This document shows positions 1 to 64,000 of a stretch of 64,000 nt of DNA, one piece after another; position 1 is the stretch's first letter, and the number at the start of each line of letters is the position of its first letter. The notes beneath the pieces are model-generated. The model ran no database searches. It worked only from the letters and a program-made list of their open reading frames with translations, and was not told where the DNA came from. The position numbers and the translations under genes are program-made. This stretch comes from an uncultured Bacteroidales bacterium. Its GTDB lineage: Bacteria > Bacteroidota > Bacteroidia > Bacteroidales > Paludibacteraceae. The stretch spans positions 15,736 to 79,735 of the forward strand of contig CAIWIS010000237.1 in the NCBI GenBank assembly GCA_903912795.1. Reading direction: 5' to 3'.

Positions 1-403
1 AACGAGCTTTAAGTTTATAAGAGCGCATTTCAGATTTATCGGCTAAATCACCAATCATTTGCTGAGTACCTACTGAAACCGATGGATTAAGAGCTGTAAT
101 ATGTGCTCTAAGTTTTTGTTCCATCATTTCAAGTTTTTGAAAATATGCAACATTTTCAGATTCTTTAGCTGCATAACTTTTTAATAAACTTACTGCGGCC
201 ATTTGAACCTCAACAAGATTTATTGCATTAGAATCAGCAAGACCAATGATACGTTCAACAACTCCATCATAAGCATCAATATATGTATTATATAAATCGC
301 CTAAAAATGCGTGATCTTGAAAAAACAATGACTTCTCACAAAGATTGTGAGCATTTTGAGCGTATAGGGCCATACATCTAAGTAAAATTGCTAATTCTTT
401 CAT
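1..403 (-). CDS. Dps/ferritin-like four-helix-bundle protein (start in window, 3' end runs off the window)
   Basis: Absent from the ORF track because there is no stop in the window. My translation from ATG 403-401 (AAGAGG SD upstream) gives MKELAILLRCMALYAQNAHNLCEKSLFFQDHAFLGDLYNTYIDAYDGVVERIIGL... and stays open to position 1. The H/D/E spacing resembles the Dps ferroxidase pattern. Confidence 0.4.
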   Translation of the reverse strand, partial: MKELAILLRCMALYAQNAHNLCEKSLFFQDHAFLGDLYNTYIDAYDGVVERIIGLADSNAINLVEVQMAAVSLLKSYAAKESENVAYFQKLEMMEQKLRAHITALNPSVSVGTQQMIGDLADKSEMRSYKLKAR

Positions 404-456
404 TTATAACCTCTTTAAATAAGTATGCCCATATTTCAGAGCACACTTTATTAAAA

Positions 457-813
457 CTATTTTACAATTTTAGAACGACATTCTTGACGTTTAGCTTTAA
501 CATCTTCAGGACATTTAACGCCATTGTCTAGTTCACGAATAATTAAATAATCCGTTTCGGCAAGATAAGCTAAACATTCTTTATTAACTTTTTCTTGTTC
601 AACTTCTGCTGTAACATCAACTACTTCAACAGAATATTCTGGAACTGACATTTCACCAGTTGGTTGACCCATTTCGTCAACTATTGGAAGTGCCGGAGCA
701 CCCCAATGTTGTGATTGTTCAATCTCAGCTAAGTAGGCATCTACTTCAGCTTGAGTCTCTTTTAAAAGAAATGGTTCACCATGAACTTTTGATTTAATTT
801 TAATTTTAAACAT
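457..813 (-). CDS. hypothetical protein, possible tail-fibre assembly chaperone
   Basis: 118 aa. The start abuts the stop of the fibre-tip gene. The C-terminal AYLAETDYLIIRELDNG..PEDV..KR..R is reminiscent of Tfa-type chaperone C-termini; this is a weak match. Confidence 0.4.
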   Translation of the reverse strand: MFKIKIKSKVHGEPFLLKETQAEVDAYLAEIEQSQHWGAPALPIVDEMGQPTGEMSVPEYSVEVVDVTAEVEQEKVNKECLAYLAETDYLIIRELDNGVKCPEDVKAKRQECRSKIVK

Positions 814-814
814 A

Positions 815-2488
815 TTATAATAATCCTATTTTTTTAATTGAAAACCAACTTGTCAGATTTGAAGCAAGTACCCCACCATTTCCTGTTGAACTTGCTGAAG
901 CTCTAACTTCAATGTAATCTCCAGAATTTAATTTAACATCAAAAGGTAATGTTGAAATTGCATTTAATGGTCCATATCCTAAAGCCATATAGAAAGATCC
1001 ATTTTTATAAAGCAATATATAAGCAGGAGCTGATGATGCATTTATATATGTAGAACCAGAATAAACTCCTGCTGTTGGAGCTGTAAATTTCCATGCAGAT
1101 CCTACAGTAACGGCAGAATGGCTATCATAAATTTTTGTATCAAAATTATATGGAGCTGAAGTAGATGCTGTAGTATTTGCACTTGCATAATACGAAGCCG
1201 CTACAGTATCAGTCGCAGCTATGGATGCGGGTCCACTGACTCTAGTGAATGATATAGAGTTATAATTTGTTGTTGCAGAAAAACTTGTGATACCAGAACC
1301 AACAGGACGAACATCTAAAATATCACCAGCATTAGCGTAGACCATTCCAAATCCACTTACGTTGCCTGTTGTATTAATAGCAATCATTAAATTCTGAACT
1401 GCATTTTTATAAATATTTATTGGAACTGTTGTTGCCACTGAAGCAACAGCAGCCATAGACACTTGCCAGTAACCAGCGACAGGAACTGTAAAACGTCCAG
1501 TAGTTGCATTATATGATCCAGTGGTGTCATTAATGATTGTTGGATAGATAATAGGATTTCCAGAAGTTACGTTAGCGGGTGTTCCATTTGCAATAGCAGT
1601 CACAACTTGCTGAGTAGTAGAATCACTCATCTGAACGCATGATGACCAGCCGAGGATTGGGATTGTTGCAGTTATAGCCAACCCATCAGAACTTCCCACT
1701 AAAGTCGACCCTAATTGTTTAGTAAGACCTGAATTAGTGGCATTTTGCATGCCGACGGTCAGATAGGACGTTAATGATTCTGATAACATTGTAAAATAAG
1801 AAGCTGTTGCGCCAGTCTTAACACCGCCACCTACATATCTTATAGCAGTACAAGATGTAGAAGTTAAACCTGAAGGTAAACTTATTCTAGCTTCTGTAGC
1901 AGTTGAAGTACCAGACGTAAATCTACCTCGTATTTCACAAGCTGAACCTACCCTTCTATATTCAAATTCAGAAACACTTACAGAACCAAAACCAGTAAAT
2001 GTAGGAATATAAGAAGCCCAATCAGTAATAGGCGTCCCATATTGATAATTAGCTCTTTCCACTTTAATGCTATCAATTTTTAATTCAAAATTGTTAGTTG
2101 TAGTTGTAGCTTGGTGAAAAATCAAACGATACGAAGTTGAATTGTATGATGTTTGGAAATACCCAGAATAAGAATCGGGAATTGTAGAGCTATTGCTAAA
2201 CAATTTAAAACTTGATGGTTGAATTAATTGTGAATTTGTAATATCATAAACATATACAATTACATCAGAATCGGCACCACTTGGACCAATTCCACCTGCA
2301 GTAAATGTACCAGAATTAACGATATAATCAAAGCTAATTTTCATTACTTTAGCTTTTGACGCACTATCTACGGTAAAATCATAACTAACGCCTTTACCTT
2401 GGTCGTTAGCTCCACCTGTTTTTTGAAACAAAAACGAATTTGAATCACTTAAAGGATTCGTACTCGATGTCGTTATTGCAATTGCCAT
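815..2488 (-). CDS. distal tail-fibre / receptor-binding protein with two tandem C1q/TNF-like jelly-roll repeats
   Basis: 557 aa, S/T/G/N-rich, directly downstream of the fibre shaft gene with an AGGAGA SD. Two C-terminal segments share P.AG.(Y/W)....(I/L)YKN(A/G)....GD.(L/I).VR. Confidence 0.6.
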   Translation of the reverse strand: MAIAITTSSTNPLSDSNSFLFQKTGGANDQGKGVSYDFTVDSASKAKVMKISFDYIVNSGTFTAGGIGPSGADSDVIVYVYDITNSQLIQPSSFKLFSNSSTIPDSYSGYFQTSYNSTSYRLIFHQATTTTNNFELKIDSIKVERANYQYGTPITDWASYIPTFTGFGSVSVSEFEYRRVGSACEIRGRFTSGTSTATEARISLPSGLTSTSCTAIRYVGGGVKTGATASYFTMLSESLTSYLTVGMQNATNSGLTKQLGSTLVGSSDGLAITATIPILGWSSCVQMSDSTTQQVVTAIANGTPANVTSGNPIIYPTIINDTTGSYNATTGRFTVPVAGYWQVSMAAVASVATTVPINIYKNAVQNLMIAINTTGNVSGFGMVYANAGDILDVRPVGSGITSFSATTNYNSISFTRVSGPASIAATDTVAASYYASANTTASTSAPYNFDTKIYDSHSAVTVGSAWKFTAPTAGVYSGSTYINASSAPAYILLYKNGSFYMALGYGPLNAISTLPFDVKLNSGDYIEVRASASSTGNGGVLASNLTSWFSIKKIGLL

Positions 2489-2520
2489 ATTTTATATCTC
2501 CTATAAATATAAATTAAAAA

Positions 2521-3741
2521 TTAAACACCATTTACTGGACGACTGTTGCCTGCACCATCATCATATGTTGCAAATCCAGTAGTTCCACCTTCAGCATCAC
2601 CATTACTAATAAAATTACCAGCACCTGAACCTGAACCAATTAATTTTAAAGTTGTTCCATCATCGTAGTATGGACGATTTGAAGTTGTATCAAATAATAT
2701 TGTTCCAACTTTACGAGTTAAAGCATCTAAAGCGGTTTTAGCAGCTTTTGGTAAAGTTAAACGTGAAGTATTAGATGCTGTTCCACCATCAATATCTTTA
2801 TTTGTTAATACTTGAGAATCTGAAGTACCAACAACTGAACCTGTAATACCATGAACAGCACTTGAAGCACTAGTATGTGTAGTTAGATCAGAAGCAAGGG
2901 CTTTACTACCAAGTTGAGTTTGAATAGCAGAAGTAACTCCAGAAAGATAACCAAGTTCTGTTGAAGTTACTGAAGTAGTAACAACCGCCCCAGTAGCATC
3001 TGTTGCAACAGCTTTACTAGCAACAAGTGTACCAGAACTAGTAATTTTATTATTTAATTGAGTTTGGATAGCACTAGTTACTCCAGAAACATAACCTAAT
3101 TCAGTTGATGTAACAGATGATGATGAAACTACACCAGACACATCACTAACGAGAGCTTTACTTGCAGTTAATGCCGCCATTTTAGAATGGTCAATTGCCG
3201 CAGAAGCACTAACATTTGAATTAGCAATATTTGAAATTGTATTACTTGCCGCATCAATAGTTTTACTAGTTAGTGTTTGAGAATCTGAAGTACCAACTAC
3301 AGATCCAGTCACACCATGAACACCAGATGAAGCTCCAGTATGAGAACTAAGACTTGATGTGCTTGCTTTAGAATTAATTTGAGTTTGAATAGCACTAGTT
3401 ACACCATCAAGATATTGAAATTCAGCATTGCTAACACTACCATCAGCAAGTTTAGAAGCATCAATAGCTGCAGTAGCAGAAATTGCACTATTTGCAATGT
3501 TAGTTAATGTATTTGTTGCGGCATCAATTGATTTATTTGTAAAAACATCGCTAGTAGCTTTACCTACTAAAGTATCAGTAGCATCAGGAAGTGTAAGGGT
3601 TTTATCTGTACTTTGTGAAGACTGAATTGTAGTTTTAGTACCAGCAGTTCCACCTGGTTGAATTTGAATTTCTTTTGGGGTCAGCGTATCTTCTTGCGTG
3701 ATCAGCAGACCTTTGATTATTTTCATTAAATTAAAACTCAT
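2521..3741 (-). CDS. tail-fibre shaft protein with ~90-aa internal repeats
   Basis: 406 aa. The unit HGVTGSVVGTSDSQ.LT.K.ID...NT.SNI.NS.(I/V)SA.AAI..SK(L/M)A....SKA(L/V).....G.V.....VTSTELGY(V/L)SGVTSAIQTQL occurs about 3 times. It is paralogous to 48431-50614. Confidence 0.75.
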   Translation of the reverse strand: MSFNLMKIIKGLLITQEDTLTPKEIQIQPGGTAGTKTTIQSSQSTDKTLTLPDATDTLVGKATSDVFTNKSIDAATNTLTNIANSAISATAAIDASKLADGSVSNAEFQYLDGVTSAIQTQINSKASTSSLSSHTGASSGVHGVTGSVVGTSDSQTLTSKTIDAASNTISNIANSNVSASAAIDHSKMAALTASKALVSDVSGVVSSSSVTSTELGYVSGVTSAIQTQLNNKITSSGTLVASKAVATDATGAVVTTSVTSTELGYLSGVTSAIQTQLGSKALASDLTTHTSASSAVHGITGSVVGTSDSQVLTNKDIDGGTASNTSRLTLPKAAKTALDALTRKVGTILFDTTSNRPYYDDGTTLKLIGSGSGAGNFISNGDAEGGTTGFATYDDGAGNSRPVNGV

Positions 3742-3760
3742 TGTTCAAATTCTCCCTAAA

Positions 3761-4249
3761 TTAAATTTTTGAAAGCGTTCTAGCTGAAAATTTAATCAAT
3801 CCGGAATATCCAGCAGACCCTATATCACTAGATTTATATTTAAATTGACCGTTATGATCCATTGTCAAAATAACTCCAGAACTACCATTAGTACTTTGAG
3901 TTATTTTCCATTTATTATCATCTATAGCACTATCATCAAAAACTATATAAATTGAACCTGTTTCAGCATATCCAGACGGATTAGAAGTTGAGGTTCTATA
4001 AACAGCATAAGTAATATTCGCAGCTCTAACTATTCCAGAATCAAATAATAAACCGTTAATATTTGTTTCACTTGAAATATTATTATCAATAGTAAAAGAT
4101 GTTTGAAGAATATCACCTGGAGCTAAAAGAGTATTAAGAACTTCACCTACAGCAACAGCAAAAGCAGAAGCTTCTTCAGCCCAATTCGGAGATTCACCCG
4201 AAGTAGGATAATTAAATGTAGTCCCTGCAATGACTATAGGTACGCTCAT
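3761..4249 (-). CDS. virion-module hypothetical protein
   Basis: 162 aa, GGAG SD, first gene after a TTAACAAGT motif, immediately upstream of the fibre genes. Confidence 0.6.
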   Translation of the reverse strand: MSVPIVIAGTTFNYPTSGESPNWAEEASAFAVAVGEVLNTLLAPGDILQTSFTIDNNISSETNINGLLFDSGIVRAANITYAVYRTSTSNPSGYAETGSIYIVFDDSAIDDNKWKITQSTNGSSGVILTMDHNGQFKYKSSDIGSAGYSGLIKFSARTLSKI

Positions 4250-4261
4250 GTCTTGTCTCCG

Positions 4262-4277
4262 TAATATAACTTGTTAA
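4262..4277 (-). promoter_or_regulatory. phage-specific late-promoter-like motif TTAACAAGT-N6-A
   Basis: Minus strand reads TTAACAAGTtatattA, then CGGAG SD and ATG at 4249. Confidence 0.5.
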
Positions 4278-4290
4278 TTTTAATCATATT

Positions 4291-4686
4291 TTAGGGATTA
4301 AATATGTTAGATTTACGATCTCCACGGTCTTTAATATCTAAATGAACCCAACCTTTAGTTTTTTCAGGATTTTCTAACCAAAGTCCTAATTCTTTTAATT
4401 TACCTTGTTTATCCATCTCTAAAGCAAATTCGGCTAATTTACCGTCTTTATCAACAAAATCGCAAGCTAACCCCTTCATATGATTGGACTTTTTAGCTCC
4501 ACCAATTTTTTTATTAATGGTATCAGGTCTCCATCCACTAGAAACTGACATAGGAATTCCGTATAAATCCCTAAATTTATTCAAAAGAATCAATAGTTTA
4601 TCTATATTATCCGATACTTCTTGAGTATAATCTTCAGGAAATTGTTTATCACGATTCATTAAAATTTCAGATTTAGTTATGCTCAT
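4291..4686 (-). CDS. peptidase M15 family (zinc D-Ala-D-Ala carboxypeptidase/L-Ala-D-Glu peptidase-like), candidate endolysin
   Basis: 131 aa. SGWRP, H-x6-D (HMKGLACD) and WVHLD zinc-ligand motifs typical of M15/VanY-like phage peptidases. Confidence 0.75.
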   Translation of the reverse strand: MSITKSEILMNRDKQFPEDYTQEVSDNIDKLLILLNKFRDLYGIPMSVSSGWRPDTINKKIGGAKKSNHMKGLACDFVDKDGKLAEFALEMDKQGKLKELGLWLENPEKTKGWVHLDIKDRGDRKSNIFNP

Positions 4687-4701
4687 AAATAAACTTGTTA
4701 A
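4686..4701 (-). promoter_or_regulatory. late-promoter-like motif TTAACAAGT-N6-A, predicted leaderless start
   Basis: Minus strand reads TTAACAAGTttatttATG. The invariant A at +7 is the A of the M15 start codon, and there is no SD. Confidence 0.45.
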
Positions 4702-4753
4702 TACCGCTTGACTTAATCGACTATTTATAGTACCATTAATAGTGAGGTGAAAA

Positions 4754-5440
4754 ATGATTAACGATTTAGGTATGTATGTTCAAGCAGATGGTGATGTAGG
4801 TGACGCTACACATAGAACAGGTCTAGCTGCAGGTTTAAATTTATTGCTTGGTAATGAGCAAAGAGCTAAAGAAATTAAAGACATTTTAATTAAAAATTGT
4901 GAAGTTAGTTCTGGAGTTTGGATTAGACATCCAGGAGGCCATCAACCTACTTATACAAATCAAATTACTAATATGTCTAGAGATCAAGTTTGTCGAGTAA
5001 TGTTTGCTATGGCAGTTCTTGGTGAAAAAAATGTTATTAAACATTGGCTTTTACAAATGACTAAAAGATGTTTTTTACATCAAAATAATTGTGATCCTAC
5101 AAATGGTAGTTGGCGACCAAGAGATGTAATGACTATTGGTGAATGGCGAAATATTATTAGAGGATTAAATCTTTGGGTATTATATCCTGTACTTGTAGTA
5201 TTCGATTTAGTATTTCTTTTAGAAATTCCAATCAGAAGTAAATGGGATGGCGGTAGTATGTTATATCCAGATATTTACTTTGCTACTAAAAAATTTCCAA
5301 CACCATTTGCTTTTTTAGCTAAATACGCAATTAAAAAAACTACATGTTTAGATGAAATTATGAATAACCATGATCCCATTCATAAAAATGGATGTGCTGA
5401 ACTTCAACCATTATTTAAACAATTGTCGGAGAAAATGTAA
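4754..5440 (+). CDS. hypothetical protein with C-terminal hydrophobic segment
   Basis: 228 aa, GAGGTG SD. Plus-strand island inside the minus-strand virion module. TTGACT and TAATCGACT (4714-4722) lie upstream. Confidence 0.6.
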   Translation: MINDLGMYVQADGDVGDATHRTGLAAGLNLLLGNEQRAKEIKDILIKNCEVSSGVWIRHPGGHQPTYTNQITNMSRDQVCRVMFAMAVLGEKNVIKHWLLQMTKRCFLHQNNCDPTNGSWRPRDVMTIGEWRNIIRGLNLWVLYPVLVVFDLVFLLEIPIRSKWDGGSMLYPDIYFATKKFPTPFAFLAKYAIKKTTCLDEIMNNHDPIHKNGCAELQPLFKQLSEKM

Positions 5441-5441
5441 T

Positions 5442-5657
5442 ATGTATTATATTTTGGTTGTAGAAGATAGCACTCCAAATACTGTAGAAAAAAATACACA
5501 AGAAGAAGTTCAAGATTTTTTAACAGCATTTGTATTAAAACATGGATCTTTAGATGATGGTAATTCAAATTGGGTAGATCAAATTTTTGAAGGTCGTAAA
5601 GTTAATTTTAGTTTAGAAATAAAATTAAATATTGATGATAATCAGGTTGTATCGTGA
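5442..5657 (+). CDS. hypothetical protein
   Basis: I prefer the ATG at 5442, just after the upstream stop, to the overlapping track start at 5370. Confidence 0.5.
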   Translation: MYYILVVEDSTPNTVEKNTQEEVQDFLTAFVLKHGSLDDGNSNWVDQIFEGRKVNFSLEIKLNIDDNQVVS

Positions 5658-5884
5658 AATTAACTATTTATCCGGAAATATGTTGTGAAGTATGTAATGA
5701 GGTAATCCATAATCATGTGGATTGCCCTGTTTGTAAATATAAATATGCTGGAACTAGTGAATATGGCGATATTCTTTATATGGATATTGGTGAAATATTA
5801 GAATGTGAAGTATGTAAAGCTAAATTTAAATTAATTAGTAAAGATAAATTTATTAGTGAATTTGAATGGGAACAATTAACTTAA
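5654..5884 (+). CDS. zinc-ribbon protein
   Basis: 76 aa with CCEVC..., CPVC and CEVC pairs. The GTGA overlap with the previous gene suggests translational coupling. Confidence 0.55.
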   Translation: MKLTIYPEICCEVCNEVIHNHVDCPVCKYKYAGTSEYGDILYMDIGEILECEVCKAKFKLISKDKFISEFEWEQLT

Positions 5885-7338
5885 ATTCTTTTCGGATATT
5901 TCATTGGCTCCCATAATTTAGGGAGCTTTTCTTTTCCATAATTTAATAATAATACATATTTACCTTTTGGTAATTGTTTAATTTTTTCACATTCATTCAT
6001 TTTATTTCTTGCATAAATTTTTAATTCTTCTGGTAATTTTGAATAAATTTGAAATCCATTATTTTTAGTCCAAGATATATCCCATACTATATTCAATTCT
6101 TTAGCCCATTTTTTCATAGAAGAAGTTCTAGTAAAATAGCGACTATTAACAATTTGTCCTTCAGGAAGTTTGTACATAGTTTCTGCTCCATATTTTTGGC
6201 CTAAATAATCAAAATTACAAGCTTGATAAATAGTACCAATTTCGCCAGCACTAGGATCAGAATATGCGACGAAATATCTTTTATTAGTATTTTTTACCAT
6301 CCATCGACAAGCAAACATAACTAACCTACTATTAAGATTTTTAGGTGCCCAACTTGATACTGCACCACGTTGAATTAATGCTTCTTTTTCACCAAATTGA
6401 TAACTATTTGGTTCAGACAACATTACTACTCCAGCAAGTTTATTTTCCCATCTAGCAGTAAAAACCCATTTAACTCCAAATCCAACAGTTCCTAACCATT
6501 CATATTTAGCGATAAATGATCTATGCTCAGGACTAAAGCTTTCGACATTTAAAATAAAATCATTAACATTTAAATTAAATGGAAATCCTTCAGCTCTATC
6601 AGATTCTTCATTTTTATCTTTTTGAAATTTTTGCCAACATTTTGTGATTTTATTAGATTTTTCTCTATTATCTTTTTTAAATAAAGGTTGAAGATTAGTA
6701 TAATGACTTAATTCCATTAATTGTTTTTGAGTTTTGGCTGCAGTTAAAGGTATAATATGATCTATTTCCCATATTAAACCGTGGTTACTCCATGACATTC
6801 CAGAAATAAATTTAGATTCTAAATAATTAAATAAATGTTTATTACTACATCCTAAATATTCATCATATTTACTATTTTTTGATAAACCTTTATTTTTAGC
6901 GACTTCCCAAAGTCGTTTAGAAATAGCAATTCGCATTTTAAACATCGGATCACGTTTAATTCGTTCATTCCATTGTTTTTGTATTTTATCTCTATTATTT
7001 TTTTTATATTGACGATTATATTCAGAAATAAATTCTTTTTTTATTTCTCTATAAGTTTTTTTATATAAAGCTCGTTTTTCAGGATTAGCATCGCGCCATT
7101 GTTTAGATTTTAACTTACGATCTTCAGGATCTTTGTTGGATAAAATTTGCTCACGATTAGCTTCATAATACGCTTTAGCTGAAGCTTTCTTTTTTTCTTT
7201 ATTTTTGTCATAAGCTTCTTTAGAAATAATTTTAAGACAAGGTTTACATACAAAATTTAAACCATCTTTAGTTCCAGATTTTTTACCAAATAATTCTAAG
7301 AATAATTCTTGTTCACATTTAGTACATTTTTTAGTCAC
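5881..7338 (-). CDS. Zn-ribbon + HNH endonuclease + Mom-like (GNAT-fold) domain fusion protein
   Basis: HNH core is WEIDHIIPL...NLQPLFKKDNREKSN. The C-terminal 200 aa carry FIAKYEWLG...GVVMLSEP...RGAVSSWAPKNLNSRL...FVAYSDPSAGEIGTIYQACNFDYLG, the pattern I associate with the Mu Mom family. Start moved to GTG 7338 (GAGGAG SD), because the track start at 7398 would translate through the promoter motifs. Confidence 0.5.
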   Translation of the reverse strand: MTKKCTKCEQELFLELFGKKSGTKDGLNFVCKPCLKIISKEAYDKNKEKKKASAKAYYEANREQILSNKDPEDRKLKSKQWRDANPEKRALYKKTYREIKKEFISEYNRQYKKNNRDKIQKQWNERIKRDPMFKMRIAISKRLWEVAKNKGLSKNSKYDEYLGCSNKHLFNYLESKFISGMSWSNHGLIWEIDHIIPLTAAKTQKQLMELSHYTNLQPLFKKDNREKSNKITKCWQKFQKDKNEESDRAEGFPFNLNVNDFILNVESFSPEHRSFIAKYEWLGTVGFGVKWVFTARWENKLAGVVMLSEPNSYQFGEKEALIQRGAVSSWAPKNLNSRLVMFACRWMVKNTNKRYFVAYSDPSAGEIGTIYQACNFDYLGQKYGAETMYKLPEGQIVNSRYFTRTSSMKKWAKELNIVWDISWTKNNGFQIYSKLPEELKIYARNKMNECEKIKQLPKGKYVLLLNYGKEKLPKLWEPMKYPKRI

Positions 7339-7369
7339 GGAAAAATTCTCCTCAAGTATGTATAATAAT

Positions 7370-7398
7370 ATTATATAATAACTTGTTATAGACGTCAA
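7370..7398 (-). promoter_or_regulatory. sigma-70-like promoter TTGACG-17-TATAAT, overlapping an ATAACAAGT-N6-A motif at 7374-7389
   Basis: Minus strand reads TTGACGtctataacaagttattaTATAAT. Confidence 0.5.
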
Positions 7399-7422
7399 GG
7401 AAGAATTCGTTACATTTTTAAA

Positions 7423-7455
7423 TAAAAAAAAGCCCTAGTATTTCTACTAGAGCCT
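7423..7455 (-). terminator. rho-independent terminator after the capsid gene
   Basis: Minus strand reads GGCTCTAGTAgaaaTACTAGGGCT followed by T8. Confidence 0.75.
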
Positions 7456-7487
7456 TTCTGAAATAATGTAATTAAATCAGATACTTA

Positions 7488-8702
7488 TTAAGCGATACCG
7501 CTGATAAGTACGTTTTTAGCGGGTGCTGAACAGAATAATGCTTGGTCACAGAATAGACGTAATTCGTAAGCTGTCATTTCTGGAAGATCTAGGAAAAACT
7601 CACCTTCCTTGCCTGGTCGTTTGAAAGTAACATCGCTAGAACCAATTCTCACCATGTCTTCAGTAGAAAGAACATAAGCGTAACCTTGTTTAACATAGAT
7701 AGATGGAACAATTTTGATTGAACCATTTTGACCATGGAATACTAGATCTTTAGATCCAACTTCAGTTTTTGCAGAAGAGTATGAAGAATCATACATTCTC
7801 AAAGCTGCTTGGTCAGTCAAAAGATCAGACCATGTGAAAGGGTTAACCATAACCATTACATCATTGTCAAGACCTTTTTCAACTGCTTTAGCAATTGCTT
7901 CTTGAATTTTAGCAAAAGAAAGTGCACCACCTGCTGCATACTCATTACCACGGAACAAAGAGTATTGAGAAGCATCAATGCCAAACAATACGCCAGAGTT
8001 ACTGATAATTTTGTGAATACCAGCAAATTCTTTACCATAAGCACCTTTATGCCATACAACGTCACCACCAACAACAGTTCCTGGAAGTGCATCAACAGAA
8101 ATAGTTTTAGTAGAGAAATCAACTTTAGTTACAGAGCAAGTACCACGAGAAACAGAACCATCAGCAGATCTGATTTCTATAGGCATTTTTTCACTACCAG
8201 CCCAGATTCCTGGTGCCCATTCTGCATCTGGAATAGCGAATGAATTTGTTACAGTGCTTGGAAGCGCAACAACTGCATAACCAACTTGACCGTAAAGCAT
8301 TTCGATTTCAAGTTTTTTAGTAACTGAACGAAGCATGTTTCCAACTAGGAATTTAGTAGCTTGTTCAAAAGCTTGTGCAGAACCGATAGAAGCTGCTGCA
8401 GATTTGTAGCCCATTACTGAACGAAGAACTAGCATGTTACCTTGAACTGCTGCGTTCTCAATTTGTCCAGCTACTGCTGGTTGTAGAGCAACTGCGTCTT
8501 CATTAGAAGCGGCAAAAGTTACGCCATGTTCTTGACCAAGGATAACTGGTTGATTATAGTTTTTACCAGTTTTTTGATCTTGAGTTGCGAAAGGGATTTC
8601 TTTTAAAAGCTTAACGCCATCTGGAACTAGGTTTTCTAATTTTTTAGCGTAAACTTCTTTAAATAGACCATTAAGGGTCGCTGCTGTATTGGCTGCTGCC
8701 AT
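7488..8702 (-). CDS. major capsid protein
   Basis: 404 aa. Follows the scaffold-like gene, has its own promoter motif and terminators on both sides, and is visibly higher in GC than its neighbours. The call rests on position and size, not a motif. Confidence 0.75.
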   Translation of the reverse strand: MAAANTAATLNGLFKEVYAKKLENLVPDGVKLLKEIPFATQDQKTGKNYNQPVILGQEHGVTFAASNEDAVALQPAVAGQIENAAVQGNMLVLRSVMGYKSAAASIGSAQAFEQATKFLVGNMLRSVTKKLEIEMLYGQVGYAVVALPSTVTNSFAIPDAEWAPGIWAGSEKMPIEIRSADGSVSRGTCSVTKVDFSTKTISVDALPGTVVGGDVVWHKGAYGKEFAGIHKIISNSGVLFGIDASQYSLFRGNEYAAGGALSFAKIQEAIAKAVEKGLDNDVMVMVNPFTWSDLLTDQAALRMYDSSYSSAKTEVGSKDLVFHGQNGSIKIVPSIYVKQGYAYVLSTEDMVRIGSSDVTFKRPGKEGEFFLDLPEMTAYELRLFCDQALFCSAPAKNVLISGIA

Positions 8703-8858
8703 TTTAATTCTCCGATTTTTAAAACTTTTCTGTTTAAGTTATTGTTATTTTTGTTTTATTCGATTTGAACCTTGCTTCTTTTTCAGTCTTGATGCCAGAT
8801 CATCCTTTCGGGTAGTTCCAGGTCGCCTCTAATACTCAAAACAAATTTCCCAATCTCT

Positions 8859-8874
8859 TATTATTACTTGTTAA
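8859..8874 (-). promoter_or_regulatory. late-promoter-like motif TTAACAAGT-N6-A (capsid gene)
   Basis: Minus strand reads TTAACAAGTaataatA. A degenerate ATAACAAGC copy lies at 8887-8895. The predicted capsid leader is about 155 nt. Confidence 0.5.
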
Positions 8875-8906
8875 ATCAACTAGTTAGCTTGTTATATAAA
8901 TTTTAT

Positions 8907-8936
8907 AAAAAAAAGGGGCAGCATAGCTAACCCCTT
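8907..8936 (-). terminator. rho-independent terminator after the scaffold gene
   Basis: Minus strand reads AAGGGGttagctatgctgCCCCTT followed by a T run. Confidence 0.7.
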
Positions 8937-8946
8937 GAAATTATTA

Positions 8947-9936
8947 CTATTTTGGACGTAAACTAAAAAAATCTTTCATATAATATTTTTCTGCAGGTTT
9001 TTCTTGTTTGTCAACTTTAGAACCAGTATCTTGAATTTTTGGTTTTTGTGGAGTTGGAGGTGCAGCTTTACGTTGTTGTACTTGAGATTTTCTATAATTA
9101 TTTAAACGCTCTTTTGTTGCAAACATTTCAAGAACTTCATCACTAGAACTTCCAAGCAAAGACGCTACTTCTTCACGATATTGTTTTTCAACCAAAGGAA
9201 TTACATCTTTAGCTGATACATTATAATAACCTTTTTGCATAGCTAGTAACATAGTTTGAGCAACACGTTGCATAACCGCAGGATTACGTTTAGGTAAAAT
9301 AGATTTAGAATCTTCTAGAGCTGACGTAATATCGTTTTCAATTTGTGTAGCTTGTTCGTTTTTCATACGTTCAAGTTCAGCTTTAGATGCTCTTTCAGAA
9401 GATTCTTTTTCTTTCTTTTTATAATCTTCCAATTCTTTACGCATTTTTTCAGCTTCAAGTTGTTCTGGAGATTTTTTCATTTCTTCAATTTTACGAGAAA
9501 GACGTTTTTCAGCTAAATCATCAACATTCAAACCCATTTGCTCAAGGAAAGCTTCTGGATCATTTTGTAACATTTCAAATGCAGCTTCAACTTGAGTTTT
9601 GTATCCAGAAAATTCTTTTAGACGTTTATCAAATGCTTTAGATTTTTGAAGATGTCTTTTTAGTCCTTCATCATCTGAAAAATCAACTTCTTCATCAAAT
9701 TCTTGACCATCAACTTTAATTTTAAGTTTCTTTTTTAAAGCTTGAGCTTCTTTTCTAGAAATATCTCCAGCTTTTTGTGCAGCATTAATTGCTGATTCTT
9801 CTGAAAATTCAGCAGCTTCAGCGGCCTCTAAAGATTCATTATCTAAACCTTCAGAAATTTCACTAGATTCTACTGGTACAGCATCTGCAACCACTTCACT
9901 AACTACATCAGAAATTACATTCTGAACTTCACTCAT
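8947..9936 (-). CDS. scaffolding protein (candidate)
   Basis: 329 aa, very acidic N-terminus, long K/E-rich predicted coiled coil, located between the portal region and the capsid gene. Confidence 0.55.
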   Translation of the reverse strand: MSEVQNVISDVVSEVVADAVPVESSEISEGLDNESLEAAEAAEFSEESAINAAQKAGDISRKEAQALKKKLKIKVDGQEFDEEVDFSDDEGLKRHLQKSKAFDKRLKEFSGYKTQVEAAFEMLQNDPEAFLEQMGLNVDDLAEKRLSRKIEEMKKSPEQLEAEKMRKELEDYKKKEKESSERASKAELERMKNEQATQIENDITSALEDSKSILPKRNPAVMQRVAQTMLLAMQKGYYNVSAKDVIPLVEKQYREEVASLLGSSSDEVLEMFATKERLNNYRKSQVQQRKAAPPTPQKPKIQDTGSKVDKQEKPAEKYYMKDFFSLRPK

Positions 9937-10002
9937 ACATTTCTCCTCGACTTTAATAGTCAGATTAAGTCGTCCATTATGGATAGACTTATGTATTTTT
10001 AT

Positions 10003-10302
10003 TTATTTTAATAATTTTTTAAATCTTTTAGGTTGTTCTTCAGAAACGTCTAAAGCAGGTTTTACTTCACCTTGCCTTAATTCATTACTCATCGCTTCCA
10101 ATTCCATATCAGAAAGTTCTGGAGCTTTAGGTAACATAACGCCAGATTTTTGATTAGTACCTTGAACAGCTTTTTCAAATAATCTACGCTGTTCTTCAGT
10201 CATTCCAGGAAGTCCTTCTGGTGGAGGAGGAACAGGTTCTAAATTTATTGGACTAAAATATTCCTGAATTTTTCTTATTTTTTTCTTAGTTAATTCATCC
10301 AT
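10003..10302 (-). CDS. hypothetical protein
   Basis: 99 aa, AAGGA SD, in the head-gene operon. Confidence 0.55.
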   Translation of the reverse strand: MDELTKKKIRKIQEYFSPINLEPVPPPPEGLPGMTEEQRRLFEKAVQGTNQKSGVMLPKAPELSDMELEAMSNELRQGEVKPALDVSEEQPKRFKKLLK

Positions 10303-10311
10303 TTGTAATCC

Positions 10312-11028
10312 TTAAGGTTTTTTTAAATTTAATTCTGGTTGTACTGGAACAACTTGTTGTACTGAAGGTTGAAATAATTTTTGAAAATTTTGTTGTGGAG
10401 TACCTTCAATATACGGTAAATATTTATCCATCAATTCTTTTTTAGTATGAGGATTTTTAATATCGTCTAAAATATATTTTAAATTAGCTTTTTCTTCTGG
10501 TGTAAATGTTTGAAATGTTTGTGAAAAATCTATTGGTCCACCATACATTTCAGCTTCTTTAAATCTACGGCTTAAAATTCCTGGATCTCTTTGTTTATTT
10601 GTTCCAAGAATCATTTCTCTCATTGCACCGATAGAATCACTATCAGCTACTCGTCCCATAAATTTTGGACCAAGATTATTTAAAGATTGATACCCCATTG
10701 ATAAAATTGCTGCTTTTTGATGCGGAGGTAATGATTCATATAAATCACCATCTATACGATTTTTAATTAATGCTTCTCTTTTAGGTAAATATGAAGTATG
10801 AATATCATCTAATTCATTTTCATTCATTTTACGATTTCCTGAAATAACTTCATCAGGATCAATACCCTTTAAATTCATTATTCCTCGAACATCAGGGTCA
10901 GTTAATTTTAAACCTGCACCAATAGTAGGATGACCTTCACTGTCTTTATAAACATCAGAGTTAAATCCTTCAACATCTCTAATTAAATTTTTAGATAAAC
11001 CAATATAATCGCCCATATTATTTAACAT
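10312..11028 (-). CDS. T4-lysozyme-like (GH24) muramidase domain protein
   Basis: EGFNSDVYKDSEGHPTIGAG matches the T4 lysozyme catalytic E-x8-D-x5-T block (EG...YKD.EG..TIG.G). Overlaps the portal stop by 11 nt, so it may be virion-associated. Confidence 0.7.
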   Translation of the reverse strand: MLNNMGDYIGLSKNLIRDVEGFNSDVYKDSEGHPTIGAGLKLTDPDVRGIMNLKGIDPDEVISGNRKMNENELDDIHTSYLPKREALIKNRIDGDLYESLPPHQKAAILSMGYQSLNNLGPKFMGRVADSDSIGAMREMILGTNKQRDPGILSRRFKEAEMYGGPIDFSQTFQTFTPEEKANLKYILDDIKNPHTKKELMDKYLPYIEGTPQQNFQKLFQPSVQQVVPVQPELNLKKP

Positions 11029-13048
11029 TTCCTAATGATGCAGCTTGTAACTCAGGATTAGGTAACAATCCTCCAGGAACTTTAGCTGGTTTTGGTAAAT
11101 TCTCAGGCACAGTTCCCTGTTGTCCCATTTGTGTAGCAACAGGTGCTCCACCCATCATATCAGGCAATTGTCCTGGATTTGGAGGAGGAGGCGCAGCTTG
11201 TGGAGCTTGTTGTTGGGCTTGTTGTGGAGCTAGTGGTTGTTGTCCAAGTACAGCAAGTAAATCTGGATCAGTATTTCTTAATAAATCAACGTGTTCTTGG
11301 ATATGTTGACTAACTCTTTGGACTAATTGTGTATCAAAACGTAAATCTGGATCAGAAAGCACTGAAGCATGTTCTTTAATATGTAAAACGTGTTCATCGG
11401 TAAAGACAGCAATAACTGGTTTACCAGCAATCATCGCTTCATTTTCACCTTTAGTTAAATAAAGCTGAGATTGAGTATCTTCAGTCATCATATCTAATGA
11501 ACCAGTATCAATAACCGCCATATATTGTTCTGCAGTTTTAATAACGCCCATTTGCATCATTTGTTCGGCCATTTCAACACGACCAGCAGTAGTTCTAGCT
11601 AATGGATTACCAATATCAACCACAACTCTATTAACGGAATCTAAATCATCGCCTCTAAATTCTTTTAAATAGCTTTTTTTATTTTTACCAACAATGTTAG
11701 CAACACGAGGAACTGTAGCATGATCTTTAAGCACATTAATAATACCAGTACCTAAATCTTCAATGAGCATAACGTAAGATTGTTGTAATCCTGACATAAA
11801 TTGAAGTGTCATAGATTGAATAAGAGCTAATGCATTACCTGAACGAAGATTAGGATCTGGATTTCCACGAGCAACAGAGTTAACTCCAGAAATAGTTTCC
11901 ATAGTTTTTTCAAGCATTTGTAAGAATTGAAATACTTCAGCAGGGGTTTGAGTTAAATTTAATGGTCTTACTTGACCATTAGTTTCATTTGCCTCAATAA
12001 CATTCAATCCTCCAGAAAGTTCTGAAATATGAACATCAGAACCTTTAGGAACAAGGATATTTTGAACACCAAATGCAGTTTGATTTGTTAAAATTGTTGA
12101 ATATAATGAATTTACAGCATCTTGAATATTTAAAAGGTCAAACATTGGAGTATATCCATATGGAGTACCTAGATAGTATGCCGGAGCTATAGCATAAATA
12201 GGAAGATCTCTATATGGCATTGGAGAATCTAATAATACACAGTCTCCTGATAAATACAAAAGATAACGACCATCAGGCATAGATTCAGTTCTGTTATGAA
12301 AAAACTCATAAACAGGAATTAAATCTGTTTCATCATAGCTATAACTATGTAAAGCGTGTTTCATTACTTCAGATTTTGAAGGTAACGCTAAAATTTTATC
12401 TTTTAATTCTGGATATTTAGCGGCTAAGTCAAAACGATTTTTAAATGATCTTGAAATAACCCAATCATGTTTTCTATCTTCACGGTTAGTATCGAATAAA
12501 ACGTCGAATGGTGAAATATTTTGGAATTCAATATCACCTTCACGAATTTCAATATCCAATTCTTCGTTATACTCATAGACTTCACCACGAGTAGCGTTCC
12601 ATTCCATTTTAATGTAACCAGAACCAAAAACAATTGCATATTCTACGGCAGTTTTAAGATATTCTTCAAGTCTATGATCTCTCATATAATAGTCTAATAG
12701 ACCATTAGCAAGAGTTGTTTGAACTACCGATTTATAATCAGTATTGATACTTCTAGCTTGCATTGCAGGGCGAGTTGAAGTAATCATATTAAGCATATGT
12801 TGAGCGATATTACGAATATGATTAACTCCAAGTTGAGTTAATTCGCCTTGTTCTCCACCAAAAGATACGGTATGTGATTCTCCGTTATCTTTAAAGAATA
12901 CTCCATGATATGCTGCCCACATTGTACGCAATTTATCAAGGTAACCAACAGAATCTAAAGTTTGAAACCAATCAGTAGCCCTATGTACTAAAATTTCAGC
13001 AGTTTCTTCTGCTGGTTTGGACGCGAAATATATAGGATCATGCGACAT
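11018..13048 (-). CDS. portal protein
   Basis: 676 aa ORF directly downstream of the large terminase, with a Q/P-rich C-terminal tail. The call rests on position and size. Confidence 0.65.
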   Translation of the reverse strand: MSHDPIYFASKPAEETAEILVHRATDWFQTLDSVGYLDKLRTMWAAYHGVFFKDNGESHTVSFGGEQGELTQLGVNHIRNIAQHMLNMITSTRPAMQARSINTDYKSVVQTTLANGLLDYYMRDHRLEEYLKTAVEYAIVFGSGYIKMEWNATRGEVYEYNEELDIEIREGDIEFQNISPFDVLFDTNREDRKHDWVISRSFKNRFDLAAKYPELKDKILALPSKSEVMKHALHSYSYDETDLIPVYEFFHNRTESMPDGRYLLYLSGDCVLLDSPMPYRDLPIYAIAPAYYLGTPYGYTPMFDLLNIQDAVNSLYSTILTNQTAFGVQNILVPKGSDVHISELSGGLNVIEANETNGQVRPLNLTQTPAEVFQFLQMLEKTMETISGVNSVARGNPDPNLRSGNALALIQSMTLQFMSGLQQSYVMLIEDLGTGIINVLKDHATVPRVANIVGKNKKSYLKEFRGDDLDSVNRVVVDIGNPLARTTAGRVEMAEQMMQMGVIKTAEQYMAVIDTGSLDMMTEDTQSQLYLTKGENEAMIAGKPVIAVFTDEHVLHIKEHASVLSDPDLRFDTQLVQRVSQHIQEHVDLLRNTDPDLLAVLGQQPLAPQQAQQQAPQAAPPPPNPGQLPDMMGGAPVATQMGQQGTVPENLPKPAKVPGGLLPNPELQAASLGNVK

Positions 13049-13063
13049 TTTGGCACCTCAACA

Positions 13064-13079
13064 TATTATAACTTGTTAA
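13064..13079 (-). promoter_or_regulatory. late-promoter-like motif TTAACAAGT-N6-A (portal operon)
   Basis: Minus strand reads TTAACAAGTtataatA, then GAGGTG SD and ATG at 13048. Confidence 0.5.
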
Positions 13080-13080
13080 T

Positions 13081-14619
13081 TTACGTCTTTTTTCTAAACG
13101 ACGATTTTGGGATAAACGACTGTTCTAAGCGTTTAAATCGCTCTGCAGTACTTCCTCGGTTCTCAGCAGTCTCTTTAACAAAAACATTACTTCTAGATCC
13201 CATTTGCATATATCTATATCCAGCAGGGTATGGATTACGAGTTCTATCGACATTCCGAGTTAAATATATTAAAGCTGCAACGGCATCATAGTGACCATTA
13301 TCAGGACTTCGTTTGAAATCTTTTTTAGATTTATCCCAAGTTGCAGTTTTCATATGAGAAATTAAAGTTTTGCATCTAGGATTAATGATTATTTGTCTAT
13401 TTTCAATCATAGTACGCAATTGAGATATATAAGTTAATTTATCATGCTTTTCTGTAGGTAAAAAAGTGATGTTATGATCCATCTGTAGATCGTTAATAAC
13501 AATTAAGTTATTATCACTTACTCTAAGATACGGTTCTTCAAATTCTCTAGTCATCAAATTGGTCCAGAGATCTTTTTCTTTATTTTTTATTTTATTAGCA
13601 AGAATAGTTGTTGTTGAACTAGGTCCATCTTGAATTAATTCATCTTCAATAACTAAAACTTGGTTGTCATAATCCCAATATGCAAATAGTATTGCGGTTA
13701 AATCCACAAATCCTATATCCATAGCGACATATTTGTCGTAAAATGCTGGTCTAGGCCATTGTTTTATTGTATCTAGTTGAATTTCCTCAGTAAATTCGGG
13801 TAATACTGCTTCAGTTGAGTTAAATACCCTTTTACAAAGATATTCAGTTTGAAAAGATGGATTATTTATACCACCTGGATAACCTTTTAAAATATCAGCG
13901 ACTATTTCATGGGTGATTCGGGGATATGTCTCACTTTGATGGTCAACTATAGCATCAAAAATTGTTTTTCTAATAAGATTATTCTCAATCTCAGCAAATT
14001 CCATATATTCATTAAATTCATGGTCTGGATTTGGAGGAGTAGTTGAAGATAATACAATTCGACCTTTAGTTAATGTAGTTAATGGAATAAGAATCGAATT
14101 AATGATATGTTTTAAATCGGTACAGAAACCTGCCTCATCGACAAGAGCTAAATGAGTATTAGAACCCCTTAACTTATCATAGTTTCCATTGTCAGTACCA
14201 GCTAAATGAATTTTAGACCCATTAGGAAAGATCCACATATTATCCTGTTTATTAAAATTAGGTCGAAGATCTAATGGACAGTCTTCTAGCATTACTTCAA
14301 AATCAGGATTTAAGTTTTTACGGATCATTCCGGTTTCAGGTTGAATAAGTTTTACAATAGATTTAGGGTGTTGAATGCATTGTTCTAATGCTAAAATGAT
14401 TAGAAAAAATGATTTACCCAAACGACGAGACGCATTTACTACAACAGTTTTATTTGTATTATTATGGTAAAATTCGTAAAGTTTTTTTTGAGTAGCATCT
14501 AACTTCCAATGCAATATACCCATTTCCCAAAGCCGATCTCTAGCTTCTCTAATTTGAGAATCAGTAACAACTCCAGGTAATGAATTACTCATTGATAGAT
14601 TTCCGTTTTTCTTTGTCAA
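13081..14619 (-). CDS. terminase large subunit
   Basis: Walker A-like NASRRLGKSF, Walker B LALVDEAGF, and a C-terminal RNaseH-like nuclease region (VAMDIGFVD...). An alternative start at 14592 sits in an ATGAGTAA overlap with the upstream stop. Confidence 0.85.
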   Translation of the reverse strand: MTKKNGNLSMSNSLPGVVTDSQIREARDRLWEMGILHWKLDATQKKLYEFYHNNTNKTVVVNASRRLGKSFFLIILALEQCIQHPKSIVKLIQPETGMIRKNLNPDFEVMLEDCPLDLRPNFNKQDNMWIFPNGSKIHLAGTDNGNYDKLRGSNTHLALVDEAGFCTDLKHIINSILIPLTTLTKGRIVLSSTTPPNPDHEFNEYMEFAEIENNLIRKTIFDAIVDHQSETYPRITHEIVADILKGYPGGINNPSFQTEYLCKRVFNSTEAVLPEFTEEIQLDTIKQWPRPAFYDKYVAMDIGFVDLTAILFAYWDYDNQVLVIEDELIQDGPSSTTTILANKIKNKEKDLWTNLMTREFEEPYLRVSDNNLIVINDLQMDHNITFLPTEKHDKLTYISQLRTMIENRQIIINPRCKTLISHMKTATWDKSKKDFKRSPDNGHYDAVAALIYLTRNVDRTRNPYPAGYRYMQMGSRSNVFVKETAENRGSTAERFKRLEQSFIPKSSFRKKT

Positions 14620-14872
14620 AACGAATACCTAGCTTACTTTTTAATTCAATTTTGACATGACGTTGTAATACTTCTAAATTTGACCATTTTTTATTAGATT
14701 CAAAATGAGAAACTCCGGTTACTGGATCAATAAATTTAAATGCAAGTTCTTCAGTATCAATAATGACCCTAACCATTTTGTGACCATTGCTGTAAATTTT
14801 TTTAGAAATTAATAATTTACCGCTAATGTCATATTTTATTCTAGCCCCATAAGTAATTGCTTCAGATTCCAT
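14585..14872 (-). CDS. hypothetical protein
   Basis: 95 aa, overlaps the terminase start. Confidence 0.5.
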   Translation of the reverse strand: MESEAITYGARIKYDISGKLLISKKIYSNGHKMVRVIIDTEELAFKFIDPVTGVSHFESNKKWSNLEVLQRHVKIELKSKLGIRFDKEKRKSINE

Positions 14873-14877
14873 AATTT

Positions 14878-15357
14878 TTACTCTATTTCTTTTTTAGGTT
14901 TAGATGCGATTTGAATTAACTCATCTTTTGAAAGATTTTTAGGTAAACCTTTTTGAGCTTCAATGGTTGTCGCATTACCTTGGGCTAGACGTTTATTTTT
15001 AACTAATAAATCAAAGCGTTTAACTTCATCTAAAGTTAAATCTCGCATCATAGCAGCAGACTTAAGAGCTTTAAGTTGATATTCAGCAATAACTTCTTCA
15101 TCTGATACTATTATTGGAGTAATATCACCAATTACAGGAACTGTTTTCATAAGCATATCCTGTAAATGTCTGATTTCACTAGTTTTTTCTTCAAGTTGTT
15201 TTAATAATTTATCAATTGTTTGAGATAAACCGATATTATGAGCTTGCAATTGCTTAATTTCATCTTTAAGCAAAGCTTCTTTCATTGCGAGGGCAATAGA
15301 ATCTATAGACTGGACATTAGAAGAGTCGTTTTGTGATTTTTGGGAGTTCTTGCTCAT
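14878..15357 (-). CDS. coiled-coil protein (small terminase candidate by position only)
   Basis: 159 aa, heptad-rich, two genes upstream of the large terminase. No DNA-binding motif recognised. Confidence 0.3.
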   Translation of the reverse strand: MSKNSQKSQNDSSNVQSIDSIALAMKEALLKDEIKQLQAHNIGLSQTIDKLLKQLEEKTSEIRHLQDMLMKTVPVIGDITPIIVSDEEVIAEYQLKALKSAAMMRDLTLDEVKRFDLLVKNKRLAQGNATTIEAQKGLPKNLSKDELIQIASKPKKEIE

Positions 15358-15646
15358 TTACTGAAGTCCTTTTGATAGATTTATCTAACGATAGACCAGT
15401 AACTTTACCACTAAGAAGTTCTAATTCTTTTAGGAAATGTTCTTTATCTGAATCTAAACGTGAGATAATTTCTTGGTACTGTTCTACTTTATACTTATAT
15501 AAAAATTTATTATAAGTCATTGATATTACTAGGGAAATTATAGCTAAAGCTTCGCCAATTCCAGCACCAAATAAGATAGTTTTTATCAAAAGGGCCAAAA
15601 AGGATAGCTCAAGCAAATTATCTTTCAAAACGGTAAGTTTTTGCAT
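15317..15646 (-). CDS. membrane protein
   Basis: Two hydrophobic helices at the N-terminus. I prefer ATG 15646 (AAGGA SD) to the TTG at 15652. Confidence 0.5.
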   Translation of the reverse strand: MQKLTVLKDNLLELSFLALLIKTILFGAGIGEALAIISLVISMTYNKFLYKYKVEQYQEIISRLDSDKEHFLKELELLSGKVTGLSLDKSIKRTSVNEQELPKITKRLF

Positions 15647-15757
15647 TGACAAGCGTCCTTATATTTTGTAACCTATATAAGAAATATGTGTTGCGCGTTA
15701 AAGCATTTATATATTTTGGGTAAAGACCCTTCGCTATTTGCTTACACTAAGTTCTTA

Positions 15758-15773
15758 TAGTATAACTTGTTAA
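15758..15773 (-). promoter_or_regulatory. late-promoter-like motif TTAACAAGT-N6-A (terminase operon)
   Basis: Minus strand reads TTAACAAGTtatactA, about 110 nt upstream of the first gene. Confidence 0.5.
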
Positions 15774-15784
15774 TTAAGGCGTTC

Positions 15785-16000
15785 ATGGATTATAGAAAAG
15801 TAAAAAATTTAGAATCTGATATGTTTGATGTAATATACGAATTACATCGAAATTTAAATGTTAAAAATAAAGAACAGTATAGACTATGTTTAATTGCTTT
15901 AGATCAATTAAATATTGAGTATTTTCAATTAACTGGAAAATATTATATTGAACGAAAAAGAATTCTTGATTATTACTCTAAACTATGGGATAATTTTTAA
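15785..16000 (+). CDS. hypothetical protein
   Basis: Uses the ATG at 15785. The track TTG start at 15767 lies inside the minus-strand promoter motif. Confidence 0.5.
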   Translation: MDYRKVKNLESDMFDVIYELHRNLNVKNKEQYRLCLIALDQLNIEYFQLTGKYYIERKRILDYYSKLWDNF

Positions 16001-16003
16001 TAT

Positions 16004-16273
16004 ATGTTAGATTTATTTATAGTTATACAATTTTATTATGTGAATAAATTAGATACTATTAGTGAAAAAACATATCAAGCTGCTTATATTCAAAGCGGAT
16101 TGAATAGTAAAGTTAATGATAGAAAAAAATTTTATAAAGATGAAATTGATTATAAAGTTGATTGGTATAAAAAAGAATATTTAAATGAACGTATTGAAAA
16201 AAATTTAGGCAAAATTATTTTTATAAGCGATTTATTGATTAATAAGAAAGTCGGTGTAACATATGAATTTTAA
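16004..16273 (+). CDS. hypothetical protein
   Basis: 89 aa, tightly packed in the plus-strand small-gene block. Confidence 0.5.
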   Translation: MLDLFIVIQFYYVNKLDTISEKTYQAAYIQSGLNSKVNDRKKFYKDEIDYKVDWYKKEYLNERIEKNLGKIIFISDLLINKKVGVTYEF

Positions 16274-16484
16274 AATGACCTCCAAAGATTTTGAACAATT
16301 GGCAGCTTTTATTGAAAAAAAAGCTAAGGGTACTGAACTTCGTTTTAAATGTGAAGTTGATCAAAAAATGGAAGTCTATATTACTTTAATGAGTGGTGAA
16401 ACTGCAATCATTACGTTTTTTGATGAACAATTAAATAATTTTGCTAAAATAACTAGATCTAGAAATTTAGGAGAAGAACTATGA
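16263..16484 (+). CDS. hypothetical protein
   Basis: 73 aa, overlaps both neighbours by a few nt. Confidence 0.55.
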   Translation: MNFKMTSKDFEQLAAFIEKKAKGTELRFKCEVDQKMEVYITLMSGETAIITFFDEQLNNFAKITRSRNLGEEL

Positions 16485-16735
16485 ACGCTAAATTGCAAAA
16501 AGAACTTATTGATCAATTAGCTGAAATTTGTGAACAACTTGGTTGGTCAATTGGCGTTCCTGCTGATGATGAAAATCAACCAGTTGAAGGTCTAATTGTT
16601 GGCACTGAAGAATTTATTATGTCAATTGTTGAATCTATGGATGCTGAAGCTTCTATGGAAGTATTTAGTAAAGAATCGACTGAAGAAGAATTTAGTGAAC
16701 CTGTTTTATTGGATAAAAAGAAATTGATGCACTAA
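16481..16735 (+). CDS. hypothetical acidic protein
   Basis: 84 aa, GGAG SD, ATGA overlap with the previous gene. Confidence 0.6.
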   Translation: MNAKLQKELIDQLAEICEQLGWSIGVPADDENQPVEGLIVGTEEFIMSIVESMDAEASMEVFSKESTEEEFSEPVLLDKKKLMH

Positions 16736-16917
16736 TGGGATTATTAATTGCGATAATCATTGTTACATATATAATACATTATAGCTTTAAACAAAATTGT
16801 AGGCATTATGAAAACGAATTTAAAAAAATCGAAATCGTTGAAAAAGACGGAAAAATTACTTACAGAGAAAAACTTCAATGTAAAAAATGCGGAAAGTACC
16901 AAATCTACGGAGGTTAA
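16735..16917 (+). CDS. small membrane protein with a C-terminal CxxC
   Basis: 60 aa, N-terminal TM helix, TAATG overlap with the previous stop. Confidence 0.5.
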   Translation: MGLLIAIIIVTYIIHYSFKQNCRHYENEFKKIEIVEKDGKITYREKLQCKKCGKYQIYGG

Positions 16918-16989
16918 AATTAACTTCATGGATTTAATGACTGAAGATATGTGGGATTATATGAATGATTATAATAACGAGGAATTAAA

Positions 16990-17196
16990 ATGCTCTTTGG
17001 ATTAATTTCTATTACTATTTTTACTTTATTTACAGGATATGCTCAATCGGTTATTTTAACTAAATTGGGTGTATCGCCTTTTATTACTATACTTAACGGA
17101 TTTTTAATAGGTATATTTTTACCTAGAATTTTAACTAAATGGATTTATAAAGAAGAAATAGAAGAATTAAAATCTCGATCAAACGAAGAACTTTAA
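16990..17196 (+). CDS. small membrane protein (two TM helices)
   Basis: 68 aa, GAGGA SD. Confidence 0.55.
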   Translation: MLFGLISITIFTLFTGYAQSVILTKLGVSPFITILNGFLIGIFLPRILTKWIYKEEIEELKSRSNEEL

Positions 17197-17275
17197 ATAT
17201 TTTACGTTTAAGAATTTGATTGCTTCTTAATTTTATTTTTTGTTGGTCTTTAATTTTAGATATTCTAGCCATATG

Positions 17276-17818
17276 CTATACTTTTTCTAAAGTTAAAAGT
17301 GAATATTCATTTAAAGTTATAGAATGATTTTCTGTATTACTTTTAATTTGAATTACTAAAGTACCTATAGAAGTTACTTGTAAAAATCCATAAATTAAAA
17401 CTACAAAAGTTGGATCGTCTTTTGTAATAATAGAACCGCTGCCTTGTAACATAGTTACAGATGCAGTATTTGCGGCAATCTTAACTTTAATATCATTAAG
17501 TCCTGAATTACTTGTAAATTTACCAGTAAAATCGAATTTATATATTCCAGGAACTAAATCATCGGTAATTAAATCGGATACATTTGAATATGAATTAGCT
17601 GATGTTGAAACATTGCTAGTTGTATAATAGGAATGTTTAGAATCAGGAGACACCGCGTTCCATGCAGTATCTCCCTCTCCATACTTTAAGAACATCTTGG
17701 AACCATCAGTCAAAATCGCCATAGATCCTGTAGGAGCCGCGAGACCCCCCATTGAGGGGTCCGCATCAACTTCAAAAATCTGAATTTCATTTAACGTAAT
17801 ACTTCCGAGATTAGCCAT
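17276..17818 (-). CDS. fibre-associated protein sharing the N-terminal module of the 909-aa fibre
   Basis: Its N-terminal ~55 aa align with the N-terminus of 17836-20565 (ITL/IGD..I..V...P.MGGL.A..GSM.I......(I/F)LK.G.GD..W). Confidence 0.6.
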   Translation of the reverse strand: MANLGSITLNEIQIFEVDADPSMGGLAAPTGSMAILTDGSKMFLKYGEGDTAWNAVSPDSKHSYYTTSNVSTSANSYSNVSDLITDDLVPGIYKFDFTGKFTSNSGLNDIKVKIAANTASVTMLQGSGSIITKDDPTFVVLIYGFLQVTSIGTLVIQIKSNTENHSITLNEYSLLTLEKV

Positions 17819-17835
17819 TAGCTCGTCCTTTTAGA

Positions 17836-20565
17836 TTATCTCATTCTTTCAACTACACATTTCCAAGTAATTGTTTTAGAATTAACACCAGTAACACGAA
17901 CATCAACATCAGATGCATTTACAACAAAAGTACAGTTAGCAGATGCCATGCCGTGATCTTCACTAGTGTAGTCAGATTGAATAACGCCTAAGCTAACAGT
18001 TCCACCTACGTTTTTAACTTTAACAGTTTTTTCGTAAACAACTGAATCGCCAGTGCTAGATTCAATACCAGTAACCATGATTTTTACAAGTTCAACAGAA
18101 CCTACTGCTGGAGAAACTGTAGAAACGATAGCGTTCATAGATCCAGTAGTAGAAGTAGAAGAACCTTTAATGTTGTAACGTACGTTGTTATCTTTGATTT
18201 CAAAGATTGACTCAGGAGTAGAAGTACCTACACCAATAGCACCAACATTTACAACATCATTGCCACCCATGTTAAGGTCGCCTGACATTGTATCGCCAGC
18301 TTTATTAAGTTTAAGAGCTTCAGCAGCTTGAGCGCGGCTTTGTTCAGAAGATATAGCAGATTGACGATCAGAAACTTCTTGAGAAATTTGACCTTGAAGA
18401 TCAGATTCTTCGCTTTCTGCGCGATTTTTTTCTACAAGAACTGCAGCATCAGCATAATCTTTAGCAGTTTGAAGATTAGAAGCAACTGTATTAACAAGAG
18501 CACTAACAGCACTTTCGTCATTAGCTAATTGATCAGCAATTTCTTTTAATGTATCAAGAGTACCAGGGGCACCGTTGATCAAATCAGCAATTTTTTGATC
18601 AGTATAAGCTTTAGAATCGTTTAGTTTGATAGCATCTTGAGAATCAGCATAATCTTTAGCTTCAACTAAGTTGTCAGCATCATTAGCAATACGAGACGCT
18701 TCTTCAGAAGAAATCAAGCTTTGTAGTGCAGCAACATCAGAAATACGAGAAGCTTCTTCAGCATCAATATTTGATTGCAATACGTTATCAGCAGATTGTC
18801 TAGCTGATTGTTCGCCAGAAACTGCAGATTGTCTGTTAGTGATTTCGCTATTGATTTGACCTTGAAGATCAGAAACATCGCTTTGTCTATCAGAAACTTC
18901 TTGAGAAATTTGAGATTGTAAGCTAGATTCAACTCCCATTGCGCGAGTTTTCTCAGCATCAACGTAAGTTTTAGTTGTAGGATCAGTTTCTAGAATATCA
19001 AGTCTAGCATCAAGAGCGTTATCTGCAGCAGTAGCACGACTAACTTCATTGCTAATAGCAACACCAATATCATTAGTGATAGTATTTTGCAAATTAGTAA
19101 TAGCTAATTCTCTAGCAGAAACTTCAGATGCTAAATCTGCAGCTAAAACGCCTTCAGCGGCCATTGCACGACTAGTCTCAGAAGAGATGTCAGAAGACAA
19201 TGAGCTTTCAGCGGCCATAGCGCGAGATTCTTCAGCAGAAATGCTAGAAGATAAAGAACTTTCTACGCCTTGAGCGCGAGAAACTTCGCTAGTGATTTGA
19301 GATTGAAGATCAGCTTCAACGCCCATTGCGCGAGTTTCTTCAGAATCAATATTAGCTTGAAGAACACCCTCAGCAGCCATTGCACGAGATTGCTCTGCGT
19401 TAATGTTAGATTGAAGAGTTTGATCTCCAGAAATGCGAGAAGATTCTTCTGCATCAATATTATCTTGAAGAGTTTGTTCAGCATTTTGTGCGCGAGTAAT
19501 CTCTTGACCTAAAGCTGAAGTAGACGCAGAACCTAAAGCACTAACTGCACCATTAAGACTGCTATCAGCAGCTTGGAACGCAGCAACGATTTCTGTCAAA
19601 GAATCAAGAGCTGCAGGATCAACATTGCTAACGATGTTGTTGATTTGACCTTGAAGGCCAGAAACTTCACCATCAACATAAGTTTTAGTTACAGGATCTG
19701 CTTCTAAAACATCCAAACGACCGCTAAGAGCTGATTCAGCACCTTGAGCACGAGAAACTTCAGAAGTTAAATCTGAACGTAAACCGCTTTCAATGCCCAT
19801 TGCTCTAGATTCTTCAGAATCAATATTTGATTGAAGATCTTGTTCTGCACCTTGAGCACGAGAAACTTCAGATGAAAGATCTGAACTCAAAATACCTTCT
19901 GCCGCCATCGCACGAGATTGCTCAGAAGATACGCTAGAACTAAGTCCAGCTTCTGCTGCCATAGCGCGTGATTTTTCAACATCGCTATAATCTTTAGCAT
20001 CTTGCAATGCTTTAGCAATAGAACCAGTTCCAACACCTTCAATGATGTCTAAACGAGAATCAAGATCCGCATCAGCAGATTGTCTAGAACTAGCTTCGCT
20101 AGATACTAAACCTTCAACTCTTGAAATCTCAGATTGACGAGTAGAAACTTCAGATGATAAATCAGAAGTCAATACACCTTCAGCAGCTTGAGCGCGAGAA
20201 ACTTCGCTATCAAGATTACCTTGAAGAACATTTTCAGCAGACATTGCACGAGATTCTTCAGAGTCAATTTGACCTTGAAGATCTAGAATTGCAGCATCTA
20301 CATAAGATTTTGTTACAGGATCAAGTTCGAGAACGTCTAAGCGTCCATCAAGATCAGCTAAGTCTAAACCTAACTGTGTAGCATCTACTGTGCTAAGTTT
20401 CCAGTCAGCATCGCCAGAACCTACTTTTAGATAGATTCCACCTTGACCAGCAACGATCACCATAGAGCCGATTTCGGCTGTTAAACCACCATTCATGTGT
20501 GGTGCAACGTCCGTGATAATTAATCGTGTATCACCAATTGTGATTTGCGATAAAATTACTGCCAT
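17836..20565 (-). CDS. long coiled-coil tail fibre
   Basis: 909 aa. It holds dozens of ~18-aa repeats (..SE.SRA(Q/M).AE..L.S.L.), an LINGAPGTLDTLKEIADQL motif common in phage fibres, and a C-terminal beta domain shared with 20585-21250. Confidence 0.8.
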   Translation of the reverse strand: MAVILSQITIGDTRLIITDVAPHMNGGLTAEIGSMVIVAGQGGIYLKVGSGDADWKLSTVDATQLGLDLADLDGRLDVLELDPVTKSYVDAAILDLQGQIDSEESRAMSAENVLQGNLDSEVSRAQAAEGVLTSDLSSEVSTRQSEISRVEGLVSSEASSRQSADADLDSRLDIIEGVGTGSIAKALQDAKDYSDVEKSRAMAAEAGLSSSVSSEQSRAMAAEGILSSDLSSEVSRAQGAEQDLQSNIDSEESRAMGIESGLRSDLTSEVSRAQGAESALSGRLDVLEADPVTKTYVDGEVSGLQGQINNIVSNVDPAALDSLTEIVAAFQAADSSLNGAVSALGSASTSALGQEITRAQNAEQTLQDNIDAEESSRISGDQTLQSNINAEQSRAMAAEGVLQANIDSEETRAMGVEADLQSQITSEVSRAQGVESSLSSSISAEESRAMAAESSLSSDISSETSRAMAAEGVLAADLASEVSARELAITNLQNTITNDIGVAISNEVSRATAADNALDARLDILETDPTTKTYVDAEKTRAMGVESSLQSQISQEVSDRQSDVSDLQGQINSEITNRQSAVSGEQSARQSADNVLQSNIDAEEASRISDVAALQSLISSEEASRIANDADNLVEAKDYADSQDAIKLNDSKAYTDQKIADLINGAPGTLDTLKEIADQLANDESAVSALVNTVASNLQTAKDYADAAVLVEKNRAESEESDLQGQISQEVSDRQSAISSEQSRAQAAEALKLNKAGDTMSGDLNMGGNDVVNVGAIGVGTSTPESIFEIKDNNVRYNIKGSSTSTTGSMNAIVSTVSPAVGSVELVKIMVTGIESSTGDSVVYEKTVKVKNVGGTVSLGVIQSDYTSEDHGMASANCTFVVNASDVDVRVTGVNSKTITWKCVVERMR

Positions 20566-20584
20566 ATTTACTCCTCCTTCAGAG

Positions 20585-21250
20585 TTACATGTTCACGCAG
20601 GTTATAATTTCTGCGTTCCATTTTAAATTATTATTAACCGCCCCAATAACGGTTATTATTACCTCAGTCGAATTTACTGAAACTGTTACATTCATGTGTG
20701 AATTATCTCTAGATGTATAATCGGATTGATAATCATGTACCGTAACAGATGAACCTATAGATTTAACTCTAAATGTTCTTAGGAATGTTGCGCCATCCCC
20801 AGGACTTCCAGTAGTCCCTCCAAGTCGTCTAGTCGTAACTTTTAATTCTACTAACCAAGTACCATCATTATTGCAATCCATAGTAAATATATTTTGCGGT
20901 AAATGAGTGTTAGTAATTAAACTTGCTTGAAAACGTCCATTTTTATCATCAACAATTTTAGTAGGACTAATTTTGTCAACATAAAAATCATTAATAATTC
21001 CAGGAGCTAAATCAATTGAAATAATATTTCCAGAACCATCTCTAGTAACTGCTAATGATTGCGAATCAATAAGCAATCTTGTTGAAATTTCTTGGATATA
21101 TTGTTCAGTTACCCCTAGAGCGACTACATCGCCAGTGTCTAATTTAATTTTTAACGAATCATCAGAATCATCAAAATATAAACTAGCCTTACCTGAAGGA
21201 GGCGTAGGTATATTACTTGATGAGGTCCCTTTAAAACGTATTCTAGACAC
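20585..21250 (-). CDS. fibre/baseplate-associated protein, C-terminal domain paralogous to the 909-aa fibre
   Basis: GTG start with GGAGG SD. The C-terminal ...V.V.....QSDYTS.D......V.V......I.V.G.....KW block is shared with the C-terminus of 17836-20565. Confidence 0.55.
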   Translation of the reverse strand: MSRIRFKGTSSSNIPTPPSGKASLYFDDSDDSLKIKLDTGDVVALGVTEQYIQEISTRLLIDSQSLAVTRDGSGNIISIDLAPGIINDFYVDKISPTKIVDDKNGRFQASLITNTHLPQNIFTMDCNNDGTWLVELKVTTRRLGGTTGSPGDGATFLRTFRVKSIGSSVTVHDYQSDYTSRDNSHMNVTVSVNSTEVIITVIGAVNNNLKWNAEIITCVNM

Positions 21251-21459
21251 TATTCCTCCAGAATTAGAGATCCAAGAAGTTCTAGATCTCCATCCACTTC
21301 AAAACCATCATGGACAACCATTTGGTTATTTTCTTGAATAGTTAATTTTTTTCCTACTGGAATATTTTCATAAGAAAAATTATTGTCATTAACATATTCT
21401 ATTTTCCCTGTTAAGGGATTTACAACTACCTTCTTCTTAGGTCTTATTGCCTTACTCAT
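21250..21459 (-). CDS. hypothetical virion-module protein
   Basis: 69 aa, TAATG overlap at the start and a one-nt overlap at the stop. Confidence 0.5.
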   Translation of the reverse strand: MSKAIRPKKKVVVNPLTGKIEYVNDNNFSYENIPVGKKLTIQENNQMVVHDGFEVDGDLELLGSLILEE

Positions 21460-21755
21460 TAGTAATCACTCACTTGGATACTTTGAAGATCGCCATCTTC
21501 ATCATATACAATAGTCACTAATTGTATGTCAATATTATTGAATTGCGATTTTATTTGTAATGGGTCACCCTCATCTGTTTTACTTAATACTATAATTTTA
21601 TCAAATGGCTTTGTAAATGTTGAACCATTTCCAACATTTATACTTCCATCAGCATTAACTTTTAGGCTTCGAGATGGTTGTGTTCCATCTACTAATTGCA
21701 TAGCTACATCGCCAGCTTGATTAGTCCTAATTGGTAAGCTTGAAAAATCTGCCAT
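21459..21755 (-). CDS. hypothetical virion-module protein
   Basis: 98 aa. Shares the LKVNADGSINV motif with 21770-22489 and 22967-24421. Confidence 0.55.
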   Translation of the reverse strand: MADFSSLPIRTNQAGDVAMQLVDGTQPSRSLKVNADGSINVGNGSTFTKPFDKIIVLSKTDEGDPLQIKSQFNNIDIQLVTIVYDEDGDLQSIQVSDY

Positions 21756-21769
21756 TGTTCAATTCTTTC

Positions 21770-22489
21770 TTATGCTTCAATTTCCATAAATTGTAATGTT
21801 GCATCAAAAGTTCCTGAACCGACACCACCATTAGTGGCATCAATTCTTACAACATCACCTGGAGCTAATATTATACCAAAAGAACTAGCCGTATTCAAGT
21901 CCATAGTTTGACTGAATTGTGTATGGGCCATTCTAGTCTTTATAAGAATATCACTATTTTTATAAAGAATATAGCTACTATTCTGATCACCACTTATATA
22001 AACTTTTTGAAGATAGTACTGAGCTTGTCCTGAAGGTGCTGTATAATTAACTATCGTACTAGTTATTCCTACATTTACTCCAGTAATTGTACCATAAGTT
22101 AATTTAGTTGGTCCTACAGGAACTTGCTTTGTTGTTGCAGTTATTGTCGGATTTAAAAGATTAACATCTAATCCGGTTTTAGACTGCAAAGTAGTTGTAG
22201 TCGCTAAATTAACTCCATCTCCAATTCTAACACTATCATTTGATTGATCAATATTTAATTCTAAACCATTAGTAATATTAGCATCAATCGAACCATCAGC
22301 ATTAATTTTAAGGTGTTTAGTTCCTGTTGGATCAGAAATAGCTATATTATCACCGCCAGCAGCGTCAATAACTATATCCATGCTACCAACAGTAGCATTA
22401 ACTTGAGCATCAACTTTTAATTTTTTAGTAGATTCATCATATACGCTACGCAGTACCTGATTACCATCTAACTTCGTCATGCCCGACAA
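21770..22489 (-). CDS. virion protein, N-terminal module paralogous to 22967-24421
   Basis: 239 aa. LDGNQVLRSVYDESTKKLKVDA...IDAAGGDNI...INADGSI aligns with the N-terminus of the 484-aa protein. TTG start with AGAGGTG SD. Confidence 0.6.
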   Translation of the reverse strand: MSGMTKLDGNQVLRSVYDESTKKLKVDAQVNATVGSMDIVIDAAGGDNIAISDPTGTKHLKINADGSIDANITNGLELNIDQSNDSVRIGDGVNLATTTTLQSKTGLDVNLLNPTITATTKQVPVGPTKLTYGTITGVNVGITSTIVNYTAPSGQAQYYLQKVYISGDQNSSYILYKNSDILIKTRMAHTQFSQTMDLNTASSFGIILAPGDVVRIDATNGGVGSGTFDATLQFMEIEA

Positions 22490-22501
22490 ATTGCACCTCT
22501 A

Positions 22502-22517
22502 TAGATAAACTTGTTAA
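22502..22517 (-). promoter_or_regulatory. late-promoter-like motif TTAACAAGT-N6-A
   Basis: Minus strand reads TTAACAAGTttatctA, then AGAGGTG SD. Confidence 0.5.
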
Positions 22518-22576
22518 TCTGTATTGATTTTTAGTAAAAATAAAGATATAATAGAATAAATCATTAGGAGTCGATT

Positions 22577-22714
22577 ATGAAATACGGTCTTTTTATGAAA
22601 AAAGACAATAAACTCTTGGAATTTCAAGAACTTAAAGATTTATATGAATTTATTTTAAAAGCTCAATTGGAAATTGATTCGTACAAAATTTATAAATTAG
22701 AGGATGTGTTATAA
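22577..22714 (+). CDS. small hypothetical protein (45 aa, below the track cut-off)
   Basis: AGGAG SD 7 nt upstream. MKYGLFMKKDNKLLEFQELKDLYEFILKAQLEIDSYKIYKLEDVL. Confidence 0.4.
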   Translation: MKYGLFMKKDNKLLEFQELKDLYEFILKAQLEIDSYKIYKLEDVL

Positions 22715-22715
22715 T

Positions 22716-22970
22716 ATGGGTAAATACGGATTATATATAGTTTTAGTTGTAGTTTTAGGATTTACAGGAATTATCTATTACATGGCCGAACAACCACCTA
22801 AAATGGTTATCCAAGTATTAAGCATTGCTGAAAATTCGTATTTTTTAGGATGTGCCGAAAATTTGTTTGAAATTTCCGGTCTCCCCAAAGACGAAATTAT
22901 TGTTATTTGTAAAGAAGAATCTAAAACTTATAGAGCAAATATGGCCCGATTTATTGGTGAAGAGAACTAA
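22716..22970 (+). CDS. small membrane protein
   Basis: N-terminal TM helix (GLYIVLVVVLGFTGIIYY). I prefer ATG 22716 to the track start at 22704. Confidence 0.5.
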   Translation: MGKYGLYIVLVVVLGFTGIIYYMAEQPPKMVIQVLSIAENSYFLGCAENLFEISGLPKDEIIVICKEESKTYRANMARFIGEEN

Positions 22971-24421
22971 TAAATTTCTCTCCACTGAAGACTAACGCCA
23001 ACATTAGTAGCTTTGCTATCAATGTTGGTGGCTACTATTACATATATTTCAGAATCAGTACTATCATAATTTTGGACAATATAATTCTTTTTTGCACTAC
23101 TAGGTAAATTTGCGCTTGGTGCTCCACCAGCCTTATTTCCACCATTTACCGCAGAAGCGCAATAACCGCCATCCAACCTGTCTCCACCGGAATAACCAGT
23201 AGCTAAAGCGTAATACTCTACACCGCTATCAGCATTAACACTAGTCCAAACACCTGAACCTCCAGTTAAGCTGGCTATATTTGGTAATTTAATTATACTA
23301 TAAGATATATTTCCTGAATCGCTAAAAATATTAGCATTTCCTAATCTTACGATCATTCTATTTTGATAAGTTTTATATGCGTTTTTAAGTCTTATAGCCA
23401 TTATAGGTAATGTTGCACCTGCAGCTAAAGAACGTAAAGATGGATTAGCAACAGACCAATCTATTCCTGCCTCAACATAACCGCCTTCACTAATTACTGT
23501 GGTACAAATTTGATCCATGTAACCGCCAGCAGTCGCACCAGTATTTAAAATTTCACAACGAATAGGAAGATTTGGATTACTCATATAAACAACATTTAAA
23601 TTATTCGATCCACTAAATTCGTGAGCTTCAATGTAATTCCCGTTATGCGCAAACCCAACTCTAACTCTACCAACACCTAACCATTGAAAATCAATGAATA
23701 ATAATTGAGTTTTAGTAATATCTAAATTAAATCCACTAATTCCGGTACCATTACATTTATCTATATTCCATGCAGATTGGGGAATTCTAGTATCTACAGG
23801 AGAACCAGTTACATAACTTCTTAATACGATATTTAATGTTCCATTACCAACTTGTTCAAAAAATATACCATTGTTATCATCAAAATAACCAGTGCGTTTA
23901 GTGACATTAGAAACTGCCGTATAAAAATTAAAACTAGCTAAAGTTAATTGACTTTTACCAGGCATATAATGATGATAAAATTTCGTTTGATGAACTGCCC
24001 TACTAGATACATTTGACGTTGTTGCTAATCTTGCACAAGCTTGATTTGATTGAAATGCTATTGTCGCACCATTAACTGTATAGTCAATAAAATTAGGATC
24101 TAAACCATAAAGATGTTTATAATCGCCTAAAGTAAAAGGTGATGAAATTCTTTGTCTAGCAAAAGCATCTAATGATCCTACTGACGGTGTAGTGATAACA
24201 TTTCCGACAACATTTATACTTCCATCAGCATTTACATTAAGAAAATTGTTGCCATCTTGACTCGCAACTGATATATTATCACCTGAAGCTGCATCAATTA
24301 CAACTTCAACGCTATTCATTTCAGAAATTGAAGCATCAACTCTAAGACGGTTATTAGGTTCGTCATAAGCCTTGCGAATAATTTGTGGCGCATCTAATTT
24401 GGAAGTTATTATATCACTCAT
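22967..24421 (-). CDS. virion structural protein (fibre or spike with predicted beta-sandwich body)
   Basis: 484 aa, AGGAG SD. The N-terminal module is shared with 21770-22489. The body contains QSAWNIDKCNGTGISGFNLDITKTQLLFIDFQWLGVGRVRVGF, which looks jelly-roll-like. Confidence 0.55.
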   Translation of the reverse strand: MSDIITSKLDAPQIIRKAYDEPNNRLRVDASISEMNSVEVVIDAASGDNISVASQDGNNFLNVNADGSINVVGNVITTPSVGSLDAFARQRISSPFTLGDYKHLYGLDPNFIDYTVNGATIAFQSNQACARLATTSNVSSRAVHQTKFYHHYMPGKSQLTLASFNFYTAVSNVTKRTGYFDDNNGIFFEQVGNGTLNIVLRSYVTGSPVDTRIPQSAWNIDKCNGTGISGFNLDITKTQLLFIDFQWLGVGRVRVGFAHNGNYIEAHEFSGSNNLNVVYMSNPNLPIRCEILNTGATAGGYMDQICTTVISEGGYVEAGIDWSVANPSLRSLAAGATLPIMAIRLKNAYKTYQNRMIVRLGNANIFSDSGNISYSIIKLPNIASLTGGSGVWTSVNADSGVEYYALATGYSGGDRLDGGYCASAVNGGNKAGGAPSANLPSSAKKNYIVQNYDSTDSEIYVIVATNIDSKATNVGVSLQWREIY

Positions 24422-24436
24422 AAGTTTATCTCCTAA

Positions 24437-24452
24437 TACATAGACTTGTTAA
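24437..24452 (-). promoter_or_regulatory. late-promoter-like motif TTAACAAGT-N6-A
   Basis: Minus strand reads TTAACAAGTctatgtA, then TTAGGAG SD and ATG at 24421. Confidence 0.5.
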
Positions 24453-24466
24453 TAGAAAAGTATTTA

Positions 24467-24706
24467 ATGAAAAATATAGAATTAATACAAGAAATATTAG
24501 AAAAACAAAATGAAATTAAGTACTTAGGTTATTTATTGATAGTTGATTACAGGACTGGTGAAGTTTCATTAAAAATGAGTGCTTCTGGAGTGTCAAGAAA
24601 TTTTAAATTTAAAAATATGAATGAATGTCTTAATAAAATTATTGATATAATACGACAACTTAAGCGTTTAGAAACGTATTATTTACGAAAACAAAGTCTA
24701 AAATAA
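24467..24706 (+). CDS. hypothetical protein
   Basis: Uses the ATG at 24467. The track TTG start at 24446 lies inside the minus-strand promoter motif. Confidence 0.45.
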   Translation: MKNIELIQEILEKQNEIKYLGYLLIVDYRTGEVSLKMSASGVSRNFKFKNMNECLNKIIDIIRQLKRLETYYLRKQSLK

Positions 24707-24708
24707 AA

Positions 24709-24865
24709 CCAGGGCGAGCCGGACGCGACTCCGGCATTATGCTTACTATGGGTATTCTTTAACCATTAATTCAGCAAACTCTATTGTCTTTTGCGCGTGT
24801 TCTTTGTGAAACGATTAGAGAGGTTCTCTAAAACCTTTCGTACACAGCTTCCACGCCTTCGCCCC
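24709..24865 (-). ncRNA. candidate structured RNA with a tRNA-like acceptor/T-arm closure (3' of phoH2)
   Basis: ORF-free and much more GC-rich than its flanks. On the minus strand, 5' GGGGCGA (24865-24859) pairs with UCGCCCU (24717-24711). That strand is directly preceded by hairpin GCCGGA-GUCGCG-UCCGGC (24735-24718) and followed by GG-UUUUAUUUU. An internal 7-bp hairpin UUAGAGA-ACC-UCUCUAA is also present. Confidence 0.35.
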
Positions 24866-24872
24866 AAAAATA

Positions 24873-26189
24873 CTATAAAATATTAGCAGCTAGTTCAGCA
24901 AGTTCAGATCTTTCACCTTTAGTTAAAGTAACATGCGCTGCAATAGCATGTCCTCTAAATTTTTCAACAGCATATGTCAATCCGCTATTTGCAGAATCAA
25001 TATATGGATTATCAATTTGATACACGTCACCAGTCAAAACAATTTTAGTTCCCACTCCGGCACGAGTAATAATAGTTTTAATTTCATGCGGAGTTAAATT
25101 TTGAGCTTCATCAACTATAAGATATTGTTGAGGAATACTACGTCCTCGAATATAAGTTAATGGTTCAATATTTAAAATGCCTTGAGCAATTAATTCCTGA
25201 GCGCGCCCTGCGGCCTTTTTATCGGCCCCCATCAAATATTCTACGTTATCAAAAATTGGTTGCATCCAAGGATTTAACTTTTCCTCAACAGTTCCAGGTA
25301 GATAGCCAATATCTTTACCCATTGGAAAAATTGGGCGAGACACTAAAAGTTTTTTATATTGCTTATCGTCCAAAATTTTTTGAAGACCTGCAGCTATTGC
25401 TAGTAAAGTTTTACCTGTTCCAGCTTTTCCAACCAAAGATACCAATTTAATTTCATCATTTAATAAACAATCCATAGCAAAAGCTTGCTCGACATTATGG
25501 GCATGAATACCCCAAATATTTTCATCAACTCCAACTAAAGGAACGATGCCTTGAGCTTGTTCTGAATATCGACCAATTCCTGATAAACTGGAATTTGATT
25601 TATCTTTCAGGATAACGTACTGATTTGCGTAAAGTTTAATGTCAGTTTTTAAAACGCCAGCTTGATAAAATGTATCTAAATCTTTGTAAGTTACTGGAAT
25701 CTCTAGATAACTTTCATAAAGATTATCTTTATTAATTTCATTGCCATCATAATCTTTTGCTACCACTCCATAAACATCGGCCATAATTCTAAGATTAATA
25801 TCTTTACTAATTAACTCAACCGTTGATTTTGGAAATTGTTTTTTCAGGACTAATGCGGTATTTAAAATTCTATTATCAGCTTTTTGTGCATCCAGTTCTT
25901 TTGGCATTTCAGTTAGCATTAAATCAATGTTAACATAAATCACAATTTTAGTATCATCTACTTTAATTCCTTCAGCTAAAGAACCCTTAGCTCTCAGGAT
26001 GTCTATAAATCTACTAAATTGTCGCGCATTTCGACCATTTTCTCCTTGGTCTTTTTTAAATTTATCTACTTCTTCTATAACTGAGATCGGAATATATATG
26101 TCCGCGTCTCCTAAACGTAAAATAGCTTGAAAATCAAAAAGAATTACATTGGTATCGACTACTATCTTTTTGCGTTTTATTTTGCTCAA
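24873..26189 (-). CDS. phoH: PhoH2-type protein (N-terminal PIN domain fused to PhoH ATPase)
   Basis: 438 aa. PIN-like KKIVVDTNVIL at the N-terminus, Walker A GKAGTGKTLLA, Walker B LIVDEAQNL. TTG start with GGAG SD. Confidence 0.85.
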   Translation of the reverse strand: MSKIKRKKIVVDTNVILFDFQAILRLGDADIYIPISVIEEVDKFKKDQGENGRNARQFSRFIDILRAKGSLAEGIKVDDTKIVIYVNIDLMLTEMPKELDAQKADNRILNTALVLKKQFPKSTVELISKDINLRIMADVYGVVAKDYDGNEINKDNLYESYLEIPVTYKDLDTFYQAGVLKTDIKLYANQYVILKDKSNSSLSGIGRYSEQAQGIVPLVGVDENIWGIHAHNVEQAFAMDCLLNDEIKLVSLVGKAGTGKTLLAIAAGLQKILDDKQYKKLLVSRPIFPMGKDIGYLPGTVEEKLNPWMQPIFDNVEYLMGADKKAAGRAQELIAQGILNIEPLTYIRGRSIPQQYLIVDEAQNLTPHEIKTIITRAGVGTKIVLTGDVYQIDNPYIDSANSGLTYAVEKFRGHAIAAHVTLTKGERSELAELAANIL

Positions 26190-26217
26190 AGAATCTCCAA
26201 CAAGTTTAATTTACATT

Positions 26218-26246
26218 ATTATATCAAATAGAAGATAAAAAAACAA
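26218..26246 (-). promoter_or_regulatory. sigma-70-like promoter with extended -10 (phoH2)
   Basis: Minus strand reads TTGTTT-17-TATAAT, with TGA immediately upstream of the -10. Confidence 0.4.
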
Positions 26247-26255
26247 ACTTATCGT

Positions 26256-26438
26256 TTATTTTTTGAAAAGTTTTTTGAAGCGTGTTTCTTTAGGGAGTTT
26301 ATCATAACTTTTTTTACCGACATTTTCTTCAGTAAATTCTTTAGCCATTTCATGGTCAATCTTTTTTTGTTTAGCCATTTCTGGATTGTGCTCCATCATC
26401 TTCATAAACTTAAATTGAGCTTTACTCTTTGCTGGCAT
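26256..26438 (-). CDS. small basic protein, DUF3008-like
   Basis: 60 aa. The MPAKSKAQ start is one I associate with DUF3008. AAGGAG SD. Confidence 0.5.
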   Translation of the reverse strand: MPAKSKAQFKFMKMMEHNPEMAKQKKIDHEMAKEFTEENVGKKSYDKLPKETRFKKLFKK

Positions 26439-26451
26439 TTTATGTACTCCT

Positions 26452-26467
26452 TAAAGATACTTGTTAA
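26452..26467 (-). promoter_or_regulatory. late-promoter-like motif TTAACAAGT-N6-A
   Basis: Minus strand reads TTAACAAGTatctttA, then AGGAG. Confidence 0.5.
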
Positions 26468-26476
26468 TAAATTATG

Positions 26477-26505
26477 TTGACAGTCGATTAGCATTTTGAT
26501 ATGAT
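26477..26505 (+). promoter_or_regulatory. sigma-70-like promoter TTGACA-17-TATGAT (early block)
   Basis: Read directly from the sequence. The spacer contains AGTCGATTA, the reverse complement of TAATCGACT. Confidence 0.55.
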
Positions 26506-26525
26506 TTTAATATAAAGGGAGTATT

Positions 26526-26795
26526 ATGTGGGCCGCTAGATATGAAAATTTAGATAAACTTAATAAAGAACTTAATGAATGTGCTGCTCCAATTATGGAT
26601 TATATTAATAAATTCAAAGTTCCTGTAAAATCCGTATTTGTTAGTCCTGAAATGTATGATAAATTAGCATCTCTGTTACAACAAAAACAATGGGAAGAAT
26701 TTTTATTATTTAAAGATCCCGATCATGTTGCACATAGATACATAATTATTTATGGTCCGCATGGTCCAGTTGAAATTAAACGTAAAGTTGATTAG
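26526..26795 (+). CDS. hypothetical protein
   Basis: 89 aa, GGGAG SD. Confidence 0.6.
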   Translation: MWAARYENLDKLNKELNECAAPIMDYINKFKVPVKSVFVSPEMYDKLASLLQQKQWEEFLLFKDPDHVAHRYIIIYGPHGPVEIKRKVD

Positions 26796-26803
26796 AGGTT
26801 ATT

Positions 26804-27154
26804 ATGGATTTAATAGTTACTGATATGCAATCGTATGAGCATGGTAAATGGATTCGACAAAACGATCTTATGATAATTGAAACAAAGTCACCTTATGATA
26901 TACATAATTTTCCCAGGGGTTATCCATATGATTATTCCACTTTAAAATATCTCGCTAAAAACGAATCTAATGGTAATGATTGTATTAGTATTAAAGTTAT
27001 TGGATGGGCATCAAAAGTAATCATACCTCAAAAAGAAACTCTTAATATTGAATATAATGGTAATGTTGTAAAAATTAATAAATCAGGACATTATAAAGTA
27101 AGTACTGTTGGTGGCAAATTAGTTATTGAGGAAATTGATAATGAAAAGAAGTGA
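26804..27154 (+). CDS. hypothetical protein
   Basis: 116 aa, AGAGG SD. Confidence 0.6.
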   Translation: MDLIVTDMQSYEHGKWIRQNDLMIIETKSPYDIHNFPRGYPYDYSTLKYLAKNESNGNDCISIKVIGWASKVIIPQKETLNIEYNGNVVKINKSGHYKVSTVGGKLVIEEIDNEKK

Positions 27155-27383
27155 TGCGCGTAAGCTTATAGTTAAAGTTATTACTGGACAATTAGAATAT
27201 AATGGCATAACATTAGGTAGTGCCGAACTTAATGCAATTGCTGATGATGTGTTATCTGCACTAATTGGATTAGGAATGGAACCGCCAGAAGTTGTTACTA
27301 CAGATCAATTAACTATTGGTAAAGGTATTTTAATAGGATCATTAAGAAAGTCTAGAAATTGGGAGCCGGAAGATGAAAACTAA
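27141..27383 (+). CDS. MKRS(E/D) paralog-family protein
   Basis: MKRSDARKL...LGMEPPEVV...NWEPEDEN. Paralogous to 45530-45856, 45843-46076 and 58926-59129. Confidence 0.55.
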   Translation: MKRSDARKLIVKVITGQLEYNGITLGSAELNAIADDVLSALIGLGMEPPEVVTTDQLTIGKGILIGSLRKSRNWEPEDEN

Positions 27384-27621
27384 AGTTAATGCTATACAAT
27401 GTCGAGGATGTTCTGATATAATTTATTCTAGAGCGCGGCATGATTTCAGGACATGTTCTTGCGGTAATTGTTCGATTGATGGCGGCTTTGATTATATGAA
27501 AATTTCATTTGGATATAATGGATATATTAATATGCCATTAGAAATTAAAGCTACTGAGAAAGATTTATGGGAAGATTGGAATAGTGGCGAAGATTGCTAT
27601 GGTTTAATTAAAGTAGATTAG
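27373..27621 (+). CDS. zinc-finger protein
   Basis: 82 aa with CRGC...CSCGNC. GGGAG SD. Confidence 0.6.
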   Translation: MKTKVNAIQCRGCSDIIYSRARHDFRTCSCGNCSIDGGFDYMKISFGYNGYINMPLEIKATEKDLWEDWNSGEDCYGLIKVD

Positions 27622-27636
27622 AAAGCGCAGGGGAGT
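27621..27636 (+). repeat. junction repeat GAAAGCGCAGGGGAGT, copy 1
   Basis: Begins at the last base of the upstream TAG stop and ends 1 nt before the ATG at 27638. Confidence 0.85.
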
Positions 27637-27637
27637 A

Positions 27638-27724
27638 ATGGGAAAATCCGAGGGGTTAACTATAATAATAGTGGTGGTTGCAATAAGTATGGTGTTTTTA
27701 ATCGTGAACATTTTAGATTTATGA
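27638..27724 (+). CDS. 28-aa hydrophobic peptide
   Basis: MGKSEGLTIIIVVVAISMVFLIVNILDL, sitting between two copies of the junction repeat. Confidence 0.4.
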   Translation: MGKSEGLTIIIVVVAISMVFLIVNILDL

Positions 27725-27738
27725 AAGCGCAGGGGAGT
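27723..27738 (+). repeat. junction repeat GAAAGCGCAGGGGAGT, copy 2
   Basis: Overlaps the TGA of the peptide ORF. The next gene starts at GTG 27737 or ATG 27740. Confidence 0.85.
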
Positions 27739-27739
27739 G

Positions 27740-28057
27740 ATGAACTGTAATTTAACAAATGAAGAACGAAAAACAAAAAAAGCGAGATGTAGGTCTTGGG
27801 ATTGTTCTGCTTGTAATAATTTTTACACTAATTGCTTGAACGAAGAAATAATTAAATTAAACAGACAACTTGAGATAGCTGTTAAAGCATTAAGATTTTA
27901 CAACAACCATAGTAATTGGGCTGAAATAGGAAATTTAAACTACGGTATATATATTATGATGTTAAACGAGAAAGATACTACATTAGTCGATGGTAAAATC
28001 GTTGGTGGGTTTATCGCTAAGATGGCTTTAGATGATTTAGAAAGCGCAGGGGAGTGA
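27740..28057 (+). CDS. hypothetical cysteine-containing protein
   Basis: About 105 aa, ends ...LESAGE with the repeat translated. Confidence 0.6.
   Translation: MNCNLTNEERKTKKARCRSWDCSACNNFYTNCLNEEIIKLNRQLEIAVKALRFYNNHSNWAEIGNLNYGIYIMMLNEKDTTLVDGKIVGGFIAKMALDDLESAGE
28040..28055 (+). repeat. junction repeat GAAAGCGCAGGGGAGT, copy 3
   Basis: Encodes ESAGE plus the TGA of the upstream gene. The next ATG is at 28059. Confidence 0.85.
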
Positions 28058-28058
28058 A

Positions 28059-28289
28059 ATGGCAACTTGGACAAACATAAAAATTCCTGAAAGATACGAT
28101 GATAGACGTTTGCAAGCTTTAACAATTGAAACTTTAAATTTTGAAATCATGCAAAAAGACAAATTGATTTCTTCACTCTTTACAGAATTAGAAAATATTT
28201 TTGATTCGTTGAAAGAAAATAAAAAGATCACGTTAAAATTGGGCAAAGAAACTATTGTTGCAATATTAGATGAAAGCGCAGGGGAGTGA
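28059..28289 (+). CDS. hypothetical protein
   Basis: 76 aa, ends ...DESAGE with the repeat translated. Confidence 0.6.
   Translation: MATWTNIKIPERYDDRRLQALTIETLNFEIMQKDKLISSLFTELENIFDSLKENKKITLKLGKETIVAILDESAGE
28272..28287 (+). repeat. junction repeat GAAAGCGCAGGGGAGT, copy 4
   Basis: Encodes ESAGE. The TGATG stop/start overlap is at 28287-28291. Confidence 0.85.
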
Positions 28290-28531
28290 TGAAATCATTA
28301 GTAGGTGAATTAGAGGACGAGCGTAGTAGTACAAATTATTCAGAGTTGCTAGTTAAAATAAGAATACTAGAACGAGAGCTAGAGGATAAAAACAGAGCTT
28401 TAATTGAAATCATCAAAGAAGAAACGAATAATCAAAGACCTGGTGGCTCTTATTCAAGAAGTTATTCAATCGCATATTATGCAATGAAAGCTTATCAACC
28501 GTCCGGAATTTCCAGAATGAAAGATGAATAA
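28289..28531 (+). CDS. hypothetical protein
   Basis: About 80 aa, coupled to the upstream stop. Confidence 0.55.
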   Translation: MKSLVGELEDERSSTNYSELLVKIRILERELEDKNRALIEIIKEETNNQRPGGSYSRSYSIAYYAMKAYQPSGISRMKDE

Positions 28532-28780
28532 ATGAAGAAAGAAGAAACGGCTTTTGAACAAGCTTGTCGAATAGCAATTGAAGAAGCATTTTCTAATATT
28601 TTTGCCGATGCGTATAAAATGGATAAATTAAAGATACCTAGAACTTTATGGAAACAAATATTTGTATATCAGGACAAGGATGGTAACGAAGTTGAATTGA
28701 CTACACCGCCCGAACAATTGATGTATACAGATTATGATCAATCCTTAGTCTATAAAGATTCATATATAACTCGTAAATAA
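28532..28780 (+). CDS. hypothetical protein
   Basis: 82 aa, starts immediately after the previous stop. Confidence 0.55.
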   Translation: MKKEETAFEQACRIAIEEAFSNIFADAYKMDKLKIPRTLWKQIFVYQDKDGNEVELTTPPEQLMYTDYDQSLVYKDSYITRK

Positions 28781-28797
28781 GATATTGTGGAGGAACT

Positions 28798-29016
28798 GTG
28801 TTTTCTTTCTTTAAAGTCTACTTTGTTGATGAAGGTAACAATAAACAAATAATGGATGCTGTTATATACGGTACAGTACAAACCCCATTATTTAATGTTG
28901 ATGCTGTTGACTTATTCTTTAGACAAGGGTATATTAGAATTAATAAAACTGTGATACCTATAAAACAAGTAATCAGGATTCAAGTAGAAGATGTCCAAGA
29001 TCACATAGTCGATTAG
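28798..29016 (+). CDS. hypothetical protein
   Basis: 72 aa, GTG start with GGAGG SD. Confidence 0.55.
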   Translation: MFSFFKVYFVDEGNNKQIMDAVIYGTVQTPLFNVDAVDLFFRQGYIRINKTVIPIKQVIRIQVEDVQDHIVD

Positions 29017-29024
29017 GAATAATT

Positions 29025-29267
29025 ATGATACCATTAGGTGAGATTGTTATATTTTTAACTCCAAAAGCCTATAGTCGATTAGAACTTGGGCATTATATTA
29101 AAAATTTAGAAGAACTGGGTATTGAAGTTTGTACTACCCCTATGGTTTATATGAATATGTCCGAGGGTTGGACAGAAGAAGAGTGTGATAACGCGGTTTA
29201 CATTATGCCGAAAACTAATGTAGAAAGTCAAACTAATGGACTTAATTTTAAGAAATCTATCTCTTAA
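29025..29267 (+). CDS. hypothetical protein
   Basis: 80 aa, TAGGA SD. Confidence 0.5.
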   Translation: MIPLGEIVIFLTPKAYSRLELGHYIKNLEELGIEVCTTPMVYMNMSEGWTEEECDNAVYIMPKTNVESQTNGLNFKKSIS

Positions 29268-29496
29268 ATATAAAGGTAAAAAAATTTGGGTAGACGTTTA
29301 CGCTGCAACACGCGGTGGTACCCTATCTCCTGTTACCTTTTATTTTAAACATAAAGATAAATGGATAGTGCCACTTGAAAGTCGATTAGGATTCTATGGT
29401 CCAGAAATGATTAAATACACGAGATTAAGGTATATAGCTAAAATAAACAATTTAACTTCCCATACTACAATGTTTTTAGAAAGCCGCTATAAATAA
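29236..29496 (+). CDS. hypothetical protein
   Basis: 86 aa, overlaps the previous gene by 32 nt; the start is uncertain. Confidence 0.45.
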   Translation: MDLILRNLSLKYKGKKIWVDVYAATRGGTLSPVTFYFKHKDKWIVPLESRLGFYGPEMIKYTRLRYIAKINNLTSHTTMFLESRYK

Positions 29497-29549
29497 AGTC
29501 AGAGATACCTAAAATTTTAACAAAACCGTACATTATATTGTTTTACATA

Positions 29550-29579
29550 GGGTTACCCATAACAGGGTAGCCCTTTTTT
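29550..29579 (+). terminator. rho-independent terminator ending the early small-gene block
   Basis: GGGTTACCC-ataaca-GGGTAGCCC (one G-U pair) followed by T6. Confidence 0.7.
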
Positions 29580-29602
29580 ATTATCTACATTTATAGAGCG
29601 TT

Positions 29603-30553
29603 TTAGAGTGAAATAAGGGATTTCCAATTTTCATTGTCCATAGTCCCATCCCAAAGATTAGATTTTGACATATTTGTCTTAGGATTTAAATATTGCAAAT
29701 TCCAAGGAACATGTAACCCGCAGACATCGGGATGATGTAATGGTATGATGTGGTCAACGTGGTTATCGTTTTTATTTTCATAAAAGTCGATTAATTCTTT
29801 TTTATAAAATTTACTAATTTTTTGCTTACATTCTTTCTTTCTAATTTTTTTAAGTTCTTTTCGAGCTTTAATTGCTGCAGGGCTATGTCCAGATTTACAA
29901 TAAATTCGATTTGAGCGTTTAGATTCAAATAGTTGATTACAAGTTGGACAGGTTTTATTATAAACTTTTTTGTTATTTTCCAATTTAATTTTATGCGGTT
30001 TACAAGTATCAGAACAATACCGTTTCCGATTTAATGTTGGAGCACAGCAAGTTTTACATTTTGATGAAGATTTGTGTTTATAGTGTTTTTTAACTTTACA
30101 AGAATTAGAACATACCTTTTGCTTGGAATAGAATGTTTCAAATTGTTTTAAACAAGTTTCACAATTTTTAATAAAACTTTTACGCGGAGGTTTTATTTTT
30201 TTAGCACGTCGAGTTTTTTCTATTTCAGCATAACAATTAGGGCACACTCGACCATGCCAAAGTCTTCCGTCATCACCCTTATATATTCCTGAATTATGTT
30301 CATTCTTACCTAAATAGATTCGAGTAAATGTATTTAAACATATTCTACATTGCTTTTGTTCAGATTCACCAATACTTGAAGCTGATCTTAAAAGTCGATT
30401 ACGTTCTAGACGTTTAATTTTACAATCAGTACACACATTACTTGTCCAGATTTTATTAGGATGATCTGGAAATTCAGTATAGCCTAAATTGGTCAAATTA
30501 TAATATTTACTTTCTTTACAGCAAGTGCAAACTTTTTTATTTAATAGTTCCAT
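29603..30553 (-). CDS. multi-zinc-ribbon HNH endonuclease
   Basis: 316 aa with about ten CxxC pairs. C-terminal HNH core [10 protein letters not shown]...[19 protein letters not shown]. Confidence 0.75.
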
Positions 30554-30568
30554 ATAAATACTTGTTAA
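30553..30568 (-). promoter_or_regulatory. late-promoter-like motif TTAACAAGT-N6-A, predicted leaderless start
   Basis: Minus strand reads TTAACAAGTatttatATG, the same 6-nt spacing to the ATG as at 4686-4701. Confidence 0.45.
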
Positions 30569-30648
30569 CGATGTATGCGTGTAACTAGATAAAAGTCTAA
30601 ACGTGTGTGTGAGCTATACACAATCTTTAATCATCTCATACCATCCTA

Positions 30649-30657
30649 CCCCCCCCC
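30649..30657 (+). repeat. C9 homopolymer tract
   Basis: cctaCCCCCCCCCtgc in an otherwise AT-rich non-coding region. Confidence 0.9.
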
Positions 30658-30690
30658 TGCATCAATCATGCCAATCCCTATATGATACAC

Positions 30691-30878
30691 CGGCATATAA
30701 CTTGCAATAGCATTAGGCATGCCAACTCATTAGGCATATAGATTGTATTATACAAATACTATTCCACACAACACATTACACATTGGCATATAACTTGCAT
30801 GTAGTTAATTCAATTAACATGTTGGCATAAGCTTTGCATACTTTTGTTAATGCGAACTTGTGAGCATTAATTTTGCAT
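30691..30878 (+). promoter_or_regulatory. tandem array of sigma-54-type (-24/-12) promoter-like elements
   Basis: cGGCATataacTTGCAa (30691-30707), aGGCATatagaTTGTAt (30732-30748, weak), TGGCATataacTTGCAt (30784-30800), TGGCATaagctTTGCAt (30823-30839), gAGCATtaattTTGCAt (30862-30878, weak). All lie on the plus strand. Confidence 0.45.
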
Positions 30879-30922
30879 ATTCAATATTCCAATATGGAAT
30901 AATATTATAAGTGAATAAGTTC

Positions 30923-31037
30923 TAATCGACTGTGTCTGAGTGAGTGTACTTCGTATCCTATCTCTTTCTTATTCATTCTTACATCTAATCGACTATTCTC
31001 ATCTTTATATAATCGACTTACTTTGAGACAATCGACT
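30923..31037 (+). repeat. four direct copies of (T)AATCGACT (iteron/operator-like)
   Basis: TAATCGACT at 30923, 30986 and 31010, and cAATCGACT at 31029. More copies occur elsewhere (see findings). Confidence 0.8.
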
Positions 31038-31295
31038 CTTGATTCGTCCATATATCGTTTATACAGCATGATATCAATAAGCCTATACATCACTAGTCTA
31101 CACCTTAGATCGTCAATCCTAAGCTAAGTCTGTGCGTCTCAATATAGTATATACTAAGTGACAATTAATGTCATTGTGTTTATAAGTTCTACATCACTTA
31201 AGCTATTAATATCTTTCAGGATTATATAATGTTCTTTAATTGTCTATAAGTTTTTCACAATTTTAGTCATTAACTCAAATATATTAGACTTAAGC

Positions 31296-31311
31296 ATGGC
31301 ATCGACCTTGC
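31296..31311 (+). promoter_or_regulatory. sigma-54-type promoter TGGCATcgaccTTGCT
   Basis: GG and GC are spaced as in the TGGCAC-N5-TTGCW consensus. Followed by ATATAGT, as at 32746. ATAAGTT boxes lie at 31182 and 31246, about -114 and -50. Confidence 0.55.
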
Positions 31312-31341
31312 TATATAGTATTATATCAAGTGAGGTATAAA

Positions 31342-31557
31342 ATGATGGATAAAATAATTATAAACAAAGCACAGACACAAGCTACTATATACTTTAATGA
31401 TGGCCGTCAATTTAATTTACACCATAGTGACGGTTTAGTGTTAGACTTAATACAAGACTTATTCTATGGATTATCTCGTGTTGAATCAAGTCTAGAGGTC
31501 ACTCAAGTTATTGAAAACGATAGTCAATTATCTTTTGACTTTATGAAAGTTGGATAA
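31342..31557 (+). CDS. hypothetical protein
   Basis: I prefer ATG 31342 (GAGG SD) to the GTG at 31330. Confidence 0.55.
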   Translation: MMDKIIINKAQTQATIYFNDGRQFNLHHSDGLVLDLIQDLFYGLSRVESSLEVTQVIENDSQLSFDFMKVG

Positions 31558-31626
31558 TATGTTAACCGCGTCAATTATATTTTTTATTTATTTTATGATA
31601 TTAGAAAAATTAACTGGGAGTTACTA

Positions 31627-31746
31627 ATGGACAGACTTATAACCTTTTTTGTTGTACTTATGGCTTTAATTTTAATAAATGAAACTATGACAATATTGTC
31701 ACTTGATACCCAAAAGAATATTGAAACAATTTTAATTAATAAATAA
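31627..31746 (+). CDS. 39-aa membrane peptide (below the track cut-off)
   Basis: GGGAG SD. MDRLITFFVVLMALILINETMTILSLDTQKNIETILINK. Confidence 0.4.
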   Translation: MDRLITFFVVLMALILINETMTILSLDTQKNIETILINK

Positions 31747-31760
31747 TATTAGGAGTTTAT

Positions 31761-31952
31761 ATGGGAAACTATTATCAAAATCAATTAAAAAAATTGACTA
31801 ATTTTAAAGCGATTAATATTAAATTAAGTGACTTTGAAGGCAATTCAACTAATAACATGGACTTAAATCTTGAGTCAATTCAAACACTTAAGGCATTTTT
31901 GTCTAAACTTGAAACGGACTTAATTAAAGCTAACGTAAAGAGTGAGGTTTAA
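31761..31952 (+). CDS. hypothetical protein
   Basis: 63 aa, AGGAG SD. Confidence 0.55.
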   Translation: MGNYYQNQLKKLTNFKAINIKLSDFEGNSTNNMDLNLESIQTLKAFLSKLETDLIKANVKSEV

Positions 31953-31957
31953 TTTAT

Positions 31958-32146
31958 ATGGCATTAAGTTTGCATGACATTAAAATCATTCAATACAGGA
32001 ATAAAATTGTCACAAGACTTCGTTCTAGAGTAAAGCATTTTGGCACTAAATTAAATTATTATGAGATTAGGTTATCTCAAATTGATGCAGCTTATCCTGA
32101 ATTAAGAGGTAAAGGTATTATAGACTTGAAAGGTGTTTCAAAATGA
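31958..32146 (+). CDS. hypothetical protein
   Basis: 62 aa, GAGG SD. Confidence 0.55.
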   Translation: MALSLHDIKIIQYRNKIVTRLRSRVKHFGTKLNYYEIRLSQIDAAYPELRGKGIIDLKGVSK

Positions 32147-32256
32147 AAATATATATAGTTAGATCAATTAAATCGTCGTCTCAATATAAAACATTCACTA
32201 AGCGTCTAGATGCAATACGTTTCATTATGAGACATCCCGAATATTATATGGAATAA
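32143..32256 (+). CDS. 37-aa hypothetical protein (below the track cut-off)
   Basis: ATGA start/stop overlap with the previous gene. MKIYIVRSIKSSSQYKTFTKRLDAIRFIMRHPEYYME. Confidence 0.35.
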   Translation: MKIYIVRSIKSSSQYKTFTKRLDAIRFIMRHPEYYME

Positions 32257-32569
32257 ATAGAGTACACCGTGAAATTATTGTGGACACAGCGTAAAGCGTT
32301 CGACGCTGCGAGCGTCTCACTTTGAAGCGCGATAACTTGTCTCATTCTGGACATAGCAAGGCCACTACGGCACGTTTTGTTTCAGTTTGAGACATCATGC
32401 TATGTCTTAATTCAAACTTAATGTTTCATAGCTAGAAATCTCATTTTGAGACTTCAGTCGAGTATTGACTCGGTGTAGTGAGCTTGACTCACTCTTTGCC
32501 TATCCCTTGCGGTATCACTATGAAACAACGCGGCAGCCTTGATTTTTAAACTAATACTGGCACGTTTCT
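32257..32569 (-). ncRNA. candidate ~310-nt structured non-coding RNA (strand inferred from the promoter motif)
   Basis: No ORF of 60 aa or more, and GC clearly above the flanks. 9-bp long-range helices GACATAGCA (32350-58)/TGCTATGTC (32398-406) and GTTTCATAG (32423-31)/CTATGAAAC (32518-26). Hairpins at 32302-16, 32459-72 and 32477-93, the last two both carrying TTGACTC. A TTAACAAGT-N6-A motif at 32569-32584 points into the segment. Confidence 0.45.
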
Positions 32570-32584
32570 TTAATAACTTGTTAA
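32569..32584 (-). promoter_or_regulatory. late-promoter-like motif TTAACAAGT-N6-A with no ORF downstream
   Basis: Minus strand reads TTAACAAGTtattaaA, followed by the GC-rich structured segment. Confidence 0.45.
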
Positions 32585-32745
32585 TAATAACATGTTTTAA
32601 TATGATATGTCAAACTTATTTTTTTATAAATAAGTTATACAGCAAGCAAGTTATTGATTTTATTTTGTTAATTGAATTATTTATAAAAACATATATAAGT
32701 TATACACTGAAAATATTGTTAACTCTCATATATTTGATTTAACCT

Positions 32746-32761
32746 TGGCATCTCGCTTGCT
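32746..32761 (+). promoter_or_regulatory. sigma-54-type promoter TGGCATctcgcTTGCT (amidoligase operon)
   Basis: Followed by the same ATATAGT as at 31312. A 12-nt direct repeat ATAAGTTATACA lies at 32630-41 and 32695-706, about -116 and -51. Confidence 0.55.
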
Positions 32762-32806
32762 ATATAGTTAAGTATCGAGTAACTGATAAAAAAAAAGGAT
32801 GTAAAC

Positions 32807-33832
32807 ATGAAAAACTTTAAAATTGAAAATAATAAAATCGTTATAGACATGAGCGCGATTAAGTCAAAAAAGCATTTATACAATTTTAATATGATGGTCG
32901 GCAAAAATAAACTTAACGATGCGCTGTCTTATCTTGATTCGTTTAATGGTGTCAGAGCGAGAAATCTTTCCTTTAATTCGAATAAAAATTCATTGTGTCG
33001 AGATGTATTAAATGTAAATAAAGACAAATATTTTAAAATATATAACTCAATGTTAGATGCTAATAAACAACACAATCCGATTTCTTTTGATACGCAATAT
33101 TTTGGCGTGGAAATTGAGTGTTTTATACCTTATATTGCAACGTGTACTAATGGCGATATAGATGATTCGACACATAGCAATCAACGCGAATTAAAAAAAT
33201 TGTTTAGCCAAAACAAAATTAAGTTTGCCACTGTAAAAAGCGACGGTTCAATTCGAGAAACTGAAGGTCACTTTCCGGTTGAAATTACAATTTTGACAAA
33301 ATTTAACGACACATCAAATTTGCAAAAAGCATGTGAATTATTAAACAATTTAGGCGCAAAAGTGAATAAATCGTGCGGTTTACATGTGCATTTAGACTCG
33401 CGTAATTTGAGCGAAAGTCAAGTTTTAGAAATTGGGAAAAATTTTAAAAAAGCTTTACCCGTTTTATTAAAGATGGTTCCTAAATCGAGACGCGATAATT
33501 CGTATTGCAGAGCGTCTGTCTCAAAAATGTCAGGACAAAGATATCATGCTGTAAATTTAACAGCGTTTAGTAAATATAAAACAATTGAAATTCGATTGCA
33601 CAGCTCAACAACTGATTTTAATAAAATTATGAACTGGGCTAATTTACTTAACGCCATTAAAAAAAGTACGATCAAAAAAACTTGTCAAAATATTAATGAT
33701 TTAACAGACTACATTAAAATTGACGAAAATTTATTAGAATATGTCGCACAACGCACAGCATTATTTAATGGCGAGAGTGACATATCAATTTCAGCGAAAG
33801 ATCTAGATAATACCGACAGTAACGCAGCATAA
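32807..33832 (+). CDS. amidoligase (glutamine-synthetase-like COOH-NH2 ligase, Amidoligase_2-type)
   Basis: 341 aa. FGVEIECF, SDGSIRE, PVEITILT, CGLHVHLD, YHAVNL and IEIRLHSST occur in the order typical of this family. Confidence 0.7.
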   Translation: MKNFKIENNKIVIDMSAIKSKKHLYNFNMMVGKNKLNDALSYLDSFNGVRARNLSFNSNKNSLCRDVLNVNKDKYFKIYNSMLDANKQHNPISFDTQYFGVEIECFIPYIATCTNGDIDDSTHSNQRELKKLFSQNKIKFATVKSDGSIRETEGHFPVEITILTKFNDTSNLQKACELLNNLGAKVNKSCGLHVHLDSRNLSESQVLEIGKNFKKALPVLLKMVPKSRRDNSYCRASVSKMSGQRYHAVNLTAFSKYKTIEIRLHSSTTDFNKIMNWANLLNAIKKSTIKKTCQNINDLTDYIKIDENLLEYVAQRTALFNGESDISISAKDLDNTDSNAA

Positions 33833-33864
33833 TTTTTTTTAATTAATTTTTAAAGGAGTTTTAT

Positions 33865-34902
33865 ATGTGTAAAATTTTTGTATTAACGAATATGAATAAA
33901 ATTAAAAAAGTTGACAATACTATTAATACGATTATGAATAATCTTGCATATTATGAAAAAGATGGACTAGGCTACACTATTCAAGGGAGTGACGGCATTT
34001 TTGGCGAAAGAAGTACAGACACTAAAAATTTTAGTACTTCATTCGAGCAACCGATGTTAACTTTACCTTTTTTAGAACAATCCTATAACCGCTTTGGAGT
34101 TAAATCTGAAATTATTGGCGGGGGAATATTTCACGGCCGAACATCAACTAATCACAAAAATATAACTAATACGCATCCGATCAATAAACATGGATGGTCA
34201 CTTATTCATAACGGCGTTGTAACCAACCACGGTCCAGAATATAAGCAACACACAACTAACGATAGCGAGCATTTAGTCGAATTAATAGGAACTGTAGGAA
34301 TCAAAGGCATTGAACGCTATTTAACCGGATATTATGCCGCTGCAGCATTTAGTCCAGACAATAAATTGCATATATTTAGAGATAGTATTGCAACGCTTTA
34401 TTTTTGTCATATTCAAAGTATTGATTCGTACGCTATAGCGACAACTATGGACTTATTACAAGACACACTCGCTGAATTAAAATTAAAACATAGCAAAATC
34501 TCAGCAATTAAAGACAATCAATATATTGTGTTAAATAAAAATATTATTGAAAGTGTTCAAACTATTAAACCGAAAGGCCGCACAGCATACGAATCGAAAT
34601 ATTCGGAGTTAAGTCTCGGTCGTAAATTAGACATAACAGAACATATTAGTCAAGAAATGACACTATTAAGTTTAGTTGAAAATGATTCAACTTATACTGA
34701 ATCGCAACTATTATTTATTGAAGAAATAAAAAACTATGCGGATCATACTTACACGTTTTTAGATTTTAGAGGCAATGCTTTGACGCTAGCAGACTTTAAC
34801 GCGTTAGAACTTGACGAAAAATTTATTTGTACGGTAATTAGATCTGACGGCACAGTAGTCAATGCGTATGACTATCATACCGATCGTATTTACATGGGCT
34901 AG
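33865..34902 (+). CDS. class II (Ntn) glutamine amidotransferase-like protein with a C-terminal extension
   Basis: 345 aa. Starts MCKIF (Cys2 nucleophile), with GRTSTN, HPI..HGWSLIHNGVVTNH and NDSEHLVEL. AGGAG SD. Confidence 0.65.
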   Translation: MCKIFVLTNMNKIKKVDNTINTIMNNLAYYEKDGLGYTIQGSDGIFGERSTDTKNFSTSFEQPMLTLPFLEQSYNRFGVKSEIIGGGIFHGRTSTNHKNITNTHPINKHGWSLIHNGVVTNHGPEYKQHTTNDSEHLVELIGTVGIKGIERYLTGYYAAAAFSPDNKLHIFRDSIATLYFCHIQSIDSYAIATTMDLLQDTLAELKLKHSKISAIKDNQYIVLNKNIIESVQTIKPKGRTAYESKYSELSLGRKLDITEHISQEMTLLSLVENDSTYTESQLLFIEEIKNYADHTYTFLDFRGNALTLADFNALELDEKFICTVIRSDGTVVNAYDYHTDRIYMG

Positions 34903-34935
34903 TTGTATTAAAAAATATTAAAAAAAGGGTAAAAA

Positions 34936-35178
34936 ATGAAACCGCTACACTACAAAGGTGAGTTTAGTCTTTTAACTTTGAAAACTGATAATATTGAAAC
35001 GCTAAACACTTTTTTAAAAAAATTAGTGTCAAAACAGCAAGTAATTAAGAGACCATACAAAAGACAATATAAGTTCGCTTTAATACATTTCACCGATCAA
35101 GGACGTTTTACGGACCAAATTTTTGACATGGGTGACAAAATATATTGTAAACCGTTTGACTCTATAATTAGAGACTAA
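34936..35178 (+). CDS. hypothetical protein
   Basis: 80 aa. Confidence 0.55.
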   Translation: MKPLHYKGEFSLLTLKTDNIETLNTFLKKLVSKQQVIKRPYKRQYKFALIHFTDQGRFTDQIFDMGDKIYCKPFDSIIRD

Positions 35179-35180
35179 TC

Positions 35181-35212
35181 ACACATACGCGCGTTTGCGT
35201 TCCTAAAAGGAG
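35181..35212 (+). repeat. (CG)n-CTTTCCTAA junction element, copy A (degenerate)
   Basis: acacATACGCGCGtttgcgTTCCTAAAAGGAG, directly before the ATG at 35221. Confidence 0.7.
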
Positions 35213-35220
35213 ACATATAT

Positions 35221-35469
35221 ATGAGACATTTAGACATAATTAAAGCTTCAAAAAATCAAGATAATAGTTTAATGATTGCCACAATCACCGGAAACAATTT
35301 TGGCGATCAAATAATTGAATTCAGAACTTATGGGATATGTGAAAAGCGAAATGATTTAACATTTTGGGGATATATCACGCAAAGCACTGTAATTAATTGC
35401 GAGGGTGATCACTGGTCACATGATTTTATAATTAAGCACGGTAAACAACTTTATAAAAAAGGAAAATAA
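35221..35469 (+). CDS. hypothetical protein
   Basis: 82 aa, AAGGAG SD inside the junction element. Confidence 0.6.
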   Translation: MRHLDIIKASKNQDNSLMIATITGNNFGDQIIEFRTYGICEKRNDLTFWGYITQSTVINCEGDHWSHDFIIKHGKQLYKKGK

Positions 35470-35471
35470 AA

Positions 35472-35591
35472 ATGAAAACAATTTTTGAATTATTTAATAA
35501 ACAAACTGGCGAAATTATTTTTTTAAATCGAATACAATTTGATAAACTTAATTTGAATAAATTTGTTTTGTTAACTGTCGTCAGTAAATAA
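35472..35591 (+). CDS. 39-aa hypothetical protein (below the track cut-off)
   Basis: The ATG is 2 nt after the previous stop. Followed by AAATAAACGCT, the left arm of the junction element without the CG core. Confidence 0.35.
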   Translation: MKTIFELFNKQTGEIIFLNRIQFDKLNLNKFVLLTVVSK

Positions 35592-35623
35592 AATAAACGC
35601 TTTAAAATAAAGGATGTAAATAT

Positions 35624-35752
35624 ATGTTCAAATTATTTGCCACACGTCAATATTCGACTTATGAACAGTCTTTCATGTCTTGGGTTGACGCTGATATTAA
35701 AAGTAAATTTTTGGCGTCACAAGGCTTTACTGTGACAATAACAAGGTGTTAA
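35624..35752 (+). CDS. 42-aa hypothetical protein (below the track cut-off)
   Basis: AAGGA SD. MFKLFATRQYSTYEQSFMSWVDADIKSKFLASQGFTVTITRC. Confidence 0.35.
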   Translation: MFKLFATRQYSTYEQSFMSWVDADIKSKFLASQGFTVTITRC

Positions 35753-35753
35753 C

Positions 35754-35933
35754 ATGTTTGACTATTATATAGAAATAATATTATTAATATGCATTTTATA
35801 TTTAATATTTGATGTTTATCAAGCGTTTTTCAAACAAGGTGAGTCAATGTCCGATGACGATTTAATGTCCAGATATATTGAACACCAAAGGCGCATACGC
35901 GCGCGTACTTTCCTAAAGGGGAATAAAAAATGA
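35754..35933 (+). CDS. 59-aa membrane peptide, MFD family (below the track cut-off)
   Basis: MFDYYIEIILLICILYLIFD.... Its 3' end translates junction-element copy B. ATGA overlap with the next gene. N-terminus paralogous to 36721-36786. Confidence 0.4.
   Translation: MFDYYIEIILLICILYLIFDVYQAFFKQGESMSDDDLMSRYIEHQRRIRARTFLKGNKK
35890..35921 (+). repeat. (CG)n-CTTTCCTAA junction element, copy B
   Basis: ggcgcATACGCGCGCGTACTTTCCTAAAGGGG; the core TACGCGCGCGTA is a perfect palindrome. Confidence 0.8.
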
Positions 35934-36145
35934 AAGAACTAACACTTTTCGATTTAATGCGTTATACTGATAAGATTAATACGATAAATACGCTATTAAA
36001 AACAACGGACGATACAGAATTGATAGAACAATATGAGGACGAATTATTAGAACTAGAATATATTATAAACCGTGGGATTAAAGTATCTAAACAAAAAAAT
36101 AAGTTTGAACGTATTAAAAACATAGGATTAAGGGTTGTAAAATGA
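35930..36145 (+). CDS. hypothetical protein
   Basis: 71 aa. Confidence 0.55.
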   Translation: MKELTLFDLMRYTDKINTINTLLKTTDDTELIEQYEDELLELEYIINRGIKVSKQKNKFERIKNIGLRVVK

Positions 36146-36351
36146 GTCATATTCGCGCATGTGCTTTCCTAATATCATTAATGCCATCATTTAATGCTTA
36201 CAGTAAACCGACTGTTATAGGCAACGCTGAATTTTGCGCTATAAGCCCGACAGAGATTCATTGTGTCGATCATAATATGAATCAATGTCTTAGAACTTTA
36301 TCATTGTTACGAGACGGTGTAGGATGCGTTAAAAACCCTAGATATAAATAA
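36142..36351 (+). CDS. small secreted cysteine-rich protein (candidate)
   Basis: 69 aa with a signal-peptide-like N-terminus (ACAFLISLMPSFNAYS) and 5 Cys in the mature part. Its 5' end carries the degenerate element copy C (36148-36174). Confidence 0.5.
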   Translation: MSHIRACAFLISLMPSFNAYSKPTVIGNAEFCAISPTEIHCVDHNMNQCLRTLSLLRDGVGCVKNPRYK

Positions 36352-36360
36352 GGATATATT

Positions 36361-36480
36361 ATGAAACATTGTTTAATAATTTTAACTTGTTTATCTGTTA
36401 ATAAAAATTTATTAAATTTAAAAAATATAGCTAATGTTATTCAACCTAAACAACCTGTTATAGTTTTGACTAACAAATAA
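36361..36480 (+). CDS. 39-aa hypothetical protein (below the track cut-off)
   Basis: AAGGA SD. MKHCLIILTCLSVNKNLLNLKNIANVIQPKQPVIVLTNK. Confidence 0.35.
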   Translation: MKHCLIILTCLSVNKNLLNLKNIANVIQPKQPVIVLTNK

Positions 36481-36513
36481 ACGCTATACGCACGCACGCT
36501 TTCCTAAGAGGGG
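36481..36513 (+). repeat. (CG)n-CTTTCCTAA junction element, copy D
   Basis: ACGCTATACGCACGCACGCTTTCCTAAGAGGGG, directly before the ATG at 36519. Confidence 0.8.
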
Positions 36514-36518
36514 ATTAT

Positions 36519-36719
36519 ATGGATAAAACATTTTATGTGATTCGATACCGCACTGAATTAAATTGCTGGACTAGACTGCATCCCAACGGTTTTACATTAA
36601 ACAACGCCAATAACTTTAAAGCTAATTATAAAGTCGATCAATTTTACCTTGACGTGGTGCATGAGATGTGGTTAGATTGTTTAGATGTGTGGCCTGAACC
36701 TGGGTATATGGATAAATAA
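36519..36719 (+). CDS. hypothetical protein
   Basis: 66 aa. Confidence 0.55.
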   Translation: MDKTFYVIRYRTELNCWTRLHPNGFTLNNANNFKANYKVDQFYLDVVHEMWLDCLDVWPEPGYMDK

Positions 36720-36720
36720 C

Positions 36721-36786
36721 ATGTTTGACAATACTTTTTTTATAATGTTAGTTATTGTTTGTATTTATTTAAGTTTTAAAATATAA
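36721..36786 (+). CDS. 21-aa hydrophobic peptide, MFD family
   Basis: MFDNTFFIMLVIVCIYLSFKI. The TAACATGTTTGAC context is the same as at 35750. Confidence 0.3.
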   Translation: MFDNTFFIMLVIVCIYLSFKI

Positions 36787-36795
36787 TTAAAATAA

Positions 36796-36826
36796 ACGCT
36801 ATACGCGCGCGCGCTTTCCTAAGAGG
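36796..36826 (+). repeat. (CG)n-CTTTCCTAA junction element, copy E
   Basis: ACGCTATACGCGCGCGCGCTTTCCTAAGAGG, before the ATG at 36836. Confidence 0.85.
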
Positions 36827-36835
36827 AAATATTTT

Positions 36836-37084
36836 ATGGATTTAACAGGAAAATTTATTAAACATAAAAAATTTATAGATATTTGTATTAATATAACTTA
36901 TATGGATACAAATAATTCAAGTTTAATTATTCATGGTATTTTTTGGAACTTAGGATTTGTTGAAAGTTTTAATATTGGAAAAAAAGTCAATTTGAATATT
37001 ATTAATAAAAATGAATGGCTTATTCTTTCTGATAAAGGCATGAAAGATAAATGTTTTAGGTATTCTAAATGGAGTGAATTATGA
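36836..37084 (+). CDS. hypothetical protein
   Basis: 82 aa. Confidence 0.55.
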   Translation: MDLTGKFIKHKKFIDICINITYMDTNNSSLIIHGIFWNLGFVESFNIGKKVNLNIINKNEWLILSDKGMKDKCFRYSKWSEL

Positions 37085-37284
37085 AAATTAGCGATTTAGT
37101 TGAAATTTTAAATTTTCAAGCTGAAACTAGAGAAGACTTAGATGAAACCAATTTAGATATGTTACAACATGAATATGAAAAAATGTTTAAAAATTTTTGC
37201 GGTCAAGTTCCAATATTTAAAATTATAGATAAAAAAGGAAAAATTTATGTCTATGGATACCTCACGCACATCCCGAATTATTAG
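37081..37284 (+). CDS. hypothetical protein
   Basis: 67 aa, GGAG SD, ATGA overlap. Confidence 0.55.
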   Translation: MKISDLVEILNFQAETREDLDETNLDMLQHEYEKMFKNFCGQVPIFKIIDKKGKIYVYGYLTHIPNY

Positions 37285-37489
37285 TGACGTTTTATTAGAT
37301 TTAGAACCTTTATTATTTGAATTGACGGAAGAACAAGGATTGCAGATGGGTGAAATGTTAGCATTAGTTAAATGTTGGATAGAAATTCATTATCCTGATG
37401 CAATAGAAGAATATCAAAACGGCACACATCCTATATATTATTATGGTCCTAAAGAAAATATGCTTGCATTTGCTAAAAAATTAAAATAA
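37247..37489 (+). CDS. hypothetical protein
   Basis: 80 aa, AAGGA SD; overlaps the previous gene. Confidence 0.5.
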   Translation: MSMDTSRTSRIISDVLLDLEPLLFELTEEQGLQMGEMLALVKCWIEIHYPDAIEEYQNGTHPIYYYGPKENMLAFAKKLK

Positions 37490-37493
37490 AATA

Positions 37494-37527
37494 GTGCTAT
37501 ACGCGCGCGCGTACTTTCCTAAAGGAG
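37494..37527 (+). repeat. (CG)n-CTTTCCTAA junction element, copy F
   Basis: gtGCTATACGCGCGCGCGTACTTTCCTAAAGGAG; the 14-bp core TACGCGCGCGCGTA is a perfect palindrome. Confidence 0.85.
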
Positions 37528-37532
37528 AAAAT

Positions 37533-37796
37533 ATGTCTTATCAAAAAGAAATTCCTTTTAGAGATTATATTATTACGTTTGAATATGACGTAAATGAAGG
37601 TTTAAATCTTTTAAATTGGACCGCGTATGAAGGAAATAACGAAATCACTATTCCTTGTCGCGTTGAATCTGAATTTATTGAAAAACAATTACATAATTGG
37701 TTAGATAATGAATGGTATCATAATGGATCTAATTATATCGAAGACGTTTATATTGATAGAATGGAAAGACGTTTAAATATGTTAGAGGATAGATAA
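37533..37796 (+). CDS. hypothetical protein
   Basis: Uses ATG 37533 (AAGGAG SD). The track GTG start at 37494 would translate the junction element. Confidence 0.55.
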   Translation: MSYQKEIPFRDYIITFEYDVNEGLNLLNWTAYEGNNEITIPCRVESEFIEKQLHNWLDNEWYHNGSNYIEDVYIDRMERRLNMLEDR

Positions 37797-37800
37797 ATAT

Positions 37801-37980
37801 ATGACACAAGAAGCTTTAATTGCTGCAATAGTTTTAGCGTGTAAATTTAATGATGTAACAATTTCTAAAGAAAAAAAAGAAATTTGTATGGAAAATATTG
37901 TAAATTGTGCAGTACTTAAAAATGGAGAAATTTCTTATCAAATTTTTAAGAATTGTGAGAAAAAATGGCAGATCAAATAA
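37801..37980 (+). CDS. 59-aa hypothetical protein (below the track cut-off)
   Basis: Same strand as its neighbours and fills the gap. MTQEALIAAIVLACKFNDVTISKEKKEICMENIVNCAVLKNGEISYQIFKNCEKKWQIK. Confidence 0.4.
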   Translation: MTQEALIAAIVLACKFNDVTISKEKKEICMENIVNCAVLKNGEISYQIFKNCEKKWQIK

Positions 37981-38414
37981 AAATTGGGGATTATATTGAA
38001 GTTTTAATTGATAATCCACATAATTATAAAGAAATTATTGGCGCAAAACTTCAAATAGTTAAAGTTTTTGGTGGCGTATTTAGAGTACAAGGCACAAGTC
38101 ACTATGTTTGGTCTTTTACTAACGAAGACTTTAATAGGGGTTATATAAAACATATTCCTACAAATTTACCTAGCGGCATCAATCCTGTAGCAATGGCATC
38201 AGGTAAAAATGATAATTGGGAAGCTTTAATGGGTATTTATAATAGTGGAGATTGGACTTATGGCAATTGGGAAACGGAAATTACAAAAACTAAACCTAAA
38301 ATTGTATGCGAGTGTGGACAATCTAAAATTGCAGGACATGAGGGTGACCCATGGGACCAACACTCGACGTATTGTCCTATTTACAAAGAAGGCAAAATAA
38401 ATGCAAAAAAATAG
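37965..38414 (+). CDS. hypothetical protein
   Basis: 149 aa. Confidence 0.6.
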   Translation: MADQIKIGDYIEVLIDNPHNYKEIIGAKLQIVKVFGGVFRVQGTSHYVWSFTNEDFNRGYIKHIPTNLPSGINPVAMASGKNDNWEALMGIYNSGDWTYGNWETEITKTKPKIVCECGQSKIAGHEGDPWDQHSTYCPIYKEGKINAKK

Positions 38415-38607
38415 AGTAATTACTAAAAAAGATTTACAATCAATAGCAAGACTTGCACATAATTATTTTATGGATTTAGCAAATAAAGATTTAGATAATG
38501 CAGAATTTATTGCTAAATGTTATTTAGAGGCGTGTTCAGGAATTTTAGGTATTAAAAATTATGAATATGAGGAAAAAATCCCATATATTCCAGCAGATGA
38601 TGAATAA
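38401..38607 (+). CDS. hypothetical protein
   Basis: 68 aa. Confidence 0.55.
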   Translation: MQKNRVITKKDLQSIARLAHNYFMDLANKDLDNAEFIAKCYLEACSGILGIKNYEYEEKIPYIPADDE

Positions 38608-39073
38608 ATATTTATTAAGTTCTTTTATAATTCATTTATTATTTTTATTTCCATTATTTTTATTGAATAATAATAAAATAAACAACGATTCATTTGATAA
38701 TGGAAATGGAATAAATGAAAGTCAAAAAATAAACTCAACTGATGTTGAAATTATTGAAATAAACGAAGGTGAAGGCAAACAAGTTGTGCCTGAAAATTTT
38801 TATTGGGGAATAGGAATAGGTAGTTCTGCAACATTTGAGAATATTTCACCTTATGGATTAGTATTAGTTATTATTGTAACTAGTATTAAAAAAGGTTATA
38901 GTGCATACGATTCAGATTTACAAATTGGTGATAAAATAATTTTAGTAAATAATAATGTTATTTCTAATCAAAACGATATTAAAGGTGATAGTCCTAAAAG
39001 TTTAATATTGACATTAATTAGAAATAATTCTATAATAAATATCGCAATTGATCGAGTTAAAGTTTATTTTTAA
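38597..39073 (+). CDS. membrane-anchored PDZ-like domain protein
   Basis: N-terminal TM helix (LLSSFIIHLLFLFPLFLL). The C-terminal ...GLVLVIIVTSIKKGYSAYDSDLQIGDKIILVNNNVI...LILTLIRNNSII resembles a PDZ fold. Confidence 0.4.
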   Translation: MMNKYLLSSFIIHLLFLFPLFLLNNNKINNDSFDNGNGINESQKINSTDVEIIEINEGEGKQVVPENFYWGIGIGSSATFENISPYGLVLVIIVTSIKKGYSAYDSDLQIGDKIILVNNNVISNQNDIKGDSPKSLILTLIRNNSIINIAIDRVKVYF

Positions 39074-39088
39074 CTAAAGGGGTGAACG

Positions 39089-40048
39089 ATGAGTATATTA
39101 ACTCCTCGTGTTGAATACGGTCCATTTGAATATCCTGAAGCTTATAATTTTTGGTTAAAACAACAAAAATCTTTTTGGTTACATGATGAAGTACAGATGG
39201 CCGCAGATGTTAATGATTGGAAATTAAATTTACTTTCAGTTGAAAAACATATTTTAGGAAGTACATTAAAAGGATTTGTTCAAGCTGAAATTTTTATTGA
39301 AGACTATTGGGCAGCTAAAGTTAGTCGATGGTTTAAAAAACCTGAAATTCAGATGATGTGTCATTCATTTGCATCATTTGAATCAATTCATGCTGTCGGT
39401 TATTCATATCTTGAAGAAACATTAAATATTCAAGATTATAAATCATTTTTAACTGAACCAACGGCTAAAGCTAAAATTGATAGATTAATTAATACTAAAG
39501 GTAAAACTAAAGAAGACATAGCTTTATCGTTAGCAATTTTTAGTGCATTTAATGAAGGAGTTAATTTATTTAGTTCATTTGCAGTGCTAGGATCTTTTCA
39601 ACAAAGAAATTTAATGAAAGGTCTTGGTAAAATTATTGAATTATCAGCTAAAGATGAATCACTTCATTCTGAGGCCGGATGTTGGTTATTTAGAACTATG
39701 GTCCAAGAATTTCCTGAAATTTATACTGATGAATTAAAAAAGAAAATTTATGATGCGGCAAGAATTACTGTTCAATTAGAAGACAATTTTATTGATAAAG
39801 TATTTGAGCAAGGTAATTTACCCAATTTAACTGCTAGTGATTTAAAAAACTACATTAGATTTAGAGCTAATACTAAATTAGCTGATCTAAATTTAAAAGC
39901 TAATTGGAAAAATATTGACAAAGATGCTTTAAATAGATTAGAATGGTTTAATATAATGGTTAGTGGTACTAGTATTCAAGATTTTTTTGCTGGACGTGAA
40001 ACGTCATATTCAAAAGCAATAGCTAATTTTGATGAGGTATGGACTTAA
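39089..40048 (+). CDS. nrdB: ribonucleotide reductase class I beta subunit
   Basis: 319 aa. FESIHAVGYSY, FNEGVNLFSSFA and KDESLHSEAG iron-ligand blocks. Confidence 0.85.
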   Translation: MSILTPRVEYGPFEYPEAYNFWLKQQKSFWLHDEVQMAADVNDWKLNLLSVEKHILGSTLKGFVQAEIFIEDYWAAKVSRWFKKPEIQMMCHSFASFESIHAVGYSYLEETLNIQDYKSFLTEPTAKAKIDRLINTKGKTKEDIALSLAIFSAFNEGVNLFSSFAVLGSFQQRNLMKGLGKIIELSAKDESLHSEAGCWLFRTMVQEFPEIYTDELKKKIYDAARITVQLEDNFIDKVFEQGNLPNLTASDLKNYIRFRANTKLADLNLKANWKNIDKDALNRLEWFNIMVSGTSIQDFFAGRETSYSKAIANFDEVWT

Positions 40049-41778
40049 TGACAGAATTAAATAAACTTAAAGAACTTGGTGAAGCTCCTTCTTTTTTAAC
40101 AGAAGAAGGATTTAAAACTTTATCTAATGGTTATTTATTACCTAATGAAACTCCTAAAAAAATGTATGAACGAGTTTCTAATGCTGCAGCATCAAGTTTA
40201 AATAAACCTGAATTAGCTTCTAAATTTTTTGATATTATTTGGAAAAATTGGTTATGTTTAAGTACTCCAATTGCATCTAATTTAGGGACTAATAAAGGTT
40301 TACCAATTGCTTGTTATGCCTCTAGTGTTCCTGATAATACTATTGGAATTTTTAAAGGTTATACAGAAACGGCTATGTTATCAAAATATGGCGGTGGAAT
40401 GGGTAAATTTTGGGGAAAAATTAGACCTAGAGGTGCTCCAATTTCTAAAGGCGGACAATCTGATGGTGTTGTTAGTTGGTTAAAAATTGAAGAAAATGTT
40501 ATTCAAGCTGTTGCTCAAGGTGCAACACGTCGAGGCGCATCAGCTAATTATTTACCAATTGAACATGACGATAGTGAAGAATTTATTGACATTAGAAGAC
40601 AAACAGGCGACCCTAGTCGTCGATGTTTATCTAATTCATTTCATCATGGTGTAACAATTAAAGATAAATTTCTTCAAGAGGCACTAGACGGTAATGTAAA
40701 AAATAGAGAATTATTTAATAAATTATTAAAAACACGCCTTGAAATGGGTGAACCTTATATTGTATTTTTAGATAATGTAAACAGAGCTAATCCTGCTGCT
40801 TATAAAAATAACGGATTAGAAGTAGAAACATCAAATTTATGTTCAGAAATTACATTATATACAGATGATAAACACACATTTGTATGTTGTTTATCTAGTA
40901 TGAATTTAGCTAGATTTGACGAATGGAAAAATACAGATGCTGTAAATTTATCTATTAAATTTTTAGATGCTGTTATGACAGAGTTTTTAAATAAAGCTAA
41001 AGATATTGAAGGATTTGAAAATTCCGTACGTTTTGCATCTAAATCTAGAGCGTTAGGTTTAGGCGGTCTTGGATGGCACTCTTTACTTCAAAAACGTATG
41101 ATACCATTTGATTCATTTGATGCAATGCAATTAAACGCTGAAGTATTTAGAACTATTAAATATCAAGCCGAACAAGCAAGTAGAGAATTAGCTGAAGAAT
41201 ATGGTGAACCTGAATGGTGTAAAGGTACTGGCATGAGAAATAGTCATTTAACTACTGTAGCTCCTACAGTATCTAATGCTTTAATTTCAGGAAATTTGTC
41301 TCAAGGTATCGAACCTTTAATATCTAATATGTTTTCACAAAAATCAGCTAAAGGCGTTTTTATACAAAAAAATCCTATGCTGCAACAACTTTTAATGGAA
41401 AAAGGTTTAGATACTTTTGAAACTTGGCAATTAATTAATGAAAATGGCGGATCGGTTAGAAACGTAAAAGGTCTAAGTCCTGAAGAAAAAGAAGTTTTTT
41501 TGACAGCTAGAGAAATAAATCAATTTGCTATTGTTCGTCAAGCAGGACAAAGACAACGATTTATAGATCAATCGCAATCGGTTAATTTATTTTTTGCTGT
41601 GCCGAGCGATTTAAATGATAATGAATTGCGTAAAAAACTTGGTAAATATGTATTTGATGTTCACATGGAAGCTTGGCAATTAGGTGTAAAAAGTTTATAT
41701 TACTGTCGAAGTGAATCGCCTTTAAAAGGTGACAGTATTTATAGAGAAGCTTCTGATTGTAAATCATGTGAGGCTTGA
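40039..41778 (+). CDS. nrdA: ribonucleotide reductase class I alpha subunit (short, no ATP-cone seen)
   Basis: 579 aa. NLCSEI active-site block, PYIVFLDNVN, TTVAPTVSNA, and a C-terminal CKSC pair. Confidence 0.85.
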   Translation: MDLMTELNKLKELGEAPSFLTEEGFKTLSNGYLLPNETPKKMYERVSNAAASSLNKPELASKFFDIIWKNWLCLSTPIASNLGTNKGLPIACYASSVPDNTIGIFKGYTETAMLSKYGGGMGKFWGKIRPRGAPISKGGQSDGVVSWLKIEENVIQAVAQGATRRGASANYLPIEHDDSEEFIDIRRQTGDPSRRCLSNSFHHGVTIKDKFLQEALDGNVKNRELFNKLLKTRLEMGEPYIVFLDNVNRANPAAYKNNGLEVETSNLCSEITLYTDDKHTFVCCLSSMNLARFDEWKNTDAVNLSIKFLDAVMTEFLNKAKDIEGFENSVRFASKSRALGLGGLGWHSLLQKRMIPFDSFDAMQLNAEVFRTIKYQAEQASRELAEEYGEPEWCKGTGMRNSHLTTVAPTVSNALISGNLSQGIEPLISNMFSQKSAKGVFIQKNPMLQQLLMEKGLDTFETWQLINENGGSVRNVKGLSPEEKEVFLTAREINQFAIVRQAGQRQRFIDQSQSVNLFFAVPSDLNDNELRKKLGKYVFDVHMEAWQLGVKSLYYCRSESPLKGDSIYREASDCKSCEA

Positions 41779-41803
41779 CATTTAAATTAACATTCGGTAT
41801 AAT
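41775..41803 (+). promoter_or_regulatory. sigma-70-like promoter TTGACA-17-TATAAT
   Basis: Read directly from the sequence, overlapping the nrdA stop. Confidence 0.6.
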
Positions 41804-41956
41804 ATATTTAAGAAAGTGGAGTATTGGATTTAAAGGTAATTGGTATTTTTAAATCATACGAGCCTTACTTCACTTTCTTTTTAACGCCCCCAAAAGCCCC
41901 TAATCAGTTGTTTCCCTCCTTTTAGCTGGTTAGGGGTTACCTTTATAAGGATTGTT

Positions 41957-42175
41957 ATGAAACAATATGATATAACTAAAGATTATATTATGAATAAAGA
42001 ATTGTCTCATTTTGATAATTATAATAAATATGATATTATGGGTATTGAATACGATTTAAATTCATTATTAAATGATAATGAAATTCCTTATGATATTAAA
42101 TTAAAAATAGCTGATAAATACGATGGTGTTATTAAATATATTAAAATTAAATTACTTGAACGCGGAGAATTATAA
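41957..42175 (+). CDS. hypothetical protein
   Basis: 72 aa, AAGGA SD. Confidence 0.55.
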   Translation: MKQYDITKDYIMNKELSHFDNYNKYDIMGIEYDLNSLLNDNEIPYDIKLKIADKYDGVIKYIKIKLLERGEL

Positions 42176-43296
42176 TGTCAATTAAATTGAGTCACTCAAG
42201 TAAAAATACTTATTTACAATGTGGCGAAAAATATCGCCTTCATTATTTAGAAAAATATCGTCCAGTAACTTTAAGTTCAGCATTAGTATTTGGTAGCGCG
42301 ATAGATAATTCATTAAACGTGATGCTTGAAAACAAAGACAATCCTGAAATATTAAAAATGACTATTGAAACATTTAATAGAAATTGGGAACAAGGAGAAA
42401 ATAGTCTACGACAAGTTGTGGACATGCCATTAAATCCTGATATTAAATATTCTAAATACGATCAAGATCCCGATCTTTTAGAAAAAAGCGATTGGGCAGA
42501 ACTTTTTAAATATGATAAAAGTTTTTTTGAAACTAAAAGTGAAATTGAAACTTTAATGAGTGAAGTTGATTGGGTTGATATTTCTGAAGAAAAAAGACGT
42601 ATTTATAATTATTATAATTGGTTATGTTTAAAGAAAAAAGCTGAATTACTTTTAACTGCTTATTATAATGATATTTTGCCTAATTTTAAAACAATTATTG
42701 CTGTTCAAAAAAAAGTAGAATTAATAGATGAAGCTGGTAATAATTTAAATGGAGTTATTGACTTTGTTGCAGAATTACAGGACGGTAGGATTGCAATAGT
42801 TGATAATAAAACGACTTCAACTGAATATGAAGAAGACGCTGTTGCGACATCAGAACAATTAGCTACATATCAAGCTATTTTAAATATTTTTGCACACGAC
42901 ACGGACAATGATTGGAAACATGAAATTAAAGCATGTGCTTACGCTGTAATGAGTAAAAAATTAATTAAAGATGTTAAAAAAGTATGTAAATCTTGCGGAA
43001 AAGAAAATACTAGCACTCATAAAACTTGTGATAATGTAGTTAATGGTAGCCGATGTAACGGAGAGTTTGAAAAAACAAAAAGCTTTAAAGTTAAAACTCA
43101 ATTTATTCCAGGTACTATTAATGAAGAATTTGAACATGCTGTAATAGAAAATGCTACAACGGTAAAATCATGTATTGAAATGGGATTATTTCCTAAAAAC
43201 TATTCTAGTTGTGAAAATCAATTTGGTAGTCCATGCCCATTTATTCATTTATGCCATGGAAAAAATCCTAAAGGTTTAGTTAAATTAGAAAAATAA
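42175..43296 (+). CDS. PD-(D/E)XK (Cas4/RecB-like) exonuclease with an Fe-S cysteine set and an inserted zinc ribbon
   Basis: 373 aa. GVIDFVAEL...IAIVDNKT nuclease core, QLATYQ, N-terminal Cys (YLQCGEKY), C-terminal C-x8-C-x5-C (CENQFGSPCPFIHLC), and an insert CKSC...CDN...C. Confidence 0.7.
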   Translation: MSIKLSHSSKNTYLQCGEKYRLHYLEKYRPVTLSSALVFGSAIDNSLNVMLENKDNPEILKMTIETFNRNWEQGENSLRQVVDMPLNPDIKYSKYDQDPDLLEKSDWAELFKYDKSFFETKSEIETLMSEVDWVDISEEKRRIYNYYNWLCLKKKAELLLTAYYNDILPNFKTIIAVQKKVELIDEAGNNLNGVIDFVAELQDGRIAIVDNKTTSTEYEEDAVATSEQLATYQAILNIFAHDTDNDWKHEIKACAYAVMSKKLIKDVKKVCKSCGKENTSTHKTCDNVVNGSRCNGEFEKTKSFKVKTQFIPGTINEEFEHAVIENATTVKSCIEMGLFPKNYSSCENQFGSPCPFIHLCHGKNPKGLVKLEK

Positions 43297-43298
43297 TA

Positions 43299-43326
43299 TT
43301 GACTTTAATTAAAATTTTGTTATAAT
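43299..43326 (+). promoter_or_regulatory. sigma-70-like promoter TTGACT-16-TATAAT
   Basis: ATTGACTTTA...TTATAATATCT, nearly the same as the promoter at 60497. Confidence 0.6.
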
Positions 43327-43346
43327 ATCTTTAAAGGAAATTAAAT

Positions 43347-43634
43347 ATGTCTAAAAATCCCAAACAAGTAAAGCCGCAAGAATTAAAGCAAGATGCGCAG
43401 GACCTCAAGGATGAGGCTAATTCTATGGAAGATTATTCATATACTGACACGACTTTTTGTCCGGTATGGAATGAAACTTTTAAAAGATATGATATGCTAA
43501 CAATTAGAATTAATCGTAATAGCGAAAAATGTTTTGTTGACAAACGTGAAGCAACAAGATATGATACTAATTATAGAGCATTAGATGATTTGATTAAAAG
43601 AATTTCTGATTTTTTTATTAAAGGAGAAAAATAA
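43347..43634 (+). CDS. hypothetical protein
   Basis: 95 aa, AAGGA SD. Confidence 0.6.
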   Translation: MSKNPKQVKPQELKQDAQDLKDEANSMEDYSYTDTTFCPVWNETFKRYDMLTIRINRNSEKCFVDKREATRYDTNYRALDDLIKRISDFFIKGEK

Positions 43635-44251
43635 TGTCTGCATTAATTTATAAAAAAATGTCTGAAGTTATGAAAGACATTGGTGCTATTGGTAAAAATC
43701 AAAAAAATACTGCACAAGGTTTTAAATTTCGAGGCATTGATGATATGGTTAATAGTTTATATCCAGCTTTAACTAAACATAGTGTATTTATGTCACCACG
43801 TTGTGTATCCGAAAAACATGAAGTTCGTACTGTTGTTAGAAGTAATGGTAAAGAAGGCGTTGATAAAACTGTTAGTCTCTCTATGGAATACGATTTTTTT
43901 GCAGAAGACGGGTCTAAAGTAACTATCGGTCCAATTCCAGCAGAAGGTCTGGATTCTGGAGATAAAGCTACTAATAAAGCTTTATCCGCAGCACTTAAAT
44001 ATGCACTTATTCAAACATTTAGTATTCCAACTGAAGACATGGCCGAAGCTGATCTAGAAAGTCCTGAACTTGGTAAAAATAAAGTTATTGATACTAAGGT
44101 CAATGCTGCAACATCTACTGTAGTAATAACTTCTACAGGACAAGATGCCCCAATACAATTACCAGCTAAAGCTAAAGTTGATTGGAACGCTCTTAAAAAA
44201 GCTAAAACTCAAAAACAAGAAGAATCTAAAAGTGAAGGAGATTTATACTAA
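43634..44251 (+). CDS. ERF-family single-strand annealing protein (candidate)
   Basis: 205 aa. The N-terminal ...GAIGKNQKNTAQGFKFRGIDDMVNSLYPAL... resembles the ERF signature, and the gene lies next to the exonuclease. Confidence 0.5.
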   Translation: MSALIYKKMSEVMKDIGAIGKNQKNTAQGFKFRGIDDMVNSLYPALTKHSVFMSPRCVSEKHEVRTVVRSNGKEGVDKTVSLSMEYDFFAEDGSKVTIGPIPAEGLDSGDKATNKALSAALKYALIQTFSIPTEDMAEADLESPELGKNKVIDTKVNAATSTVVITSTGQDAPIQLPAKAKVDWNALKKAKTQKQEESKSEGDLY

Positions 44252-44694
44252 TGGAAGTACAAAATGTAGTAATTGAAGAAGAAGTAGTTCAAACCGAAGT
44301 AAGTCCTGAACAAAATGCTGAATCATTTCGTATGATGGCCGAAATGCGAAGAGATGCTTACGCTCAATTAGTATCAATTCATTTACAATCTTTAACTAGA
44401 ATTATGATGGCAACTAATGGAGTTTCACAACTTGAAAAACGTCAAGCTAATAAAGCATTGGTTGAAGCTGTCGATTTTGCTCTTAATTTTGGTATTAAAG
44501 ATAATAATACTATTAGAGATAAAGGTACTGTATTAGCTAAAGAAACAAATAATCTTGCTGGAATATTAGTTCAAGCTCTGGACAATAGAATGTTGTTACT
44601 TGCTGATAACATGAAACGACAAGAAGAAAAAGATGCTGCTGATGCTGCAATGGTTGCTGCTGAAGTAGTTAATAAAGAAAAACAAGGAGAATAA
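44251..44694 (+). CDS. hypothetical helical protein
   Basis: 147 aa, GGAG SD. Confidence 0.6.
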   Translation: MEVQNVVIEEEVVQTEVSPEQNAESFRMMAEMRRDAYAQLVSIHLQSLTRIMMATNGVSQLEKRQANKALVEAVDFALNFGIKDNNTIRDKGTVLAKETNNLAGILVQALDNRMLLLADNMKRQEEKDAADAAMVAAEVVNKEKQGE

Positions 44695-44695
44695 A

Positions 44696-44956
44696 ATGGC
44701 TGAAAAAACTGGATATAAACCACCACGCAATCATGTAGGTTATGTTACTAAATCTAAAGCTGGTAACATTGTTATTAAAGTTGAACAAGATATGGTACTT
44801 AAAAAAGGTGATACACTTATTCAACGTAAACCTAAAGATAATTTAGAATCTCTTCTTAAAGCTGGTATTATTGATGAAGAGAAATTTGAACAACGTGTAG
44901 AAAAAATTCCTGATTGGAAACTATACGAAGTTAGTAAAATTGAATCTAAAGAATAA
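44696..44956 (+). CDS. hypothetical protein
   Basis: 86 aa, AAGGAG SD. Confidence 0.6.
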   Translation: MAEKTGYKPPRNHVGYVTKSKAGNIVIKVEQDMVLKKGDTLIQRKPKDNLESLLKAGIIDEEKFEQRVEKIPDWKLYEVSKIESKE

Positions 44957-44989
44957 GACAAGAAGTCGCTCCAAGCAAGGAAGCTATTT

Positions 44990-45019
44990 AGCCCTGGTGC
45001 AATGCCAGGGCTTTTTTTA
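44990..45019 (+). terminator. rho-independent terminator
   Basis: GCCCTGG-tgcaatg-CCAGGGC followed by T7. Confidence 0.8.
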
Positions 45020-45028
45020 TTTAAAAAA

Positions 45029-45057
45029 TTGATTTTATAATTTCATTATGCTATATA
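45029..45057 (+). promoter_or_regulatory. sigma-70-like promoter TTGATT-17-TATATA
   Basis: Read directly from the sequence; a weaker match than the others. Confidence 0.4.
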
Positions 45058-45078
45058 TATATAATATAAGGATAAATT

Positions 45079-45291
45079 ATGAAAATTCCATTTGGTAAAC
45101 ATAAAGGTATGAACATAGAGGAAATTCTAGATAGTTACTTGATTTGGTTGGAAAGCATCGCAAAACAAGACTTAAAGCAATCTTGCTTGATAGAAATAGC
45201 TAAACGATTTAAGTTAAGAGTATTAGAAGAAACTGATAGTGAGCTAGATGATCTAAATGGTTATGCTGGCCCTGAGTGGTGGAAGGATTGA
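45079..45291 (+). CDS. DUF3820-like small protein
   Basis: MKIPFGKHKGMNIEEILDSYLIWL matches the FGK(Y/H)KG...YL.WL signature as I recall it. Confidence 0.45.
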   Translation: MKIPFGKHKGMNIEEILDSYLIWLESIAKQDLKQSCLIEIAKRFKLRVLEETDSELDDLNGYAGPEWWKD

Positions 45292-45293
45292 AA

Positions 45294-45533
45294 ATGATCT
45301 TAGCTAATTATGTTTATTTTGATAAAACTTCAAGTTTATATAGAAAAAGTAATCAATCTTTATTGATTAACCCTAATTATATTGTTACAATTGAACCAAG
45401 AGATAATTTAGGATTACCAAAAGAAGACGGTCTTGGTCAAATTTATATAGTTTGTACGGTAAATGATTATCATAGTACCAGTTTGCTAGTTTGTAGCGAA
45501 GATCTAGATGAAATGTATGGGGTGAAATTATGA
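45294..45533 (+). CDS. hypothetical protein
   Basis: I prefer ATG 45294 (GGAAGGA SD) to the overlapping track start at 45276. Confidence 0.5.
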   Translation: MILANYVYFDKTSSLYRKSNQSLLINPNYIVTIEPRDNLGLPKEDGLGQIYIVCTVNDYHSTSLLVCSEDLDEMYGVKL

Positions 45534-45856
45534 AACGAAGTGAAATGCTAAAAATATTAGAAACAAGATTTAAAGAAATTGGCCTTAATATAACTCCATC
45601 GGTATTGGCCGAAAGTGTTATGAGGATGGTGGAAGATGCTGGTATGCAACCCCCTAATATAACTTTAAATGAACTTTTGGCTAGTGAATTGACGTATATT
45701 GGACAAGAAAAGTATTATTATGCTTGTTGGGAACCTGAAACAAAGCTTACTAATGAAGAATTTATACAAAAAACTAAAGTATTGGTTGATCAAGCTATAA
45801 CTAATATTGGTAAATCATTGGAAATAGCATTGGAGACAGAAAATGAAACGAAGTGA
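45530..45856 (+). CDS. MKRSEM paralog-family protein
   Basis: MKRSEMLKIL...AGMQPPNITL...WEPE. Confidence 0.6.
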   Translation: MKRSEMLKILETRFKEIGLNITPSVLAESVMRMVEDAGMQPPNITLNELLASELTYIGQEKYYYACWEPETKLTNEEFIQKTKVLVDQAITNIGKSLEIALETENETK

Positions 45857-46076
45857 GATGATTGATCACATTTATGAAGAAATAAAAGAGTTTTTAGAAA
45901 AAAGACAATATTCAAATGAAACTGATGAAAAGTATTGGAAAAGAAGATCTGCAGCCATATTAGACATGCTATTAGGGTTTGACATGCTACCACCAGCAAG
46001 GATGAGATATATCGAAACTGAAAACGGCAATACTTTGTGTTCTGAGGATTGCAGCTGGGAAGCAGAAAATGAATAA
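45843..46076 (+). CDS. MKRSEM paralog-family protein
   Basis: MKRSEMIDHI...FDMLPPARM...WEAENE. Confidence 0.6.
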   Translation: MKRSEMIDHIYEEIKEFLEKRQYSNETDEKYWKRRSAAILDMLLGFDMLPPARMRYIETENGNTLCSEDCSWEAENE

Positions 46077-46150
46077 ACTTCTTGTAATTAGATGAGTTTT
46101 AACTTATTATTACTTAATAAACAATTAAAATTTTTAAATAGGAAAATAAT

Positions 46151-48166
46151 ATGTTTTATAGATGTTTTTCAACTGGTGTTCATAAACGTAAACTTATTCC
46201 ATTTGATGCAGACTATTTAACTAAAGTCACTGAAACTATAGGACAAAATCCAGATAAAGATTATTATGAATCTATTTATCTTTATAATGATGAACATTTC
46301 AAAAGATTTCAGGAAAAAAACAGTTTGGCGGGCATTACTGATGTAAAGACTGATAGACTTGTTTTTGATTTTGATAGTAAAAATGATGTAACTAAAGCGT
46401 TGAATGATGCCCAAACTCTAGTTGATAGACTTTTAGTTACTTATGAAATTACTTTTGAAGCGGTTAGAATATTTTTTTCAGGATCTAAGGGGTTTCATGT
46501 TGAAATCCATTTAAATGAATCATTAAGCCGCCCTGAATTTGAAAGTATTGTAGAAAATGTCGCAGGGGATTTAGAAACATTTGATACAGCAATTAAAGAT
46601 CAACAAAGATTATTTAGATTTCCTTTAACTAAAAACGATAAAACTAAAAGATTTAAAATACCATTATCAATAGATCAATTATTTGATTTGTCTTTAGAAG
46701 ACATACAAAAATTATCGCTCCACAACGATGAACCGTCTTTTTATGACATTTTAAGTTCATATATAACAATTGATTTACCTAAAGAATTTAAAACTATGAA
46801 AAAAGAATCTAAAAAAGAAAAAACTAAAACTGTTGAAACAATTTCTGAACAAACTGATATACCAGACATGTCCAGAAAACCCAAACATTTAACTCCAGCT
46901 AAATATGTTATTCAAGAAGGTTATTTTGAAGAAGGTGAACGCAATGAAGCTTGTATGATTCTTGCTTCAACTTATCGCTATCTTGGATATAATAAAGAAC
47001 ATGCTTATAACATGTTAAAAGCAACATTAAGACTTCGCTCTCATAGATTAGGTATTCCTGAATATGATAAAGAAGAATTGTGGCGTACTATTGTTGAACC
47101 TGTTTTTAGTCCTTTATGGAAAGGTGGAGTTTATTCTGAAGAAGAAGGACTTTTAGCCAAAACCATTAAGCGTTATAAATTAGATAAAATTTCAATTCAA
47201 GATGTTGGATTAGTATCATTAACTAGTGTTGCTGATTATTTTAAAGATTTTGCAATTAATATTGATAAAAATACAATTCGTCTTGGTATTAAAGAAATTG
47301 ATGAAAAAGTTAGAGTAACAACTTCAATGTTAGTTTGTTTACTTGCAGCCCCTGGTGCCGGTAAAACTTCAATTAGTTTGGGTATCCTTAATACAATTTC
47401 TAATAATGATGAAAAAGCTATTTTCTTTTCTTTAGATATGGGTGTGCCGCAAGTTTATCAGCGTATTATTCAAAGACATACTGGCGAAAAAGCTGATAAA
47501 ATTTTAGATAATTATAAGAATAATAACATTGTAAAAATTAACGAATACAATGAAGCCCTTATGAGAGAATATAAAAATGTTAAATTTTGTTTTAGAAGTG
47601 GAATGACAACTGAACATATTAAAGAAAGTTTAATTTATGAACGTGATGTTACAGGAACTTCACCAAAGCTTATTGTGATTGACTATTTAGAATGTATTCA
47701 AGGTCCATTTAGTGATAGTAATGCCAATAAAGCATTAATTGCTACACAACTTAAAGATATTGCTAATGAATTTGGCGTTTGTGTATTTTTATTAGTTCAA
47801 CCAGCTAAACAATCTGGAGACCCTTCACAAGAATTAACTAGTTATACTCAAATTAAAGGATCATCAGTTTTGGGTGAAGCTGCTTCAGTAGTATTTACTA
47901 TGTACCGTCCTGGGTTTTCACCTAAAAGTCCTGAAGATGATAAGTATTTAACTATAAATGTTGTTAAAAATCGAATGGGCGAATTAAGTTCTACGGATTT
48001 AGGATGGACAGGACTAACGGGTAACATTCATTCATTAAGCACAGAAGAAAAAAGAGATCTAAATAGTTTGAGGGCAGCAATTGCTGCAGCGACACAACAA
48101 GGAGATGCCGATGAATTGTATGCCCAAAAAACCTCTAGCAAAAAATATGGAGGAGATTTATATTAA
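46151..48166 (+). CDS. bifunctional AEP-type primase(-polymerase) / DnaB-like (SF4) helicase
   Basis: 671 aa. AEP motifs LVFDFDS, SGSKGFHVEIH and FDTAIKD..RLFRFP. The C-terminal half has Walker A APGAGKTS and Walker B LIVIDYLE. Confidence 0.8.
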   Translation: MFYRCFSTGVHKRKLIPFDADYLTKVTETIGQNPDKDYYESIYLYNDEHFKRFQEKNSLAGITDVKTDRLVFDFDSKNDVTKALNDAQTLVDRLLVTYEITFEAVRIFFSGSKGFHVEIHLNESLSRPEFESIVENVAGDLETFDTAIKDQQRLFRFPLTKNDKTKRFKIPLSIDQLFDLSLEDIQKLSLHNDEPSFYDILSSYITIDLPKEFKTMKKESKKEKTKTVETISEQTDIPDMSRKPKHLTPAKYVIQEGYFEEGERNEACMILASTYRYLGYNKEHAYNMLKATLRLRSHRLGIPEYDKEELWRTIVEPVFSPLWKGGVYSEEEGLLAKTIKRYKLDKISIQDVGLVSLTSVADYFKDFAINIDKNTIRLGIKEIDEKVRVTTSMLVCLLAAPGAGKTSISLGILNTISNNDEKAIFFSLDMGVPQVYQRIIQRHTGEKADKILDNYKNNNIVKINEYNEALMREYKNVKFCFRSGMTTEHIKESLIYERDVTGTSPKLIVIDYLECIQGPFSDSNANKALIATQLKDIANEFGVCVFLLVQPAKQSGDPSQELTSYTQIKGSSVLGEAASVVFTMYRPGFSPKSPEDDKYLTINVVKNRMGELSSTDLGWTGLTGNIHSLSTEEKRDLNSLRAAIAAATQQGDADELYAQKTSSKKYGGDLY

Positions 48167-48303
48167 TGAAATATTTAATTAGCATATTTTTAATTGGATG
48201 TTCAACTAATTCTGTAAAAAATGATAATAAACGCTTGAAACCTAAAGGTACTTGTGTTAGAATTATACCTAAAGGAAGAGAAGTTATAGTACCTTGCAAT
48301 TAA
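48166..48303 (+). CDS. 45-aa lipoprotein (below the track cut-off)
   Basis: GGAGGAG SD, TAATG overlap. MKYLISIFLIGC lipobox (L-I-G-C). Confidence 0.45.
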   Translation: MKYLISIFLIGCSTNSVKNDNKRLKPKGTCVRIIPKGREVIVPCN

Positions 48304-48430
48304 AATTATAAAAATACAAGATTATATAAGTTATAGGAGGTTATTCACATTATACGATAATTTTATTATGTAGGATAAATTGAATTATGAATTTAGCAAA
48401 TTTTTTTAAATTAAAGGATATTAAATAATT

Positions 48431-50614
48431 ATGTTTTCATTAGAAACGATCAAAGGTAAATACATTCAATCAACCTTTACCTTGTCAAGTTTGACCTCAT
48501 CTGGATCAATTTCAGATTCTTATTTCACCAATTACAATAATATTTCAAAAGTAATTGTAAAATTAAAATCGACTCAAGGTAGTCAAGAAATTCTTATTAC
48601 TTTTTCATTGCCACAAGCTTATGATGGAGTAGCTGATTTAACTAGCGCAGTCTATGTAAGTCCTAGTGCTCGTGATTCGTTTGAATTAGCGTGGATTTTG
48701 GTATTTGATAAACAGGGTGGATATTATACTGTTAAAGCATCACAATTAGCGTCCGCTGCGGATTTTGCCGTAACTTTTACAAGTACCGAAATTGACCCAA
48801 GTATTCCAAATGGACAACCTACTATTCCTGGACAAGTACTAGTAACTCCTGGTGTTTATGAAAATGTTACAGTAGATGCTCTTGGACGAGTAGTTAGTGG
48901 TTCTAATCCAAGTACTCTAGTTGGTTATGGAATTACTGATGCTGTTAAAAATGAAGGTGGAGTACACTCATTCCAGTCAGGTACTAATGCTGAACGTCTA
49001 GCAATTTCTTCACCAGTTGAAGATTCAATTTTTATCGCATTGGATACTAGCATTATTTACATGTATAATAATGGTGCTTGGGTTGCATTGTCTGGCGATA
49101 CTACAGCAATTACTGCAGATATTGCAGCAGAAACTTCAGCTCGTGAAGCTGCTGATACAGCATTATCTAGTAGTCTAGATTCTGAAGTATCTAATAGAAT
49201 TAGTTCATTAGCTCAAGAAACTTCAGCACGTCAATCAGCAATTTCTAGCTTGCAATCTAGTATTGCTTCAGAAGCCGCAAATAGAAGTTCTGGAGATTCT
49301 TCAACATTAGCTTCAGCGCAAAGCTATACTGATGGAAAAATTTCAGATTTAATCAACGCAGCTCCTGCAGCTCTTGATACATTAAAAGAAATTGCCGATC
49401 AAATGTCTTCAGATGAAAGTGCGGCATCAGCATTAGTTTCAGCATTAGCTACAGAAACTGCTGCACGTTTATCTGGTGATTCAGCAGAAGCTTCCGATAG
49501 ACAAGCTGCCGATTCAAATTTGCAAATGCAATTAAATTCAATGACTCCATATTTAGAATTTACCGATCATACTGATTCAAATCTTGGAGTACATGGTGTT
49601 ACCGGACATTTAGTTGGTACTACAGATATTCAAGTATTAAAAGGTAAAACTATTAATGCTCAAGAAAATAGTATTGACAATATTTCTAATGCGGAAATTA
49701 GTGCGTCAGCAAATATTGCTCATTCTAAAATGGCCCCATTAACTTCATCTAAAGCTGTTGTAACTGATGGATCTGGAGTAGTTTCATCATCATCAGTATC
49801 TGCAGACGAATTGTCCAGATTATCTGGAGTTAGTTCTAATGTTCAAACTCAATTGGACGCTAAAGCGTCTTCAGCTAGTTTGACATCACATGCTACAGTT
49901 TCATCTAGTGTTCACGGTGTTACGGGTTCTGTTGTAGGTACTTCCGATACCCAGACTTTAACAAACAAAACTATTGATGCTTCAAGCAATACAGTATCTA
50001 ATCTTGGAAATAGTAGTATTAGCACATCAGCAAATATTGCTCATTCTAAGATGGAAACTTTAGCTGCATCAAAAGCTGTTGTAACTAATTCTTCTGGGGT
50101 GGTTGAAGTTTCTTCTGTAACTTCAGCAGAACTAGGACAATTGTCTGGAGTATCTAGTCCAGTTCAAACTCAGTTAGATGCTAAAGCGTCTTCAGCTAGT
50201 TTAACTTCACATGCTAGTACTTCATCTGGTGTTCATGGTGTGACTGGATCAGTAGTTGGAACTAGTGATGCTCAAACGCTAACTAATAAAATTATTGATG
50301 CGTCAAGCAATACAGTATCTAATGTAGCTAATGCTAATATTAGTGCGTCAGCAAATATTGCTCATACTAAAATGGCAGCATTAGCTGCAAGTAAAGCATT
50401 AGTTTCTGATAGTTCAGGAATTGTTGGAGTATCTGCAGTAACTTCTACAGAACTAGGACAACTAGCTGGAGTTACTAGTGCGGTTCAAACTCAATTGGAC
50501 GCTAAAGCTCCTTCAACCAATTTTATTGGTAAAGCTGGTAGTGCAGAATCTGGTACTTCAGGATTTGCAACATATACTGATGCGGTATCGTCTAAGCCTA
50601 CTGATGGCGTTTAA
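48431..50614 (+). CDS. orphan mosaic tail-fibre protein inside the replication block
   Basis: 727 aa. TLVGYGITDA and LINAAPAALDTLKEIADQ fibre motifs, SRQSA-type coiled-coil repeats like 17836-20565, and three ~90-aa repeats like 2521-3741. Ends ...GFATYTD....P.DGV, as 2521-3741 does. Confidence 0.75.
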   Translation: MFSLETIKGKYIQSTFTLSSLTSSGSISDSYFTNYNNISKVIVKLKSTQGSQEILITFSLPQAYDGVADLTSAVYVSPSARDSFELAWILVFDKQGGYYTVKASQLASAADFAVTFTSTEIDPSIPNGQPTIPGQVLVTPGVYENVTVDALGRVVSGSNPSTLVGYGITDAVKNEGGVHSFQSGTNAERLAISSPVEDSIFIALDTSIIYMYNNGAWVALSGDTTAITADIAAETSAREAADTALSSSLDSEVSNRISSLAQETSARQSAISSLQSSIASEAANRSSGDSSTLASAQSYTDGKISDLINAAPAALDTLKEIADQMSSDESAASALVSALATETAARLSGDSAEASDRQAADSNLQMQLNSMTPYLEFTDHTDSNLGVHGVTGHLVGTTDIQVLKGKTINAQENSIDNISNAEISASANIAHSKMAPLTSSKAVVTDGSGVVSSSSVSADELSRLSGVSSNVQTQLDAKASSASLTSHATVSSSVHGVTGSVVGTSDTQTLTNKTIDASSNTVSNLGNSSISTSANIAHSKMETLAASKAVVTNSSGVVEVSSVTSAELGQLSGVSSPVQTQLDAKASSASLTSHASTSSGVHGVTGSVVGTSDAQTLTNKIIDASSNTVSNVANANISASANIAHTKMAALAASKALVSDSSGIVGVSAVTSTELGQLAGVTSAVQTQLDAKAPSTNFIGKAGSAESGTSGFATYTDAVSSKPTDGV

Positions 50615-50638
50615 TATAAAAAATTATTAAATTAATTT

Positions 50639-50663
50639 AAGGCCCTGAAAAGGGCCTTTTTTA
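50639..50663 (+). terminator. rho-independent terminator
   Basis: AAGGCCC-tgaaaa-GGGCCTT followed by a T run. Confidence 0.8.
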
Positions 50664-50692
50664 TTGACAATTGTCTAACTTTTTGTTATTAT
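50664..50692 (+). promoter_or_regulatory. sigma-70-like promoter TTGACA-17-TATTAT
   Basis: Read directly from the sequence, immediately after the terminator. Confidence 0.5.
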
Positions 50693-50709
50693 TCATTTAC
50701 GGAGTAAAT

Positions 50710-50976
50710 ATGGAAGTAAAAGGCAATTTAATTATTTTAACTTTTGATAGATATGAAAATAAAGAAGAATTAAATGATGCATTAAATGCTACAAGTTATA
50801 AAATAGCTCTTATTGAAATAGCTGAAAAAATATTTAGACCAAATAGAAAATATGGCTATAGCGATGAAACATTAATAAAATTAAGAGAATCGAATGAAGT
50901 AGCTGAAGCTATTGATATATTAGAAAATATGTTTTTTGATATTTTAAATGAAAGAAAAATAGAATTATATGAGTGA
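50710..50976 (+). CDS. hypothetical protein
   Basis: Uses ATG 50710 (GGAG SD). The track start at 50671 lies inside the promoter. Confidence 0.55.
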   Translation: MEVKGNLIILTFDRYENKEELNDALNATSYKIALIEIAEKIFRPNRKYGYSDETLIKLRESNEVAEAIDILENMFFDILNERKIELYE

Positions 50977-51211
50977 AAAAATTTTTGAATTAAAACAAAA
51001 AATAAATAAACTTATCGAAGAACGTCCTGAATATAAACAGTTTCAATTAGATTTAGAAACTAGATTAAAAAATGCCGGAAGTTCACATAATAGAATGATT
51101 TTATTAAAAATGTTAATGAGTGAAAATGTATTAAAATTACAAGAGGCATTGCTTGATTTAAAAACTAGTGTCCAAAAAGCTCATCATAATAATAGTTCCG
51201 ATATTGAATAA
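50969..51211 (+). CDS. hypothetical coiled-coil protein
   Basis: 80 aa. The 3' end overlaps the convergent minus-strand gene. Confidence 0.5.
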   Translation: MSEKIFELKQKINKLIEERPEYKQFQLDLETRLKNAGSSHNRMILLKMLMSENVLKLQEALLDLKTSVQKAHHNNSSDIE

Positions 51212-51593
51212 AAATTGAACTACTAAATATAACGCTATCCATTAAACTAACCGGATAATTATTTCTATATAAATCGTTATGTTCTAAATTTAATAAACAA
51301 TGACCTAATTCATGTGCCATAATTTGTTCTCTATCTTGTGGCATATCTACCCAATATTTTTTATCTATAAAAATTTTATTATTATCAACGCCAGTTTCAC
51401 AAACACCCATCGCAGATTCTTCTAAATCCGCAAAATCTATTGTAATATCTTTAACTGAATAAAATTTATTACGTTTAATACCTTCAGCTAAAACTATATT
51501 TACGACAGGCATTAATTCTGGATTTTGATAAGCTATTGGTGGAAATTGATTGCAACCTGATACAATTAATGATAATAACAATATACTTTTCAT
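51165..51593 (-). CDS. lipoprotein zinc metalloprotease (metzincin-like)
   Basis: 142 aa. Signal plus lipobox MKSILLLSLIVSGC, and HELGHCLLNLEH (HExxHxxxxxH). The only minus-strand gene in the replication block. Confidence 0.55.
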   Translation of the reverse strand: MKSILLLSLIVSGCNQFPPIAYQNPELMPVVNIVLAEGIKRNKFYSVKDITIDFADLEESAMGVCETGVDNNKIFIDKKYWVDMPQDREQIMAHELGHCLLNLEHNDLYRNNYPVSLMDSVIFSSSIFIQYRNYYYDELFGH

Positions 51594-51701
51594 GTAATAA
51601 GTTTAATATATTTATTACATAATATCAAGTATTTTAATTTTTAATTATTAAATTGATTATTAAATTTAATTATGTAATAATATTCTCAGGAGATTTAATT
51701 G

Positions 51702-52202
51702 ATGTATAATGAAAAAATGATACAATATGTTGGTGATAATTATAAAAAAATTACAAATACTTACGGCTATAAATTTCATAATTATCAAGCTGCGGAAGAT
51801 TGTTTACAACATTTTTTATATAAACTTTTAAAAAAAGATTATGACATCAAAAGTCCTGAAGCATTTTTAAAAAATGCAATGATTATGATTTTTATGAATT
51901 ATAAAAGAACTAATCGACGCTATGCATTTAATAGTGATTCATTATTTGATGAAGAACAAAATGATGATAAAAATTTAGAAAATCGTGGTATTCCAACATT
52001 TGAACCAACTTATATTGACGATATAAACTTTACGCAAACTATGGATATAGTATATAATGAAATTTCTAAATTGCCCAATAAACAACGTGAGGCAATTTTA
52101 AACCGTATTGCGGAAAAACATAATTGGGAAAACAATACTGAAAAAACTAATTATAGACAAGGTATTATTAAATTAAAAATTGCTTTAAATAATTTGGAGT
52201 AA
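51702..52202 (+). CDS. sigma-factor-like protein (small, ECF/gp55-sized)
   Basis: About 166 aa. Region-2-like QAAEDCLQHFLYKLLKK...FLKNAMIMIFMNYKR and region-4-like HTH LPNKQREAILNRIAEKHNW. Motif-level match only. Confidence 0.4.
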   Translation: MYNEKMIQYVGDNYKKITNTYGYKFHNYQAAEDCLQHFLYKLLKKDYDIKSPEAFLKNAMIMIFMNYKRTNRRYAFNSDSLFDEEQNDDKNLENRGIPTFEPTYIDDINFTQTMDIVYNEISKLPNKQREAILNRIAEKHNWENNTEKTNYRQGIIKLKIALNNLE

Positions 52203-52203
52203 T

Positions 52204-53769
52204 ATGTATTCTAATCAACTTATTTTTGGTAAAAATCAATTAACTAATATTGCTAGTGTTGAAGTTGATGGCGATAATTTAATTATTTTTCAGGAAAAAA
52301 ATGGGGAATTTGGTGAATTAACGACATCAGTTTTTCCTGCAACATATTGGTTTATTACTAATAAACGTATTTCACAAAAACAAATAGAACTTGAAGGAAA
52401 TCAATATTATAAATATTTAGCTGAATTTTCTTCTTTAGAAGAATATGAAAAAGTTAGATCTTTATTATATCAAAAACGTATAGATTTTTATACTATTTGG
52501 GATAAAAAAGAAGCTAATATGGTTCGTCAGGGCATTACTTATTATAAAGGTTTGCAACCTAAAGATATCAGCGTATTATCATTTGATATTGAATCTGATG
52601 GATTAAATAAAACTAAAAATTCTGAAATATATATTATTACTAATACTTTTAGACGAGGTGAAGAAATAATTCGTCAATCTTTCTTTTTAGATGATTATGA
52701 TACTCAAGCTGAAATGATTGATGATTGGTGTTTTTTTGTTAGAACAATGGACCCTAGTATTATTTTGGGACATAATATATTTTCATATGACTTTCCATAT
52801 TTAGCTCATGTTGCTGCATTGAATAATACAAGTTTAAAATTAGGTAGAGATGAATCTGATATTAGATTTAATGATAAAGCTTCTAGTTTTAGAAAAGATG
52901 GAAGTCAAAGTTATGAATACAATAAAGCTTTTATTTTTGGTCGTGAATTGGTTGATACTATGTTTTTATCAATTAAGTATGATGTTGCTAGAAATTTTCC
53001 ATCGTATGGTTTAAAATCAATTGTTAAACATTTAGGTATGGAAAAAGAAGGTCGAAGTTTTGTTGATGCTAGTAAAATTAAACATTTTTATAATGAAAGA
53101 ATTAAATTTCCTGAAATGTGGGATAAAACTAAAGCTTATGCTGAAGAAGATTCGGATGATGCTTTAAAACTATATGATTTAATGTCGCCTAGCTTTTTTT
53201 ACATGACACAAAATATTAGTAAAACTTATCAAGAAATTAATTGTGGAGCTACTGGTTCTCAAATTAATAATATGATGGTTCGTAGTTATTTTCAATTAAA
53301 TCATAGTATTGCTAAAGCTAGTGAAGCAGAACCTTTTGAAGGAGGCATTTCACTAGGAGTTCCTGGAATATATAAAAACTGTTTAAAGTGGGATTTAGCA
53401 TCTGCATATCCTCACACTATTATACAATACAATTTATATGATAAACGCAAAGATCCTGCCGGTAATTTTTTAACGATGGTAAAATATTTTACTAAAGCTC
53501 GTATTCAAAATAAAAAACTAGCCAAAGAAACGAATTTAATTTACTATAAAGATTTGGAACAAAGTCAAAAAATAGTGATAAATAGTTTTTTTGGATTTTG
53601 TGGGGCTACAGGATTAAATTATAACGCACCAGCTATTGCCGCAGAAATTACTAGACGTTGTCGCGGTTATATTATAGAATCAATAAAATGGGCAACAGGA
53701 CAAGAATTAGATTATTGGAAATTGAAATCCTCTGGAGAAGAATTAGATGAAGAAAAGCGGGATTTATAA
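52204..53769 (+). CDS. family B DNA polymerase, N-terminal fragment (exonuclease, motif A, motif B)
   Basis: ExoI FDIESDG, ExoII GHNIFSYDFPYL, ExoIII YAEEDSDD, motif A DLASAYPH, motif B KIVINSFFGF. Stops about 10 codons before where motif C is expected. Confidence 0.85.
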   Translation: MYSNQLIFGKNQLTNIASVEVDGDNLIIFQEKNGEFGELTTSVFPATYWFITNKRISQKQIELEGNQYYKYLAEFSSLEEYEKVRSLLYQKRIDFYTIWDKKEANMVRQGITYYKGLQPKDISVLSFDIESDGLNKTKNSEIYIITNTFRRGEEIIRQSFFLDDYDTQAEMIDDWCFFVRTMDPSIILGHNIFSYDFPYLAHVAALNNTSLKLGRDESDIRFNDKASSFRKDGSQSYEYNKAFIFGRELVDTMFLSIKYDVARNFPSYGLKSIVKHLGMEKEGRSFVDASKIKHFYNERIKFPEMWDKTKAYAEEDSDDALKLYDLMSPSFFYMTQNISKTYQEINCGATGSQINNMMVRSYFQLNHSIAKASEAEPFEGGISLGVPGIYKNCLKWDLASAYPHTIIQYNLYDKRKDPAGNFLTMVKYFTKARIQNKKLAKETNLIYYKDLEQSQKIVINSFFGFCGATGLNYNAPAIAAEITRRCRGYIIESIKWATGQELDYWKLKSSGEELDEEKRDL

Positions 53770-54451
53770 AATTATTAATTTAATTAATAATAAATTCTAT
53801 ATAGGATCTTCTATTGATTTAGATAATAGATTTAAAAATCATATAGCTATGTTAAATAAAAATACGCATATTAATATAAAATTACAAAGAGCCTGGAATA
53901 AATATGGACAAAACAATTTCATATTTCATATTATCGAATTTTGTTCTTCAAATAAATGTTTAGAATTAGAACAATTTTATTTAAATTCGATTATGGGGTT
54001 TTATAATATCGCTTCAAACGCTTCTGCACCTATGACAAATAGAAAACATAATCAAAAAACTTTAGATAAATTAAAAGGTCGAAAATGTTGGAATAAAGGA
54101 ATTAAAAGGACTGAAGCTGAAAAACTTTTAATGTCTAAAAATAGAAAATTGGCTTATCAAAACATGGACCAAAAATCTATTGAAATATGGAAACAAAAAA
54201 TTCGCCAAAATCCTAATAAATATTGGACCAATAAAAAGCTTCCTGAAGAAATGAAACAAAAAATTAGCGATTTTTGGAAAAATAAAAATAATTTCAATTT
54301 ATTATGTGAACAAAATAATAAATTATATTCAACACAATTAGAAGCAGCAAAAGATTTAAAAATTAAACAAGGTCATATTAGTGAACATTTAAATGACAAA
54401 AGATCTAATGTTTTTGGATATACTTTTAAAAAGGTATTAAAAAATGTATAA
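53747..54451 (+). CDS. GIY-YIG homing endonuclease (I-TevI/Seg-like)
   Basis: GIYKIIN...KFYIGSS...R..NH, followed by NUMOD3-like GRKCWNKGIKRTEAEK. Overlaps both polymerase fragments. Confidence 0.85.
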   Translation: MKKSGIYKIINLINNKFYIGSSIDLDNRFKNHIAMLNKNTHINIKLQRAWNKYGQNNFIFHIIEFCSSNKCLELEQFYLNSIMGFYNIASNASAPMTNRKHNQKTLDKLKGRKCWNKGIKRTEAEKLLMSKNRKLAYQNMDQKSIEIWKQKIRQNPNKYWTNKKLPEEMKQKISDFWKNKNNFNLLCEQNNKLYSTQLEAAKDLKIKQGHISEHLNDKRSNVFGYTFKKVLKNV

Positions 54452-55217
54452 TTTTAAATTAGTTAATGCAGATACCGATTCGATAATGGTTTGTAAAGAA
54501 AATGGTGAACTATTTAGCGTTGAAGAACAACAAGCTTTAATTGGCGAACTAAACAACATGTTTCCTGAACATATCAACTGGGATGAGGATGGATATTTTA
54601 GTTCAGTAGTTGTTATAAAGGCTAAAAATTACGTTTTAAAAGAACATGAAACTAATAAAATTAAAATTAAAGGATCAGGATTAAAAGATAGTAAAAAAGA
54701 ATTTGCTATGCGAGAAATGATGAGTAAAATTGTAGAAGCATTACTCAATCATGAAATTGATAAAATTCAAGAAATTTATGAATCATATATTAAAGAAGCA
54801 ATTTTAGTTAAAGATATTATGCGTTGGTCACAAAAAAAGACTGTTACGGAATCAGTTTTAAACTGTGCTAATGGTGAAGGTCGTAAAAATGAGATGGATG
54901 TCTATAAAGCTATCGAAAATGAAACAGTTCAAGCCGGAGATAAAATTTATTTATATCCAGTAATATTTGGAACAGAAGTTATTCCTGGAGGAATATCTGA
55001 AAAAACTGGTAAACCGCTTAAAGATAAAACAGTTGAAATTACTGGTTTAAAATTAGCTCAAAATTGGTCTAATGACCATGATGTTGATAAATTATTAGAT
55101 CGAGTATATGCCACTATAAAAATTTTTAAATCGGTTATTGACATTAATCAATTTGTAGATTATACTAAAAAAAGTAATCACGAATTATTAAAGCAATTAA
55201 AAAGGAATATACTTTGA
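54444..55217 (+). CDS. family B DNA polymerase, C-terminal fragment (motif C and thumb)
   Basis: Starts MYNFKLVNADTDSIMV (motif C, DTDS); 257 aa. Confidence 0.8.
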   Translation: MYNFKLVNADTDSIMVCKENGELFSVEEQQALIGELNNMFPEHINWDEDGYFSSVVVIKAKNYVLKEHETNKIKIKGSGLKDSKKEFAMREMMSKIVEALLNHEIDKIQEIYESYIKEAILVKDIMRWSQKKTVTESVLNCANGEGRKNEMDVYKAIENETVQAGDKIYLYPVIFGTEVIPGGISEKTGKPLKDKTVEITGLKLAQNWSNDHDVDKLLDRVYATIKIFKSVIDINQFVDYTKKSNHELLKQLKRNIL

Positions 55218-56239
55218 AATTCTATAAATCAAAACAAAACGAATCTAAAGAATTATGTTGTATAGCTTGGTCTAATACTCATGGTGGTTATTTAGCTACA
55301 ACTAATGGAGTTCGTCTTGGTGTTGCGGTTTTAGATAAAGAAGAATTTTTACATGTTAAAGCTGGTAATCTAGATGTTTTATATAATTGCGGTGAACCTG
55401 TTGAAAATTTGGATATAGCACATGATTACTTAGAAGATTCTAAAATTGACAATTCTAATGAATTTATGATTTATATTAATAAACAAGTAAGTCGAAATGA
55501 ATTACCTTATGGAGTATTTAGAGTTAATTTGACTGATAGAGGTTTATTATTTAAAAATTATAATAGTTCGGTAAATATACCGTCAACTTTAATTAAAACC
55601 CACAATTTAAAAGAAGAAGTATTAAATTTTTTTAATAATCCTATTGTTGATAGAAAAAACAAAAAAGGTATTCTTTTATATGGACCTCCTGGGAACGGTA
55701 AAACTTCAGATTTAATTTCACTTTTTGATATTTGTGAAGAAATGAAAATGAGAATTTTTATGGTAAATAGTAAAGTTCCATTAGCATTTTTAAGTGAAGT
55801 CCAATCTTCTTTAGAATGTGATAGATCTATTTTTATTTTTGAAGAAATGACTGAGCGTATTGATAGAAATGGTACAGAAGACATTTTGACATTCTTAGAT
55901 GGTGAAAACTCTTGGAATAATTCTATCACTATTGGTACAACAAATTACCCTAAAGATTTCCCAGCTAATCTCATCGACCGTCCTGGACGATTTGATACAT
56001 TTATTGAATACTCTAATCCTAATAAACAGCAAAAAATTGAATTAGCTGAAAAATTCGGATTTAATGAATCGGAAATTTTAGATTTAATGAATAAAGATCT
56101 TAGTTTTGATTATTGTTCATTTATCATGTCTCAGGCTAAAGCTAAAAATATTTCAGTTAGTGAAACAATTAAAATTGAAGCAGAAAAACGTCAAAAAATT
56201 TCAGGAACATTTAGGACAACAATGGGTTTAGGATTTTAA
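55214..56239 (+). CDS. classic-clade AAA ATPase
   Basis: Walker A GPPGNGKTS, Walker B IFIFEE, sensor-1 GTTN, Arg finger DRPGRFD. TTG start in a TTGA overlap. Confidence 0.75.
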   Translation: MKFYKSKQNESKELCCIAWSNTHGGYLATTNGVRLGVAVLDKEEFLHVKAGNLDVLYNCGEPVENLDIAHDYLEDSKIDNSNEFMIYINKQVSRNELPYGVFRVNLTDRGLLFKNYNSSVNIPSTLIKTHNLKEEVLNFFNNPIVDRKNKKGILLYGPPGNGKTSDLISLFDICEEMKMRIFMVNSKVPLAFLSEVQSSLECDRSIFIFEEMTERIDRNGTEDILTFLDGENSWNNSITIGTTNYPKDFPANLIDRPGRFDTFIEYSNPNKQQKIELAEKFGFNESEILDLMNKDLSFDYCSFIMSQAKAKNISVSETIKIEAEKRQKISGTFRTTMGLGF

Positions 56240-56475
56240 TGAATAATTTAATTCACTTGGAAGAGTTAATACTTGCTAAAAAAGTTTGTGAAGACTTTCC
56301 AAGTGCTATTAGAAAGATTGACATTTGTCACGATCAATTGTATAATTATAAAGAATATATTGATATTATGCGAGTAATTAGACAATTAGAAGAATCTAAA
56401 TATATGATGGAATTAACTTTAGAAGTTTATACTCAAGTTTTAAAAAATGCTAGAGGAATTGATGAGCAAAAATAA
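56239..56475 (+). CDS. hypothetical protein
   Basis: 78 aa, TAATG overlap. Confidence 0.55.
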   Translation: MNNLIHLEELILAKKVCEDFPSAIRKIDICHDQLYNYKEYIDIMRVIRQLEESKYMMELTLEVYTQVLKNARGIDEQK

Positions 56476-58051
56476 TATAAAAAATAAAATTTTAGAAACT
56501 TTCATTAAACTTATAAAAGAAAAAAAAATGACACCAAGTCGTTCTGAGCTTCATAAAGCTGGAATAACTCAAGATATGTATAGACATCATTTTAAAACTA
56601 TTGCAGGTCTTAAAGAAGCGGCTAGACAAAAAGATCCTAAAGCATTTGAACAAATGATTGATGAAACAGTTTTTAGTCCTAAAATTCTTAAAAAACTTAA
56701 AGGTGAAGTAAAAAAATATAATAAATTTGTAATTACAACTGCAGTCACTGGAATGTCAGTACACAGTGCTTTTTATAAAAATTTAAAATTTTATTGTGAA
56801 AAAAATAATGCTAAACTTTTAATTCTTCCTAGCACAGATCCTGCAGCTATTGCTGGATTTGAAATTGATGGTGGTTTATTTAATGAATCAATTGTTGTTC
56901 AAGATTTAGCTTTAAACGACAATTTAATGATTTCAACATTTAAAACGTCTGCTAAACAAATTAATCCTTTGACTGGTCTTCGTCGCATGGGTCGTCGTGA
57001 AAGATCTATGATTGTCGCAAGTCCTAAACAATTTTTAGAATATGTACCTATAGCTAATGATGCAATGTCTCATGCTTTAATGACAACTGGAGCAATTACT
57101 AAACCTCAATATCACACAGAACGATATATGTCACTTAGAACTGCATATATTGCTGAATTAGATCATAAACTTGGCGCAATTGTTGTTGAGTTACAAGATA
57201 ATAAAACTTTTCACTTTAGACAAATTCAAGCTGAATATGGCACTGGATTTTTTATAGATAATGGTATTTATTATAAAATAAATAAAACTACATCAATTCG
57301 ACCTGAAGCTTTAGTATTAGGCGATATTCATGTAGGTTCATTAAGTGGTGATGTAATTCAAACTACAGATGATATTATTTCAACTTTAAAACCTAAACGT
57401 GTATTTTTACATGATTTATTTGATGGCGTTTCTTGTAATCCACATGCTTCAGCTCAATATTTAACTAGAGCTAAATTTACATTATCACAATTAAGTATTG
57501 AAGAAGAATTAAAATTGGTTAAAGAATATTTAACTGAAATGAGAGCAAAACATTCGTGTGTTGAGGAATGGGTTATTGTTCGATCAAACCATGATTTATT
57601 TTTAGATAGACTTCTCGATTCTGGTGACTATATTAAAGATCCTATTAATAGTAAAATCTGTCATAAATTGGCTTCACTTAAACTTGACGGAAAAATGCCT
57701 TTACAAGAAGGTTTAAAATTGGTGGGCTTAAATGTATCTAAAATTAAATTTTTATCCATTAATGATAGCTATAGAATTGCTGGAATTGAACATGGAGTTC
57801 ACGGACATTTAGGATTAAATGGTCAAAGAAATCCTGGTAATTCTAGTTTAGAAATTGCTTATGGTTCAGGAACATTTGCTCATAGTCATTCTGCTGGTAT
57901 TCTTCGGGATATTTTTAGAGTAGGTACTTCTACTGAAATGCGCCTTGGTTATAATAATGGCGCATCTAGTTGGACTAATACTTGTTGTCCAACTTATGCT
58001 AATGGTAGTCGCCAATTAATTAATGATATTAATGGTAAATGGAGAATTTAA
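56462..58051 (+). CDS. calcineurin-like metallophosphoesterase with an N-terminal extension
   Basis: Ordered motifs GDIHVG, HDLFDG, RSNHD, HGVHGH and HSHSAG. I prefer the start at 56462 (AGAGGA SD). Confidence 0.6.
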   Translation: MSKNNIKNKILETFIKLIKEKKMTPSRSELHKAGITQDMYRHHFKTIAGLKEAARQKDPKAFEQMIDETVFSPKILKKLKGEVKKYNKFVITTAVTGMSVHSAFYKNLKFYCEKNNAKLLILPSTDPAAIAGFEIDGGLFNESIVVQDLALNDNLMISTFKTSAKQINPLTGLRRMGRRERSMIVASPKQFLEYVPIANDAMSHALMTTGAITKPQYHTERYMSLRTAYIAELDHKLGAIVVELQDNKTFHFRQIQAEYGTGFFIDNGIYYKINKTTSIRPEALVLGDIHVGSLSGDVIQTTDDIISTLKPKRVFLHDLFDGVSCNPHASAQYLTRAKFTLSQLSIEEELKLVKEYLTEMRAKHSCVEEWVIVRSNHDLFLDRLLDSGDYIKDPINSKICHKLASLKLDGKMPLQEGLKLVGLNVSKIKFLSINDSYRIAGIEHGVHGHLGLNGQRNPGNSSLEIAYGSGTFAHSHSAGILRDIFRVGTSTEMRLGYNNGASSWTNTCCPTYANGSRQLINDINGKWRI

Positions 58052-58326
58052 TGGATTTTCTTGGAAAAAGAGTTAGAATTACAGATAAACATATCGAATT
58101 TTATTTAAATGAAAGTTATTTTGGATTTGAACATCCAAATAATACAGTTATTTATTCAACATATGATAGAGCAATTGAAGCTTGTTTATTAATGGGAATT
58201 TTTAACGATTCATTTCCTGGAATTATTACTGGCAAATCGCCAAAAACTGGAAATTATTTAATTCATTTTGATACTGGTTATGCAGCATTTTTTCCAACAA
58301 ATGATGTTATTTTTCAGGAGAATTAA
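58051..58326 (+). CDS. hypothetical protein
   Basis: The ATG overlaps the previous TAA; GGAG SD. Confidence 0.5.
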   Translation: MDFLGKRVRITDKHIEFYLNESYFGFEHPNNTVIYSTYDRAIEACLLMGIFNDSFPGIITGKSPKTGNYLIHFDTGYAAFFPTNDVIFQEN

Positions 58327-58329
58327 AAT

Positions 58330-58929
58330 ATGTTGACTTCAATGGGTGATGTAATGAGAGAAGCACATAAACGTGGCTGGATTACAACTCGTGATGGTAA
58401 TATTTCTTTAAGAAGAGAAGATAAATTTTATATTACTCCATCTGGAGTTAGAAAATATTTAATTCATCCTGAACACATTGTTAAATATTATGTTGATGAT
58501 TTTGATGATACACTTATGGGTAGAAATGAAGGAACTCCTTCTGGAGAGCTAGAAATGCATCGGTTACTTCAAACAACCGCAGATTTTGAAGGATGTAGAG
58601 CTGTAGTACATTTACATCCAACATACATTATTGCTGCGATCCATCGAGGATTCGATTTACAAAAATTAGCAGCAGACTTTCCTGAAGTATCTAGATATAC
58701 TAAAGTTGGCCCCACAGTTCCGGTTTTACCAGTTATATCTAAAGAATTAGCTATTGCAACACATGAAGTAATGACTGACATTTTTAGTTCATCTTTAGAA
58801 TATGATATAGTAGGTCAAGCAGGACATGGTGTTTGTGCTATCGGTAAATCGCCTTGGGATGCATTTGAGCATATAGAACGACTTGAACATATTTGTCAAA
58901 TTGTATTAGCTTCTGGAGTAAATCCGTGA
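58330..58929 (+). CDS. class II aldolase/adducin-family protein
   Basis: 199 aa. GNISLR...ITPSG, SGELEMH and VVHLHPTY zinc-ligand pattern, as in fuculose-phosphate aldolase or ribulose-5-P epimerase. Confidence 0.65.
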   Translation: MLTSMGDVMREAHKRGWITTRDGNISLRREDKFYITPSGVRKYLIHPEHIVKYYVDDFDDTLMGRNEGTPSGELEMHRLLQTTADFEGCRAVVHLHPTYIIAAIHRGFDLQKLAADFPEVSRYTKVGPTVPVLPVISKELAIATHEVMTDIFSSSLEYDIVGQAGHGVCAIGKSPWDAFEHIERLEHICQIVLASGVNP

Positions 58930-59129
58930 AACGAAGTGAAATGTTAAAATTTCTTTATGATACTACTGATAAATTTATAGCTAATAATACTGATGAAAAT
59001 TTAATTGATGTGGTATTAGATGAGTGCGTTAAATTGGGTATGTTACCTCCTCCTTCAGTAAAAGAAATTTATGATGGAGATAATACAAATTTTGAAGTAA
59101 TCTATGATTGGGAAGATGAAAATGATTAG
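58926..59129 (+). CDS. MKRSEM paralog-family protein (GTG start)
   Basis: VKRSEMLKFL...LGMLPPPSV...WEDEND. The 5' nucleotides GTGAAACGAAGTGAAATG match 45530 and 45843. Confidence 0.55.
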   Translation: MKRSEMLKFLYDTTDKFIANNTDENLIDVVLDECVKLGMLPPPSVKEIYDGDNTNFEVIYDWEDEND

Positions 59130-59751
59130 AATACCGAATAAAAAAGCTTCAGATGAAGCTGAACAATCATCAGAGGATTTAGATTATATTATTTCAGGAG
59201 TTGATTTAGAATCTCGACGAATTGAATTTCGTGGAGAAGTTAATGAAACAATGTCGTCTATTATAATTCGTTCATTACTTAAAATGAGCGAAAAATCATT
59301 ATCGCCCATTGAAATATACCTTTCTAGTCCTGGCGGAGATGTATATGAAGGATTGGCAATTTATGATGCAATAATGGCATGTCCTTGTGATATTCATATT
59401 ATAGCTTCAGGAAAAATTATGTCAGCAGCTTTTATAATTTTCTTAGCTGGAGACATAAGATTAGCTGCCCCACATACAACATTTATGATGCACTCAGTTT
59501 CATATGATCCTGGTAATGGTATTGTAAAAAGCCATGAAGTACAAGTAAATGAAGGTAAAAGAATTAATAATGTATTTTTAGATATTATGTCTTCTAGAAC
59601 TAATCGTAATAAAAAATGGTGGTATAGAACTATTTTGAATCAAGATAAATATTTAAATTTACAAGATGCTATTGAAGTTGGTATAATTAAAATGGCACAA
59701 CAAATTAAAAAACCTATCAAGAAAGTAGTAAAGAAAAATGTCAGAAAATAA
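59116..59751 (+). CDS. ClpP-family (S14) serine peptidase
   Basis: LSSPGGDVYEGLAIYDAI, Ser in GKIMSAAF, His in FMMHSV, C-terminal Asp region. The start is ambiguous (59104/59116/59122). Confidence 0.75.
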   Translation: MKMIRIPNKKASDEAEQSSEDLDYIISGVDLESRRIEFRGEVNETMSSIIIRSLLKMSEKSLSPIEIYLSSPGGDVYEGLAIYDAIMACPCDIHIIASGKIMSAAFIIFLAGDIRLAAPHTTFMMHSVSYDPGNGIVKSHEVQVNEGKRINNVFLDIMSSRTNRNKKWWYRTILNQDKYLNLQDAIEVGIIKMAQQIKKPIKKVVKKNVRK

Positions 59752-60163
59752 TAAATCAATGGGACAAAAAAATGATCAAGAAAAACCAGATCTTTCGCTT
59801 ATTCCAACTGACGCATTATGGGGTATGGCAAAAGCTTTAACTTATGGTGCTAGAAAATATGACAAACATAATTTTCGTAAAGGAATTGCTTATTCAAGAT
59901 TAATAGCCGCAACGATGCGACATCTTTCAGCTTTTAATGAAGGTGAAAATAACGATACTGAAAGTAGTTTATCTCATATAGATCATGCAATGGCATCTTT
60001 AGCAATGCTTAAATTTATGATGGAAAATCAATCTCGAATGGATGATAGATATATTGCACCTAAAAATATTTTAAATGAATCAACCAAAGATCCAGAAATT
60101 AATATAATTAATGATGAAACGCGGTATCTTATGGGTATGAAAATTCAAATGAGAGGGCGATAA
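59738..60163 (+). CDS. dATP/dGTP diphosphohydrolase N-terminal-domain-like (DUF5664/MazG-like) protein
   Basis: KPDLSLIPTDALWGMAKALTYGARKYDKHNFRKG...RHLSAF..GE..D.ES.LSHIDHA matches my recollection of that family. Confidence 0.55.
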   Translation: MSENNKSMGQKNDQEKPDLSLIPTDALWGMAKALTYGARKYDKHNFRKGIAYSRLIAATMRHLSAFNEGENNDTESSLSHIDHAMASLAMLKFMMENQSRMDDRYIAPKNILNESTKDPEINIINDETRYLMGMKIQMRGR

Positions 60164-60164
60164 A

Positions 60165-60491
60165 ATGATCGTTACTCGATCAGAAAAATTAGTATATGTT
60201 GATGTTGATGAAACTCTTATAATGAGAAGTTCAACTGGCATAAAACTTGATTATTACGGTATGGAATGGACTATAAGTCCTATAATGGAAAATATTAATT
60301 TTATGATTTCGTTAAAAGAACGAGGTTATTACGTTATAGTTCATTCTGCTAATGGTTGGTTACATGCAAAAAAAGTCATTGAATTGTTGTATCTAGTTGA
60401 TTTTGTTGATGAAATTAAAAGTAAACCTATTAAATATGTTGATGATAAACCAGTAGAAGAATGGTTTGGACCTAGAATTTATTTTAAATAA
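60165..60491 (+). CDS. small HAD-superfamily-like protein
   Basis: 108 aa. DxDxT-like VDVDETL near the N-terminus, later HSANG and K...VDD; weak. Confidence 0.35.
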   Translation: MIVTRSEKLVYVDVDETLIMRSSTGIKLDYYGMEWTISPIMENINFMISLKERGYYVIVHSANGWLHAKKVIELLYLVDFVDEIKSKPIKYVDDKPVEEWFGPRIYFK

Positions 60492-60496
60492 TACTA

Positions 60497-60525
60497 TTGA
60501 CTTTATTTTATAATTTTATTATAAT
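60497..60525 (+). promoter_or_regulatory. sigma-70-like promoter TTGACT-17-TATAAT
   Basis: Read directly from the sequence. Confidence 0.6.
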
Positions 60526-60554
60526 ATCTATATAACTTATGGTAAGGATTAAAT

Positions 60555-61481
60555 ATGTCTAAAAAAGCTTCTACTCCTAAAGAATATCTAATTAATGGGG
60601 ATAATTACTATCCTAATACAGTTTCTAGCAGAATTTCATCATTACCTTCTGGAGCATATTCTTGCCATACAACAATGGAAGGTATTCCATATTTTAGTCC
60701 TATTAATATTATGACTGATAAAATTATTGATATTCCAAATTCAGTAACTGAAGAAGTTGTAAATGAAATTAAAAATTTTTGGTCAGAAGGTGTTTCTGCT
60801 AAATTTAAAGAATATGGTTTAGTTCATAAACGTGGAGTATTATTAGCAGGTAAACCTGGAACTGGTAAAACAGTAACTTTGGCTAAAACTGCTGAAATTA
60901 TTATTGAAGAAATGGACGGCATTGTCCTGTTCAATCCTTCAGCAGGAGACCTTCCTGGTTTTTTAAAATTAATTAAAGATATTGAACCAAATAGAAAAGT
61001 TTTAGTTATTTGGGAAGAATTTGATTCGGTTCTTAGAGGTTATGAATCGGAATTACTTTCTTTATTAGATGGTGAAATTCAAGTTGGTAATATTGTTTAT
61101 TTAGCTACAACAAATTATTTAACTAGAATTCCATCAAGAATTAAAAACCGTCCATCACGTTTTGCTAGAGTTATTGAAGTTAATGAACCAACTGCTGAAG
61201 CTCGTAGAATTTTCTTAAACGCTAAATTAACTCCGCAAGATAAACAATTACATTTAGAAGCTATGGTTCATGCATCTGAAGGTTTTGTTATGGATCAACT
61301 TAAAGATATGATTATTTCTGTATGTTGTTTTAATTATCCAATTGATGTTGCTGTTCGTAAAATTCAAGAAATGCAAGAAGATTCATTAGGAATTGATGAT
61401 TATAATGAAGAACAAGCTGAAAATGTTTTCAAATCTAAAACTAAAAGTTATAAAAATAAACCATTGCAACCATTAAAATAA
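60555..61481 (+). CDS. classic-clade AAA ATPase (second copy)
   Basis: Walker A GKPGTGKTV, Walker B LVIWEEFD, sensor-1 ATTN, NRPSRF Arg finger. Confidence 0.75.
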   Translation: MSKKASTPKEYLINGDNYYPNTVSSRISSLPSGAYSCHTTMEGIPYFSPINIMTDKIIDIPNSVTEEVVNEIKNFWSEGVSAKFKEYGLVHKRGVLLAGKPGTGKTVTLAKTAEIIIEEMDGIVLFNPSAGDLPGFLKLIKDIEPNRKVLVIWEEFDSVLRGYESELLSLLDGEIQVGNIVYLATTNYLTRIPSRIKNRPSRFARVIEVNEPTAEARRIFLNAKLTPQDKQLHLEAMVHASEGFVMDQLKDMIISVCCFNYPIDVAVRKIQEMQEDSLGIDDYNEEQAENVFKSKTKSYKNKPLQPLK

Positions 61482-61482
61482 T

Positions 61483-61695
61483 ATGGAAGCTATAGTTATT
61501 TTAAAAAAATCTAGAGAGGCCCTACAAAATAGGGCTTTACATTGTAATGATAAAATGGAACAATTACAATTAGAGATTGATAATTATAAAATAGAACTTG
61601 AAGATTGTATCAATAAAATACAAAATTTAAGTGAAGCTATAGATAAACTGGAGAATAAAAATGAATCTACAAGTAAAAGTAAAAAAACTAAGTGA
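61483..61695 (+). CDS. coiled-coil protein
   Basis: 70 aa. Confidence 0.5.
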   Translation: MEAIVILKKSREALQNRALHCNDKMEQLQLEIDNYKIELEDCINKIQNLSEAIDKLENKNESTSKSKKTK

Positions 61696-62104
61696 TAAAG
61701 CTGTACTTCCAGTACAAGCTGATTTAGGTTCAGCAGGAATGGATTTGACTGCGACTTCTGAAAAATTATTCATTGAAGGTGCAATTAGTTATGTTGAATA
61801 TGGAACTAGCCTTTCATTTGAAATTCCTGAAGGTTATGTAGGATTGTTATTTCCTAGATCTAGTATTAGTTCAAATACAACTTTAATGTTAGCTAATTCT
61901 GTTGGAGTTATTGATAGTTCTTATAGAGGTGAAGTCAAACTTAGATTTAAATCTGTTGTACCTATGGCAGCAAAAAAATATAAAGTTGGTGAACGTGTTG
62001 GTCAATTAGTTATTTTACCTTATCCTAAAGTAAAACTTATGGAAGTTGAAGAATTAAATGATAGTGATAGAGGTCAAGGCGGTTTTGGAAGTTCTGGTAA
62101 ATAA
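61661..62104 (+). CDS. dut: dUTP diphosphatase (trimeric dUTPase)
   Basis: GSAGMDL, PRSS, GVIDSSYRGE, GERVGQL and RGQGGFGSSG motifs in the canonical order. Confidence 0.9.
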   Translation: MNLQVKVKKLSDKAVLPVQADLGSAGMDLTATSEKLFIEGAISYVEYGTSLSFEIPEGYVGLLFPRSSISSNTTLMLANSVGVIDSSYRGEVKLRFKSVVPMAAKKYKVGERVGQLVILPYPKVKLMEVEELNDSDRGQGGFGSSGK

Positions 62105-62235
62105 ACCTAGCTGTTATGGAATTATGTAGATCTTGAAGCAGAAATGTACGTCAAGCTCTCAAAGTAAAGAAACTAGCAGTATGAGTTTTGGGTGTTCTCG
62201 GTTAACAAAATGCCCACCATTTTAAGGAGTTTGTT

Positions 62236-62538
62236 TTGGGAAAAACCAAAAATAAAAACCGTGATGAAATTGAGTTTTATAGAGGCATTATAAGAGATTT
62301 AGAAAAACAAGTTAGGACATTAAATAAAGAATTACAATATTATAAAAAACGTAATCACATATTTGACAGTACAAAACAGGATGAAGAAATTTCTCGTGAC
62401 AGTGAAGATACTATAATAAAATTACAAAAAAAAGTTCCTTGTGATGATTGCGGCAAGGGACACTATGAAGAATTTGAAATTTTAGATAAAGTATATGGCA
62501 CATGTAATGTTTGCGATCATAGAAAGAAGTTAAAATGA
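62236..62538 (+). CDS. zinc-ribbon protein
   Basis: TTG start 5 nt after AAGGAG. C-terminal CDDC...CNVC. Confidence 0.5.
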   Translation: MGKTKNKNRDEIEFYRGIIRDLEKQVRTLNKELQYYKKRNHIFDSTKQDEEISRDSEDTIIKLQKKVPCDDCGKGHYEEFEILDKVYGTCNVCDHRKKLK

Positions 62539-62867
62539 TTATTCGTAAAAAAGGTGAAACTGACAAACAATTTAATCAACGTCTTAAAGCTTATGCTGAA
62601 AATCTTGAAGAAAATAATAGAGCATTAAGAGTTTTATTAACTAATAATGACCATATTAATCCTAAAACTCTTAGAACATATAAAGATGAAGCCCAAGAAT
62701 TGTTTACAACATTGGGCATTATTAATGTTCAAATTAGAGAAGATAATTACGAAATGGCTAAAATTATGACAGAAAGTCAATTATCTACATTAGGATTTGA
62801 CATTGTGGATATTGCAACATTTGAATTTTTAAAAGATGGAGCTTATAATGGACAAAAAAGTTCCTAA
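62535..62867 (+). CDS. hypothetical protein
   Basis: 110 aa, ATGA overlap. Confidence 0.55.
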   Translation: MIIRKKGETDKQFNQRLKAYAENLEENNRALRVLLTNNDHINPKTLRTYKDEAQELFTTLGIINVQIREDNYEMAKIMTESQLSTLGFDIVDIATFEFLKDGAYNGQKSS

Positions 62868-63228
62868 TCTTTATACATGGTTAGTGCCTAAGCTTCGACA
62901 AATAGCTCGAATTTGGCCTGGTAAAAACATAGCTAGAGATTTAGCTAAAGAAAAAGTCCACATAGGATTTTACAAAAACGGCAATCCTGAATATAAAGTT
63001 ATGTATCGCTGTAGTTCATGTAAAGAATTATTTGATGTCAAAGAAACTCATATGGACCATATAACTCCAGTTGTAGGTCCTGAAGGATTTACTAATTGGG
63101 AAGATTACATTACTCGAATGTTTTCAAATCCAGATAATTTCCAATGTCTTTGTTTAATTTGTCACGGATTTAAAAGTGATCAAGAAAATAAAGAACGTAA
63201 AGAAAATCGTAAAAAAGCTAAAAAATAG
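62848..63228 (+). CDS. HNH endonuclease
   Basis: CSSC...HMDHITPV...NFQCLCLICHGFKS. I prefer ATG 62848 (GGAG SD). Confidence 0.75.
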   Translation: MDKKVPNLYTWLVPKLRQIARIWPGKNIARDLAKEKVHIGFYKNGNPEYKVMYRCSSCKELFDVKETHMDHITPVVGPEGFTNWEDYITRMFSNPDNFQCLCLICHGFKSDQENKERKENRKKAKK

Positions 63229-63256
63229 TTGACATATTAATATTATCTGATACAAT
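63229..63256 (+). promoter_or_regulatory. sigma-70-like promoter TTGACA-16-TACAAT
   Basis: Read directly from the sequence, immediately after the HNH stop. Confidence 0.55.
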
Positions 63257-63303
63257 ATATTTGTAATAGCGTCAGGCATATCACTTTTTACATAGGATAA
63301 TAT

Positions 63304-63612
63304 ATGTTTGAACAAATAAAAGAATTTTTTAAATTTAGTGCAGAAAAAGGGCTTAGATTTCCATATGCCTTTGATCCTGTAACAAAAAAACCTTCAGTTA
63401 CTTTATTTTTTGCATATGTTTCATTTTTTATTGCAGCAATATCATTAACAAGTTTACATTTTCAATCAGCATTATTAGCGGCAACAGGAATGTCTTTTGT
63501 ATTTACTGCAATGATGATTATTTTTTACTTGATTAGAAGTATAAGTAAAGCTAAAATAGATTTAGACGATAAAGAAATAGACTTAGAAAGTGGTGAAAAA
63601 GATGATAAATAA
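63304..63612 (+). CDS. membrane protein (two TM helices)
   Basis: 102 aa, TAGGA SD. Confidence 0.6.
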   Translation: MFEQIKEFFKFSAEKGLRFPYAFDPVTKKPSVTLFFAYVSFFIAAISLTSLHFQSALLAATGMSFVFTAMMIIFYLIRSISKAKIDLDDKEIDLESGEKDDK

Positions 63613-64000
63613 GGTTAAAACTGTGGTATACGCTAGTATATTAACTTTTAGTATTATTGCTATTGCAAGTTTTGCAAGCAATATGAAAAAAACTTTTAAA
63701 GATAAAACTCCGACTTCAGAAGTTTTAAGTATGACTACAGAAAACGGTAAATTGCCTGGAATTGTTCGTTTAACCACTTTAAACGAAGGTAAATTTTATT
63801 GTTCTGGAGCTGTTATTAGTGACACTGAAATTCTTACTGCAGCACATTGCGTATTTGGTTTACCTTTACAAATGAACATTGAATCTATAACAGTTAATAA
63901 TGAAAAAGTTGAAGTTTTGGGTAATGCTGCAGCAATTAATATTCGAGCTGATGTTGCCATTATCAAAGGCGATTTTAGTAAATTTTCAAAACTTAAATAT
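63602..64000 (+). CDS. secreted trypsin-like (S1) serine protease, 3' end runs off the window
   Basis: Absent from the ORF track because there is no stop in the window. My translation gives MINKVKTVVYASILTFSIIAIASFA... (signal/TM), then FYCSGAVISDTEILTAAHC (His motif) and ADVAIIKG (Asp motif). Confidence 0.65.
   Translation, partial: MINKVKTVVYASILTFSIIAIASFASNMKKTFKDKTPTSEVLSMTTENGKLPGIVRLTTLNEGKFYCSGAVISDTEILTAAHCVFGLPLQMNIESITVNNEKVEVLGNAAAINIRADVAIIKGDFSKFSKLKY

What the first reader, a model, noticed from the sequence alone, without database searches (positions are those of the whole stretch)
30691..32761. Sigma-54-type (-24/-12) promoters in a phage, including a tandem array and two copies with a shared upstream architecture
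TGGCATcgaccTTGCT (31296) and TGGCATctcgcTTGCT (32746) fit the TGGCAC-N5-TTGCW consensus. Both are followed by the same ATATAGT, and both sit 35-45 nt upstream of plus-strand operons. Each also has two ATAAGTT-containing boxes at about -115 and -50. For the first promoter these are at 31182 and 31246. For the second they form a perfect 12-nt repeat ATAAGTTATACA at 32630 and 32695. That spacing suits enhancer-binding-protein sites. Upstream, three good and two weaker GGCAT-N5-TTGCA elements lie in tandem within 190 bp (30691-30878). Sigma-54 promoters need a bEBP ATPase. I found no GAFTGA-type AAA+ protein in the window, so either the activator is host-encoded or these elements are bound by something else.
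Basis: partly seen in the sequence, partly recalled or inferred. Interest (0 to 1): 0.65.

Follow-up and report, generated by a model that had tools for sequence, protein, structure and literature searches.

The report
Sigma-54-type sites in lake phage
An uncultured 81-kb lake phage carries two well-placed promoters and a nearby cluster of sites that fit the bacterial sigma-54 promoter consensus; its relatives keep them, and similar sites form palindromic arrays in well over a hundred other phage contigs, so many phages may recruit the host's sigma-54 RNA polymerase.

Summary
Exact GGCAY-N5-TTGCW occurs six times in 64 kb against 0.31 expected, always on the + strand and always within 30692-32761. 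P1 (31297-31319) and P2 (32746-32768) belong to a 73-nt duplicated block that ends 30-46 nt before the first gene of two + strand operons.

Distant relatives (amidoligase 32-45% identical, GC 31-39%) keep the same layout: a C-tract, an array, then a P1-like promoter. Positions I did not select on fit the sigma-54 consensus TGGCACGRNNNTTGCW: T at -26, G at -20, purine at -19, and A or T at -11 in 41 of 41 elements. The ~81-kb genome shows no phage bEBP, sigma factor or RNA polymerase.

The "tandem promoter array" reading needs correcting. Array elements occur in both orientations, often as convergent pairs. That palindrome is in at least 120 IMG/VR stretches (GC 30-68%) and in Vibrio and Pseudomonas phages, but is rare in bacterial genomes.

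Sigma-54-dependent phage promoters have a precedent in Pseudomonas phage YuA. My verdict is probable sigma-54 promoters plus a cluster of sigma-54 binding sites of unknown role. There are no functional data and the host is unknown.

The parts
30649..30657 (+). C9 tract directly left of the site cluster
   Evidence: Relatives have the same C-rich tract ('ccctaccccccct') abutting the first element (L019, L031, L033, L037). One run carries an extra C.
30658..30672 (-). Reverse-oriented near-consensus element GGCATGATTGATGCA (one mismatch)
30692..30706 (+). Array element 1, GGCATATAACTTGCA (exact)
30709..30723 (-). Reverse element GGCATGCCTAATGCT (one mismatch); convergent partner of element 1 (TTGC-N4-GCAT)
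30733..30747 (+). Array element 2, GGCATATAGATTGTA (one mismatch), followed by an inverted TACAA half
30785..30799 (+). Array element 3, GGCATATAACTTGCA (exact)
30804..30818 (.). Perfect 7+1+7 palindrome GTTAATTCAATTAAC between elements 3 and 4; its near-copy lies at 32666-32679 between the two P2 boxes
   Evidence: I15, D6.
30824..30838 (+). Array element 4, GGCATAAGCTTTGCA (exact)
30863..30877 (+). Array element 5, AGCATTAATTTTGCA (one mismatch)
30921..31038 (+). Four direct copies of (T)AATCGACT in the untranslated stretch between the array and P1
   Evidence: D11. The motif is kept at the same place in L019, and an AATCGACT copy follows the array in L022.
31182..31193 (+). Upstream box ATAAGTTCTACA, at -141 from the predicted P1 start
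   Evidence: D3.
31246..31257 (+). Upstream box ATAAGTTTTTCA, at -77 from the predicted P1 start
   Evidence: (D3).
31270..31342 (+). P1 block. The core TGGCATCGACCTTGCTATATAGT is at 31297-31319. Predicted start is about 31323. It is followed by SD GAGG and the ATG at 31342.
   Evidence: D1. Homologous promoters at L019:3651 and L022:371.
31342..32256 (+). P1 operon: five small ORFs of 71, 39, 63, 62 and 37 aa with no Pfam hit
   Evidence: The 62-aa ORF is conserved in L019 and L022.
31959..31974 (+). Sixth exact element, TGGCATTAAGTTTGCA, overlapping the start codon of ORF 31958. In L019 the equivalent element lies 58 nt upstream of the homologous gene. Its role here is unclear.
32630..32641 (+). 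Upstream box ATAAGTTATACA, at -142 from the predicted P2 start
32695..32706 (+). Upstream box ATAAGTTATACA, at -77 from the predicted P2 start
32719..32791 (+). P2 block. The core TGGCATCTCGCTTGCTATATAGT is at 32746-32768. Predicted start is about 32772; the ATG is at 32807.
   Evidence: D1. Counterpart at L019:4982.
32807..34902 (+). First genes of the P2 operon: amidoligase (PF12224) and a glutamine amidotransferase-like protein

Best explanation
P1 and P2 are promoters read by the host's sigma-54 (RpoN) RNA polymerase. They drive two + strand operons of an uncultured ~81-kb podovirus-like lake phage: a set of five small ORFs, and the amidoligase/amidotransferase DNA-modification genes with what follows them. 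The cluster at 30658-30877 is a set of near-consensus sigma-54 holoenzyme binding sites in both orientations. Shown: the sequence match, its statistics, its conservation, and the absence of any recognisable phage polymerase, sigma factor or bEBP. Inferred: that sigma-54 holoenzyme is the binder; that starts lie about 12 nt after the GC (about 31323 and 32772); and that the ATP-dependent activator is a host bEBP, or an unrecognised phage factor made from the sigma-70-type early operon at 26477. The boxes at -77 and -141 may be its sites. What the two-way cluster does (extra promoters, or a silent landing pad or sink for the polymerase) is not settled.
For: There are 6 exact GGCAY-N5-TTGCW against 0.31 expected, all on the + strand within 2.1 kb. 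P1 and P2 form a 73-nt duplicated block placed just before an SD and ATG. Relatives with 32-45% identical amidoligase and GC 31-39% keep the C-tract, array and P1-like promoter while the 5-nt spacer varies. In 41 family elements the positions I did not select on fit TGGCACGRNNNTTGCW: -26 is T in 30 of 41, -20 is G in 22 and A in 12, -19 is a purine in 34 of 41, and -11 is A or T in 41 of 41 (consensus quoted in PMC3707914). The same motif occurs in contigs of GC 30-68%, which suits a binder whose specificity is conserved across phyla (PMC3162934). No Sigma54, Sigma70, bEBP or RNA polymerase domain appears in any window ORF or in the precomputed Pfam hits for the rest of the genome. There is no PspF-like ORF and no GAFTGA in 2.26 Mb of fetched loci or in the window. 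Precedent: the YuA GenBank record annotates three trapped promoters as '-24/-12 consensus', and PMC10914365 states that YuA depends on sigma-54. Cultured phages with the palindrome infect Vibrio and Pseudomonas. The closest cultured phages by TerL to two array-bearing contigs infect Proteobacteria.
Against: The host is unknown, so the presence of rpoN is untested. There are no RNA data. No activator has been identified. Convergent pairs 3-9 bp apart cannot hold two polymerases at once. The phasing of successive palindromes by whole helical turns would also suit a symmetric DNA-binding protein. In other phages the arrays sit 0.2-1.2 kb upstream of terminase genes and often near locus ends, which hints at a DNA-level role. 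The element at 31959 overlaps a start codon. P1 and P2 can also be read as weak sigma-70 promoters (TTAAGC or TTAACC, N18, TATAGT).
Confidence: 0.55

Rival explanations
1. The elements are operators or assembly sites for some other sequence-specific DNA-binding protein, phage- or host-encoded, that binds as a symmetric oligomer. P1 and P2 would then be sigma-70-type promoters whose spacer carries the operator. The arrays would be nucleoprotein sites for regulation, packaging, DNA entry or replication.
For: Elements form palindromic pairs, and gaps between successive palindromes peak at 10, 22, 32 and 44 bp, which is whole helical turns. Arrays lie upstream of terS/terL in many contigs and near locus ends. 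In T5-like Vibrio and Pseudomonas phages they lie in the repeat-rich non-coding region that corresponds to the T5 injection stop signal; in VPT02 that region also holds DnaA boxes. P1 and P2 contain TTAAGC or TTAACC, N18, TATAGT.
Against: A phage-specific binder would be expected to co-vary with its site. Instead the site is constant from GC 30% to 68%, and it equals the sigma-54 consensus even at degenerate positions. No protein family is shared by the array neighbourhoods: the commonest, a TerL-like family, is in 44 of 138 loci. The two arms are not complementary in the spacer, so each half is an independent asymmetric site.
Confidence: 0.25
2. The elements are promoters for an unrecognised phage-encoded RNA polymerase or sigma-like factor whose specificity happens to resemble sigma-54.
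For: P1 and P2 share a long conserved block, as phage-polymerase promoters do. Many phage ORFs have no annotation, including proteins of 932 and 1156 aa outside the window.
Against: No polymerase or sigma domain was found in the ~81-kb genome. Promoters of phage-encoded polymerases diverge between phages, yet this motif is constant in unrelated contigs. The bipartite form with a free spacer is unlike single-subunit polymerase promoters.
Confidence: 0.07
3. The matches are chance matches in AT-rich DNA.
For: Short degenerate motifs are common in AT-rich genomes. The one-mismatch search is only about twofold enriched (13 against 7.06).
Against: Exact matches are 6 against 0.31 expected, with 0 of 100 shuffles reaching 6. 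They are clustered, on one strand, and conserved in relatives.
Confidence: 0.01

Closest known systems
Bacterial sigma-54 (-24/-12) promoters, consensus TGGCACGRNNNTTGCW (Barrios et al. 1999, as quoted in PMC3707914)
   Same: The GG and GC are at the same spacing. T at -26, C/T at -21, G at -20, purine at -19 and A/T at -11 all match. P1 and P2 are placed before operons with short leaders. Repeated boxes lie about 77 and 141 bp upstream, where enhancer sites usually lie.
   Different: No bEBP is known, and the boxes are not clear inverted repeats. The nearby elements point both ways and form convergent pairs, which I did not find described for cellular sigma-54 promoters in my literature searches.
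Sigma-54-type promoters of Pseudomonas phage YuA (GenBank AM749441; Ceyssens et al. 2008; PMC10914365)
   Same: A phage uses host sigma-54 promoters without a phage bEBP. By annotation YuA makes hydroxymethyl-dUMP, as needed for thymidine hypermodification.
   Different: The YuA promoters are in the structural and lysis region and are poor matches to the consensus; none fits GGCAY-N5-TTGC. The window's sites are near-consensus, lie at the head of the non-structural + strand region, and come with a two-way array.
Tandem strong host-polymerase promoters at the leading end of T7 (A1, A2, A3); from my own knowledge
   Same: Several same-strand polymerase sites are clustered ahead of the first genes of the early arm.
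   Different: The T7 promoters are sigma-70 promoters that fire without an activator. I have no evidence that the window's array lies at a genome end; contigs run through it.
Injection stop signal (iss) region of T5-like phages (annotated in AY543070)
   Same: It is a long non-coding, repeat-rich region. In Vibrio phage VPT02 and Pseudomonas phage vB_PpS_SYP the equivalent region holds sigma-54-like elements in both orientations; in VPT02 they flank DnaA boxes.
   Different: T5 itself has no such element. The window's phage is not T5-like, and I saw no DnaA boxes in 30550-31340.
T4 late transcription (gp55/gp33 with the sliding clamp as a mobile enhancer; PMC2988020)
   Same: It is a phage promoter class that stays silent until an energy-dependent activator acts. 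This is a functional analogy only.
   Different: T4 encodes its own sigma-like proteins and uses a TATAAATA element.

Membership tests
Sigma-54-dependent promoter | GG and GC doublets exactly 10 bp apart within TGGCAC-N5-TTGCW | tested here: met
   P1, P2 and four further exact elements.
Sigma-54-dependent promoter | Fit to the consensus at its degenerate flanking positions (-26 T, -20 G, -19 R, -11 W) | tested here: met
   In 41 family elements found with GGCAY-N5-TTGC only: T 30/41, G 22/41 (A 12), R 34/41, W 41/41.
Sigma-54-dependent promoter | Correct orientation and distance to a downstream gene | tested here: met
   Met for P1 (ATG 31 nt after the GC) and P2 (47 nt). Not met for the array (about 450 nt to the next ORF, mixed orientation) or for 31959, which overlaps an ATG.
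Sigma-54-dependent promoter | Half-sites conserved and spacer free to vary among relatives | tested here: met
   L019, L022, L023, L030-L033, L037, L054.
Sigma-54-dependent promoter | A bEBP (AAA+ with a GAFTGA loop) is available | tested here: inconclusive
   None is encoded by the phage. Its two AAA+ proteins hit PF00004, not PF00158, and have no GAFTGA. The host is unknown. YuA shows that host factors can be enough.
Sigma-54-dependent promoter | Enhancer sites about 80-150 bp upstream | tested here: inconclusive
   ATAAGTTATACA-type boxes lie at -77 and -141/-142 in both promoters and are partly kept in relatives. A palindrome lies at -106 to -93 of P2. Binding is untested.
Sigma-54-dependent promoter | Transcription depends on rpoN; start about 12 nt after the GC | not testable with these tools
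   No RNA runs hold the sequence. The host is uncultured.
Sigma-54-dependent promoter | The host encodes sigma-54 | not testable with these tools
   The source is a lake-water metagenome and there is no cultured relative. Strong SD sites and TTGACA-N17-TATNAT promoters argue, from my own knowledge of those phyla, against Bacteroidota.
Promoter of a phage-encoded single-subunit RNA polymerase | The phage encodes such a polymerase | tested here: not met
   No polymerase domain in window ORFs or in the rest of the genome.
Sigma-70 promoter | -35 and -10 hexamers 16-18 bp apart that account for the conserved bases | tested here: not met
   A weak TTAAGC or TTAACC, N18, TATAGT reading exists. It places the most conserved bases (GGCAT, TTGC) in the spacer, which this family does not explain.
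Hairpin or terminator-type palindrome | Arms complementary along their length | tested here: not met
   In 91 palindromes the arms pair at 8-14 of 14 positions, of which 8 or 9 are forced by the pattern. The spacers do not co-vary.

The most novel reading that the evidence does not exclude
The two-way, near-consensus arrays are not promoters. They are a phage-borne landing pad or sink for host sigma-54 RNA polymerase: silent, very stable closed complexes. These could titrate sigma-54 away from host regulons as the phage DNA replicates, or could act as protein roadblocks or caps near a genome end (DNA entry or packaging). This would be a widespread device of uncultured phages that I did not find described. 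Single well-oriented copies such as P1 and P2 would use the same polymerase for gated transcription.
Probability: 0.2. Interest if true: 0.85.

Novelty: new variant of a known kind. Interest (0 to 1): 0.68.

Why it matters
Phage use of sigma-54 is documented for one phage group (YuA). If the reading here is right, sigma-54 sites are a common feature of environmental phages. They would head non-structural operons, including DNA-hypermodification genes, and form dense two-way arrays in control regions of many unrelated phages. That would add a second host transcription channel to phage biology, one that stays off until an ATPase acts. It also raises a testable question: who supplies the activator, or do the arrays work without transcription, as sinks or roadblocks? 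Cultured Vibrio and Pseudomonas phages carry the palindrome, so the question can be tested in hosts where rpoN mutants should be obtainable.

Tried and rejected
- **Close relatives:** megablast of the region against INPHARED found nothing. Terminase and amidoligase tblastn found no close cultured relative. A single-protein related-loci search found nothing; the alignment-based search worked.
- **RNA evidence:** Rfam gave no hit at gathering score or at E <= 1, and there are no tRNAs. No RNA-seq run holds the sequence.
- **Genome ends:** Read laying on Logan contigs gave flat depth and no ends, so it says nothing about termini.
- **Phage-encoded factors:** the search for a phage bEBP, sigma factor or polymerase was negative.
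- **Hairpin reading of the palindromes:** rejected, because the spacers do not co-vary.
- **A shared binder gene next to the arrays:** no family is universal.
- **Cultured TerL relatives of array contigs:** Bradyrhizobium phage ppBjS10J-1 and Acetobacter phage phiAX1 lack arrays.
- **Comparator phages:** T5 iss has no element. YuA has no strict-consensus element. The Ceyssens 2008 paper is not held.
- **Bacterial-genome scan:** it was dominated by one Leptospira intergenic repeat family, which I count as one event.
Full report
**What the window is.** It is 64 kb of an uncultured phage from lake-water metagenomes. Contigs of 81,385 and 81,425 bp carry the same genes, so the genome is about 81.4 kb. 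There is no megablast hit in INPHARED, and the terminase is at best 27% identical to that of a cultured phage. The − strand from 815 to 30553 holds terminase, portal, capsid and tail-like genes. The + strand from 31342 onward holds small ORFs, amidoligase, a glutamine amidotransferase-like protein, ribonucleotide reductase, an exonuclease, ERF, primase-helicase, a split family-B polymerase, two AAA+ ATPases, ClpP and dUTPase. The 17 kb outside the window is structural and has faint SU10-type portal and adaptor hits. The finding sits in the 789-bp gap between the two arms (30554-31342) and in the next large gap (32257-32806).

- Exact GGCAY-N5-TTGCW occurs six times against 0.31 expected, and no shuffle of 100 reaches six. 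All six are on the + strand between 30692 and 32761.
- P1 (31297-31319) and P2 (32746-32768) are the core of a 73-nt direct repeat, 75% identical. The repeat ends at the ribosome-binding site of the first gene of an operon.
- ATAAGTTATACA-type boxes lie at the same positions in both. Taking the C of the GC as −12, they are at −77 and −141/−142.

**Conservation in relatives.** I searched with the amidoligase just downstream of P2 and fetched relatives.
- L019 is an 87-kb contig with GC 38.6% and a 44% identical amidoligase. It has the same layout: a C-rich tract, four or five GGCAY-N5-TTGCA elements, a TAATCGACT motif, and then a P1 homologue ('tcaaatata…agacaTGGCATtgtcaTTGCTatat') before the first small ORF. 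Further elements precede the homologue of ORF 31958 and the operon that leads to the amidoligase.
- L022, L023, L030-L033, L037 and L054 show the same cluster 2.5-4.5 kb upstream of the amidoligase (L032's is under 1 kb upstream), with a C-rich tract (in L030, on this strand, a G-rich one) beside it in most of them.
- The half-sites are invariant while the five spacer bases vary. That is the signature of a bipartite recognition site.

**Is it sigma-54?** I collected 41 elements from the window and nine relatives using only GGCAY-N5-TTGC, then looked at the positions that pattern leaves free. T is at −26 in 30 of 41. At −20, G occurs in 22 and A in 12. A purine is at −19 in 34 of 41. A or T is at −11 in 41 of 41. 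These are the degenerate positions of the published consensus TGGCACGRNNNTTGCW (PMC3707914, quoting Barrios et al. 1999).

The same motif recurs in viral contigs of GC 30-68%. Sigma-54's DNA-binding residues and promoter consensus are conserved across phyla (PMC3162934). By contrast, the site of a phage-encoded binder would be expected to drift.

No window ORF has a Sigma54, Sigma70, bEBP or RNA-polymerase domain. I scanned the large ORFs directly, and all small ones as concatenated pseudo-proteins. The rest of the genome has no such precomputed hit. The two AAA+ proteins hit PF00004, not PF00158, and carry no GAFTGA.

**Precedent.** Sigma-54 promoters in a phage are not new. The GenBank record of Pseudomonas phage YuA annotates three trapped, high-activity promoters as '-24/-12 consensus sequence' in its structural region. 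PMC10914365 states that YuA depends on sigma-70 and sigma-54, and it found a sigma-54-like promoter by 5'-end sequencing. From memory of the 2008 abstract, dependence was confirmed in an rpoN mutant; that paper is not held. YuA encodes no bEBP that I know of, so the lack of one here does not count against the reading. The YuA sites are poor consensus matches, unlike the window's. Bdellovibrio phage φ1422 is reported to encode a sigma-54-type regulator (PMC3391216).

**The array is not a simple promoter array.** In relatives the elements point both ways, often as convergent pairs GGCAY-N5-TTGC-N(3-9)-GCAA-N5-RTGCC or as back-to-back pairs. The window has one such convergent pair (30692 with 30709-30723) and a reverse element next to the C tract.
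My rough chance estimate is a handful.
- The consensus is ttGGCAC(G/A)nTTCTTGC-wwwn-GCAAGAAn(C/T)GTGCCaa.
- The spacers of the two arms do not pair, so this is not a hairpin. It is two independent sigma-54-like half-sites.
- Gaps between successive palindromes peak at 10, 22, 32 and 44 bp, which is whole helical turns.
- In these contigs the arrays lie in non-coding regions, often 0.2-1.2 kb upstream of terminase genes and often close to locus ends. No protein family is common to all neighbourhoods.
- Cultured carriers are Vibrio phages D260, D254, D51, VCPH, pVp-1 and VPT02 and Pseudomonas phage vB_PpS_SYP. In the three examined (D260, VPT02, SYP) the elements lie in the repeat-rich non-coding region that corresponds to the T5 injection stop signal; in VPT02 that region also holds DnaA boxes. 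T5 itself lacks them.
- In 596 Gb of bacterial genomes the stricter palindrome gave 107 stretches. Most belong to one ~130-bp intergenic repeat of saprophytic Leptospira. Most of the others are in MAGs of Methylococcaceae, Flavobacterium, Lachnospiraceae, Burkholderiaceae, Pirellulaceae and Pseudobdellovibrionaceae. None of the rows shown (80 of 107) was from Actinobacteria or Cyanobacteria.
- The arrays are therefore mainly a phage feature.

**How it most likely works.**
- P1 and P2 have one orientation, a fixed distance to their genes and a conserved upstream architecture. They are best read as sigma-54 promoters that stay closed until an ATPase activator acts.
- The window also has canonical sigma-70-type promoters, for example TTGACA-N17-TATGAT at 26477-26505 ahead of a + strand cluster of small ORFs.
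- It also has a separate motif, TATTAACAAGT, just upstream of − strand structural genes.
- So the sigma-54-type sites may form a distinct temporal class. This is inference.
- Two polymerases cannot occupy convergent sites a few bp apart. The array is therefore more likely a binding-site cluster than a set of working promoters. Its role is open: extra promoters, a sink for sigma-54, a roadblock, or part of a packaging, entry or replication complex.

**Rivals.**
- A symmetric DNA-binding protein other than sigma-54 explains the palindromes and the phasing. It does not explain the constancy of the motif across GC 30-68%, nor its match to sigma-54 at degenerate positions.
- An unrecognised phage polymerase or sigma factor is unlikely for the same reason, and no candidate gene exists.
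- Chance is excluded.

**Limits.**
- The host is unknown, there are no transcript data, and no binding has been shown.
- The chance estimates for the collection scans are my own rough figures.
- Locus ends may be storage boundaries rather than contig ends.
- The consensus BLAST of cultured phages has low power.

Noticed in passing
window 4693-4703, 8880 region, 22509-22518, 24444-24454, 26459-26469, 30560-30569, 32576-32586: The motif TATTAACAAGT (read on the gene strand) lies 7-30 nt upstream of the start codons of - strand structural genes. It is a candidate late-promoter or 5'-leader motif. The copy at 32576 points into a non-coding stretch.
   Followed up: partly
window 32262-32577 (either strand; - strand favoured): This non-coding stretch is GC-richer than its surroundings and folds better than shuffles (z = -3.35 on the - strand, -2.38 on the +). 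A strong sigma-70-like promoter at 32613 to 32584 (TTGACA-N18-TATTAT with TG) points into it. It contains four GTTTCAnTnTGAGAC-type repeats. There is no Rfam match. A similar stretch sits at the same place in L019 (about 4540-4795). It is a candidate phage ncRNA.
   Followed up: partly
window 26477-26505; also about 60497, 63229, 45033: Canonical sigma-70-type promoters are present, for example TTGACA-N17-TATGAT with an upstream TG. Together with strong Shine-Dalgarno sites this argues against a Bacteroidota host.
   Followed up: no
window 30921-31038; also about 4715 and 26483 (inverted): The TAATCGACT motif occurs as four direct copies between the array and P1. Single copies lie inside the spacers of two promoter-like sites. 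It is conserved in L019, and an AATCGACT copy follows the array in L022.
   Followed up: partly
window 52204-55217: The family-B DNA polymerase is split by a GIY-YIG homing-endonuclease ORF (polymerase N part 52204-53769, endonuclease 53747-54451, polymerase C part 54444-55217).
   Followed up: no
window 5881-7398, 32807-34902, 56447-58051, 59738-60163, 61661-62104: A gene set suggests hypermodified DNA: amidoligase, an amidotransferase-like protein, a Mom-like protein fused to an endonuclease VII-like domain, a phrog_1745 'DNA transfer protein', a dATP/dGTP diphosphohydrolase domain, and dUTPase.
   Followed up: no
window about 36470-36518 and 36785-36835: The repeat 'ataaacgctatacgcRcgcRcgctttcctaagagg' lies just before ORFs 36519 and 36836.
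   Followed up: no
window 29603-30553 (-): The 316-aa protein next to the array is cysteine-rich (many CxxC pairs) and has an HNH-like C-terminus (DHIIP...N...N). It has no Pfam hit.
   Followed up: no
window 30648-30657: The length of the C tract varies between samples; one run has an extra C.
   Followed up: no
L016 5671-5685 (-), outside the window: A further GGCATTAAAGTTGCTATAT element with the P1/P2-type downstream sequence lies inside a 109-aa ORF at the end of the - strand block. It may be chance.
   Followed up: no
L247, L267 and many other Leptospira loci (L241-L347): Saprophytic Leptospira genomes carry a ~130-bp intergenic repeat about every 1 kb, in a cassette-array-like pattern. 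Its core is the same palindrome, TGGCATTCGCCTTGCGTTCGCAAGCTACATGCCA.
   Followed up: partly
L348 2990-4340 (Vibrio phage VPT02); L236, L237: T5-like Vibrio and Pseudomonas phages have sigma-54-like elements in both orientations in an iss-like non-coding region; in VPT02 they flank DnaA boxes and palindromes.
   Followed up: partly
L030 1709-2461: A homologue (36% identical) of the window's AAA+ ATPase 60555-61481 lies about 900 bp from the array in L030 and is transcribed away from it.
   Followed up: no

Follow-up and report, generated by a model that had tools for sequence, protein, structure and literature searches.

Class II glutamine amidotransferases such as GlmS, PurF, and AsnB share a common glutaminase fold, in which an N-terminal cysteine is combined with a glutamine site composed of an arginine, an Asn-Gly pair, and an aspartate. 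The acceptor (synthase) domain is located on the same chain in these enzymes, and we know of no characterized class II amidotransferase in which such a fused domain is missing. The enzyme couples EgtA/EgtC and PafA/Dop each join a glutamine-synthetase-like carboxylate-amine ligase with an enzyme that acts on a gamma-glutamyl or glutamine amide. The Gram-positive peptidoglycan amidotransferase MurT/GatD consists of two subunits, of which a separate glutaminase feeds ammonia to an ATP-dependent ligase, and the ligase-fold subunit turns a carboxylate into an amide by way of an acyl-phosphate (PMC3267633, PMC5871853).

In phages, genes for an Amidoligase_2 protein and a class II glutamine amidotransferase (GATase) are part of early or middle region cassettes in phiEco32, Salmonella phage 7-11, LUZ24-like and RIO-1-like phages, and Phage-ZRK32 (PMC3890496, PMC5498523, PMC10945688). 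In addition, these cassettes encode an ATP-grasp enzyme, a gamma-glutamyl cyclotransferase, and a further ligase (COOH-NH2_lig), and they contain larger GATases of 437-657 aa. The peptidoglycan role that is discussed for them is a published hypothesis and not a result. An amidoligase/glutamine-amidotransferase-domain pair has also been reported in the OM43 phages MEP401/402 (PMC10580990). In the Arthrobacter phage Wheelbite (Laroyevirus), the two families are encoded by gp93 and gp94, adjacent, on the same strand, and with the amidoligase first. Such modules have been the subject of a prediction from comparative genomics since 2009 and are annotated in many cultured phages, and no experimentally determined function or substrate was found for them in the literature, as a preliminary description of the present locus had also stated.

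The locus analyzed here lies in a window of 64,000 nt, the whole stretch of DNA under study, which comprises positions 15,736-79,735 of the forward strand of contig CAIWIS010000237.1 from the uncultured Bacteroidales assembly GCA_903912795.1. All positions are window coordinates, with position 1 as the first letter of the window. The window is DNA of an AT-rich, uncultured phage, and sample names suggest that its lineage, with genomes of ~80 kb, stems from freshwater lakes. Neither near-identical nor distant DNA relatives were found among the INPHARED phage genome records. The amidoligase/GATase module sits at the head of the early genes on the + strand, just after the clustered -24/-12 sites with which the + strand genes begin, and the replication genes follow further downstream. 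The features of the module are the following.

32746-32761, + strand: sigma-54-type -24/-12 promoter-like element TGGCATCTCGCTTGCT, 61 nt upstream of the amidoligase ATG (from sequence)
32794-32799, + strand: Shine-Dalgarno sequence AAAGGA of the amidoligase gene, 8 nt before the ATG at 32807 (from sequence)
32807-33832, + strand: Amidoligase_2 (COOH-NH2 ligase) gene, 341 aa (Pfam, PHROGs, homologs, AF2 model)
33852-33858, + strand: Shine-Dalgarno sequence AAAGGAG of the GATase gene, 7 nt before the ATG at 33865, within the 32-nt intergenic gap
33865-34569, + strand: class II (Ntn) glutamine amidotransferase domain, aa 1 to ~235, with a Cys2 nucleophile (Pfam, conservation, AF2, Foldseek)
34570-34701, + strand: hinge PxGxxxxExxxxxxSLG, helix, and variable acidic linker, aa 236-279 (conservation, pLDDT)
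34702-34902, + strand: family-specific C-terminal domain of ~65 aa, and stop codon (conservation, profile search)

The pair adds a new member to a module type that is already widely annotated in phages, and the novelty implied by the preliminary description was overstated: the ordered pair is annotated in cultured phages (e.g., Wheelbite gp93/gp94) and has been described in OM43, LUZ24-like, and phiEco32-like phages. The Wheelbite GATase is a fold match to the GATase of the window (BFVD A0A222ZJH0, E=5e-14), as are those of GAP52 and CW02, whereas the Wheelbite and window amidoligases are only about 27% identical. The Wheelbite GATase has 295 aa, and the profile of the C-terminal domain in the window GATase matched only its own family, apart from short and probably spurious matches to long repeat proteins. 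The Wheelbite pair is located at the genome end beside a helicase, in contrast to the position at the head of the early region in the window. Compared to the phiEco32/LUZ24/RIO-1-type cassettes, the window carries the pair only; an ATP-grasp enzyme, a second COOH-NH2 ligase, and a gamma-glutamyl cyclotransferase were absent among the larger window ORFs that were scanned, with ~17 kb of the ~81-kb genome lying outside the window.

The first gene had been described at 32807-33832, with the motifs FGVEIECF, SDGSIRE, PVEITILT, CGLHVHLD, YHAVNL, and IEIRLHSST, and its coordinates, strand, and motifs were all recovered in the translation. Its product matches Pfam Amidoligase_2 (PF12224) well above the cutoff (E=1.3e-21, 78.1 bits, cutoff 22) and PHROGs phrog_2443, "amidoligase enzyme" (E=2.2e-30). 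Homologs are numerous (n=827), and the Amidoligase_2 profile was also matched by all 66 that were aligned. A family-specific helical N-terminal region (aa 1-95), which has no match in Pfam, precedes the catalytic core (aa 96 to ~290). Fourteen residues are invariant across the 66 sequences (E102, E104, C105, D146, S148, E159, C190, H193, H195, R228, N250, E261, R263, and H265), and these include the ordered acidic/His/Arg set ExE...E...HxH...R...ExR, which we take to be typical of glutamine-synthetase-like ligases. Ligases of this type couple acyl-phosphates to ammonia or amines, and by analogy, the residues of the set would bind metal, ATP, and phosphate. The AF2 model has a pLDDT of 90.3 and displays seven core strands. 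The best Foldseek match in the PDB (E=0.023) is not significant, and no solved structure was found among the sequence relatives by protein and profile searches of PDB chains. Because a significant fold match in the PDB is missing, the assignment of a glutamine-synthetase-like fold draws on the Pfam family, the motifs, and a weak NCBIfam match of aa 157-222 to TIGR02050 (YbdK carboxylate-amine ligases, E=0.007). Roughly half of the homologous amidoligases carry, beside the first catalytic strand, a zinc-finger insert of the DnaJ type (CXXCXGXG). In DnaJ and anti-TRAP, this zinc finger binds proteins, and the inserts suggest that the homologous amidoligases bind proteins.

The second gene, for which coordinates (33865-34902), strand, and the motifs MCKIF, GRTSTN, HNGVVTNH, and NDSEH proved correct, encodes the GATase. 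The gathering cutoff is exceeded for GATase_6 in Pfam (E=1.1e-7, 32.3 bits, cutoff 27), while the match to GATase_7 stays below it (E=2.2e-4, 21.7 bits, cutoff 25); PHROGs agrees with the Pfam assignments of both ORFs. The protein starts with MCKIF, which places a cysteine directly after the initiator methionine. The preliminary description had named this Cys2 as the Ntn nucleophile, and it is intact in the window and conserved in at least 90% of 70 homologs. H90, R92, S94, T95, N96, H115, N116, G117, N132, and D133 are invariant in these sequences. Within this group, R92, N116-G117, and D133 align with the glutamine-binding Arg, the oxyanion Asn-Gly, and the Asp holding the alpha-amino group of GlmS (R73, N98-G99, and D123 in GlmS numbering), and for the central part of the GlmS sequence, the alignment is confirmed with PDB 1xff. 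The AF2 model (pLDDT 93.3) matches PurF, GlmS, and AsnB in Foldseek at E=2e-9 to 1e-7, with PurF and GlmS as the best matches, and we are confident that the modeled domain takes on the four-layer alpha-beta-beta-alpha Ntn fold of PurF and GlmS. The Ntn amidohydrolase EgtC is also found among the fold matches (E=2e-7). Sequence searches of PDB chains with both proteins and with two profiles gave no meaningful match.

Downstream of the Ntn domain, the preliminary description had noted an extension of roughly 130 aa with no recognized motif. Pfam gave no match for this region, and the extension comprises about 110 aa (residues 236-345) rather than 130. In its hinge and linker part, G238, S250, and L251 are conserved, the length and sequence of the linker vary among homologs, and pLDDT falls to 53-73 over aa 261-280. 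The following ~65 aa fit the consensus ...D.SY...D..G......EF..LD...Q..CTV.RPDGT.VD, in which E287, D293, F311, R326, D328, and G329 are nearly invariant. A profile of this domain matched 105 cluster representatives among 1.84 billion. Most of these matches lie at the C-terminus of proteins of 300-440 aa or in short sequences that are probably partial, and a minority are short stretches of long multi-repeat proteins that are probably spurious. Those matches that were already present in the homolog listing all belong to the GATase family of the window. The domain has no match in Pfam, PDB sequences, or BFVD, and as judged by these profile searches, it appears to be confined to this one GATase family. 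Residues 236-345 are thus accounted for by the linker and a 65-aa domain without known relatives, and the acceptor domain that GlmS, PurF, and AsnB carry on the same chain is absent, which is why the GATase is classified as a stand-alone subunit whose presumed acceptor is separate. The domain was also compared with a ~78-aa protein from Bacteroidota prophages, and its origin as a fused copy of that protein was rejected (hhalign probability 0.1%, E=0.75).

The two genes are strictly linked. At 30-57% identity, 16 of 16 related phage loci have the amidoligase directly upstream of a GATase match; 15 of them yielded the complete GATase ORF, and the match in the remaining locus (L013) is incomplete, as it is cut at the contig end. 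The gap between the genes amounts to 32 nt in the window and ranges from -8 to +41 nt in the related loci where genes were called. At BLAST sensitivity, the 16 loci share no other conserved neighbor, and nothing else is common to more than four of them. The module is therefore regarded as a self-contained two-gene unit, which fits a two-subunit enzyme without need of a third phage protein. Kept in this minimal version across a divergent uncultured clade, the two proteins appear to be sufficient as a unit. On the + strand between 31.3 and 37.9 kb, no ORF apart from the pair exceeds 100 aa. The tiny ORFs downstream, which had been put forward as possible substrates or accessory factors, have no match in Pfam or PHROGs, and none of them is conserved beside the pair in the 16 loci. 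By sequence comparison, they are unconserved ORFans that probably lie outside the module, and at BLAST sensitivity no small ORF on either side was retained as a conserved partner or substrate.

SET methyltransferase, SAM lyase, and PNK/RNA-ligase genes are carried near the pair by the related phages, and these families have host-takeover or anti-defense functions. The GATase gave no tblastn hit at E<=1e-5 in the INPHARED phage genome records, and its family was not found in a scan of 185,579 bacterial and archaeal species, each represented by a single genome, which argues against a host-derived metabolic gene. Amidoligase_2 genes do occur in cells and prophages, where a GATase partner is located beside them in only 3-4 of 73 loci; as most of these copies lack the partner, Amidoligase_2 proteins have no intrinsic need of glutamine-derived ammonia. 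PADLOC defense models matched neither protein, and in NCBIfam no named metabolic enzyme family was matched, the weak YbdK-family match aside.

The reading that is preferred here, tentatively and with a chance somewhat short of even, is that the two proteins together make up a glutamine-dependent carboxylate amidotransferase that is expressed early, each contributing one subunit. The reaction would start with the loss of the initiator methionine from the GATase, which could then hydrolyze glutamine via Cys2. The released ammonia (or glutamyl-thioester chemistry) would be coupled to the amidoligase, the obvious acceptor given that the GATase has no fused acceptor domain. The amidoligase would use ATP and Mg2+ to activate a substrate carboxyl group as an acyl-phosphate, which would be converted to the amide. 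On its flexible acidic tether, the lineage-specific C-terminal domain is a candidate docking or specificity element and most likely docks the subunits or aids substrate recognition. The division of labor would resemble that in MurT/GatD, with the likeness limited to the mechanism, as GatD is a class I triad GATase, MurT has a Mur-ligase fold, and both folds are unrelated to those of the pair. Within class II, a split amidotransferase would be without precedent, since the characterized members known to us all carry a fused acceptor domain, and the missing GATase beside most cellular and prophage Amidoligase_2 genes also speaks against this reading. Judging from the position of the genes, expression would be early. 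A host macromolecule or envelope component (protein, peptidoglycan, or a surface-polysaccharide carboxylate) would in our view be a more likely target than a free metabolite because the pair heads the early, host-takeover region, and a class II amidotransferase that is heteromeric and acts on a macromolecule would, if true, be new. An effect of such pairs on phage fitness follows from the directed evolution of a LUZ24-like phage, in which missense changes in both amidoligase and GATase arose in two lines (PMC11450229). With an uncultured phage as its carrier, the pair of the window does not ease further testing, for which surrogates in culture are already at hand.

The same residues can be read in another way. 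The amidoligase may attach glutamate or another amino acid to a substrate amine, and the GATase-like Ntn hydrolase may later remove or trim that group, with no ammonia transfer taking place. This scheme is modeled on EgtA and EgtC of ergothioneine synthesis. Residues that hold the glutamyl moiety would stay conserved in either case, so that a gamma-glutamyl amidohydrolase such as EgtC, itself among the fold matches of the GATase, would account for the conserved GATase residues just as well. The larger phage cassettes, in which both families are accompanied by a gamma-glutamyl amidoligase, an ATP-grasp ligase, and a gamma-glutamyl cyclotransferase, also suggest the building and trimming of gamma-glutamyl peptides (PMC5498523, PMC3890496). 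These additional ligase and cyclotransferase genes, however, are absent near the pair in the window and 15 relatives. Pfam places the protein with GATase_6/GATase_7, and its best fold matches, PurF and GlmS, are true amidotransferases. A ligase that is combined with an enzyme that undoes its bond further needs an intermediate step, which no conserved gene supplies. The pair has no sequence-level membership in the EgtA/EgtC or PafA/Dop systems, and no ergothioneine genes are found nearby. Trimming without ammonia transfer is considered unlikely.

A protein-tagging role similar to pupylation is rather improbable. In this scheme, modeled on Dop and PafA, the amidoligase would join the Glu/Gln carboxylate of a small protein or peptide to target lysines, and the GATase would act as a deamidase that prepares the tag. 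Iyer, Abhiman, Burroughs and Aravind reportedly proposed peptide tagging for such systems in 2009 from comparative genomics, PafA and Dop are glutamine-synthetase-like, and the zinc-finger inserts of homologous amidoligases suggest protein binding. In 40 Bacteroidota prophage loci, a conserved ~78-aa protein follows the amidoligase, and the amidoligase of a Porphyromonas phage sits among head-tail genes. Near the pair itself, by contrast, the 16 loci of the clade have neither a small protein nor a Pup-like tag gene in common, and the tiny downstream ORFs are ORFans. The ~78-aa family has no homolog in the window or the related phages and is unrelated to the C-terminal domain of the GATase (hhalign 0.1%).

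Hypermodification of DNA or nucleotides, in which the pair would amidate or extend a modified base or nucleotide precursor and thereby evade restriction, is very improbable. Amidoligase and amidotransferase genes were found by Lee et al. 2021 to be co-associated with thymidine-hypermodification clusters on viral contigs (PMC8989533), and a dUTPase, a Mom-family protein, and a MazZ-like dATP/dGTP diphosphohydrolase domain are among the products of the window. These genes, however, lie 25-27 kb from the pair, which sits among early ORFans rather than with the genes of nucleotide metabolism, and the scanned window ORFs gave no hit annotated as a nucleotide kinase, hydroxymethylase, or base-modifying transferase besides the Mom-family protein. 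Nothing is conserved beside the pair in the 16 loci, including the typical thymidine-hypermodification neighbors (5-hmdU kinase, aGPT-Pplase, PLP/radical-SAM, dUMP hydroxymethylase), and the ORFs next to it match no family in Pfam or PHROGs. An auxiliary role in nitrogen metabolism, by which the pair would boost glutamine/glutamate turnover or amino-acid supply of the host during infection and which other authors put forward, with no enzymology, for OM43 phages (PMC10580990) and a Planctomycetes phage (PMC10945688), is barely credible, as the GATase family was not found in the scanned genomes of the 185,579 species, no named metabolic enzyme family is matched in NCBIfam, and a conflict function agrees better with the early-takeover position and the fast-evolving inserts.

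Sigma-54-type promoter motifs precede the module where it heads the early region. TGGCATCTCGCTTGCT has its GG and GC doublets spaced by exactly 10 bp, as in TGGCAC-N5-TTGCW. The strict pattern TGGCAY-N5-TTGCW occurs five times in the window, at 30784, 30823, 31297, 31959, and 32746, all on the + strand, compared to 0.10 expected matches, and 0 of 100 shuffles reach five. In 152.6 kb of related phage loci, 21 matches stand against 0.17 expected. Both in the window and in the related phages, the sites are concentrated where the early regions begin. A similar motif is located at most 70 nt upstream of the amidoligase in the related loci L017, L001, and L008, and in most related phages, the pair is part of a longer early operon with -24/-12 sites further upstream. 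The motif is real as a sequence element and represents a putative promoter. A sigma-70 promoter (TTAACC-18-TATAGT) would be possible at 32746; this reading was rejected because it is inconsistent across the five sites, in which TGGCAT-N5-TTGC is invariant. The sigma-70 consensus is not enriched (54 matches vs 52.7 expected).

The preliminary description had regarded the pair as a discrete unit with its own -24/-12 promoter. The element 61 nt upstream does follow the sigma-54 consensus. A discrete transcription unit is not supported, as no terminator-like site directly follows the pair at 34902 and the nearest one on the + strand is located at 35405, so that only the 5' end is delimited. The upstream region in which a structured RNA candidate had been placed is only slightly more stable in folding than its shuffles (z=-2.0), and Rfam gave no match on the whole window or, at a relaxed threshold, on 32150-32850.

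The sigma-54-type early promoter motifs are more surprising than the enzyme pair, and they are of importance since an activator ATPase of the host is normally needed for sigma-54 transcription. Sigma-54-dependent early transcription in a phage would, if true, be new and would need a hijacked or bypassed enhancer-binding activator. In its broadest form, the proposal would have early genes promoted by host sigma-54 and a split class II amidotransferase that amidates a host macromolecule or envelope component for takeover, anti-defense, or superinfection exclusion. In that enzyme, a stand-alone Ntn glutaminase would be docked via its lineage-specific C-terminal domain to a glutamine-synthetase-like amidoligase. 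As a whole, this combination is speculative and unlikely to hold in every part. The two AAA proteins of the window match the generic family PF00004 and no sigma-54 activator family, and a small Fis-type HTH_8 protein is encoded by one related phage.

The window is phage DNA with a GC content of ~30%. Structural and packaging genes occupy the minus strand, and the plus strand carries a block of tiny ORFs and then the replication genes. The features needed here are the following:

815 to ~26 kb, minus strand: structural and packaging genes (terminase, portal, major head protein, tail proteins, PhoH)
From ~31.3 kb onward, plus strand: block of tiny ORFs first, then replication genes
32746–32761, plus strand: −24/−12 element TGGCATCTCGCTTGCT, matching the sigma-54 consensus TGGCAC-N5-TTGCW
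32807–33832, plus strand: amidoligase ORF, 341 aa, with a strong Shine-Dalgarno site
33865–34902, plus strand: class II glutamine amidotransferase (GATase) ORF, 345 aa, with a strong Shine-Dalgarno site
GATase aa 236–345: conserved hinge PxGxxxxExxxxxxSLG, helix, acidic linker, and ~65-aa domain

After the tiny ORFs, the plus-strand block encodes ribonucleotide reductase, an exonuclease, ERF, a primase-helicase, family B DNA polymerase, a T5 A1-like phosphoesterase, ClpP, and dUTPase. Searches of the window for tRNAs and Rfam families came back empty. The INPHARED phage genome records contain no close relative of this phage, and its portal is 27.6% identical to that of a phage of the freshwater bacterium Silvanigrella. 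Proteins identical to those of the window are present on 12–15 metagenomic contigs, the longest of 81.4 kb; the sample names point to freshwater lakes.

The amidoligase and GATase ORFs are spaced by 32 nt, and all motifs quoted for them in the preliminary description are present in their translations. Both family claims made there hold in profile HMM searches against Pfam: the first ORF matches Amidoligase_2 (PF12224, E=1.3e-21; score 78 bits, cutoff 22) and the second GATase_6 (E=1.1e-7; score 32.3 bits, cutoff 27), with GATase_7 hit only below its threshold. The PHROGs assignments are “amidoligase enzyme” for the first ORF and glutamine amidotransferase/GlmS-like families for the second. The observation of the pair is confirmed, and the interpretation originally attached to it is partly supported.

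The GATase keeps the residues of a predicted Ntn glutaminase site. Among 70 full-length homologues (35–58% identity), the proposed nucleophile C2 is kept in at least 90%, and H90, R92, S94, T95, N96, H115, N116, G117, N132, and D133 are invariant. In GlmS, R73 binds the glutamine carboxylate, N98-G99 forms the oxyanion hole, and D123 binds the α-amino group. The corresponding residues of the window protein, R92, N116-G117, and D133, align with them (phmmer against PDB 1xff; hhalign against the GlmS glutaminase domain). AlphaFold2 models the protein with confidence (pLDDT 93.3), and in Foldseek the model retrieves PurF, GlmS, human GFAT, and AsnB at E ~1e-9 and EgtC at 2e-7. Since the residues are conserved and aligned to GlmS and the fold is matched, neither the nucleophile nor the ligands are misaligned.

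These fold matches span only ~260–290 columns. The C-terminal extension, which had been described as ~130 aa without a recognizable motif, is real and lacks a known counterpart, but it measures ~110 aa. Its acidic linker varies in length among homologues and is modeled at a pLDDT of 53–73. The ~65-aa domain (consensus …D.SY…D..G……EF..LD…Q..CTV.RPDGT.VD) is conserved, yet it has no counterpart in Pfam, PDB sequences, or BFVD, which makes the extension lineage-specific. A search of 1.84 billion cluster representatives with the domain profile returned 105 proteins. Most carry the match at the C-terminus of 300–440-aa proteins or are short, probably partial, sequences; those already among the listed GATase homologues are members of the window's GATase family. 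In a minority, all of them long multi-repeat proteins, the matches are short and probably spurious.

The amidoligase was aligned with 66 homologues. The invariant residues are P91, G100, E102, I103, E104, C105, D146, S148, E159, C190, G191, H193, H195, R228, C234, N250, T259, E261, R263, H265, I274, W277, and R316. They form an ordered acidic/His/Arg set as would be expected for a glutamine-synthetase-like carboxylate-amine ligase. Modeled with confidence (pLDDT 90.3), the protein has a seven-stranded core and a helical N-terminal region (aa 1–95). Foldseek of the model against the PDB gave nothing better than E=0.02, no solved structure was found among the relatives, and the sole cross-family signal is a weak one to the YbdK carboxylate-amine ligase model TIGR02050 (E=0.007, aa 157–222). 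By its profile match the protein is a firm member of Amidoligase_2, whereas the glutamine-synthetase-like fold is putative because the PDB search gave no significant match and the YbdK signal is weak.

A DnaJ-type CXXCXGXG zinc finger is inserted after the first catalytic strand (GVEIEC), ahead of the KxDGS motif, in about half of the amidoligase homologues: a pattern search counts 34 of 66 and Pfam 31 of 66. The window protein has just a short loop at this site, aa 106–125 (33122–33181), without zinc ligands. The loop is hypervariable across the alignment, with a double CXXCXGXG of DnaJ/anti-TRAP type in about half of the sequences and Cys- and acid-rich inserts in others.

The linkage of the two genes was followed in 15 non-redundant related phage loci (NCBI and ENA assemblies, Logan, IMG/VR) together with the window. 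In all 16 loci, the amidoligase ORF lies immediately 5′ of the GATase match on the same strand; the GATase ORF is complete in 15, the remaining locus (L013) ending at the contig end. In the seven loci that have gene calls, the two ORFs are −8 to +41 nt apart. All-against-all clustering of every plus-strand ORF within ~6 kb revealed no other family common to more than four of the 16 loci, and the ten small ORFs 3′ of the pair in the window (34936–37796) have no Pfam or PHROG match. The suggestion that these tiny ORFs serve as substrates or accessory factors is thus not borne out. Because the pair is kept in every locus, shares no other neighbor, and is followed by small ORFs without matches, the module reads as a self-contained gene pair. 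Nearby genes in the relatives encode a SET methyltransferase, SAM lyase, polynucleotide kinase/phosphatase-RNA ligase, and HNH endonucleases, typical content of an early takeover or anti-defence region.

One genome from each of 185,579 bacterial and archaeal species was scanned, and none showed a member of the GATase family. Amidoligase relatives (25–33% identical) occur in 73 of these genomes, mostly in prophage-like regions of Bacteroidota, Kapaibacteria, Desulfovibrio, and Myxococcota. Only three to four of the 73 cellular/prophage amidoligase loci have a GATase partner; in 40, a conserved ~78-aa protein (consensus MKY..DG..IEA.SP.E.V..LR.GSRF...) is encoded directly 3′ of the amidoligase instead. 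This association hints at a different amidoligase partner or substrate, possibly virion-related. The ~78-aa protein is absent from the window, and on comparison it is unrelated to the GATase C-terminal domain. GATase-less Amidoligase_2 loci (L020–L081; ~78-aa gene, e.g., L025 6717–6953) are located in prophage-like regions of Bacteroidota, Kapaibacteria, and Desulfovibrio, and in a Porphyromonas phage (L094, 3755–3994) the amidoligase and ~78-aa genes lie between head-tail adaptor and neck genes.

Glutamine synthetase, the founding member of the amidoligase superfamily, couples ammonia to an acyl-phosphate. The best-supported reading of the pair is a heteromeric glutamine-dependent amidotransferase, as an Ntn glutaminase without its own acceptor domain is always encoded beside a predicted ATP-dependent carboxylate-amine ligase. 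The stand-alone glutaminase would supply the neighboring ligase, and the product would be a carboxamide on the substrate. A macromolecular or envelope target is favored, because the pair heads the early region, many homologues carry protein-binding zinc-finger inserts, and a cell-wall role has been proposed as a hypothesis for larger phage cassettes (PMC5498523; PMC10580990). The pair affects phage fitness, as indicated by directed evolution of a LUZ24-like phage, in which parallel missense changes arose in both the amidoligase and GATase genes (PMC11450229). Alternatively, the pair may take part in DNA hypermodification, as suggested by co-association (PMC8989533), or may be a nitrogen auxiliary metabolic gene set, a speculation raised in PMC10945688. 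It may also represent a γ-glutamyl ligase/hydrolase pair of the EgtA/EgtC type or a pupylation-like tagging system.

The closest working analogy for a heteromeric amidotransferase of this kind is MurT/GatD, which follows the same logic with unrelated folds. The same ordered pair is annotated in cultured Arthrobacter phages, with gp93 of Wheelbite labeled “amidoligase” and its gp94 “glutamine amidotransferase domain protein”, and both families are described together in OM43 phages, LUZ24-like phages, phiEco32, Salmonella phage 7-11, and RIO-1-like phages. In agreement with the preliminary description, literature searches found no experimentally determined substrate or phenotype for such pairs. 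The window pair is therefore a divergent addition to a known amidoligase/GATase kind whose function is unsolved. It is distinguished by its minimal two-gene form, the lineage-specific GATase C-terminal domain, the missing zinc-finger insert, and a putative sigma-54-type promoter directly 5′.

The set of putative sigma-54-type early promoters is the more unusual feature compared with the gene pair. The strict pattern (TGGCAY-N5-TTGCW) occurs five times in the window versus 0.10 expected by chance, and sigma-70-type matches are at chance level. The sites are the following:

30784, 30823, 31297, 31959, and 32746, plus strand: strict sigma-54-type sites
30691 and 30862: near-variants
30659 and 30710, minus strand: two looser variants, divergent control region

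Together they span 30659–32761, a cluster covering the divergent control region and the start of the early genes. The sites at 30784/30823/30862 form a tandem with 39-bp spacing. A G9/C9 run (30647–30656) adjoins a minus-strand variant. Related phage loci contain 21 strict motifs in 152.6 kb versus 0.17 expected, gathered at the heads of early regions in both orientations, with clusters in L001, L002, L004, L010, L011, L012, L014, L017, and L019. The relatives' −12 element often lies within a TTGC-N4-GCAA palindrome or has a C-rich run after it. Judged by this enrichment over chance in window and relatives and the clustering at early-region heads, the −24/−12 element is a genuine, conserved sequence feature of the phage lineage; its sigma-54 reading is putative. 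A −24/−12-like motif is placed at most 70 nt 5′ of the amidoligase start in the window and in L017, L001, and L008, while in the other loci the pair is inside a longer operon. No window protein matches a sigma-54 activator family, the two AAA proteins matching generic PF00004 only, and no literature description of sigma-54-driven early phage transcription was found. The early region of L019 encodes, near sigma-54-type sites, a 66-aa protein (1266–1466) that has a Fis-type HTH_8 motif; HTH_8 is the DNA-binding domain typical of sigma-54 activators.

The pair had been described as a discrete unit under its own promoter. The putative promoter is a fair description, but the discrete unit is not upheld, as no terminator follows the pair. 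Upstream, a 550-bp gap without a credible ORF or tRNA (32257–32806) interrupts the otherwise tightly packed genome. Its GC-richer part (~32255–32545), separated from the −24/−12 element by a very AT-rich stretch, folds at −81.4 kcal/mol. The structured RNA candidate noted there folds only modestly better than shuffles (z=−2.0) and has no Rfam match even at a relaxed threshold.

Several other genes of the window are of note. A 141-aa protein (59738–60163, plus strand) has a dATP/dGTP diphosphohydrolase N-terminal domain (PF18909, E=3.5e-29), the MazZ type known from phages whose genomes carry 2-aminoadenine (Z); the scanned window ORFs showed no PurZ-like gene, with ~17 kb of genome lying beyond the window. 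Amid the late and structural genes, a 505-aa fusion (5881–7398, minus strand) joins an endonuclease VII-like N-terminal domain (phrog_1035) to a Mom-family DNA-modification domain (PF25680, E=5.8e-13). A GIY-YIG homing endonuclease gene (53747–54451) interrupts the family B DNA polymerase, leaving it as a pair of plus-strand ORFs (52204–53769 and 54444–55217). The replication block (plus strand) also encodes two paralogous AAA ATPases (55214–56239 and 60555–61481), a class II aldolase (58330–58929), a ClpP protease (59104–59751), a PDZ-domain protein (38561–39073), and the T5 A1-like metallophosphoesterase (56447–58051), which is 39.9% identical to its counterpart in an Ochrobactrum jumbo phage.
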